From a virus (lineage: Duplodnaviria > Caudoviricetes), in the IMG/VR virus record IMGVR_UViG_3300048576_000053, positions 1 through 30,296 of that record: a stretch of DNA of 30,296 nt. One strand, given 5' to 3'. The position numbers were made by a program, and so were the translations under genes. Under the pieces are notes generated by a model that searched no databases, was not told where the DNA came from, and worked only from the letters and a program-made list of their open reading frames with translations. Positions 1 to 30,296 of this stretch are shown piece by piece (positions within the stretch are counted from its first letter, which is position 1; each line of letters opens with the position of its first letter).

Positions 1-39
1 CGGTGTTAAAAACGGTTCAAAAAGAGCTTTTTACTAACT

Positions 40-113
40 GCCCACGTAGCTCAGCAGGATAGAGCAGCAGTTTCCTAAACTGTTGGCCGGAGGTTCGAAT
101 CCTCTCGTGGGTA
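40..113 (+). tRNA. tRNA-Arg(CCT); probable prophage integration site
   Basis: Cloverleaf: acceptor GCCCACG/CGTGGGT, D arm GCTC..GAGC, anticodon stem GCAGT/ACTGT with loop TT-CCT-AA (74-76), T arm GGAGG-TTCGAAT-CCTCT. CCA is not encoded. Confidence 0.95.
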
Positions 114-172
114 CAAAAAACATTTGCGATTTTGAAACAATTTCGCACTTTTCGCCTCTCCCTTTACTTAAC

Positions 173-192
173 TGGTCATGTTTTTGGTCATG
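173..192 (+). repeat. Direct repeat TGGTCATG x2, candidate integrase arm-type sites
   Basis: TGGTCATG at 173-180 and 185-192, between the tRNA and the integrase start. Confidence 0.45.
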
Positions 193-219
193 CTTTTTCA
201 ACTTTTGGGGAGTATGGAG

Positions 220-1185
220 ATGTTTTTAGCGAAACGGAACAATGGCATATATTATATTTTTTGGGAGGAAAACGGGAAACAGAAAAAAGTTTCGACCGGG
301 GAAAAGAAAAAATCCGATGCACTCAAATTCCTGAACGGCTTTGATAAGGACAAAAAGAAAAACGCTGTTAAACATGACCTTAGTTTATTATCCCTCATAA
401 AGTATTATAAAGAGTTTTCCAAATTACATCACAAAATAGGCACTCAAAAAAAAGTAGCATATTCACTTAACCTGTTTTACAACTATGCAGGAAATATTGA
501 CGCGCGGCAAATTGATAAAACTTTTATAAACTCATTCATTCAGAAACGTTTAGCCACTACTATTTACAATGCAAGGGCAGATCTGATTTATATACGGGCT
601 TTCTTCAGTAAGCTTGTAAGTGATAGCATACTTGAAAATAATCCATGCAATAAAGTTAAGCCGATAAAGCCGCCTGAGAAACTCCCTGTTTTTTTAACGA
701 AAGAAGATTATAATAAATTGCTTAGTGTCGTTAAAGATTCTTCAATAAGAAAAGCAATTATAATATCGGCTAATACCGGATTACGCCTGACTGAATTAAG
801 CACATTAACAAAAGAGAATATTGATTATAAAAACCGGATTCTTTATTTAACGAATAGAACACAAATTACGAAAACGGATAAAGTGCGGTCGATCCCCTTG
901 AATGAATCTGCCTTTGAAGCTTTGCAGGACTTTCAAGGTTTCCCAGGTTATTGTAACCATAGAATAAGCAGGTGCTTTAAGACGGCAGTAAGAAAAGCAG
1001 GTATAAATGAGAATATCCATTTCCACTCACTCCGCCATACTTTTGCAAGTTGGCTTGTTCAAAAAGGTGTGTCGTTATATGAGGTATCAAGATTATTAGG
1101 GCATACAAATATTAAGACTACTCAAATATACTCTCACTTAGCGCCGGGTAATTTGATAAATGCGGTTAAGAAATTAGATGAATAA
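220..1185 (+). CDS. int: Tyrosine recombinase / phage integrase
   Basis: Catalytic motifs TGLRLTEL, TKT, HSLRH, LLGH, TQIY. Start most likely ATG 214 or 220 after GGGGAG/GGAG, rather than 178. Confidence 0.95.
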   Translation: MFLAKRNNGIYYIFWEENGKQKKVSTGEKKKSDALKFLNGFDKDKKKNAVKHDLSLLSLIKYYKEFSKLHHKIGTQKKVAYSLNLFYNYAGNIDARQIDKTFINSFIQKRLATTIYNARADLIYIRAFFSKLVSDSILENNPCNKVKPIKPPEKLPVFLTKEDYNKLLSVVKDSSIRKAIIISANTGLRLTELSTLTKENIDYKNRILYLTNRTQITKTDKVRSIPLNESAFEALQDFQGFPGYCNHRISRCFKTAVRKAGINENIHFHSLRHTFASWLVQKGVSLYEVSRLLGHTNIKTTQIYSHLAPGNLINAVKKLDE

Positions 1186-1263
1186 GAATCGAAAAAAATT
1201 AATGCAAAAAACAAAAAATATTCTTAATTTGCTTTATCATTAACAGCTGGGAGTACCAAAATA

Positions 1264-1692
1264 ATGATTTTCTTAAATCCCTCTATAATTGCCGCTATTA
1301 TGTCCATATTGGTTTCTGCCCTTGTATCGTTCTTAGTGAGCAAAAAAACAGATCATAGACACCTTAGCGACCAATTAGATGAGTTATTAAAAATCAGCAT
1401 ACAATACCCTTATCTGGAAAGTGAATTATTTGCTGAGAGTTGGGAAGCAAACAGAAAATCACAAGATGATAAATACTTGCGTTATGATTTGTATTGTACT
1501 CGGTTATTCAACTATTTCGAAAGGCTTGCGAAATATCACAAGTATAATGCTGATAAGATTGCAAACGATGTAGCTATTAAGGATTGGGTAAGGCTACACC
1601 GAAGCTATTGGAATAATCCTCCTTCAAAATATGAAAATGTCGATAGCTATGTGAAAGAATTCAGAGACTTAATAGGTACATATCTAAAATAA
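1264..1692 (+). CDS. Hypothetical protein with a single N-terminal TM helix (accessory/moron gene)
   Basis: 142-aa ORF with GGGAG RBS; hydrophobic SIIAAIMSILVSALVSFLV followed by KK and a helical soluble domain. Confidence 0.8.
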   Translation: MIFLNPSIIAAIMSILVSALVSFLVSKKTDHRHLSDQLDELLKISIQYPYLESELFAESWEANRKSQDDKYLRYDLYCTRLFNYFERLAKYHKYNADKIANDVAIKDWVRLHRSYWNNPPSKYENVDSYVKEFRDLIGTYLK

Positions 1693-1709
1693 AAAGAGGG
1701 GTAACAACA

Positions 1710-2426
1710 ATGAACAAAAAAATATTATTAATTGGAAATAGCGATGGGTTGCCGGGAGTGAAAAAGGATTTTGTCAATTATGAATCTTTTTTTATGAGTC
1801 CAATCGGTGGAAATTGGTACAATACGGAAATAATAAGGATGATGAATCCATCGCAACAAAACTTAAGAAACGAACTGAAAAGATTACAATCGCTTAAGCT
1901 CGATTATTTGATTGTAATGTTTAGTGGACATGGGGGACAAGCAAGAGAGGTCGTAATTGAAATAAATGAAAAAGAAGAAAGAATATACGAATCTGAATTG
2001 GTGAATATTGCCGAACGACAGATAACGATTCTTGATTGTTGCAGGGTTCGGATTGCTGAATCGATTAATCTATCTGATTCTGTGATGATGAGAAAGGCGG
2101 CCACAACAGAAATAAATACGAGACAAGAATATGAAAAAAGAATTATGCAAGCTATTCCGCAACAAGTAAGACTGTTTGCTTGCAAAGTTGGGGAAACAGC
2201 AGAAGATACTTCTGACGGTGGAATTTATTCTCTTAAATTAATTTCGGCTGCCAAATACTTCGATACTGATTATTTAACTATTGGGAAAGCTCATTCTGAG
2301 GCCACTACAAATACAACGGTTTCCACGAATTATAGACAGCATCCGGATTCAATATTGCCAAAGTGCTTATCCAGTCAAGACTTAATCATAAGCATAAATC
2401 CAAGATTAGGGAAGAAATCTTTTTAA
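1710..2426 (+). CDS. Caspase-like cysteine protease (peptidase C14 / metacaspase-like)
   Basis: KKILLIGN first strand, FSGHGG (catalytic His), ILDCCR (catalytic Cys), LFACKVGETA..GGIYS. AGAGGGG RBS. Confidence 0.88.
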   Translation: MNKKILLIGNSDGLPGVKKDFVNYESFFMSPIGGNWYNTEIIRMMNPSQQNLRNELKRLQSLKLDYLIVMFSGHGGQAREVVIEINEKEERIYESELVNIAERQITILDCCRVRIAESINLSDSVMMRKAATTEINTRQEYEKRIMQAIPQQVRLFACKVGETAEDTSDGGIYSLKLISAAKYFDTDYLTIGKAHSEATTNTTVSTNYRQHPDSILPKCLSSQDLIISINPRLGKKSF

Positions 2427-2442
2427 TAATAAGCATGATTCT

Positions 2443-2470
2443 ATATAGCCTCTTATACAAGGGGCTATAT
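2443..2470 (+). terminator. Hairpin after the caspase gene
   Basis: ATATAGCCTCTT-ATAC-AAGGGGCTATAT, a 12-bp stem with one G-U pair. No clear U tract. Confidence 0.55.
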
Positions 2471-2620
2471 CGTCATATCAAGGCAGCACTCCCGAAACGC
2501 TCATAAATCGCTTATAAGCTCGTTTCTCCCGAAATACGACTATTTATAGGATATTGCAGATTTAGCTTGCCAGAGGGCAGGGATTTAAGCGAATCGGGGT
2601 AAAACAAGGGGTATTTATAG

Positions 2621-2650
2621 AGGAAACGGGCTATTACGGCCCGTCTCCCT
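2621..2650 (-). terminator. Terminator-like hairpin ending the late/lysis transcript
   Basis: Minus strand AGGGAGACGGGC-CGTAATA-GCCCGTTTCCT, just after the lysozyme stop. Confidence 0.6.
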
Positions 2651-2662
2651 ATTTTGGAGTGA

Positions 2663-3175
2663 TTATGAAGTGAAAATTTCCTGAATGGCCGATTCAATTT
2701 CGGGAATGGATTTCTTTTGTAATTGCAGAGCCGTTTTCTGCCAGTCTCGATTTTCAAAGATTAACCTTTCTGCAGTACGACGAATTAGCAAACCTTTCAA
2801 TGTATTTCCGGCCGCATCTTTAGTATAAAGCAACATTTTACTTTTATAAAGGTTCCTATCCTGATTAAGATAGTCTGCCAGTTTCGGGAAGCTGCGCAAA
2901 TTGTAGGCTTGTGAGATTACACATACAGATTCATTATCATTCAGATCCGTCGATACATTATCATTAGCCCTTTTCAAAGCATTCTGAATATCGACTTCAA
3001 AACGTGCGTCAATTTCTGCATCTGTAATTTTCAGGCCGGGTGTTACATTTGAAGTTGAGCCAAGTCCGATAGTCCAAACGCCGCCGGAATCTTTATAGGC
3101 TTCATGCTTACGCCCTTCAAAGAAAGAAATGAATTTATTTACTTTCTGTATTATTTGTGGATTCAATATTATCAT
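2663..3175 (-). CDS. Endolysin, GH24 phage lysozyme
   Basis: FEGRKHEAYKDSGGVWTIGLG shows the E-x8-D-x5-T triad; C-terminal LKGLLIRRTAERLIF. Confidence 0.92.
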   Translation of the reverse strand: MIILNPQIIQKVNKFISFFEGRKHEAYKDSGGVWTIGLGSTSNVTPGLKITDAEIDARFEVDIQNALKRANDNVSTDLNDNESVCVISQAYNLRSFPKLADYLNQDRNLYKSKMLLYTKDAAGNTLKGLLIRRTAERLIFENRDWQKTALQLQKKSIPEIESAIQEIFTS

Positions 3176-3461
3176 TTTTCCGTAGCCCTTTTATGTCTTT
3201 GTACTTATCAATTCCTTTTTCTGCGACTGCTGTTATTCCAAACAACCCTGCTATGCAATCGAAACCGATTGAAATGTTTTCTAAGTTGTTTGAAATAAAA
3301 TCTGCCCCGGCTCCGACTGCTGTATGTTTAGGAATTAACCTGGCAAGCAATCCGGCGCCGATTGCGATAAAGCGTTTTTTCCCTTTAAGGAACTCCCAAG
3401 CGTCGGAAAATATCTCTTTCGATTTATTCCCGACGTTTGAGAGGAAAGAATTATTCTCCAC
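3135..3461 (-). CDS. Putative holin / lysis membrane protein
   Basis: Two hydrophobic segments, GKKR motif and charged C-terminus; adjacent to the endolysin. Confidence 0.55.
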   Translation of the reverse strand: MENNSFLSNVGNKSKEIFSDAWEFLKGKKRFIAIGAGLLARLIPKHTAVGAGADFISNNLENISIGFDCIAGLFGITAVAEKGIDKYKDIKGLRKNDNIESTNNTESK

Positions 3462-3894
3462 TTGCGATATCCTGAATGAGGTCTTTGATTTCGTTAATTA
3501 TCGTAATGGCTCTCTTAACATATCTGAATAATGAAGCTTTATCGATAAGGTAAAGAGACGCACTTAATACATCGGTGATCTGCTGTATCTCAGCGTCGGT
3601 GATTTTGTCCAATACTTCTTTCGGAATTTCTTTAAGAGCGTTTATTACCTTCGGTAATTTGAAACCCTCTGGTAAAAATTCCAGAAATTCAGCAGTAGTA
3701 ATTTTAGAACCGCCTGCCGAATCTGTTGCGGTTACTTTATATATATCGTTTGTGGCCGATACTACAAAGCCCACAACCGTGCAAAGATTTTCTACTGTTT
3801 TTGTATCTTCAACCATTTTTAACTCCGTTGGTGTTTTATGTTTAGTTAATTCAACATTTGAAAGGTCTAATCCTTTCGGTTTTAATTCGTCCAT
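3451..3894 (-). CDS. Hypothetical protein in the lysis region
   Basis: 147-aa ORF with GGAGG RBS, overlapping the next gene. Confidence 0.7.
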   Translation of the reverse strand: MDELKPKGLDLSNVELTKHKTPTELKMVEDTKTVENLCTVVGFVVSATNDIYKVTATDSAGGSKITTAEFLEFLPEGFKLPKVINALKEIPKEVLDKITDAEIQQITDVLSASLYLIDKASLFRYVKRAITIINEIKDLIQDIASGE

Positions 3895-3897
3895 TTA

Positions 3898-4176
3898 TCA
3901 TCCCTCCGTGCTGTGTTGAAATTGACAATCTTTTTTCTTAACAAATTTATCTATCATTAAAAGCTGTAATTCATTGTGCCGCCTTTCCGCGTTTAATTCG
4001 TTTTGACTTATTTCCGCGCGTACTCTCTGAAATTCTTTTATGTAATTCTTTTCGATTCCATCGCTTCGCGCGTCCGCATTTTCAACGCGTTTATCGAGCC
4101 ATGTAATTTTATTTTTAATGAACCATCCGAGTGCGCCGACTATAACGCCAGTACCTGCAAGAAGAATATTTTCCAT
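3898..4176 (-). CDS. Small membrane protein (N-terminal TM + coiled coil), holin/antiholin-like
   Basis: ILLAGTGVIVGALGWFI followed by a heptad-rich charged region. Confidence 0.6.
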   Translation of the reverse strand: MENILLAGTGVIVGALGWFIKNKITWLDKRVENADARSDGIEKNYIKEFQRVRAEISQNELNAERRHNELQLLMIDKFVKKKDCQFQHSTEG

Positions 4177-4179
4177 TAT

Positions 4180-4371
4180 TTATTGCTCCGCTTTATTATC
4201 ATTTTCAGCAATCCAGTTGTTTGCTATTATTTGAATGTCGCTTAATAATTCTTCCTGACTCATATTTAATTGTTCATCTGTCAAAGGGTTCAAATATTCC
4301 CCATATTTTTCATGTATTATCTGATAGCATTTTTTGCCAGTAGCCGGGTCTGTAATTATGCTAATAGTCAT
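4180..4371 (-). CDS. Small acidic hypothetical protein after the fibre (possible fibre chaperone)
   Basis: 63 aa, TAATG-coupled to the fibre stop, GGAGG RBS. Confidence 0.6.
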   Translation of the reverse strand: MTISIITDPATGKKCYQIIHEKYGEYLNPLTDEQLNMSQEELLSDIQIIANNWIAENDNKAEQ

Positions 4372-7300
4372 TATTGTATCTCCTCCACTATCATTTCGGT
4401 ACCGCTGTAAACAGTAGTCGTTCCGGCGGCCTCTTTCCTTGTTTGCACTGCAATCGTCCCCGCGGTCGTACTCATATAAACGGTTATATCAGATATAAAA
4501 TATGCCTGTTGATTTGCGCTGGAATAGACAATGGTCGTATTGCCGACATAGTGTTCCTGATTGACGGTTTCCATTTTCCAAGTTGTAAACGATGACATTG
4601 TTGCATCTGTCGGCAAAGACATGAATAATGTTGCAGAACCTCCGGAATTATCGTTCTTCATTGAACCTTTCATTATGATATGATATTTCTTACTGGCCGC
4701 TGCCGAAAACGAAAGGCCGGTTACGGTTACATAATCAGCGGAAGTAGTAGTGAAATTTGATGTCCTGCGGTATGAAGTAGGGCCGGTATAAGCTTTGGGT
4801 GATATAAGTTGGAAATTTGTGCCGTCATAAATAACACTGATAAGCTGACCTGCAATTATATCTCCAGTCTGTAAATCAACATTATAATTTTTCTTTACAT
4901 ATTTGGGGCCGACAGAATTAACGTTCAATGTAACTGCATCGGTATTGGCAACATTTGCCAGAAAGTGTATAACCATACCAGTCGTATAAGATGTAATTGC
5001 AGGTGATAATGTAATAGCAAAGGCATCTGTTGAACCGGACGCGGCGGCATAAACTAAACTGCCGCTTTGTACTTTTGCCTCTGTTACTCCACCGCTACTC
5101 GAAGATGTTCCCCACGTTCCATCGCCTCTAAGCGTTTTTAACGAATCTCCGGGCAGTTTAGGAAGTAAACCGTGCATCGATGTCGAAGCGTTTTTGGTAG
5201 TAATATCAGTAAAAGTAATGTCGCTTTCCTGAATGTCCGCTCCGGCTGTAACTAAGCCTTTAGAATCGTATGTAATTTTAGTTTTAGTAGCTCCGGTTAT
5301 CGCTGTATTTTTAGCCGTGTAATATCCGTCTGCCGTTGCTTTAGAAATTGCGCTTGCTTCAATACCTGATAATTTCGTTTGCTCCGTTGCAGTAAAAGCC
5401 TTATTAGTTGTACCGCTTGCAATATCGTCCTGTGTTAAAGTTATATCCGTGCTTAATGCCTTACTGTTAATCGTCCGGGTATTCGGTACTGCCGTGAAAC
5501 CAAGCGCGTCCTGTTTATTACCCCATGTAGTTTTTTCAGTATCAGTAACAAATCTATAGCTTGCTGTCTGGGTAACTTTTGACGCATCGAGAGAGCTTGA
5601 GGCAGTAAGATAATTTGCTAAAGCATGATTACCCCATGAATAAGCCGCGTTTAATTTTCCTAACAGATTAAGAGTAAAAGCAGTATTCAATGAATCAATA
5701 ATTGATTTGTTTGAATGTGAATGCAAACTCGAATATGCAAGGTCGTAATTTGTTTTTAACGCCGTTGTAAACGATTCCGATGTATTATCTAAAATAGTTT
5801 TATTACTATGTGAATGAATAGCGTTGAAAGCTGAATTTATTTTGCCCTTTAGCGAAAGAGTGAACGCAACATCTGTTGAGTCCAATAATGCTTTATTTGA
5901 ATGAGTGTGAGTATTGGTATAAGCCGTGCCGAAATTAGATAGCTGTGTACTTGTCGGTATAGCGTAACCGGACGTAAGCGATAAGATACCAGTTGAATTA
6001 CTGTAATCTATACCTGTAATGCTTGAACTGATTGCCGCCCTTGAAAGTGCATCTGAATAATATTTGTTAGTTGTACCCTGTGAAAGATTATCTGTATTCT
6101 TAGCCGCAAACTTCGTATTGAAGCCCGTCGGAGTTAAATATTTTAAGCTATCCGCAATATTTAATTTTGCAGTTAATACATTGTAAAGGTCTGTCTGATC
6201 TGATAAACTCCCCTGCAATGTTCCCCAAGACGGCGCTCCGCTTGATACCGGCTTTAATTCAAATACCCAAACGGAATCCCTCCATACAGGTATATAGCCA
6301 TTTGTAGGTGTGGCATGACTCCATTTGTGCCCCTGCAATAGATTTGCGTTCCACTGTGCTGTAGTATTGCCGACCTGCGCGGCTGTTACTGCATGAGGAT
6401 TAGAAGTGCTATTCACATGAGTGCTTAAATCCGTACTGTTGGCTTTATTATTTAATAAAGCATTTGTTTCACTTTTGGAATAAGTAAGTGATTTGTTATA
6501 AACAGAATCTTTATTAGCCGGAATAAAACCGATTGTATTTTCTTTTCCGCTTAATAAATTATTGATTTCTGTTTTCGTATAAAGAGACGACTTCAAATAA
6601 ACGGAATCTAATTGAGCCGGTGTATAGCTTAAAAGATTTTGTTTTGCGTTCAATAAATTATTTACTGCTGCTTTGGTGTAAACATTTGCCGTGTCCGCTT
6701 TCAAGGCAGCCCTGGCATTTGTATAATATTTATTGCCGGTTCCCTCTGTTAAATTATCACTTGTTTTGCTGCTGAAATCAGTATTAAAGAGAGAGCTTGA
6801 ATAGTATTTATTTGTGGCTCCCTGAGTGATATTATCAGATGTTTTAAGGCTTAACCTTGAATCAAAGGACGTATTGAAGTTAGCGGAATTGAATTTCAAT
6901 CCAAATAAAGAGTCCGCTGTGATTTTAGTATAAACTCCGAGTTGCCCGGCAGTAACGTTGTGAGGGTTTGAAATATTGCTAATATGGTTATCGTAACCGC
7001 TTTTAATAGAGGTTGTAAACGCCTCTGTAATTAAATCCAACGTGCTTTTATTGCTATGAGAATGAGCATTACTAAAAGCGGATGCTAAATTGCTTATTTG
7101 AGTATCGGTTACAAAGCGGTATGAACTCGATTGAGTAATATTAGCCGGATTTGTAGCATCAATATTCGGCACGTTGCTTAAACCGATTTGAGTTTTATTT
7201 ACATTATGAGGGTTTGAAAAGTCCCGCACATGTGCGTTTACAGTTCCGGTATCTGCTTTAAGAGCCGATCTGTTTGAAGTATAGAATAAATTGTTTAATC

Positions 7301-7970
7301 CCTCTGATATGTTATCAGATGTTTTAAGGCTTAAACGGCTGTCAAAAGATGAATTGAAATCCGCACTATTTAATTTGAGTGCTAATAAAGAATCGAGCTT
7401 GTGCTCCGATACTTTAGCTGTATCAAGTTTAGCATTAAGCATGCCGTCAATCAGTAGCTTGCTGTAAAGCGATTCACCTGTAAAAGTATCGCCGCTTCTT
7501 TTTACGAAAAATCCATTAGTAATTTTTGAAATATCGATTGCAATAAAACGGGTTGCATTTGTCGGCAAATCTATTCCGTCGAATGGAGTCCTTATGTCTC
7601 CGATAATATTAAAGCTTCCTGTAAAGATTGTAAGAACATGGCTTGTATCGGCCTGTGTTTCGATGTCATAGAAGTAACTACCGGCTGTCAAGTCCCAAGT
7701 GTCATACTTTGTTAAGCTTACGCTTAATGTAGTCTTACCAGATGAATAAACTGCCGTTATTGTATTATCGGTATTCGATTTATCGATAAGCCTATTTGAA
7801 GATTCCAAGCGGTCTTTTTTAACAGTGAAATAAATATTGCCAGTAGAATAATCCCCGGCAGCTGTAAAAGTTAAAGTCTTTGAATCCCCCCGATATACAG
7901 TAATATTATTCGATACCTGACCGAATAAATTAGCTGTTATAAAAAGTAATATTAAAATATATTTATTCAT
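4371..7970 (-). CDS. Long repeat-rich tail fibre / receptor-binding protein with signal-peptide-like N-terminus
   Basis: Start at ATG 7970 after AAAGGG. BppU-like N-terminal domain (ITVYRGDS..YFYDIE); NPHxV, HxHSNK and TxDNxxxGxxNKYY repeats; KITYDSKGLVTAG motif; beta-rich C-terminal domains. Lies between tail tip and lysis genes. Confidence 0.8.
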   Translation of the reverse strand: MNKYILILLFITANLFGQVSNNITVYRGDSKTLTFTAAGDYSTGNIYFTVKKDRLESSNRLIDKSNTDNTITAVYSSGKTTLSVSLTKYDTWDLTAGSYFYDIETQADTSHVLTIFTGSFNIIGDIRTPFDGIDLPTNATRFIAIDISKITNGFFVKRSGDTFTGESLYSKLLIDGMLNAKLDTAKVSEHKLDSLLALKLNSADFNSSFDSRLSLKTSDNISEGLNNLFYTSNRSALKADTGTVNAHVRDFSNPHNVNKTQIGLSNVPNIDATNPANITQSSSYRFVTDTQISNLASAFSNAHSHSNKSTLDLITEAFTTSIKSGYDNHISNISNPHNVTAGQLGVYTKITADSLFGLKFNSANFNTSFDSRLSLKTSDNITQGATNKYYSSSLFNTDFSSKTSDNLTEGTGNKYYTNARAALKADTANVYTKAAVNNLLNAKQNLLSYTPAQLDSVYLKSSLYTKTEINNLLSGKENTIGFIPANKDSVYNKSLTYSKSETNALLNNKANSTDLSTHVNSTSNPHAVTAAQVGNTTAQWNANLLQGHKWSHATPTNGYIPVWRDSVWVFELKPVSSGAPSWGTLQGSLSDQTDLYNVLTAKLNIADSLKYLTPTGFNTKFAAKNTDNLSQGTTNKYYSDALSRAAISSSITGIDYSNSTGILSLTSGYAIPTSTQLSNFGTAYTNTHTHSNKALLDSTDVAFTLSLKGKINSAFNAIHSHSNKTILDNTSESFTTALKTNYDLAYSSLHSHSNKSIIDSLNTAFTLNLLGKLNAAYSWGNHALANYLTASSSLDASKVTQTASYRFVTDTEKTTWGNKQDALGFTAVPNTRTINSKALSTDITLTQDDIASGTTNKAFTATEQTKLSGIEASAISKATADGYYTAKNTAITGATKTKITYDSKGLVTAGADIQESDITFTDITTKNASTSMHGLLPKLPGDSLKTLRGDGTWGTSSSSGGVTEAKVQSGSLVYAAASGSTDAFAITLSPAITSYTTGMVIHFLANVANTDAVTLNVNSVGPKYVKKNYNVDLQTGDIIAGQLISVIYDGTNFQLISPKAYTGPTSYRRTSNFTTTSADYVTVTGLSFSAAASKKYHIIMKGSMKNDNSGGSATLFMSLPTDATMSSFTTWKMETVNQEHYVGNTTIVYSSANQQAYFISDITVYMSTTAGTIAVQTRKEAAGTTTVYSGTEMIVEEIQ
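6832..7334. repeat. 23-bp exact direct repeat within the fibre gene, 480 bp apart
   Basis: TTATCAGATGTTTTAAGGCTTAA at 6832-6854 and 7312-7334, within the duplicated FDSRLSLKTSDNI segments. Confidence 0.85.
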
Positions 7971-7983
7971 TTGTTGCCCTTTC

Positions 7984-8427
7984 TTAAATTCGTGGAATGT
8001 CGATTGCATCTAAAGAAATCATTTCGATAATGACGATATCGCGCGTGTCGTTTTGTTTTAACGGCCTAATAATTACGTCGGTAATATAGAATCGCGCGTT
8101 TGTTGCTGTGGCGCCGTAAACTTTTATAAACCCTGCATCTGTATGCAGTTTGAAATAAACCTTTTTCTTATAGAACGAACTAAGTAAACTTTCATAAGCC
8201 GTTTTATCTGCCGGACTTGTCATTTTGTGTAAATTGATAAGTATTTCAACATCGGCAAAATTCCCTCTATCGACGACCTCCCGCCTTGCGGATATTTCAT
8301 CTTCATGTATAAGGTCGCGCGCGTTTTTTTCACATTTATTAACGATTGAATAGTAAAGTGTTAAGCCCGTCGAGGTACTAATGTTTTGTATGTATGGTAA
8401 ACCAGTTCCTGTTATGCTTGTTTTCAT
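7984..8427 (-). CDS. Putative tail tip protein (possibly Dit-like)
   Basis: 147-aa beta-rich ORF; assigned by synteny only. Confidence 0.5.
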   Translation of the reverse strand: MKTSITGTGLPYIQNISTSTGLTLYYSIVNKCEKNARDLIHEDEISARREVVDRGNFADVEILINLHKMTSPADKTAYESLLSSFYKKKVYFKLHTDAGFIKVYGATATNARFYITDVIIRPLKQNDTRDIVIIEMISLDAIDIPRI

Positions 8428-9723
8428 TTAAGCCCCTAAGTTTAACGCTTCAATAATGCTTTTATTATTCGCCCACTGTTTTTTTAGTGAAACGATTTGA
8501 TATTTATAACCGCCGTATGTAAAACATTTTTTGAATGAATAATTTATTCCGGTTACTTCGAATGAATCGATACGCGTTGCTTTGACATCTGATTTATGGC
8601 TGTACCAAGAACCCGCGCACATACCGCCGGTTGTTGCTGTTTCATCGGCACTGGCGTCATATACGCCATAAATATCATAGTAAACACTGTTTAAGTAAGC
8701 ATATAGATTTGTCTTGCCCTCCTCTAAAGGGTTGAATTCCCAACATGGTAGCAATAACGTTTTTTCAATTTTTCGGTCGTCGTTTACATTATATATTCCT
8801 GCCTCAAAATCATTTACTATATGCGTTTTATCATGTAATAGGACCCAATTTATTAAATTCGTTTTGTAATTATATTTTGGCTTTGAAACCAATCCAAGCG
8901 TTTGAATATTCGACGTGTCGTAATAAAATAATTTTCTAAAAAATGGTTTTCTGTCGGCTGTGAAACCGGCATAACAGCCATATTCGAACGCTAATTGTCT
9001 CAACAAATCGCCGACGTTATTAAACCCAAGAGTGTTATTAAAATACAGGCTGTCGATTCTTGCGTACAATGAACCAAACGCAATCGAATAAACTTTATCC
9101 GTTAAAAGATTCGGATTTATCCCGTAAAAAGTCCAGTCCTGTTGAACGTCAATGTCATTCGCAGTTAATGAACTATTTACGACTTTGAAAATGTCGAGTA
9201 AAATTCTATCCCGTAAAGGGTAATAAGTTCCGCGTGAATAACCGAAGGGATTTATCGCGTTATAATAAGCGTCGTTTACAGATGATGGATCAAGATCAAT
9301 TATGCGCGAATCGTAAAGCATCTTTTTATTTATTGCTTCGATTTCTGTAATCGCGACAAGTGCTAAAGTCTGTTTCTCATCATCATAAGTAATCGAATCT
9401 TCTTGAAGTGCTCCGGTGAATTCGATTACACCGTTTAATTTTACTTGCAATAGGAATTGGATATTTGCAAAAGATGAACTAAAAAATATATTTTTTAAGA
9501 AAGTACCTGATTCGCCGAACTTGATTGAATATTTTGCGGGGACAAGTAACAAATCATCAAGGGATAAACTTTGTTCTAATTCTCCATAACTAATAATCGC
9601 AATCCCCTGCGCGCTAAATGTCGTTATTATCGGGCTTGTATCGTTCCGATTTGTTGTCAAAATAACTTCGATGTAATCAGATTCGTTCACATAAACATTC
9701 CCAGAGCTTATGACATAACTCAT
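8428..9723 (-). CDS. Putative tail tip / hub protein
   Basis: 431 aa, ATGA-coupled to the tape measure gene; assigned by synteny and beta-rich N-terminus. Confidence 0.55.
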   Translation of the reverse strand: MSYVISSGNVYVNESDYIEVILTTNRNDTSPIITTFSAQGIAIISYGELEQSLSLDDLLLVPAKYSIKFGESGTFLKNIFFSSSFANIQFLLQVKLNGVIEFTGALQEDSITYDDEKQTLALVAITEIEAINKKMLYDSRIIDLDPSSVNDAYYNAINPFGYSRGTYYPLRDRILLDIFKVVNSSLTANDIDVQQDWTFYGINPNLLTDKVYSIAFGSLYARIDSLYFNNTLGFNNVGDLLRQLAFEYGCYAGFTADRKPFFRKLFYYDTSNIQTLGLVSKPKYNYKTNLINWVLLHDKTHIVNDFEAGIYNVNDDRKIEKTLLLPCWEFNPLEEGKTNLYAYLNSVYYDIYGVYDASADETATTGGMCAGSWYSHKSDVKATRIDSFEVTGINYSFKKCFTYGGYKYQIVSLKKQWANNKSIIEALNLGA

Positions 9724-11981
9724 CTTGACCGTCCATATTGTAATGAAGCTTTTTTATTCGCTAACATTATTGAATCGTTCTTTATTTCACCGATAACATT
9801 CAAATCATTATTGCCTTGTGCGCGCGCTCCGTTTAATATTACGTTTGTGTTTAATGTCTCTACTCTGCTAATCAAGCGTGTTAATAATTTTGAATCGTTT
9901 CCGCTTTGCCCTGCTGGTGTAACCGAAACGTGTTCCCCCGATTCAACCATTAAAGGGAATGAATCATTGGGGAAACCGGATGGAACAGTAAACGAACCGC
10001 CTCCCGCCATTCTCATTACTCCGGAGCCAGTGCCAATAAAGCTTCCGCCGTTGTGCGCTCCAATAGCACTTGCAATGCCACCCGTGCCGATATCTAAGAG
10101 CGCCATTATCCCTTTAAATAATAAAGCCTGTGCTGTCATAGCAACTAATTGAATCGCCAGTTGCGAAAACACTTTATCTAATCTTTCGCCCGACATTATC
10201 CCACTTGTTAAACCACTTGAAATAGTTTGTGCGAAATTTTCTGCGCTCAATGTTGCTTCTTTCGTTTCTTCGGTTTCTTTCTTAAATAATTGCGTGTTCG
10301 ATAATTCCGTTGGTGCGTCATACGCGCCAATAGGTGTATATCCAGTGCCGTAATCTCCGTTTAATCCTTTATCGTAACCTTTCGCTTTCCCCTTTATCCC
10401 GCCCGCTAAAACTGCATATTGTTGACTGGCATATTTGTTGCTTTTGCTATTCGGATTGTTAGCGTCTGTCTCTCCAAAATATTTAGCGTAAGCCTCCGCT
10501 TTCTTTTTTATTCTATCCATTTGACGGCTGAAATAATACTCGTCTTTAACGTCGTAATTATCAAGTGCCGTTTGTTTCTCTGTTTCAGCTTTTTCGCGTT
10601 CCTGTTTTGCCTTTTCCGCGCGAGCTTTTTGTTCTTCCTCACTTAAATGCGAACCGCTCGAGCCACTTAAAGTTGAATTAACATCGCCTTGTATCTTTTT
10701 ATTTGCGAACGCTCTTTTATTCTCCGCGCTCAGTTGGCTATTAAATTCATTTTCAGCTTTTGAATTATGTTGCATTGGTTCACTTAAATTCTTGACGCGG
10801 GCTTTCTCATTATCTTCCTCCGCTTGTGTTAGCAATGCGATTGCACCGACGACGCCGAGTATAACGCTTGAAACCGTCGCTATAGAGGCAAGTCCCGCCT
10901 TAAAAGAAGCAAAGAATCCCGTTACTGCGGGCGTTGCTGTGGCTGTGGCAACTCCGACGCTTTCGACGGCTGCGGCGACTGTTGTTAGTTCGGATAATTT
11001 CCTTAATTGAAGCAGCTGCAAAATTGTTGGCATTAGGCCTTCAATTGTATTGCCGATATATTGCAAGCCACCAACAAAAGTTCTGAATGAAGTATCGTTT
11101 TTCATTTCATTTAAGACAGGACGCAAAGCGTTATTTAGCAATCTTCCGAATTCTATTTCAGTATTTTTAACTGCGACATCTAAACTCTCTAATGAATCGG
11201 CGTTATCCATTTGTTTCTTTCGAACGTCATCCATTGTGATACCGGTTATTTTTAGAATCGCTTCGAGCCTAATCTCTTTTTGTGTTTCGGCATCTAACTT
11301 GTCGATTGTAGCACCGTATTGAGAGGCTAAACTTGAAACAACTTGCTTATATTCTTTTGTCTCAATTCCTAAACCCTTAACAGCTTTCGTGCTGCCTTCG
11401 GAGGCGGCAACAATTTTCTGAAAGTTATCAATAGTTGTCCCTCCGAAATCGTCGGCCGCATTTTCAGCGATTGAAAAAAACAATGGTTGTTTCTTTAATG
11501 ATATTCCTAATTCGTCGGCTTGATTTGACAATTTTAATAAATCGCTGTCGCTCGTTGCGCGGGCCGTTGCAATCCGCATATCTTCTAATTCTTCTTTGGT
11601 TGCCTTTGATGCTGCGCGGAGGTTATCAAAATCAGCACTGGCTTTCATAGCCGTAAAGCTAAAAGATAATGCTTTTAAACCCGACCAAGTTGTAATTAAA
11701 CCATTAAGCCCGCTCTTAACGGATTCGATTGAACGGTTTATTCCTGTTTCATCGAGCTTTACCCCCTTTAATGATTTGTTGAGGTCATCTTTTATTTGTT
11801 GCGCGCCTTTTTTTGCATCGTCGCCCGATAAAGTAGGTTTTATTTTTGCGGAACTATCTTCAATATTCTTAACAGCTTTTTTAACTTCACTTTCTATTTT
11901 TGATTTGTCCGAACTTATTTTATCGGTTTTTAAGCCGACATCGATATAAGCGGAACCAATTTTAACACCGTCTTTAGCCAT
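9720..11981 (-). CDS. Tail tape measure protein
   Basis: Ala/Lys/Gly-rich helical 753 aa; IGSAYIDV N-terminus, hydrophobic central segments, AGGG..DS..ESGEHV C-terminal motif; follows the chaperones. Confidence 0.9.
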   Translation of the reverse strand: MAKDGVKIGSAYIDVGLKTDKISSDKSKIESEVKKAVKNIEDSSAKIKPTLSGDDAKKGAQQIKDDLNKSLKGVKLDETGINRSIESVKSGLNGLITTWSGLKALSFSFTAMKASADFDNLRAASKATKEELEDMRIATARATSDSDLLKLSNQADELGISLKKQPLFFSIAENAADDFGGTTIDNFQKIVAASEGSTKAVKGLGIETKEYKQVVSSLASQYGATIDKLDAETQKEIRLEAILKITGITMDDVRKKQMDNADSLESLDVAVKNTEIEFGRLLNNALRPVLNEMKNDTSFRTFVGGLQYIGNTIEGLMPTILQLLQLRKLSELTTVAAAVESVGVATATATPAVTGFFASFKAGLASIATVSSVILGVVGAIALLTQAEEDNEKARVKNLSEPMQHNSKAENEFNSQLSAENKRAFANKKIQGDVNSTLSGSSGSHLSEEEQKARAEKAKQEREKAETEKQTALDNYDVKDEYYFSRQMDRIKKKAEAYAKYFGETDANNPNSKSNKYASQQYAVLAGGIKGKAKGYDKGLNGDYGTGYTPIGAYDAPTELSNTQLFKKETEETKEATLSAENFAQTISSGLTSGIMSGERLDKVFSQLAIQLVAMTAQALLFKGIMALLDIGTGGIASAIGAHNGGSFIGTGSGVMRMAGGGSFTVPSGFPNDSFPLMVESGEHVSVTPAGQSGNDSKLLTRLISRVETLNTNVILNGARAQGNNDLNVIGEIKNDSIMLANKKASLQYGRSR

Positions 11982-11987
11982 TATTTT

Positions 11988-12185
11988 TTATTCCTTTATT
12001 CCATGAAGTTCTAAAAGTTCTTCTTTCGCTTCCTCGTATATTTCGGATTCGCTTTGCATTTCAAATTCACCACTTAATTCAAACGCTGTGTATTTCAAAC
12101 AATACTGATAAGCATTTCGAAACTGTGTAATCGGTAAACTTTTAATGTATTCAATCGAATATCCTGTGCTTATCGCGACAACCAT
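11988..12185 (-). CDS. Tail assembly chaperone, T portion (probably expressed by -1 frameshift)
   Basis: Frame is open from the A9 run at 12227-12235 through MVVAIS; no clear RBS of its own. Confidence 0.7.
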   Translation of the reverse strand: MVVAISTGYSIEYIKSLPITQFRNAYQYCLKYTAFELSGEFEMQSESEIYEEAKEELLELHGIKE

Positions 12186-12202
12186 TATTAGCGCGGAGTA
12201 GC

Positions 12203-12553
12203 TTAAAGACTTTCCTCCGGTTCCACTTTTTTTTTATTACCTTCTAAGTCTTCGACTATTAACGAAACAAACGATTCAATTTGTTGCTGTGTCAATCTCT
12301 TAAACAGATAATTTGTTTTGAACATTTTTTTTAGTTTCCATTTCTTTAGAATCTGATAATATTTTAGCCTCGCAATGTTAGGCTGTAAAGCATCGTGGAT
12401 TATTAGTAAACCTAAATAAGCATTTGATATCGTTGTTTTTTCTTGCTTCTTAGCATATTCAGAAAAAGCGTAAACCTGTTCAAGTGTTCGTTCAAACAGA
12501 AATACGCGTTCACCGAAAAAAACAATTTCCTTTGTCTGTCTCTCAGAGGTCAT
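12203..12553 (-). CDS. Tail assembly chaperone G
   Basis: Between tail tube and tape measure genes; ends EGNKKKVEPEESL over a slippery run. Confidence 0.75.
   Translation of the reverse strand: MTSERQTKEIVFFGERVFLFERTLEQVYAFSEYAKKQEKTTISNAYLGLLIIHDALQPNIARLKYYQILKKWKLKKMFKTNYLFKRLTQQQIESFVSLIVEDLEGNKKKVEPEESL
12226..12235 (-). other. Programmed -1 ribosomal frameshift site (AAA AAA AAA G)
   Basis: -1 frame reads AGT GGA ACC GGA GGA AAG TCT TTA AGC TAC TCC GCG CTA ATA ATG GTT, in frame with 11988..12185. Confidence 0.78.
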
Positions 12554-12555
12554 AA

Positions 12556-13302
12556 TTAAGCCTTTAGTGTTTCGGCGATTGCTCCCGAAATCTTGAATGT
12601 ATATGAAAATGTAATTTCGCCTTTAATGCTTCCAGATATTTTTTTTGACATTAAAACGGCTGTTCCTGTGATTGCTTTGTCGGTTGTTGTACCGTCGTCA
12701 TAGCACAGAATAACAGCGCCCGATGTTGCACAGGCTAACCCGACGCTTGTTTCTGTGACAGCGCCTTGAAACGAACCGGTTACCGATACTTTGTTCCCCG
12801 ATTTCATTTCTGTTTTTACTTTTAATGTTTCAGGTCTGAATGTCCCCGCTACTGAAACACCTGTCGCGATTGCCAACGTTCCCGATGCATTTACATTCCG
12901 AGCGATTTCCGCAACTGAACTCAGCTGAAAATAATCGAACGATAATTTCCTTTCAGCGCGTCCGACATCGAATTCCGTCCCGTCACCCGAGGTCCCGCCG
13001 TCTGTTAAATCAACTTCATCGAAAGAAACGTCATAGTTGAAATCTGTTAATTTATAAAGAATTGAATTGTGTGTGTAAGTGATCGCTTTACCGGTTAATT
13101 TATCCCCGCCCGCGTTTTTCAATATACCTTGGATAGTAATTGAGCGCGTCGCGCGTGATGTAACCGTTTCCGTTCCGTCGCCAGTAGTAGCATTATCGGT
13201 TACGTCGATAACATCGAAGGATTCGTCAAAGTCTGTTCCCTTCAAAGGGACATCCGCACCGTTAAAGGAAAACTTTGTTAATTTACCTAAGGTTTTTCCC
13301 AT
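12556..13302 (-). CDS. Major tail tube protein with internal duplication
   Basis: Two copies of SFDxxDxTDxxTxGDGTE and two C-terminal GAxxET strands; lies after the tail terminator. Confidence 0.82.
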   Translation of the reverse strand: MGKTLGKLTKFSFNGADVPLKGTDFDESFDVIDVTDNATTGDGTETVTSRATRSITIQGILKNAGGDKLTGKAITYTHNSILYKLTDFNYDVSFDEVDLTDGGTSGDGTEFDVGRAERKLSFDYFQLSSVAEIARNVNASGTLAIATGVSVAGTFRPETLKVKTEMKSGNKVSVTGSFQGAVTETSVGLACATSGAVILCYDDGTTTDKAITGTAVLMSKKISGSIKGEITFSYTFKISGAIAETLKA

Positions 13303-13308
13303 TATTTT

Positions 13309-13731
13309 TTATACTCCTATTTGTATTTGTATTTGTATGCAATAATCAATGGCAAGCATCCAATTATCTAAATCACTTTTGATAATCATATCCTTACCTG
13401 CAATTCTATCAACTGAAATTATTTCGAAACTTTCAGCTGTTAATTCTTTTTCACATTCATCAAAATTTTTGTCTAAGCAATCGGCAATATGTGAAATCCT
13501 CAAAGTGCTTTTTGAATCGTCATATAAAACGAATGAAACAATCGGGCTTTCATATTTTGCACCGGAATCCCTATCAAGTGAGTTACCGACAAACTTGAAA
13601 ACGATATAAGGATAAACAAGCGTATCGGAGGGATTGCTAACAAAATAAAGCCGATCTTCAATGAACGCTTTCAAATCGGTATCGGCATTTAACCGATTAA
13701 AAATTATTTCTTTTAATTCGTTACTATCCAT
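13309..13731 (-). CDS. Tail terminator / tail completion protein (DUF3168-like)
   Basis: IFNRLNADTDLKAFIEDRLY..YPYIVF pattern; acidic; synteny. Confidence 0.8.
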   Translation of the reverse strand: MDSNELKEIIFNRLNADTDLKAFIEDRLYFVSNPSDTLVYPYIVFKFVGNSLDRDSGAKYESPIVSFVLYDDSKSTLRISHIADCLDKNFDECEKELTAESFEIISVDRIAGKDMIIKSDLDNWMLAIDYCIQIQIQIGV

Positions 13732-14200
13732 TAAGCAGACTCATTATATTATCTTGATTGTTATAAACTGCCGGACGTAAATAAGGGCGTTCCGGGATAT
13801 CAACAGACTTAAGCAATATGAACATCGGAGTAACTTTCTTCTTACTGGTCTTACAGAGTAAAGCCTTTCCATTTTTTTTAATGAGAACTAAATCAGGAAA
13901 ATCTTTCGGCTCTTTCCCTTCAGCTGCTTTGTTAATAGGGACTGCTAAAGATTTCGCTTTACTGGGTTTTATTTCACCGCCTAATTCCTGAATTGCGGCA
14001 TAAATCGTATTAGCAGAAATGCGGACACTATTACCTATTACTTTATGAGTGATATTGCCTAATAACTGGCCATGCCTTGAACGCTTGCTAATATTATTCT
14101 TAGCCTCTCCCTCTATATACGCTCCGATAACTTCCAATTTATCTCGCATAATGGAGTCTGCATGTTTAATAAGCTTTCCAGTGTCAATATTTACGTTCAT
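13724..14200 (-). CDS. HK97 gp10-like / virion morphogenesis neck protein
   Basis: GQLLGNITH, YAAIQELGG and IPERPYLRPA motifs. Confidence 0.82.
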   Translation of the reverse strand: MNVNIDTGKLIKHADSIMRDKLEVIGAYIEGEAKNNISKRSRHGQLLGNITHKVIGNSVRISANTIYAAIQELGGEIKPSKAKSLAVPINKAAEGKEPKDFPDLVLIKKNGKALLCKTSKKKVTPMFILLKSVDIPERPYLRPAVYNNQDNIMSLLNG

Positions 14201-14508
14201 ATTTTTTCAACGCTTATTTCTAAATGGCTCTGTCGGACCGGGACGATATTGTTTATTTTGTATATGTAACCCGTTTTTAATTCTTTTATCCTGTCATTAT
14301 CAGATATGGTAATTGGTTCGCAAAATAATGTTGTAATATTCCGGCGGCCGGAACCGTCGAATTGAATCATTCTTTCATTGCTTATAACCTGAAGATCGCC
14401 TTTGAATGAAATATCTTCATTGAACGTTTCCAAGGAGCCGCCTACTCCGTCCGGGGTGCTTACACACTTAAGCAGTTTGAAATCACTATTTAATAAATCG
14501 CTTATCAT
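14197..14508 (-). CDS. Head closure protein (SPP1 gp16-like)
   Basis: PDGVGG, DRIK..YKINNI..HLEI pattern; synteny. Confidence 0.8.
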   Translation of the reverse strand: MISDLLNSDFKLLKCVSTPDGVGGSLETFNEDISFKGDLQVISNERMIQFDGSGRRNITTLFCEPITISDNDRIKELKTGYIYKINNIVPVRQSHLEISVEKI

Positions 14509-14834
14509 ATAGCTGTTATTACCGGCTTAATTGTAAACAGGTCTAAAACATCTGTTATGTTTTTAGGATAACCATAATTAGCTTTAGCTGTATAGCTAAC
14601 AGAGTAATTCCCTAACGATTCAGATGCCACGCCTTTTTTATTGGCAGGTTCCGCTTCAAATTTGATAATATTTGCAAGTGCTAACCTTAATGAAGCAGGT
14701 AAATTATCGTCTGTATATTCAGTATTACAGTAAGTGTTGATAATCTCGATGCCGACTGGTATCATTGCCGTTATGAATGCATCTTCGCTATCTGGCATTT
14801 TTGCCAATATCTTAATTTCATCAGGACTAATCAT
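14505..14834 (-). CDS. Head-tail connector/adaptor (SPP1 gp15 / HK97 gp6-like)
   Basis: INTYCN, GVASESLGNYSVSY motif. Confidence 0.85.
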   Translation of the reverse strand: MISPDEIKILAKMPDSEDAFITAMIPVGIEIINTYCNTEYTDDNLPASLRLALANIIKFEAEPANKKGVASESLGNYSVSYTAKANYGYPKNITDVLDLFTIKPVITAI

Positions 14835-15001
14835 TTTGCTTTACCTTTTTTGTTTTTCTTCTTAAAGATCGTCTTGATAGATTCGGGAGCTGCTTCTTTT
14901 GCTTCTTCAGATGTGGTTTCCTTTTGTTTACCCTGGCAATTATTAAGATGAATCGGTAATACTGTATCTGAATACTCACATCCGCATTTTTCACATTTCA
15001 T
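14831..15001 (-). CDS. 56-aa C2HC zinc-finger-like protein (not in the ORF track)
   Basis: Hand translation MKCEKCGCEYSDTVLPIHLNNCQGKQKETTSEEAKEAAPESIKTIFKKKNKKGKAK; GGAGAG RBS; ATGA overlap with the next gene. Confidence 0.75.
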   Translation of the reverse strand: MKCEKCGCEYSDTVLPIHLNNCQGKQKETTSEEAKEAAPESIKTIFKKKNKKGKAK

Positions 15002-15021
15002 AAATCACTCTCCATTTTATT

Positions 15022-15047
15022 AAAGGGAGCTTTTTAGGCTCCCCTTT
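15022..15047 (-). terminator. Hairpin downstream of the capsid gene
   Basis: Minus strand AAAGGGGAGC-CTAAAAA-GCTCCCTTT. Confidence 0.7.
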
Positions 15048-15082
15048 ATTACACTAACTAATCAACAAGGAGAAATCTTTTG

Positions 15083-16333
15083 TTATCCTAAAATTCTTGT
15101 TGCTAATTCAGGAAATACAGCCTTAACGCCGTAAAGGGTATCAATCGAAAGAATTTCTTTCTTTGTAGTAATATCATATCCGGCAGTTACTCTTAATGCT
15201 ATCCCGTTGTAATTAACGGTATAGGACTGTGCGGCGCCAAGAGGCGCTTCAAGAGGTCTTGAAACGAATGCAAAAGCATTTTTAATAAATGCTAAGTTCG
15301 CAACGTGCGCACCGGCTGTTTTATCAGGGAATGTAACAACGTCGTCAACAGCATGAGCTGCTAAGACTTTTGTACTTGTGGTAATTGAAACATCGCCACT
15401 TACTGCTGCGGTATCGGAGGCAGCTGCATAGTAATATTTCTTGCCGCCTGAAGTAATATAGAAAATATCACCGGCTTTAATTGTTTCAGTACCGGCACCG
15501 CCTTTCAATATAATTGTATTTGAATCTTTAACGGCAAGTGTCTTTACTTTAGGAGTAGTTACAGCAGTGAAAGTACCGGCTGTATGAGTCTTTACATTCT
15601 GGCTCATATAGTTTTCAAGTCCGAATACTCTACCGATCGAACCCTCTCTAAGTGCCTGTGTTGAACCTGATTTTTCAGCATTTACCAAAGAGGTTAGCAC
15701 CTGAAATTTTGCCTGTGCATTGGGATCGAATACCGCAACGCGTCCGGTATTGGGAACTTGATTGTTGTTTAACATTTTAGCGGCATCTGCAAAATCGTCC
15801 AAAGCATCGGGAGTTGTTCCGGATGCACCAACAAAGTAAGGAACTGCCTTATAGCATTCACTCATAATGTCTGAATCTATCTTTTGCGAAATAGCCATCA
15901 TTGCCGGGTCAAGTATCTGCTGATTGAAGTCGTCAATGTTTAATGCACGTTCTTTGGAAGTCCATTCAACAGAGACATCTGCAATATGGCTTAATGATAC
16001 CGATACTTCGCCTTCAGTTATGCCTTGCAAGTTAATCGAGCTACTAAATTCATCCGCAACAAATACAGAGGGCTTCTTTACTCTGATTGTATCGCCCTGT
16101 TTCTGGAATGTATTTGAGAAATCCCCATAGACAAGTGCTTTCATTACAAGGAGATTCTGTAAGCGGAGCAAAGCCTCTCTTGCAATGACTGAAGTTGTTA
16201 AAAATACGTTAGCGACGATAACGCCGCCTTTAATTGTGGCCGGGTGGAACAACAGCGCCGCTGTTAATAAAAGCATGAATCCGGCAATCGATGCTAATAT
16301 CTGGTGTTCTTTGAAAAATGTTTTTATTTTCAT
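15083..16333 (-). CDS. Major capsid protein, P22 coat-like, with a 40-aa hydrophobic leader
   Basis: ANVFLTTSVIAREAL, QGDTIRVKKP, ALREGSIGRVFGLENYMSQN, an inserted beta domain and SIDTLYGVKAVFPELATRI. AAAGGA RBS before ATG 16333. Confidence 0.9.
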   Translation of the reverse strand: MKIKTFFKEHQILASIAGFMLLLTAALLFHPATIKGGVIVANVFLTTSVIAREALLRLQNLLVMKALVYGDFSNTFQKQGDTIRVKKPSVFVADEFSSSINLQGITEGEVSVSLSHIADVSVEWTSKERALNIDDFNQQILDPAMMAISQKIDSDIMSECYKAVPYFVGASGTTPDALDDFADAAKMLNNNQVPNTGRVAVFDPNAQAKFQVLTSLVNAEKSGSTQALREGSIGRVFGLENYMSQNVKTHTAGTFTAVTTPKVKTLAVKDSNTIILKGGAGTETIKAGDIFYITSGGKKYYYAAASDTAAVSGDVSITTSTKVLAAHAVDDVVTFPDKTAGAHVANLAFIKNAFAFVSRPLEAPLGAAQSYTVNYNGIALRVTAGYDITTKKEILSIDTLYGVKAVFPELATRILG

Positions 16334-16358
16334 TTCTATATCCTTTTTTTATGAATAA

Positions 16359-16946
16359 TTATTTTTTGGTACGCGCGGCGAAATATTCAGCATCCGACAT
16401 TTGTGAATAATCCTCGGCAGGGTTTGAATTGCCTGTATTAGGTTCGCGTCCACCTGCCTTAAACTTTTCGTCAACAAGCACTTTAAGAGTATTATTAAAC
16501 TCTGTCTCCAAAAGTGCTATGTTGTTTGAAGTGCTTTCTTCATCTTCGCCGACAAATCTTTCAACTAATTTTAGCGGTAGCTTCTTTTCGGTAGCGATGG
16601 ATATTGCTTTATTGAGCAAGTCCTTTTTCTTATTGGCAGTTTCGAGAGCTGCGATCTTTTCGTCCTGTAAACGGAGTCTTTTCTGCTCTTCAGTTTCGGC
16701 AGGGAATTTAATCTTGATAGCGTCCTCAATTAACCCCGGCATTGTTTTTTCCTTAAAGGTAGTAATGCCTTTTGTAACTGCCGCATCATTCAAACTTTGT
16801 AAATACTTTTTGCCAGTTTCATCTTTTTCCAAATAGTCCTTAACACTCTCAGGTGTGAGCGTCTTAAGTGCTTTTAAGAAAGTGATTTCGTCAGCTGTTA
16901 AAGCTTCATTCTTTTCAAGCTTCGCTAAAATCTTTTGTGAATCCAT
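16359..16946 (-). CDS. Capsid scaffolding protein (DUF4355-like)
   Basis: Charged helical protein; FPAETEEQKR, EKKLP..GEDEEST, MSDAEYFAAR C-terminus; directly upstream of the coat gene. Confidence 0.85.
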   Translation of the reverse strand: MDSQKILAKLEKNEALTADEITFLKALKTLTPESVKDYLEKDETGKKYLQSLNDAAVTKGITTFKEKTMPGLIEDAIKIKFPAETEEQKRLRLQDEKIAALETANKKKDLLNKAISIATEKKLPLKLVERFVGEDEESTSNNIALLETEFNNTLKVLVDEKFKAGGREPNTGNSNPAEDYSQMSDAEYFAARTKK

Positions 16947-17016
16947 TTTGTATCTCCTTTTTTGCCTTTAAGTACGAGCCTTAAAGTCGGTTGTAATTAT
17001 TTTTAATTTGTTGAGT

Positions 17017-17054
17017 GAAACATAAATTTTTGAGGAAAGTGAATAAACCTAATT
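17017..17054 (-). promoter_or_regulatory. Late promoter B (AATTAGGT-N22-TATGTTTC)
   Basis: Same box and spacing as 19379-19416 and 21553-21590; upstream of scaffold/coat. Confidence 0.7.
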
Positions 17055-17064
17055 GTTTATGAGG

Positions 17065-17991
17065 TTATTTGAACTTGAGATTAAGCCATTCATCAAATTC
17101 AGGAGTAGCAGCACTGCCTTTGGCTTTGTTTGGGAATGTTTTTATTACACTTCGAGTTGTACAACGGCATTCGATATCTTCCTCCGGCAGTCCAGATAAA
17201 CGCGGTCCTTTAGTCTTAGCGCCATTCGGTAAAGTGAAATAGCCGTCGGCATCTGCTTCCTGTCCGTTCATTTTAGCGTGGTCATGCCTTTCTTTACCGT
17301 CCATGATTGTAGTCCACACTTCAACCATTTCAATGCCTAATCTATCAGCTGCGCTTTTTGCTTTATCGTAGCTTGTTTTATTAGCCAGTGATAACGCTCT
17401 ATTCGATTCAGTCCTTACAATTCTTTGTGCGCGTCCTAAAGAAATATCGACCTTATCGCTTAAAGCATGAGCCGTTTTGGAATATCCATCCCCTTTAATC
17501 AGGCCGGAGGTAATCGTTTGATTAACGTCCTGTGTAAGTTTAGTACCCCAAGCCTTTGAACGATCAATCCATGTAATCTTATCGAGTGGGTTCAATACGC
17601 TTGCATCGATTGCCGTTTTATTCAATTCAGTAAAACCTAACTTAGCTCCGATACCGGACTCATAAGCGTATGCAGATCTGTAATATGATTTCTCAAATAC
17701 TGTTTTAATCGCTTGCCGGGTAACTTTGATATTCTCTCCAGTAACGACTTTAATGGCTTGTGCAATTTCAGCCTCTAAACCTGTTAAACGATTATAGCGG
17801 TTAGCGTCTGCATAGCTCATTGTATCGCCGTACTTCTCATATAAGGCAGATACTTCAGCGCGGATATCATTAAGCACGGTTTTATAATTCAGGATTATCT
17901 GCTTTTCGGAATCAGCTAAAACTTTACGCGCTTCTTTATTGCTTAATTTAAGAAGCTCTGCTATTCTGCGGTTAATCTGTGTTATCGGCAT
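17065..17991 (-). CDS. Minor head protein (SPP1 gp7 / Mu F-like)
   Basis: RAQRIVRTESNRA, W..DGKERHDHAKMNGQ, EEDIECRC. Confidence 0.9.
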   Translation of the reverse strand: MPITQINRRIAELLKLSNKEARKVLADSEKQIILNYKTVLNDIRAEVSALYEKYGDTMSYADANRYNRLTGLEAEIAQAIKVVTGENIKVTRQAIKTVFEKSYYRSAYAYESGIGAKLGFTELNKTAIDASVLNPLDKITWIDRSKAWGTKLTQDVNQTITSGLIKGDGYSKTAHALSDKVDISLGRAQRIVRTESNRALSLANKTSYDKAKSAADRLGIEMVEVWTTIMDGKERHDHAKMNGQEADADGYFTLPNGAKTKGPRLSGLPEEDIECRCTTRSVIKTFPNKAKGSAATPEFDEWLNLKFK

Positions 17992-19354
17992 TGCCAGGTT
18001 CCAGATATGGATTCAAAGTGTCAGCTAATTCAGCTTTCATTTTATCGAGTTCTTCCTGTACGTTTGTAATGAAAGGCAGTAGGCTTAAGCGTGTTTCGTC
18101 TGAAATGTTCCCCTTGAATTTCATTTGTACATCTGCCAAATAGCCCAGGTCAATCGGCAGGTTTCTTGTAAATTGCTGTGCAATATCGGTGTATTCTACT
18201 TTTACATTACGTTTATTCCATGAGGAACAAACAATCCGATACATCTCGATATTTGCTTTTGAGAACTTAACTTCTTTAATGATTGCATCGTTCTCCATTG
18301 ATACGAGTTTCCATTTACGAGACTCCCCGGACATAGCGGAGCCTGAAAATTGTTCATCTCTCATATCGACCGCTTTGGTAAATTTGTAAATGTTTTCGTT
18401 CAATGTTTTCTTATGATTCTCAATCATTTGCACAGCATTGTCAAGCTGCTTTGTAATAAATTCAATTTTGTTCCCGTTAGGCATGAAGAAAGCTCCTGTC
18501 TGTCTGGCCTGTTGTATCGTTTCCCTTGTAGGTGCGGTATCGCCACTAAAGCCAAGATACGCCAGTCTGAATTCTTCTAATTCGTTTTGGATATCAGATA
18601 AATTACGGTCGTAAGCGTCAATCAATGTTTCGGCTTTCTCGAAATCGCCTTGTAGCATATCGTTATTCATATACCTGATTACAGGAACGTACTCAAATAA
18701 ATGAGGCTGTGGGTTTACCTTTTCGCTTGCGTCAAGGATATAATTGCCGGAATCGTCCTGAATGTAATATGTTACATTCTGCTTATCGTACCATTCAACT
18801 CTTGTCTTTTTCTTAGTCGCACCGCTTGCATCAATGCACTCAAGTTCATAATAAATCAAAGCATAATTAAGCTTATCGAGTATCTGGTCATAAACGAATA
18901 TCACTTCCCACGGGTTTATACTCATTACGCTTTCTTTCCCCTCTGTATCGATATAACAGAGCCTCGCACCGTAACCGCATATAGAAGCGAACCGGCCTGT
19001 GATTGCGTCCAAGTCCCTTATGTAGTTCCTCTGCATAAAGCCATTCAATTCATCAACCATATTGTCGGGGTATCTATCGGAGGGAAGAGAATATTTTACA
19101 GGATTGCCAAATATATATCCAATCTTTTCATCAACAATATCCCCTCTATAATCATTTTTAAGCTTGTTATTGATCTTCGCAGGGTCTTCAAAACTTCGAT
19201 GTTCAATCGGTACACGGCCTTTATAAGCGTGGAATAGTTCTATTGTTTTGTCTCGTAATCTCCGATGGTCTGCTATGAGGTCTTTTATGATTTGAGATGT
19301 GATTTGCCCGGACTGCCTTTTAATTAACTCATTGACTTGTGCGCTTGTGTACAT
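17972..19354 (-). CDS. Portal protein, SPP1 gp6-like
   Basis: NNKLKNDY..IVD..GYIFGNPV, LIDAYD, FSGSAMSGESRKWK, FTRNLP. Start moved to ATG 19354 after AAAGGA. Confidence 0.93.
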   Translation of the reverse strand: MYTSAQVNELIKRQSGQITSQIIKDLIADHRRLRDKTIELFHAYKGRVPIEHRSFEDPAKINNKLKNDYRGDIVDEKIGYIFGNPVKYSLPSDRYPDNMVDELNGFMQRNYIRDLDAITGRFASICGYGARLCYIDTEGKESVMSINPWEVIFVYDQILDKLNYALIYYELECIDASGATKKKTRVEWYDKQNVTYYIQDDSGNYILDASEKVNPQPHLFEYVPVIRYMNNDMLQGDFEKAETLIDAYDRNLSDIQNELEEFRLAYLGFSGDTAPTRETIQQARQTGAFFMPNGNKIEFITKQLDNAVQMIENHKKTLNENIYKFTKAVDMRDEQFSGSAMSGESRKWKLVSMENDAIIKEVKFSKANIEMYRIVCSSWNKRNVKVEYTDIAQQFTRNLPIDLGYLADVQMKFKGNISDETRLSLLPFITNVQEELDKMKAELADTLNPYLEPGNADNTD

Positions 19355-19378
19355 GATGAATCCTTTTAATTGTCGGTT

Positions 19379-19416
19379 CAAAAGTAATTTTATGACATTG
19401 GGAAATAAACCTAATT
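19379..19416 (-). promoter_or_regulatory. Late promoter A (AATTAGGT-N22-TACTTTTG)
   Basis: Perfect TAnnTTTG -7 element 22 nt from the shared box; upstream of the portal gene. Confidence 0.75.
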
Positions 19417-19521
19417 CTTTAATAGGCTTCTTTTGAGGGGTATGGATAAGCAGTTTGCAAGGTGGTTGGTATAAATGGAGGTTTAACAAATTTAGAGGGC
19501 TTAAAAGCGATTTATGGAAGT

Positions 19522-20772
19522 TTAGTAAAGTGAGGGAGCTGCCTTGAACTCACGGATTGTAATATATTTTTCAACTGAATATCTTAAAGGGTCAATTAAA
19601 TGGTTAAACGCATCGATAGGAGTGCTTAATGTAATGCCGTCTTTAACTTCCCAGGCATAATTATTTAATTCAAGTATAAGATTTGTGCATTTCGGATGCA
19701 CTATAATTTCAAATTGTGAAAGGAATTGAATTCCGTTATTGATACTATCTTTACCTTTTCTGGCTGCTTTAATCCTGCTTATGCCATAATTGCGGATTTC
19801 ATCAATACTTTTCGGTTCGCTCGAATCTGCGACTATTTCCTCTTTTGCGTAACCCATATACTTAATACGATTTGCTATGGCATCGTTTAATAAGCCACGT
19901 TCATAGAATTCATCAAAGCAATATAGTTTCTTATTCTGTGGGTCGATTAAAGAAGCTATGAAGCCGGACGGGTCAACCGTATATCCGAAATCCAAACCAA
20001 AGCATGATTTGACCTGTGGAAACTTCTTGATTATGTCCTGAATATTGAATTCTCTTTCAATCCAATTATCGAAAACCAATCCTTGAGATATTCCCCATTC
20101 TCCCAACCCCTCTACTTTGTAACGGCGTGGGTTCTTAGTCCTCATATCTTCAAATAGCTTCAAATCGGCATCGTCTAAAAATTCATTGCAAGTGTAATCA
20201 GTCGTAAGGGTGAATGTGTTATCGTCCGGATTATCGAAGAAACGCTTCTTAATCCAATGCTTTTCATTCCACGGGTTAAACGTGCCTGTAATCTGCTTAA
20301 ATAATCCTTCAGGCATTTCTCCACGAATTGACATATCAACTTTGTTGAAATCCTCTTCGCTCGATATTTGAAAGAACTCTTCAAACCACACCCAACATAA
20401 AACGCCTTTTTCGACAGTTATAGATGTTAAGCTCTGGGGATCGTCCATGCCTCTGAATAATATTTTTTGCCCTGTCGGTATATAGATAATTTCCAAAGGA
20501 GATAATTTACATTCAAATAGTCCGGCCACACCCAGACGATTAATAGCCCACTTTAATTGAGCATAAGTTGAATCTTTATGGTCTTTGAAGTATTTACGGA
20601 TAACCAACAGGTTAGCTCCGCGGTACTTCATAATATTGCAGATGAAATTCAAGGCTGCTGTTGTGGATTTCTTTGAACCTCTGCCGCCCTTAACAATACG
20701 ATAGCGTTTCCGGGTTTTCCAGTAATCCTTGTAACCTTTTCCAACGACCTTATTTAATTCGACTATTGCCAT
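19522..20772 (-). CDS. terL: Terminase large subunit, PBSX family
   Basis: KGGRGSKKS Walker A, WFEE Walker B, TFNP, GLDFGY and NHLIDPLRY nuclease motifs. Confidence 0.95.
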   Translation of the reverse strand: MAIVELNKVVGKGYKDYWKTRKRYRIVKGGRGSKKSTTAALNFICNIMKYRGANLLVIRKYFKDHKDSTYAQLKWAINRLGVAGLFECKLSPLEIIYIPTGQKILFRGMDDPQSLTSITVEKGVLCWVWFEEFFQISSEEDFNKVDMSIRGEMPEGLFKQITGTFNPWNEKHWIKKRFFDNPDDNTFTLTTDYTCNEFLDDADLKLFEDMRTKNPRRYKVEGLGEWGISQGLVFDNWIEREFNIQDIIKKFPQVKSCFGLDFGYTVDPSGFIASLIDPQNKKLYCFDEFYERGLLNDAIANRIKYMGYAKEEIVADSSEPKSIDEIRNYGISRIKAARKGKDSINNGIQFLSQFEIIVHPKCTNLILELNNYAWEVKDGITLSTPIDAFNHLIDPLRYSVEKYITIREFKAAPSLY

Positions 20773-20780
20773 ATAAAAAT

Positions 20781-20816
20781 AAACCCGCCTGAAGCCATTA
20801 AGCCTCAAACGGGTTT
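20781..20816 (-). terminator. Terminator-like hairpin between terS and terL
   Basis: Minus strand CCCGTTTGAGGC-TTAATG-GCTTCAGGCGGG (12 bp, three G-U pairs) then TTTATTTTT. Confidence 0.7.
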
Positions 20817-20834
20817 TTAATTCAATCCTTAATT

Positions 20835-21275
20835 TTATTCAAGATTATCAACAAAAGTAATTTTTCCCTCTAACATGCCGGATAAATCAAGCTTATTGAC
20901 TATCCTTTTCTTTAATGCATTGTATTCCCTAATCGCGGCGATCTTCGCCTTGAAATCAGCGTTTTGTGTTATTAGCAATTCGAGCTGTTTATCAACATAG
21001 GAATCATTCAGCCCTTGAAGTTCCAACAGTTCATTTATCCGTCTCAAAACGTTGGGATTTGTTAATAGCTCACTTGCCCTGCTTCTTGCTACTAAATACC
21101 AGTTGCCAGTCTTAGGTGGATTGTAAGCCTCAATATAACTTTGAGTGCCATTTCCAAAGAATTCCCTATCACTTGCGTATAGTTTGCAGAACATTTCTTG
21201 TTTGGGATTAAGCTCCCTATGAACGACTGCTTTCTTTGGATTAACCTTTTTCTTTTTTACAACTTTTTTAGGCAT
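20835..21275 (-). CDS. terS: Terminase small subunit
   Basis: LNPKQEMFCKLY..GNGTQSYIEAY..ASELLTNPNV pattern; upstream of terL. Confidence 0.88.
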   Translation of the reverse strand: MPKKVVKKKKVNPKKAVVHRELNPKQEMFCKLYASDREFFGNGTQSYIEAYNPPKTGNWYLVARSRASELLTNPNVLRRINELLELQGLNDSYVDKQLELLITQNADFKAKIAAIREYNALKKRIVNKLDLSGMLEGKITFVDNLE

Positions 21276-21532
21276 TAGCTTACTTCCTCATTATCGTTAA
21301 GTGTTTTTTTAGGAGGGTATAAAATAAATTCTATGCTCTTGAACGAAAGACAGTAGTCATTTGCCAGCTTTTCCTTTGCATCCTTGGCTTTCATAGTCCT
21401 TCTATAAATGTGGAATTTCTTCTTTATTTCCTCCGCGCGTTTTATCCTTTCTATGACGTTATGATTCATAAAGCCGTTTTTTACACACGCGTCCAAAACG
21501 TCAAAGCAAAGATTTCTCATATTTTTATCCAT
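21275..21532 (-). CDS. Small HTH protein, Mor/C-like putative late regulator
   Basis: C-terminal LANDYCLSFKSIEFILY resembles the Mor-family HTH; first gene of the late region. Confidence 0.5.
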   Translation of the reverse strand: MDKNMRNLCFDVLDACVKNGFMNHNVIERIKRAEEIKKKFHIYRRTMKAKDAKEKLANDYCLSFKSIEFILYPPKKTLNDNEEVS

Positions 21533-21552
21533 ATATCTCTCGATTAACTATG

Positions 21553-21590
21553 CAAAAATGTTTATAAGTTATTTTAGAAATGACCTAATT
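21553..21590 (-). promoter_or_regulatory. Late promoter C (AATTAGGT-N22-CATTTTTG)
   Basis: Same box and spacing as promoters A and B; upstream of the HTH-terS genes. Confidence 0.7.
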
Positions 21591-21779
21591 TTTTATAAGG
21601 CGAATTTTTTCCGGGGTGCTGCATTGTTGTAATTGCTTAGTATTTCGCGGATGCGCTTCTTCATGTGCAATGAGTCTTTTTGTTTCGACTTCACGGCTGC
21701 ATTTCGGGGAACAATATTTCTGGCGGCCTCTACTGGTTTGGAACTCCGCGCCGCATTCAGCACAAATTAACATTCTCAT
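21585..21779 (-). CDS. Small zinc-binding protein
   Basis: CAECGAEF..KYCSPKC treble-clef-like pattern; ATGA coupling. Confidence 0.7.
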   Translation of the reverse strand: MRMLICAECGAEFQTSRGRQKYCSPKCSREVETKRLIAHEEAHPRNTKQLQQCSTPEKIRLIKN

Positions 21780-21973
21780 TCAACCCCCTTGTAATATCGT
21801 TCCGGTTTGGTGATTGTTTTTACTTTCGGGTTCCATTTGAAGATCAGCCGGATAGCATAAACGATACGCCAGTATAAACGTGCTTCGCTTAATGTTTGAG
21901 CCAGATCTTCCATGTCAAGGCGGGTTTTCTTGTTTATTGCCCTTCTTATTTTTTTATCCATTTTGCGGCTCAT
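21776..21973 (-). CDS. Hypothetical basic protein
   Basis: GGGGGAG RBS; ATGA-coupled on both sides. Confidence 0.65.
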   Translation of the reverse strand: MSRKMDKKIRRAINKKTRLDMEDLAQTLSEARLYWRIVYAIRLIFKWNPKVKTITKPERYYKGVE

Positions 21974-22299
21974 TTCTCCCCCTGTATTTGTTGTTTTTCT
22001 TCCTGCACGGGGGTGGAAATTTCTGCAACGATCTCTTCACACGCCATTAAACCGCCCCTCCACAGAGATTTGTTTTTTGTGCTATTTGACATTATTTTTT
22101 GTTTATATTCATTCTGTGCGTTTTTTATCACCCCGATTATTCCCTTTTCTCTGTCTTCCTTGCCCTGCTGATAGGCAGAATCGATAAGTGCTTTTATATA
22201 TTCCGTTGTACACAAAACCGTCCCGACGTTATATTTATCAAACGTTTCATGTTTTGTTAAAGAGTCAATTTGCCTATTCTTAAATTCTTCAATGTTCAT
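21970..22299 (-). CDS. Hypothetical protein
   Basis: AAGGAG RBS; ATGA-coupled. Confidence 0.65.
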   Translation of the reverse strand: MNIEEFKNRQIDSLTKHETFDKYNVGTVLCTTEYIKALIDSAYQQGKEDREKGIIGVIKNAQNEYKQKIMSNSTKNKSLWRGGLMACEEIVAEISTPVQEEKQQIQGEK

Positions 22300-22688
22300 T
22301 TTGTTATCTCCTTTAGTTGTTCAAAATAAAATTTTATTGGTTGCTCTGTTTCTTGAATGAGACTGAATTTTTTAACGATTTTATAATTAAAAACCTTGTT
22401 TAGTAGTTCAATCTTATGAAGCAAGTTCTCGCGGAAAGTTTCTAAATTGTTATCTCTTTTTTCGTAATTACAAGCCCTACAAGCCGGATTCAAGTTGCTA
22501 ATATCGTTTATGTCGTTTGGTATTTTCACGTCTGTAAATTGTTGCATCTTTTCACTGCCGACCCAATGATTTTTTGCTTGTGGAAAAATATGGTCAACTT
22601 GCATACTCTTTAATTCCAATTCACATCCGCAATAAGCACAATGCCCGTTAAATTTATCATAAACCACCTGCCTTGTTTTCCTATTCAC
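22296..22688 (-). CDS. HNH endonuclease
   Basis: CAYCG..MQVDH..NLNPACRACN. Confidence 0.92.
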   Translation of the reverse strand: MNRKTRQVVYDKFNGHCAYCGCELELKSMQVDHIFPQAKNHWVGSEKMQQFTDVKIPNDINDISNLNPACRACNYEKRDNNLETFRENLLHKIELLNKVFNYKIVKKFSLIQETEQPIKFYFEQLKEITK

Positions 22689-22962
22689 CTGTTATCTCCT
22701 TTAGTTGTTTTTCAAGGTTTGCTTTTAATTCTGTAAATCCGTCTAAAAGATATTTCATTTGTTTTTCAAGTTTCCCGTTTGGGTCGATAGTAGGGTATGA
22801 TTGCACCAAGCACCAAGTTGCATCCGTTACCCCTTCAATCTTCGCCTTAAGCTTTTCACAATTAAGTTGTGATAATGCTTTGTCGCGCCCCGATTCTTCG
22901 CCATCATAAAACCCTTTATTATAGCCGTTTTGATAAACCTCTTCCGCCTGTTTACTTTCCAT
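22681..22962 (-). CDS. Hypothetical protein
   Basis: GGAGG RBS; YQNGYNKGFYDG segment and coiled coil. Confidence 0.65.
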   Translation of the reverse strand: MESKQAEEVYQNGYNKGFYDGEESGRDKALSQLNCEKLKAKIEGVTDATWCLVQSYPTIDPNGKLEKQMKYLLDGFTELKANLEKQLKEITGE

Positions 22963-23222
22963 TACTTTGCCTCCTGTAATATGTGTTTTGAAATTTCTTC
23001 ACCACAGAAAGGACAGAAATTTATTACAACACCATTTTTGCCGTACTCGCCACCTTTATAGCCAACAAAAGAATCTTTTATTTTGTGTTTTTCTAAATCC
23101 AAAGTTTCTCTTATCACAAAACCTTTCTTAACGCCTAATTCAATAGCTTTGTTTAAGAATTTGCAAGGTTTTATTTTACCGTCAACTACTTTGCATTTTG
23201 TTGCTTCTTTATTCTTTTCCAT
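22962..23222 (-). CDS. Hypothetical Cys-containing protein
   Basis: INFCPFCGEEI C-terminal motif. Confidence 0.7.
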   Translation of the reverse strand: MEKNKEATKCKVVDGKIKPCKFLNKAIELGVKKGFVIRETLDLEKHKIKDSFVGYKGGEYGKNGVVINFCPFCGEEISKHILQEAK

Positions 23223-23589
23223 CTCTTTCCTCCTGATGAATATTTCCGATTACTTCAAACTCAGTTATTAAGGCAGATATTGTGTATTCAGAATCTTTAT
23301 GTTTCCCTTCTAATCCCTTTATTCCGAAACTGCCGCCCTCTAAAGGAGTAATTACGAATTTCCCCATTGTGCCGTTAAAGATAATATCCCCGTCAAAGGC
23401 TTTTATTTTCTTCTTATCAGTTAGCCCTGTCCACATCCCTACTGTTTCGGGAAGGACTTCAATCGGATATACTTTATCTTGTTTAATCCCGACTTCAATA
23501 ATATGAGAAAAACAATTGACGGTGCTATGGACTAAATCTCCATAAATCCATTCATTACCTTTTGTTAAACCTCTAAATAAATATTCCAT
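23209..23589 (-). CDS. YopX family protein
   Basis: FRG..EWIYGDL, PETVGMWTGLTDK..FDGDI, FEVIGNIH. Confidence 0.9.
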   Translation of the reverse strand: MEYLFRGLTKGNEWIYGDLVHSTVNCFSHIIEVGIKQDKVYPIEVLPETVGMWTGLTDKKKIKAFDGDIIFNGTMGKFVITPLEGGSFGIKGLEGKHKDSEYTISALITEFEVIGNIHQEERDGKE

Positions 23590-23590
23590 G

Positions 23591-23776
23591 TTATACCTCC
23601 CTACTGGATTGCGATAAAAATTTTTCTTTTGTTGTTGTAATAATTATATCACCATTTTGTACGGCTCTGACGAAATTAATATATGTAATGACTTTGCTAC
23701 CAGTTGGAACTTTGTATTCATATTCAGCGTATTCAAAGAATACTTTTTCTGCTAAGGTTTTATTTTTTCTACTCAT
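23591..23776 (-). CDS. Hypothetical protein
   Basis: GGAGG RBS; fills the gap in the operon. Confidence 0.6.
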   Translation of the reverse strand: MSRKNKTLAEKVFFEYAEYEYKVPTGSKVITYINFVRAVQNGDIIITTTKEKFLSQSSREV

Positions 23777-24377
23777 CTATTCCTCCACTACACAAAGTAA
23801 GTTCATAAATATTAGCTTCATTGTTATCCTCTACATGCTCCGCTCTGACTGGCATAAGCAGAATGGTAATGTTCTCATATTGCATCTTCATGGCTTCTGC
23901 GCAGTTGATTGTAGTAACGTGCCATTTGTAAGGGAAATTTTCATGCACAAGTTTTATGAAATCGGGATTGTAATACGCCTTTCCGATTTTATAGAACTCG
24001 GTTTTTGCTCTGACTATGCCAATTTGTTTATCGGTGTGTCCCGTACCTTTGCAAGCCTTGCATTTATCTCCATTTGCATAGTGGATTCCCTCCCCCTCAC
24101 AAACGGGGCATTCTTCATATAAAGGCTCTGTTTTATATTCCGGTATCGACGCAAGGTCTAAGGTGAAATCACAATTAGGTTTTATCTTTGTAAATATCTC
24201 ACTTACAAATTCAGATTCATCTTTTAACTCCGGACAATCTGTAACGTCCCGTATAGGTGCCTGAATTAAAATATGTCCGTCCGATGCAATTACATAATCA
24301 CCATACATAAAGGGTGTCATTAAGACTGTTCTATCGAGACTTATGAACTTTAGAAATTTGCTAAAATCTACTTTCAT
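23769..24377 (-). CDS. Hypothetical protein with a DnaJ-type zinc finger and beta-clamp-like segments
   Basis: CPVCEGEG and CKACKGTG; ASDGHIL and LLMPVR motifs. Confidence 0.65.
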   Translation of the reverse strand: MKVDFSKFLKFISLDRTVLMTPFMYGDYVIASDGHILIQAPIRDVTDCPELKDESEFVSEIFTKIKPNCDFTLDLASIPEYKTEPLYEECPVCEGEGIHYANGDKCKACKGTGHTDKQIGIVRAKTEFYKIGKAYYNPDFIKLVHENFPYKWHVTTINCAEAMKMQYENITILLMPVRAEHVEDNNEANIYELTLCSGGIDE

Positions 24378-24577
24378 TTTTCCCTCTCTGATTTCTTTTG
24401 CTCTCTTAACACGCTAACCCTTGAGCACCACATTAAGACAAATAGGATTATTAGCGTTACGAAATGACCAAGTTTTGTGTTTATAATGATTATGAAGCAG
24501 GCCAGTACCGCCGTTGTATCTTCCAAGTGCCAGCCCTTGTGTAGGTTTATAATAAATCTCTTTAGGAAGTTTTTCAT
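24374..24577 (-). CDS. Small membrane protein
   Basis: Two hydrophobic segments; ATGA-coupled. Confidence 0.55.
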   Translation of the reverse strand: MKNFLKRFIINLHKGWHLEDTTAVLACFIIIINTKLGHFVTLIILFVLMWCSRVSVLREQKKSEREK

Positions 24578-24590
24578 CTCATTTACCTTT

Positions 24591-24953
24591 TTACTTTTTC
24601 AAATGAATGTCTTTTATGTGTATGTATGCTCCATTTTTCCCGTCTTTGGAACGTGTGAATTCAACTACTTCACCGATACAAATTACTTTTGTTCCGATCT
24701 TTAGTGAGTCAAGGGCTCCGATAGCGTTGTGGCCGTTAAGATCGACTCCAATTTTATGGCCGGGGTCTTGGAATGTAAACCAATAATCACCGTAAGCGTC
24801 CGACTTGAGAGCTGCGTTTTCTTTTTTCAGATTTTCAATCTCTCTGTCTCTGTTTCTAATGCTTGTATTCAGGCAAACAATTTCGTATTTCTGCCGTGAT
24901 ATGTATTTATCAGGATTTGTGTATTTCGATTTTACTGCTTTTAATTCTCCCAT
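24591..24953 (-). CDS. Hypothetical protein (coiled coil + possible OB-like C-terminus)
   Basis: AGGAG RBS before ATG 24953. Confidence 0.65.
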   Translation of the reverse strand: MGELKAVKSKYTNPDKYISRQKYEIVCLNTSIRNRDREIENLKKENAALKSDAYGDYWFTFQDPGHKIGVDLNGHNAIGALDSLKIGTKVICIGEVVEFTRSKDGKNGAYIHIKDIHLKK

Positions 24954-24980
24954 TTCTATTCTCCTTGTTTTAACGTTCAT

Positions 24981-26135
24981 TTAATCATAATAAACATTCG
25001 TTAATTGCTTACCGCGACTATCGATATGCCATAGGCCGGGTTTCGGTTCTTTAAGCTCTAAATCTTCGACTTTCCCAAAACGGCTAAAATTATCGCATAA
25101 ATCGACAATCATGGTTTTTTCTTTGAAAGGGTGCGGCCTGATTCCTCTCCCTATCATCTGGTAATATAAAGCAAGTGATCTTGTAGGCCGGGCGATTACA
25201 ATTGTTTCAAGTTCCGGATAATCAAAGCCGGTTGTTAATACACCGACATTTGCAATTACTTTTATTTCGCCGGATATGAAATCGTTTAATATACCCTCTC
25301 TTTCTTTCATACTGGTTTCTGCTGACACGGTAGCAGCGCCGGGAATGTTTCTTGCCAGATTTTCAGCTTCTTTTGTAAAGCGTGTAAATATTAAAATATT
25401 CTTACGGCCTATTTCTAAAAGCCTGTTAATAACTTTTATAAGCCGCTTTTCAAAGGAAATTTCCTCGTAATACTTTCTCACTGAATTATCGGTATAGTCT
25501 GCGCCAGTAGAATTTAGTTCGAGTTTTGAAGTGTCGAAACCCTTTATCTGAAAATAATCCAGTTTGGCAAGGTAGCCACGATCATATAAATTTTTATTCT
25601 GTACATGATAAATAACATCGTGGAATATTCGCGGCCTTGTCCGGGTAATAAACTTTAGCATTGAACCGCCATATCCGTCTGTCGTTAATCTGTATGGCGT
25701 AGCTGTTAAGCCTAATATCTTTTCACCTACTATATCAAAAAATTGTTTGTACATTCCTCCTTTTGAATTAACAAAATGGCATTCATCGACCATTATATTT
25801 TTGAACTGCCTGAATAATTCCGGTTTACTTATAACGCTCCCTATCGTGGCGAATGTAACAAGGGATATTTCTTTTTGATTGAATGAAGCTGAAAATATTG
25901 AAGTATCATAAAATTCGTAATTAAGAAGTTTTTTATAATTTTGTTCGAGTATTTCCTTTGACGGTTGAAATATTAGAATTGGTTCGTTTAACCGTCTGGC
26001 AACTTCAGCGATAACAAGGCTTTTTCCGGAACCAGTAGGCAGGACCTCTATAACAGGTTTTTTATCCGTTTGGCTCTTGAAGTATCTAAGTCCTCTTTCA
26101 GCGGCCTCGGCCTGATAATCTCTTAATTCGTACAT
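24981..26135 (-). CDS. SF2 DExH helicase (RadD/YejH-like)
   Basis: LRDYQ, PTGSGKS, VDECH, GLTATP, TTGFDYP, QMIGRGIR. Start 26135 or 26150. Confidence 0.93.
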   Translation of the reverse strand: MYELRDYQAEAAERGLRYFKSQTDKKPVIEVLPTGSGKSLVIAEVARRLNEPILIFQPSKEILEQNYKKLLNYEFYDTSIFSASFNQKEISLVTFATIGSVISKPELFRQFKNIMVDECHFVNSKGGMYKQFFDIVGEKILGLTATPYRLTTDGYGGSMLKFITRTRPRIFHDVIYHVQNKNLYDRGYLAKLDYFQIKGFDTSKLELNSTGADYTDNSVRKYYEEISFEKRLIKVINRLLEIGRKNILIFTRFTKEAENLARNIPGAATVSAETSMKEREGILNDFISGEIKVIANVGVLTTGFDYPELETIVIARPTRSLALYYQMIGRGIRPHPFKEKTMIVDLCDNFSRFGKVEDLELKEPKPGLWHIDSRGKQLTNVYYD

Positions 26136-26180
26136 AGTCCCACTCTCCATTACTCTGCTTTGTTAGTTTTAGAAAAACAA

Positions 26181-26197
26181 GGGCGGTTAAACCGCCC
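26181..26197 (-). terminator. Rho-independent terminator
   Basis: Minus strand GGGCGG-TTTAA-CCGCCC then TTGTTTTT. Confidence 0.7.
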
Positions 26198-26345
26198 TGT
26201 TATTTGTTGAATTTAACTTTTGACTATATGGCTTAAGAGGCACCTTCATTAACTCATGCCATATCGGATATATGCCTGCAAGATATACAGCATCATTTTT
26301 ATGAGGTTTATCTTTTTCCTTTTTGGGTTTCGGTTGTTTTTTCAT
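26187..26345 (-). CDS. 52-aa basic hypothetical protein (not in the ORF track)
   Basis: MKKQPKPKKEKDKPHKNDAVYLAGIYPIWHELMKVPLKPYSQKLNSTNNRAV; ATGA overlap with the methyltransferase stop. Confidence 0.5.
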   Translation of the reverse strand: MKKQPKPKKEKDKPHKNDAVYLAGIYPIWHELMKVPLKPYSQKLNSTNNRAV

Positions 26346-28531
26346 ATTGCAAGATTCAACTGATTACGTTGTTCAATAATTGAATTGAGATTGCGCAATG
26401 CGGTATCGTAATAGCTCTCTTTTAATTCGATGCCTATAAATTTCCGGTTCATCTTTATAGCCTGATATCCCTCAGAACCGATTCCGGCAAATGGACTAAA
26501 TACTGTTTCACCCTCATTAGTCCATAAGGCAATGCACCTTTCAATAACAGAGAGCTGTAAGGGACAAATATGTTTTTCATCATTGAAATCTGTTCCCTCA
26601 CGGTTATTCAAAACGTCCGTACGCTTAATATCCATCCAGACAGGTGAAGCCCACTTTTGCCAGGTTTCAAGAGAGAAATTATTTTTTGTTAAATTCATTA
26701 CCGGCTCCCAGTCATCTTCATTACCGTCCCACTTCCTGAATATTGTAATATATTCAGCAAGTCCGGTTCCTGAATAAGTAGAATCGCCTGTAACTTGTTT
26801 ATAAAGCAGTCTTTGTGTTTTTGTGCGCTGCATTTCCAAAACCGGGTCTGTCCAAATTGTAATCTTTGAATGATATTTGAATCCTGCTTTTTCAACGGCT
26901 CTATGATTATCGCCAGTAAAATCATACAGGCCAGTATAACCGGCAGAGTTTTTATATCTTGCTAAATCTTTTGTGTGAACCGCAATCAATCTGCCCGGCT
27001 TTATTTTCCTATAAAGCTTTTTAAGCAGGAATTGATATTGCTTAAAGAACTCTTTATCGTCCACGCAGTTACCCATATCCCTTAATGAATCCGAATAGGT
27101 GTAGAGATTTGAAAATGGAGGAGAGAAAACAGCGAAGTCCAAAGAGTCATCTTGAATACTTTCTATTTCAGCTACTGAATCGCCATTGATTAAAGTAAAA
27201 TATTCGTTCTTTGTTTCTCTACGAGTATAATCCATTTTCAGGCGGTAGTCTTTTCCGTTAATCGATTTATTCATTTCTTCCTGTAACTCCTTAAATTGTT
27301 CCTCTTTCTTTTTTATTGAGCTTATTACATTCTGCATTGTATCAGTAGTGATTATGTAAATGTTTACTACTTTTGATTGACCAAAACGATATGAACGCCT
27401 TACGGACTGGTAAAGCATTTCAAAACTGAAATCGAGTGAGGCGAAAACCTGATTGTTGCAATTCTGAAAGTTCATTCCGAAACCGGCTATTTTTGACTTT
27501 GTTATCAAGACTCTGAATTTGTTATCTGCAAAGTCTAATAGCTTTTGCTCTTTCGTTTCATTCTTTTCACTGCCAGTTACTTCGATTGCTCCGGGGATAA
27601 GATTTCTTAAATATTCGCCTTCCTCATTTTGTTTTATCCAGATTATAAATGGTTCGTCTGAATTATTAACTATTTCGGCGGCGTAGTTTAATCGCTCTGT
27701 TTTCGTATTACGCAATTCAGTGTTGAAATTAGTAGCATTGACAGAAATGTCATTAAAGAGTTTATCCGGCTGTCTTTTTGCTGTTATTACCATTTTTTCA
27801 TGGTAGCGCAATTCAGGGAGAATATATTTTGAACCGTCAAAACCGATATCGGCAGGATTTGAAATTACTATTGACCAACTTCGCATCCAGCCGTAAAAGT
27901 CTTTTTTAGCGTATCGTTTTAATCTGTAATTGTTAATTGATTCGTCTCTCATAAACCACCTCTGCCGCATATCAGCAGAATCCAAGACGTTCAAAAATTC
28001 AGAATGATTCCCGATCTCGTTCAAATCATTCGGCGCCGGTGTAGCCGTGCATGCTAACTTATAAGGCGTACTTTCAAAAGTGCTTATAATCAGCTTCTTA
28101 TATTCCCCGGTGTAATTTTTCAATATGGAACTTTCGTCAAGGACGATACCGATAAAAATGGTACAATCAATTTTATCGAGTTGCTCATAATTCAGGATAT
28201 AAATCCCTTTAGATGTTTGTCCGGAATATCGTTCAACTTTTATCCCAAACTTTTCACCCTCTTTAATCGTTTGCCCCGATACTGCCAAAGGGCAAAGAAT
28301 TAAAACAGGTTTATCGGTATGCTTTACGACCTGATAAGCCCATTCGAGCTGCATTATCGTTTTACCCATACCAGTATTTGCAAATATTGCATATCTGCCT
28401 TTTCTTAAAGCTTCGCATACAATATATTTTTCAAAATCGAATAAATTTTTATTCAACTGTTTACTTGATATTGAGAATCCGGCATCGGCAATATTCTTTA
28501 CTTTACTTTGTAAAAATTCAGTGTAGTTCAT
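26342..28531 (-). CDS. SNF2-like helicase fused to a beta-class N4/N6 DNA methyltransferase
   Basis: N-terminal TGMGKT, LDESS, CTATP, GFGMNFQ, QSVRRSYRFGQ; C-terminal FSPPF, KHICPLQ, SPFAGIGS. Confidence 0.9.
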   Translation of the reverse strand: MNYTEFLQSKVKNIADAGFSISSKQLNKNLFDFEKYIVCEALRKGRYAIFANTGMGKTIMQLEWAYQVVKHTDKPVLILCPLAVSGQTIKEGEKFGIKVERYSGQTSKGIYILNYEQLDKIDCTIFIGIVLDESSILKNYTGEYKKLIISTFESTPYKLACTATPAPNDLNEIGNHSEFLNVLDSADMRQRWFMRDESINNYRLKRYAKKDFYGWMRSWSIVISNPADIGFDGSKYILPELRYHEKMVITAKRQPDKLFNDISVNATNFNTELRNTKTERLNYAAEIVNNSDEPFIIWIKQNEEGEYLRNLIPGAIEVTGSEKNETKEQKLLDFADNKFRVLITKSKIAGFGMNFQNCNNQVFASLDFSFEMLYQSVRRSYRFGQSKVVNIYIITTDTMQNVISSIKKKEEQFKELQEEMNKSINGKDYRLKMDYTRRETKNEYFTLINGDSVAEIESIQDDSLDFAVFSPPFSNLYTYSDSLRDMGNCVDDKEFFKQYQFLLKKLYRKIKPGRLIAVHTKDLARYKNSAGYTGLYDFTGDNHRAVEKAGFKYHSKITIWTDPVLEMQRTKTQRLLYKQVTGDSTYSGTGLAEYITIFRKWDGNEDDWEPVMNLTKNNFSLETWQKWASPVWMDIKRTDVLNNREGTDFNDEKHICPLQLSVIERCIALWTNEGETVFSPFAGIGSEGYQAIKMNRKFIGIELKESYYDTALRNLNSIIEQRNQLNLAI

Positions 28532-28540
28532 AGACGCTCC

Positions 28541-28936
28541 TTAAAATGGTAAGTCGTCATCCTCTGGCTCTGCTTCAGTAGGTTCACTATTTGAAGCGGC
28601 AGGTGAGGATTGTTTTTCTAAAAGAACGACCTTTGCGTTTGCGATTTCGCAACCATAAATTTTATTACCGTCTTTCCCTTCATAATCGAATTTCCTTAAG
28701 CGTCCCTCTACATAAATATTGACACCTTTAACTAAGTGCCCTTTGATGTAATCGGAGCAATTTGAAATCTTTACATTATGCCAGGTGGTCTCATTTACCC
28801 ATTCACCTGATTTGTCTTTGTAACTATGAGTAGTGGCAACGCTAAAAGAAGTAACTGCAAAATCATTGTTGATAGTTTTTGTTTCAGCGTCCGCTCCGAT
28901 ACGGCCTATAATTTCGATTTTATTCATTGAAAACAT
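28541..28936 (-). CDS. ssb: Single-stranded DNA-binding protein
   Basis: MNKIEIIGRIG, TTWHNV, IYVEGRL and DDDLPF C-terminus. Confidence 0.96.
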   Translation of the reverse strand: MFSMNKIEIIGRIGADAETKTINNDFAVTSFSVATTHSYKDKSGEWVNETTWHNVKISNCSDYIKGHLVKGVNIYVEGRLRKFDYEGKDGNKIYGCEIANAKVVLLEKQSSPAASNSEPTEAEPEDDDLPF

Positions 28937-28951
28937 TTGTATTTCTCCATA

Positions 28952-28981
28952 TAAAAAAGGCGGCCTTTTTATTTGCCGCCT
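28952..28981 (-). terminator. Rho-independent terminator just upstream of ssb
   Basis: Minus strand AGGCGGC-AAATAAAAAG-GCCGCCT then TTTTTA. Confidence 0.7.
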
Positions 28982-29019
28982 GATTGATGTTTAGTTATTT
29001 GTAATAGATCGATTATGTT

Positions 29020-29361
29020 TTATAGTTTGAAATCCTCCTTTATTTCTTCAATGAATGTTGAAAGGTTGCGGACTAAATAATACTTTCCGTTTCGCCTTTC
29101 TATGTTGTTTTGAAATTCTCTTTGTGAGGGGCGCTGCCTGTCTGATTCCGTCCCTTTTATTTCAACAGATATGAATGTCCCGTCCGGTGCTATTCCGATT
29201 ACGTCGGCAATCCCTTTCATCTGGTTGTTAAATCGATATTGCCCTCTTTCGCCGTCGTATGTCCCTTGATTATTTACTCTGAATGCGAAGAAATTATTTA
29301 ACTTCAAATAATAAAGGACCGCATTAGTCAAATCATTTGTACGAGTTTTCCTTTTTGCCAT
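29020..29361 (-). CDS. VRR-NUC domain nuclease / resolvase
   Basis: KGIADVI..FISVEIK..QRPSQREF PD-(D/E)xK pattern; GGAG RBS before ATG 29361. Confidence 0.88.
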   Translation of the reverse strand: MAKRKTRTNDLTNAVLYYLKLNNFFAFRVNNQGTYDGERGQYRFNNQMKGIADVIGIAPDGTFISVEIKGTESDRQRPSQREFQNNIERRNGKYYLVRNLSTFIEEIKEDFKL

Positions 29362-29362
29362 A

Positions 29363-29656
29363 TTATTTACTCTCCAGATACTTGACATAGTTGATTAAAT
29401 TTTGAATCGCTTTGGGTAGATAGTGAATAGCATAATAAGGCTTGTGCTTTTCCGCTTCAATGTGCTGTTTACGGGTAAGCATAACAACTAAATAATCTGT
29501 GTACTTTTTCCCGATTGCAGAGCCTAAAATATGATGGACTTCTAAGCCGGGATTTTCAAGCCGCATATATAGCAGGAATCTATTTGATTTCTCGAATAGT
29601 AATTCATGCCGGAGTTTGACAAAATATTCTTTGGCAGTATAAGAAGTCTCATTCAT
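29363..29656 (-). CDS. Hypothetical protein with a His-Me-finger-like motif
   Basis: LEVHHI..TDYLVVMLTRKQH resembles a Cys-less HNH-type motif. Confidence 0.55.
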   Translation of the reverse strand: MNETSYTAKEYFVKLRHELLFEKSNRFLLYMRLENPGLEVHHILGSAIGKKYTDYLVVMLTRKQHIEAEKHKPYYAIHYLPKAIQNLINYVKYLESK

Positions 29657-29952
29657 CAGGACTCCTGCAAATTAAATTTATATGTGTACTTACCGCCTCT
29701 TTCGGAGCGCAGCCAATATAGTGCATCGAACTTAGCAGGTAGGCTTCTTATAATTTCCTCATTATCGGAATAACCGCCGGTGCTAATTGTCAACTCATTG
29801 AATCTTTTCTGTTTTGCGTTGTAATCAGAATATTCAAGACTTCCATAGTTGGTATCAAATACCGTTTCCAACGTATTCAGGAAATCTTCAAGGTCGCTAA
29901 TGAGATTAAAGCTTTTCAGCTTCGCTATTTTTGCATTCAGCGATTTTTCCAT
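29656..29952 (-). CDS. Hypothetical phage protein
   Basis: ISTGGYSDNEEII..WLRSERGG; GAGG RBS. Confidence 0.7.
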   Translation of the reverse strand: MEKSLNAKIAKLKSFNLISDLEDFLNTLETVFDTNYGSLEYSDYNAKQKRFNELTISTGGYSDNEEIIRSLPAKFDALYWLRSERGGKYTYKFNLQES

Positions 29953-30295
29953 CACCAACCTCTTTTAATGATTTTAAGTAGTTAATAAATCCCGTGTACT
30001 CTTTCAAATATTGTGGGTTGCCCTTGTGCGTTTCATTTACCTTTTTTTCAAATTCGGCAAGCGTTCCAGTAAAGCATCCGCACCAAACTATATCTCTATC
30101 GTAATTATACGTTGTCATTCCTTTGCGCGAACCAATACGAGTAACTGAAATAATTTTTTCGCTAAGGTCTGCACCGCTAAGGATTGCACCTCTAAGGTTT
30201 GCACCGCTAAGGATTGCACCTCTAAGGTTTGCATAGCTAAGGTTTGCATAGCTAAGGTCTGCACCGCTAAGGATTGCACCTCTAAGGTTTGCATA
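29906..30295 (-). CDS. Pentapeptide-repeat protein, 5' end outside the window
   Basis: Frame is open from the window edge: ..ANLRGAILSGADLSYANLS..ADLSEKIISVTRIGSRKGMTTY..WCGCFTGTLAEF. Confidence 0.9.
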   Translation of the reverse strand, partial: YANLRGAILSGADLSYANLSYANLRGAILSGANLRGAILSGADLSEKIISVTRIGSRKGMTTYNYDRDIVWCGCFTGTLAEFEKKVNETHKGNPQYLKEYTGFINYLKSLKEVGDGKIAECKNSEAEKL

Positions 30296-30296
30296 G
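30161..30296. repeat. 15-bp coding tandem repeat (about 9 units visible)
   Basis: Units of the form (G/T)CTAAGGnnTGCAnn, encoding A(N/D/I)L(S/R)(G/Y). Confidence 0.92.

Follow-up and report, generated by a model that had tools for sequence, protein, structure and literature searches.

The window analysed here, a stretch of viral DNA of 30,296 nucleotides (IMG/VR record IMGVR_UViG_3300048576_000053), is that of a temperate siphovirus whose host likely belongs to the Ignavibacteria, with the following features.

40..1185, plus strand: tRNA-Arg(CCT), then a tyrosine integrase; probable attachment end of a temperate phage
2663..4176, minus strand: lysis cassette with a 92-aa one-TM holin-like gene, a gene of a 147-aa viral family, a 108-aa gene and a lysozyme; no spanin recognised
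4371..7550, minus strand: fibre shaft repeats and C-terminal domains (PHROG tail-fibre matches)
7551..7919, minus strand: fibre Ig-like N-terminal domain with a BppU_N/tail-collar-like fold (signal-less copies in other phages)
7920..7970, minus strand: predicted fibre signal peptide, 17 aa, Sec/SPI-type, then Gln at +1 (heuristic and host-style comparison)
7984..11981, minus strand: tape measure (753 aa), hub-like (431 aa) and Dit-like (147 aa) genes, without leaders (position and homologues)
12203..15001, minus strand: neck, terminator, tube and chaperone genes, without leaders (PHROG; tube and chaperone from position and likeness to relatives)
16333-15083, minus strand: coat ORF, 416 aa, leader plus capsid protein
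15083..16213, minus strand: mature-type major capsid protein with the P22/Sf6 HK97 fold (PF11651, E 5e-50 from residue 41; Foldseek)
16214..16333, minus strand: coat leader, 40 aa; basic amphipathic helix, hydrophobic helix, flexible linker and conserved G-V-I-[LMV] ahead of the ancestral start
16359..16946, minus strand: scaffolding protein, without leader (PF14265, PHROG 172)
17065..17991, minus strand: MuF/gp7-like minor head protein (PF04233, PHROG 115)
17972..19489, minus strand: SPP1-like portal, without leader (PF05133; start likely near 19354)
19522..21275, minus strand: terminase large and small subunits (Pfam, PHROG)

A sequence-only reading of this locus had reported export-like leaders on both the coat and the fibre. 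Both leaders are real, and the fibre bears a host-type signal, but the coat leader is transmembrane-like and fails our signal heuristic, an in-house tool used here for all signal calls instead of SignalP. The same heuristic found no leader in the portal, scaffold, neck, tube, tape measure, hub, or Dit proteins, bearing out the earlier statement that the first four lack one. The tape measure, hub-like, and Dit-like genes had no family match in Pfam or PHROG.

The longest ORF for the fibre spans 8009-4371, with a likelier start at the ATG at 7970, which is preceded by GAAAGGG. From this start the protein begins MNKYILILLFITANLFG followed by Q, a 17-aa signal (host median 20 aa by the heuristic) with the basic N-region, hydrophobic core, and LFG/Q junction of Sec/SPI Q-rule form. 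Among the 48 minus-strand ORFs listed, no other is called SPI-Q; the rule also picks out 4 genes from 1330 in control loci of Bacillota type, and a signal of the fibre's style is found in 47 of the 273 Ignavibacteria host genes. In the accessible text of earlier work, Sec/SPI Q-rule substrates of Bacteroidota show this signal form with Gln at +1, as on the fibre (PMC5837995, PMC10653852), and a Q-value of 77% is given for Ignavibacterium album (PMC5837995). These features make export of the fibre to the periplasm likely; passage through SecYEG would be followed by signal peptidase I cleavage and pyroglutamate capping. Tail proteins with a signal are frequent among these phages. Homologues of the fibre N-domain occur both with divergent SPI-Q signals (P0123, P0124, P0125) and without any signal (G003, G259, G252, L276, P0126), and a second tail family displays the same switch (L266 against L001, G005, G395, and G340).

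As the single fibre-like gene between the hub/Dit and lysis genes, the window fibre has the attributes of a side-fibre gene, namely its position after hub/Dit, fibre repeats, and an N-terminal tail-docking domain. In structural comparison this domain resembles both the tail-tip chains of T5/DT57C and the BppU_N/minor tail domains of phages, its top matches being a T5/DT57C tail-tip Ig-like protein and a BppU_N domain (7qg9_L, 8hqz; E ~3e-6, TM 0.42-0.45); these scores are modest and near those of generic Ig folds, and the T5/DT57C and BppU_N proteins, unlike the fibre, have no signal. We take the matched T5 chain to be the side-fibre collar p132. By sequence, the N-domain profile drew nothing below E 0.4 from PDB sequences, and the fibre gave only short repeat matches, in 10 records, among cultured phages. 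Our reading is that the fibre probably joins virions late, the holin opening the inner membrane and the Ig-like collar domain then docking the fibre on the tail. Alternatively, an exported fibre might not be a virion part at all and might instead mask the receptor or decorate the cell surface, with adsorption left to the hub protein. Export would indeed part the fibre from cytoplasmic tails, two relatives (G007, G010) have no tail-end fibre, so that the gene may be dispensable, and phage Q-rule genes are read as host-membrane modifiers in the accessible text of PMC10367356. We nevertheless regard a non-virion fibre as unlikely, as the gene sits at the fibre position in the late operon, keeps a tail-collar-like domain, and shares its slot with signal-less homologues, and as SPI-Q proteins are present in virions of Cellulophaga phage phi18:3. 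In that phage gp085-gp087 (KC821620) likewise carry SPI-type leaders with Gln at +1 and are annotated as structural by MS/MS; the notes in the record are silent on these leaders. Phage phi18:3 differs in belonging to another virus family, and we found no homology to the window fibre.

The accessible text of PMC12871550 describes a general O-glycosylation in Bacteroidota at D-S/T-hydrophobic motifs of noncytoplasmic proteins. Across 21 signal-bearing tail proteins this motif, taken as D-S/T-A/I/L/V/M/T, occurs 103 times against 56.8 +/- 7.1 expected (none of 150 shuffles reached this count), whereas 34 signal-less clusters hold 45 against 57.3 expected; E-, N-, and reversed-motif controls were flat. 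The window fibre, which has zero Cys, is mildly enriched (11 motifs vs 7.6, p=0.15), and its D-S sites alone number 9 vs 3.6 (p=0.007), a subset chosen after the fact. In a host control covering 400 kb of three genomes, the phage's own host not among them, the difference was weak (secreted 1.44 vs cytoplasmic 1.32). P0124, P0125, and phi18:3 gp085-gp087 show no enrichment, so the signals cannot be explained in general by glycosylation. Host O-glycosylation of the window fibre at these motifs is best treated as a tentative addition to its export, one that we lean slightly against.

The coat presents a different kind of leader. Matches to Pfam P22_CoatProtein (E 5e-50, profile 2-423) and PHROG 283 both begin at residue 41, and the predicted structure (pLDDT 89) is an HK97 fold with an insertion domain, matched by Foldseek to the Sf6/P22 coat (E 2e-21, TM ~0.65), with the leader as a separate helix on a low-confidence linker. 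Within the leader, residues 3-9 form an amphipathic helix and residues 11-28 an 18-residue hydrophobic helix. Since codon 40 reads GTC, which is no start codon, and AAAGGA precedes the ATG upstream of it, the leader is translated with the coat, which rules out a mis-called start. The window coat therefore departs from P22/Sf6 coats, whose Pfam family, fold, and separate scaffold it shares, in a 40-aa leader without an internal start; to our knowledge, P22-type coats have no propeptide.

Of the 46 closest coats, 27 have such a leader and 16 lack it, absence being confirmed at the DNA level in five loci. A 64-row coat tree shows 13 gains or losses, of which starred branches force at least 4. All coats of cultured phages were below 60% identity to the window coat. 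Coat leaders are mostly 34-40 aa long, with 20-35 uncharged residues, a basic N-end, and G at -4 in 22 of 27, and end G-V-I-[LMV]/A; their C-flank is mostly neutral or acidic. A host-style signal peptide was rejected on length and on the lack of a conserved SPase I site (A-x-A) and of Gln at +1. A link to scaffold type was likewise rejected, since L163, L165, L168, and L238 have the same scaffold family and no leader. A start at -1 is possible in some coats (ATG in L008, L009, and L087; TTG in L006), but none occurs in the window, L001, L085, L086, or L167, and a conserved dual start was rejected. Such starts, and the absence of each leader in close relatives, would fit the idea that both leaders go unused, as tolerated passengers on proteins that fold in the cytoplasm ahead of any export. 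This is improbable given that other coats lack the -1 start, that charge and hydrophobicity are kept with pN<pS in 21 of 21 pairs, and that signal-bearing tail proteins have an excess of a periplasm-only motif.

For the coat we tentatively favour, at slightly under an even chance, an optional membrane tether in cytoplasmic head assembly: the coat would fold in the cytoplasm on a scaffold and a portal that lack leaders, with its own leader holding it at the inner membrane and perhaps being cut near G-V-I-L/A-N or retained within the shell. No protease domain was found in a Pfam search of the window; the MuF gene also matches a PHROG labelled maturation protease, its best matches being minor head/MuF proteins. 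By the positive-inside rule, such a leader should translocate the coat, an expectation that a cytoplasmic tether does not explain. The leader could instead be an N-in/C-out anchor, with the coat translocated and assembled at the periplasmic side of the inner membrane, enclosing a cytoplasmic scaffold, to give a head with an internal membrane. The basic N-end, transmembrane-length helix, C-flank, and lack of a conserved SPase site all suit such an anchor, as does the N-terminus of HK97-fold shells, which points inward. Yet leader and leaderless phages share portal and scaffold families, leaders come and go frequently, leader-bearing coats gain no glycosylation motifs (2.7 vs 2.5 sites), and the portal has no membrane segment, and we consider this anchor very improbable.

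The sequence-only reading had taken the co-occurrence of the two leaders for a dedicated, coupled strategy. Among 25 related phages, drawn from word-indexed searches, both leaders occur only in the window phage, seven have the coat leader only (the sequences of three of these are cut off after the first tail-end gene, and two lack a tail-end fibre), eight have signal-bearing tail genes only, and nine have neither (odds ratio 0.16, Fisher p=0.18). The check proposed for that strategy, whether leader-bearing coats co-occur with leader-bearing fibres, thus returned one phage in 25, and the independent variation named beforehand as grounds for abandoning it is what we see. The two leaders vary independently among relatives, a conclusion we hold with high confidence, and so are not one system.

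The earlier statement that the lysis cassette lacks a recognisable spanin stands: no lipobox-signal ORF of at least 35 aa occurs on either strand of the record, which is without part of the early region, and the window holds no homologue of the u-spanin-like genes (lipobox plus C-terminal TM) carried by many close relatives. Searches of viral contigs turned up no further members of the 147-aa lysis family, which matched only unnamed viral clusters in the Atlas. In the accessible text of PMC6139136, no spanin was found in 91 of 677 phage genomes (13%), and none was recognised in the window, but the window differs in that many of its close relatives have u-spanin-like genes. These genes occur in 0 of 9 signal-fibre phages vs 12 of 16 others, an uncorrected comparison that gives a lead linking exported fibres to u-spanin absence. 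That exclusion, and the presence of the coat leader, fibre signal, and spanin absence in one genome, are what a single envelope-targeted morphogenesis system, its parts evolved and working jointly, would predict. Against it, coat leaders accompany u-spanin-like genes in 7 of 8 phages, only the window phage has both leaders, the leaders are unlike in length and cleavage features, and the genome is mosaic, with its tail nearest that of L165 (its nearest head-and-tail relative, with a leaderless coat) and lysis genes common to leaderless-coat G046. A joint system is very improbable. The whole is probably best explained by two independent N-terminal additions, an exported, late-joining fibre and an optional coat tether; of the mechanisms suggested earlier, taken separately, periplasmic passage of the fibre is well supported and membrane-anchored head assembly is plausible, if unproven.

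A described parallel for the coat lies in Nixviridae prophages of Porphyromonas gingivalis, for which the accessible text of PMC10367356 notes major capsid proteins with signal peptides as well as five Q-rule genes, in Bacteroidota phages; the capsids are ~670 aa, SignalP was positive in 2 of the 7 rows examined, and the authors suggest that a phage protease makes the cut. In that text the Q-rule genes are of unknown function, whereas the window Q-rule protein is a fibre, and the window leader, of transmembrane length, precedes a P22-type coat whose scaffold is a separate protein. The Q-rule and O-glycosylation are described for cellular proteins, and the accessible part of PMC12871550 mentions neither phage nor Ignavibacteria. 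Our literature search, with most subscription journals outside its reach, brought up no description of tail fibres that are exported or of coat leaders of transmembrane length, and the accessible text of PMC3338817, PMC5723332, and PMC12355684 held nothing relevant.

The usual view is that tailed phages assemble all their parts in the cytoplasm. Those that infect Ignavibacteria and related FCB hosts might instead build virions in two compartments, with heads and tails made in the cytoplasm, with fibres and decorations made in the periplasm and capped and glycosylated there by the host, and with the u-spanin dropped so that particles gain these parts before the outer membrane breaks; we consider this broader proposal doubtful at present, and its far extension, in which the coat anchor also wraps inner membrane inside the HK97-fold shell, a very long shot. 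The independence of the two leaders narrows the coat leader to an optional head-assembly trait. If this host-recognition fibre is indeed routed through Sec, infectivity would depend on host secretion and pyroglutamate capping, and possibly on host glycans, and assembly would be coupled to the sequence of lysis events. Pairs of signal-bearing and signal-less homologues offer natural controls, and the idea can already be tested in phi18:3, which is in culture.

Both leaders predicted from sequence alone, one on the coat and one on the tail fibre, are present in this virus record of 30,296 bases, whose genes are laid out as follows.

Layout of the window
Left end: tRNA-Arg gene and integrase
Minus strand: terminase, SPP1-like portal, MuF, scaffold, coat, neck, tube, tape measure, hub, Dit, fibre and lysis cassette

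The single fibre gene encodes 1,199 aa. Two moron genes 3' of the integrase (1264-2426, plus strand), one of 142 aa that weakly matches PADLOC Drt1b (E 1e-4) and one encoding a 238-aa caspase-like peptidase C14, are possibly defence cargo, and a 729-aa fusion of a helicase-like protein with a DNA methyltransferase (26342-28531, minus strand) adjoins a 389-aa helicase. Among the 80 genome loci kept for coat comparison, five align with the coat from residue 1-6; their titles name Ignavibacteriales, Ignavibacteria, Melioribacteraceae, Bacteroidota and, in one case, an Acidobacteriota bin. In the remaining 75 the match starts no earlier than residue 27, and nearly all of their titles name Bacillota groups. 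Judging from these titles, the host is therefore likely a member of the Ignavibacteria.

The sequence-only reading proposed that the two leaders are parts of one envelope-targeted morphogenesis system, a coupling that our comparison does not support. Among 25 FCB-looking phages scored by eye, drawn from relatives found through their coat, their tape-measure end or their fibre domain, one carries both leaders, seven the coat leader only, eight a tail signal only and nine neither (odds ratio 0.16, p=0.18). This set leaves out duplicates and near copies (e.g. G252, L002, L007, L084), loci lacking either an identified coat (L276, L277, L313, L332, G237) or the tail end (L008, L163, L165, L168), and unrelated-looking tape-measure matches. 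Among the seven with the coat leader alone, the fibres of G009 and G005 C7 are signal-less as far as the end of the prophage, a tail-end fibre is missing from G007 and G010, and in the other three the sequence ends after the first tail-end gene; the eight tail-only cases, with their leaderless coats, are independent of such gaps. Twelve of 15 leaderless coats scanned match major-head PHROGs, the other three and that of G340 (outside the scan) being assigned by position. L165 comes closest to the window across head and tail genes (42-73% identity between terminase and tail chaperone; scaffold 40%), and its coat likewise lacks a leader.

The coat leader itself is real: the coat matches its family profile only from residue 41 onwards, the codon before (codon 40) is GTC, and the upstream ATG has a purine-rich site. 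It is found on 27 of the 46 best coat homologues (query included) and absent from 16, the other three being truncated sequences; its absence rests on database gene calls except in five leaderless coats whose inspected DNA has a stop 3-5 codons upstream of the start; at ranks 47-120 it occurs in 1/74. These leaders have a basic N-terminal end, contain 20-35 uncharged residues, usually carry G at -4 (22/27) and are twice the length of host signals; comparing them revealed no conserved cleavage site or Gln. In the structure model, the P22/Sf6 fold is preceded by a short helix, a hydrophobic helix of 18 residues and a linker of low confidence. With pN below pS in 21/21 leader pairs, at near-saturated synonymous sites, and 13 leader changes on a quick tree of 64 coats (at least four forced by starred branches), the leader is maintained once present, yet frequently gained or lost. 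A different 47-aa hydrophobic leader on P0116, a distant coat, is likely an independent gain.

Neither scaffold nor portal bears a signal, their families are the same whether or not the coat has a leader, and leader coats show no gain in D-S/T-hydrophobic motifs; the coat therefore likely stays cytoplasmic. As the weakest step of our reading, the leader is likely an optional tether that would concentrate subunits at the membrane, comparable to the membrane-bound proheads of T4. Against such a cytoplasmic tether, the leader's charge pattern would predict translocation; our analysis identified no protease that could act on it. Between MuF and scaffold, two phages with leaderless coats (L357:6031 and L316:1253) carry a gene of ~300 aa with an N-terminal hydrophobic segment, and L002:2932-7685 is an inserted type III restriction-modification-like pair.

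The fibre signal likewise held up and is of a different kind: start 7970 yields 17 aa ending in LFG, with Q at +1. By our own rule, this form occurs in 47/273 Ignavibacteria host genes and 4/1330 control-locus genes; PMC5837995 gives a Q-value of 77% for Ignavibacterium album. Behind the signal lies an Ig-like domain whose fold resembles BppU_N and minor tail domains of phages and, to a modest degree, tail-tip chains of T5/DT57C. P0123, P0124 and P0125 carry this domain behind a divergent signal, and G003, G259, G252, L276 and P0126 carry it with no signal; a second tail family switches in the same way. Sec/SPI-type signals with Gln at +1 (SPI-Q) also occur on central-fibre-like proteins akin to Bacteroides phage tail fibres (L255:15782-19013 in G259, which has a Mu-like head; L253:16190-19285 in G046), and on a small coiled-coil neighbour in G259 and perhaps G046. 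The tape-measure loci of G231, G324, G266 and G076, integrase-bearing elements without head or tail genes nearby, are possibly satellites or remnants.

In tail-end windows chosen by eye, 21 signal-bearing tail proteins contain 103 D-S/T-A/I/L/V/M/T motifs where 56.8 would be expected, and 34 signal-less tail clusters contain 45 where the expectation is 57.3 (Mann-Whitney p=2e-4), with flat E-, N- and reversed-motif controls. This motif is glycosylated only in noncytoplasmic Bacteroidota proteins, according to PMC12871550. The window fibre alone has 11 motifs against 7.6 expected (p=0.15), P0124 and P0125 show no enrichment, host proteins show only a slight excess (secreted 1.44, cytoplasmic 1.32), and the SPI-Q structural proteins of the cultured Cellulophaga phage phi18:3 show none, so glycosylation is one possible benefit of export and not its general cause. 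Export of the fibre is likely and well supported, and virion membership of such a protein has a precedent in phi18:3, where 3/12 MS/MS-annotated structural proteins in the part of the record examined bear SPI-Q leaders. Fibres and decoration proteins can be added to finished particles, as with T4 long fibres, Soc and Hoc and lambda gpD, which fits a fibre that would attach late, once the holin has opened the inner membrane. Five small signal-bearing genes, mostly SPI-Q, directly follow the coat in the position of a decoration gene (L331:3967-4431, L269:3540-3971, L280:3021-4225, L361:9241-9705, L283:3781-4254); several have D-S/T-hydrophobic motifs, and a PHROG scan of the five gave no match.

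The lysis cassette does lack a recognisable spanin, as had been noted, with no lipobox ORF of at least 35 aa in the window; 91 of 677 phages in PMC6139136 are likewise without a spanin. Many relatives have a u-spanin-like gene, combining a C-terminal TM with a lipobox or TM at the N-terminus, found in 12/16 phages without tail signals vs 0/9 with them (p=0.0005, ignoring kinship and host), a count in which the cassette is only partly visible in L272, L291 and L331; G259 and L309 have another N-terminal-TM candidate. One such family, unannotated and without a PHROG match, comprises L006:13075-13539 (lipobox plus C-terminal TM) and its homologues; it lies within a lysis cassette that sits between neck genes. 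The window's 147-aa lysis gene, of a widespread viral family, and its 108-aa neighbour (3135-3894) are candidate outer-membrane disruptors. Likely homologues of the 147-aa gene occur in three signal-fibre phages, G046, L266 and L309 (the last two picked by eye), and of the 108-aa gene in G046, a spanin-less phage.

Capsid signal peptides, with Q-rule genes of unknown function, are described for P. gingivalis prophages in PMC10367356, and the literature we searched held no paper on exported tail fibres. New here are the independence test of the two leaders, the paired signal-bearing and signal-less homologues, and the spanin lead.

Follow-up and report, generated by a model that had tools for sequence, protein, structure and literature searches.

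The window (the entire 30.3-kb stretch analysed here) is a fragment of a temperate tailed phage, estimated by CheckV to be 48% complete and carrying an integrase gene at 178-1185. On its minus strand, genes for the small terminase, large terminase, portal, MuF protein, scaffold, coat, and connector follow one another as a contiguous head module (Table 1). The coat open reading frame (16333-15083, minus strand) encodes 416 amino acids, and both its PF11651 match (residues 41-416 on profile positions 2-423), which places the protein in that family, and its phrog_283 match begin at residue 41. With an AlphaFold model of the coat (pLDDT 74), the top Foldseek matches were the coats of Sf6 and P22 (E between 1e-19 and 1e-17, TM ~0.6).

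Table 1. Positions in the window of the head genes and of the features in and around the coat leader
Feature	Position	Strand	Evidence
Large and small terminase genes (cytoplasmic DNA packaging)	19522..21275	-	PF04466, PF17288, PF03592
SPP1-type portal, without signal-like start	17972..19354	-	PF05133; signal-like scan passed over portal
MuF / SPP1 gp7-like minor head protein	17065..17991	-	PF04233, TIGR01641
Separate scaffolding protein, without leader	16359..16946	-	PF14265, phrog_172, alignment
Ribosome-binding site AAAGGA, with a 7-nt spacer to ATG 16333 of the long coat ORF	16341..16346	-	anti-SD pairing -5.4 kcal/mol
40-residue coat leader	16214..16333	-	outside PF11651; conserved in kind; purifying selection
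Basic N-region, residues 1-11 (3 K/R, 1 E)	16301..16333	-	2-4 K/R in 29/30 leaders
TM1, hydrophobic helix of residues 12-29 with predicted membrane insertion	16247..16300	-	insertion energy -1.1 kcal/mol
Second uncharged run (residues 36-51), spanning the junction; candidate for a marginal return helix (TM2)	16181..16228	-	>=15 uncharged, 30/30
Junction motif (Gly, three hydrophobics, invariant Ala41, Asn42); candidate cleavage site	16208..16228	-	30 leaders compared
Predicted mRNA hairpin covering the inner SD-like site and the GTC junction codon	16211..16228	-	window only, not conserved
Mature-type P22/Sf6-like coat domain, residues 41-416	15083..16213	-	PF11651 E 4.6e-50; phrog_283; Foldseek

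The P22 and Sf6 coats begin at the domain itself and are uncleaved. The window coat resembles them (PF11651; PDB 8i1v, 5l35) in its fold from residue 41, its separate scaffold, and the lack of a prohead protease, while it adds 40 residues with a membrane-type helix and is accompanied by a portal and a minor head protein of SPP1 type. The sequence-only reading that drew attention to these 40 residues was borne out in its description: the good ribosome-binding site stands ahead of ATG 16333-16331, the basic start and 18-residue hydrophobic core are present, the codon before Ala41 is GTC (residue 40, 16216-16214) and offers no canonical start, an SD-like AAAGGCGG lies just ahead of GTT-ATC-GTC, and a P22-like coat domain and a separate scaffold are both encoded as described. 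The core (residues 12-29) is uncharged, with a mean Kyte-Doolittle value of 2.48 and a hydrophobic moment of 0.09, and the AlphaFold model gives a helix at residues 11-29 followed by a low-confidence, unstructured linker (residues 30-42). Contigs from one study span 16280-16429 without differences, the junction lying outside their cover. The comparisons below confirmed, at the level of sequence, that the coat's membrane-type leader is real and conserved but optional.

Among the best 120 matches to the coat, 27 bear a leader of this kind, namely the window's protein and 26 of the 119 others (51-76% identical, from Ignavibacteria-type prophages), with leaders of 34-40 residues; one of the 27 is N-terminally short, one further protein (P0116, below) has a different leader, three are partial, and the remainder start at the domain. 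A profile search returned no further leader-bearing member among its best 120. The 240 fetched loci comprised 16 with a leader, 215 without, and nine unscored, and scanning 401 host-class genomes gave four matches, two of them already known and two leaderless. Leader-bearing matches in genome collections are titled Ignavibacteriales, Ignavibacteria, Melioribacteraceae, Bacteroidota, and in a single case Acidobacteriota; leaderless matches at greater distance are nearly all Bacillota. The best matches among cultured phages were below 45% identity. An apparent match between the leader and Streptomyces phage Hiyaa was set aside, as it sits in that phage's upstream gene.

The leaders diverge in sequence yet keep their layout of 2-4 basic residues (the N-terminally short P0020 being the 30th leader in this K/R count), 14-19 uncharged hydrophobic residues with low hydrophobic moment, and a polar loop. 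A purine-rich site precedes the first ATG in all 12 leader loci checked at the DNA level, with predicted anti-SD pairing of -3.7 to -6.6 kcal/mol. Most pairs were saturated at synonymous sites, and the informative ones gave dN 0.12 against dS 1.16 (L165/L007) and pN 0.29 against pS 0.99 (window/L163); on these values, the leader is under purifying selection. Because it is shared by 26/119 homologues, is preceded by a ribosome-binding site in 12/12 loci, and has dN far below dS, the leader is not a product of chance. One lineage, that of P0116 (L015:8921-11122, L018:7562-9763), has a different and longer hydrophobic leader that ends in a Phe-Gly motif and occurs on both coat and scaffold; P0116 was excluded from the 30-leader counts, and its leader is an independent acquisition within the same coat family. 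No rhomboid was found in the L015 and L018 records, both of which are incomplete.

Aligning homologues, which the sequence-only reading had suggested as a check, gave a divided answer. Leaderless relatives with ATG at the junction do exist (L081, L089, L003, and L085), each preceded by a ribosome site and, 3-5 codons upstream, by a stop in frame, but the idea that the upstream leader would then be nonconserved failed, since it is conserved in many others. The gene order of L089 is that of the window from the replication genes through the tail. Leader and leaderless coats, 70-76% identical, occupy near-identical head modules, as in the window and L089. In a mature-domain tree built from 80 rows (71 of them different, the three partial proteins dropped), leader state changes at least 11 times, eight of these forced by well-supported branches, with the call "leaderless" for protein-only rows depending on the gene caller. 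No gene co-varied with the leader in 20 loci, alignment of the scaffolds gave no consistent difference between leader and leaderless forms, and O-glycosylation-type motifs did not differ (2.7 per leader protein vs 2.5 per leaderless protein). Since the leader has been lost or gained at least 11 times without a co-varying gene, it is not essential to the head; by these comparisons it is optional, a point that the earlier reading missed.

Predicted insertion energies, computed with Hessa parameters, favour membrane insertion of TM1 in the majority of leaders (32 rows, median -1.0 kcal/mol; length and moment as above in the 30 leaders), and the basic N-terminus predicts an N-in orientation for helix 12-29. 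A hairpin is proposed because an N-in TM1 would push the coat outward, yet packaging is cytoplasmic, the coat must work in the cytoplasm, and the signal-like scan of the window found no signal-like start on terminase, portal, or scaffold. The charge bias around TM1, the loop, and a second run fits such a hairpin: the loop has a net charge of 0 or below in 27/30 leaders, an uncharged run of at least 15 residues containing Asn/Thr/Gln crosses the junction in 30/30, and a net charge of +2 to +4 follows this run in 31/32 rows. Three leaders have Lys47 (about two independent events); their run is still 15-16 residues long, with the upstream charge further off. Several observations weigh the other way. 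The predicted insertion energy of TM2 is marginal (+2.2 kcal/mol in the window, range +2.2 to +3.3), the basic stretch after the junction also occurs in most in-clade leaderless proteins and is thus not leader-specific, and the excess of uncharged N-arms in leader over leaderless proteins (24/27 vs 10/19, p 0.015) is not significant over independent pairs (median p 0.125).

Numbering the junction on the assumption of a cut following Ala41, the 30 distinct leaders share G/S/T at P5 (30/30), V/I/F/L at P4 (30/30), Ala at P1 (30/30), and Asn at P1' (28/30), with mostly hydrophobic residues at P3 and P2 and, at P2', Thr in 25, Asn in 2, and Val, Ser, and Ala in one each. The junction Ala is found in only 8/19 leaderless in-clade proteins, the others having Pro, Ser, or Gly instead (Fisher p 3e-6, kinship uncorrected); over eight independent pairs the direction was the same in 5.2 on average and never reversed (sign-test median p 0.06). 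The conserved positions make the junction look like a recognition site. According to the accessible text of two reports, GlpG prefers Ala at P1, a large hydrophobic P4, and a non-hydrophobic P5 (PMC4253528; PMC2941825), and the junction would fit these preferences, with small P1 and large P4 in 30/30 leaders each if the cut follows Ala41. It would likewise resemble the site in Providencia TatA (cut by AarA), as far as the available portions of these papers describe it, in its P1 Ala, large hydrophobic P4, non-hydrophobic P5, and candidate helix-breaking residues downstream (PMC2941825; PMC4253528). The exception is P2', for which the TatA motif prefers a hydrophobic residue; further, the single membrane helix of TatA is a true one, with Phe at P2' (PMC2941825, in part), whereas the coat leaders have a marginal helix and mostly Thr at P2', and a capsid protein would be released. 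The junction motif is also a common one, and Ala41 could equally be P1', a cut after hydrophobic residue 40 leaving an N-terminus like that of the leaderless forms.

Rhomboids with catalytic Ser and His motifs were present in 41/41 host-family genomes and in four of the five prophage-bearing genomes, where they lie on other contigs or 415 kb from the prophage; none was on a prophage contig or near a prophage in the five. Since rhomboids are nearly universal (14/14 control genomes), their presence in hosts means availability only. On the phage side, no rhomboid was found in the window or nine related virus records (one complete, eight incomplete), in 269 loci once the host's own rhomboid is set aside, or among viral contigs searched with the host rhomboid, and a portal scan of viral contigs had no matches. 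Two candidates for a rhomboid-bearing phage were rejected: MT835518.1 (L269), filed as bacteriophage, is in fact bacterial chromosomal DNA (flagellin, glycogen, and cell-wall genes by eye), and the capsid protein of phage DLP5 has no leader. Prp was found in 0/5 host genomes, which are possibly incomplete, and in 3/14 control genomes, and the Prp-type pattern of the same short leader on coat and scaffold was not seen, as the scaffolds of this clade are leaderless. A complex prediction for the G007 host rhomboid with residues 1-62 of its prophage coat scored 0.00 and was used neither way.

Of the two explanations in the sequence-only reading, the first, a membrane tether with a host membrane peptidase, agrees with all the tests made and is our best model on the sequences compared. 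In its specific form, which we favour only tentatively, a membrane hairpin precursor would be cut at Ala41 by a host rhomboid, freeing a P22-type coat into the cytoplasm. Each coat copy would be translated from ATG 16333, its basic N-terminus staying inside while helix 12-29 crosses outward and leaves the short neutral-to-acidic loop outside. The marginal run 36-51 would then return inward, keeping the capsid body and its basic stretch (residues 52-66) in the cytoplasm, and would present the features at which rhomboids cut, namely an N-out/C-in orientation, residues that break helices, and a motif of small P1 and large P4. About ten residues of the run would remain after cleavage, too few to anchor, and the coat could assemble on its scaffold, the tether possibly delaying or localising this assembly. 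Because sister phages manage without a leader, the tether would be an accessory step. This model is supported by the predicted insertion of TM1, the charge pattern, the match of the invariant Ala, P4, and P5 to GlpG preferences, and a host rhomboid where Prp and phage rhomboids were not found; it is weakened by the marginal TM2, the P2' residues, the near-universality of rhomboids, the incompleteness of the window and 8/9 virus records, and a dispensable leader, cleavage of the coat in 80alpha being dispensable too in the available text (PMC5744158). The broader claim, in which the entire HK97-fold shell of a tailed phage would be built from a membrane-hairpin precursor with a housekeeping rhomboid of the host serving as maturation protease, is slightly more doubtful still.

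It is unlikely, though worth weighing, that the leader is a Sec-type signal cut at Ala41 or nearer the helix by signal peptidase I or another host protease, export then aborting and the coat sliding back, or that a cytoplasmic cut falls just before Ala41. The leaders do possess an n-h-c layout, with the basic n-region and hydrophobic h-region of Sec/signal peptidase I substrates; Ala at -1 combines with I/L/V/A at -3 in 29/30, Gln follows the helix directly in 15/30, as in host signals, and a cut before Ala41 would give a leaderless-type N-terminus. However, Ala41 lies 10-19 residues beyond the helix in the 30 leaders, and the c-region expected of signal peptidase I substrates is lacking: a small residue followed by Gln (the Q-rule) occurs in 3/30 leaders and is absent from the window's, vs [AGS]-Gln within 8 residues past the helix in 32/43 non-lipoprotein signal-like starts from 400 kb of host genome. 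Where Gln does follow the helix, the preceding residue is F/L/V/I in 13/15, and the +1 residue at Ala41 would be Asn or Thr, set against a signal-peptidase Q-value of 77% for Ignavibacterium album in the accessible part of one report (PMC5837995). The fibre of the same phage begins with a textbook host signal, so the phage can write one where export is wanted.

Nor is it probable that the leader stays uncleaved and never crosses the membrane, with its hydrophobic helix inside the shell aiding coat folding or clustering as a miniature delta-domain, even though the head module holds no detected protease, linker 30-42 is unstructured in the model, the leader is optional, and, in the portion of the report available, 80alpha with an uncleavable coat is viable (PMC5744158). 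A separate scaffold is present, without consistent difference between leader and leaderless forms, and the HK97-type delta-domain pattern (a head-module protease and no scaffold) was not seen, given this scaffold and no PF04586 match. A non-amphipathic, insertion-prone helix is normally captured by membrane-targeting machinery, and the leader has just such an 18-residue helix with favourable predicted insertion energy. The Ala that is invariant in leader forms only points to a recognition site.

A phage protease that we missed, encoded in the absent part of the genome or belonging to an unrecognised family, is very unlikely to be what removes the leader. The window is a fragment, many open reading frames have no family, and two protease-type genes did appear: Pfam scans of window ORFs found a single one, the caspase-domain cargo gene at 1710-2426, and an SDH/ClpP-like protease gene (L241:1679-2611) occurs in G002, a complete relative. 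Both are cargo near the integrase; they are unrelated to each other, however, and neither turned up in G001, a leader-bearing record of 38 kb. The earlier remark that no prohead protease is seen stood, in that the head module is contiguous and PF04586 had no match. The MuF protein matches phrog_595 ("head maturation protease") over profile positions 43-326 of 513 only, i.e., the MuF-like part, and neither Pfam nor NCBIfam found a protease in it. No protease was found in the head module, and neither 20 head-region loci nor the listed parts of G001 and G002 contained an ORF with at least four membrane segments, which together with the rhomboid searches speaks against a phage-encoded enzyme.

Least likely of all is the second explanation of the sequence-only reading, two isoforms in which a long membrane or exported form starts at ATG 16333 and the real coat at an inner Ile or Val codon. 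SD-like pairing of -7.1 to -7.8 kcal/mol does precede the junction in 6/12 loci, and the junction codon is ATG in three and TTG, with plausible spacer, in one. But across the 12 DNA-checked loci this codon is otherwise GTC (window), GTA (2), TTA (2), TTT (1), and CTG (2), a non-start (GTC, GTA, TTA, TTT) in 6/12 including the window, and SD-like pairing is weak (-2.7 to -3.4 kcal/mol) at the three loci with ATG. A sequencing error at GTC was ruled out, as homologues have other non-start codons there. Further, the inner SD-like pairing is not stronger than in synonymous shuffles (window p 0.955; combined p 0.96 over 10 loci), being accounted for by Lys/Asp/Gly codons, and all four Gly codons are in use at the site. 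The window's site is also paired in a predicted hairpin, which is itself no more stable than synonymous shuffles (p 0.34), and a conserved mRNA structure at the junction was not supported. Near-cognate starts would hardly be able to supply the most abundant virion protein. The two-isoform explanation thus has little support, and every coat copy is most likely made with its leader on. The remaining probability includes a role that the freed leader peptide itself may have.

Tailed-phage coats are taken as soluble cytoplasmic proteins that are cut, if at all, by soluble proteases. M13 procoat is a hairpin, but one cut by signal peptidase I to give a coat that remains in the membrane and is not of HK97 fold; the precursor predicted here would share its inside basic N-terminus, outer loop, second helix, and inside basic C-flank. 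Among tailed phages, the available text on 80alpha describes coat and scaffold leaders of 13-14 residues that are soluble and cut between F and A by host Prp, with cleavage of the coat proving dispensable (PMC5744158). Alike are the N-terminal coat leader, the lack of a phage protease, the implication of a host enzyme, and a similar SPP1-type head module, whereas the leaders here are 34-40 residues long, membrane-type, and on the coat only, in hosts where Prp was not detected. In Porphyromonas gingivalis prophages of the Nixviridae, according to the portion of the report at hand, major capsid proteins carry signal peptides with removal by a prohead protease presumed (PMC10367356); the signal-like leader and the Bacteroidota-group phage are in common, with no prohead protease found here. 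T4 and SPN3US proheads, in the accessible text of one report, assemble on the inner membrane with the portal as anchor (with YidC) and a phage-encoded, soluble protease (PMC9026906). Membrane-linked head assembly ended by proteolysis would be the shared feature, with the candidate anchor here on every coat subunit.

The coat leader thus looks like a host-dependent variant of leader-bearing capsids. Signal-like capsid leaders are already in print (PMC10367356, as far as its available text goes), and a host-rhomboid step for tailed phages was not found described; searches of a mostly open-access literature listed nothing on a membrane-anchored HK97-fold coat or a rhomboid-processed capsid protein. 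If true, a membrane-inserted coat precursor would add a membrane step to head assembly, and an abundant viral substrate would make the role of bacterial rhomboids, whose natural substrates are few, directly testable. The clade is a handy test case, as leader and leaderless coats occur side by side and no phage protease was found that would confound the result.

Several minor features accompany these head modules. In tail-fibre position, the window encodes a 1199-aa protein (4371-7970, minus strand; likely start ATG 7970 with its own ribosome site) whose N-terminus is the host-type Sec signal noted above and ends Gly-Gln. Its sole homologue, P0122 (48% over the first 170 aa), likewise has a host-type Sec signal, which suggests that the window's fibre may be exported; D-S/T-hydrophobic motifs number 11 against 4.1 expected in P0122 and, not significantly, 11 against 7.6 in the window fibre. 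CHAP-type endolysins of three relatives (L164:8265-8852, L003:12811-13365, L163:12998-13543) start with Sec signals, two of which end Ala-Gln, and the lysis cassette lies between head and tail genes in most relatives and after the fibre in the window. MuF proteins of L163 (6648-8981) and L164 (3098-4882) carry an intein, that of L163 with an additional C-terminal ADP-ribosyltransferase domain. Directly after the coat gene, a terminator-like hairpin (15025-15043) precedes a small Cys/His-bearing ORF (14831-15002, minus strand) with look-alike ORFs in six relatives. A 729-aa fusion of an SNF2-type helicase with an N6/N4 DNA methylase (26342-28531, minus strand) is also found in L089, L002, and L162. 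Adjoining the integrase on the opposite strand (1264-2426, plus strand), a cargo pair encodes a 142-aa membrane-anchored ORF and the caspase-domain protein (PF00656), possibly a defence module.
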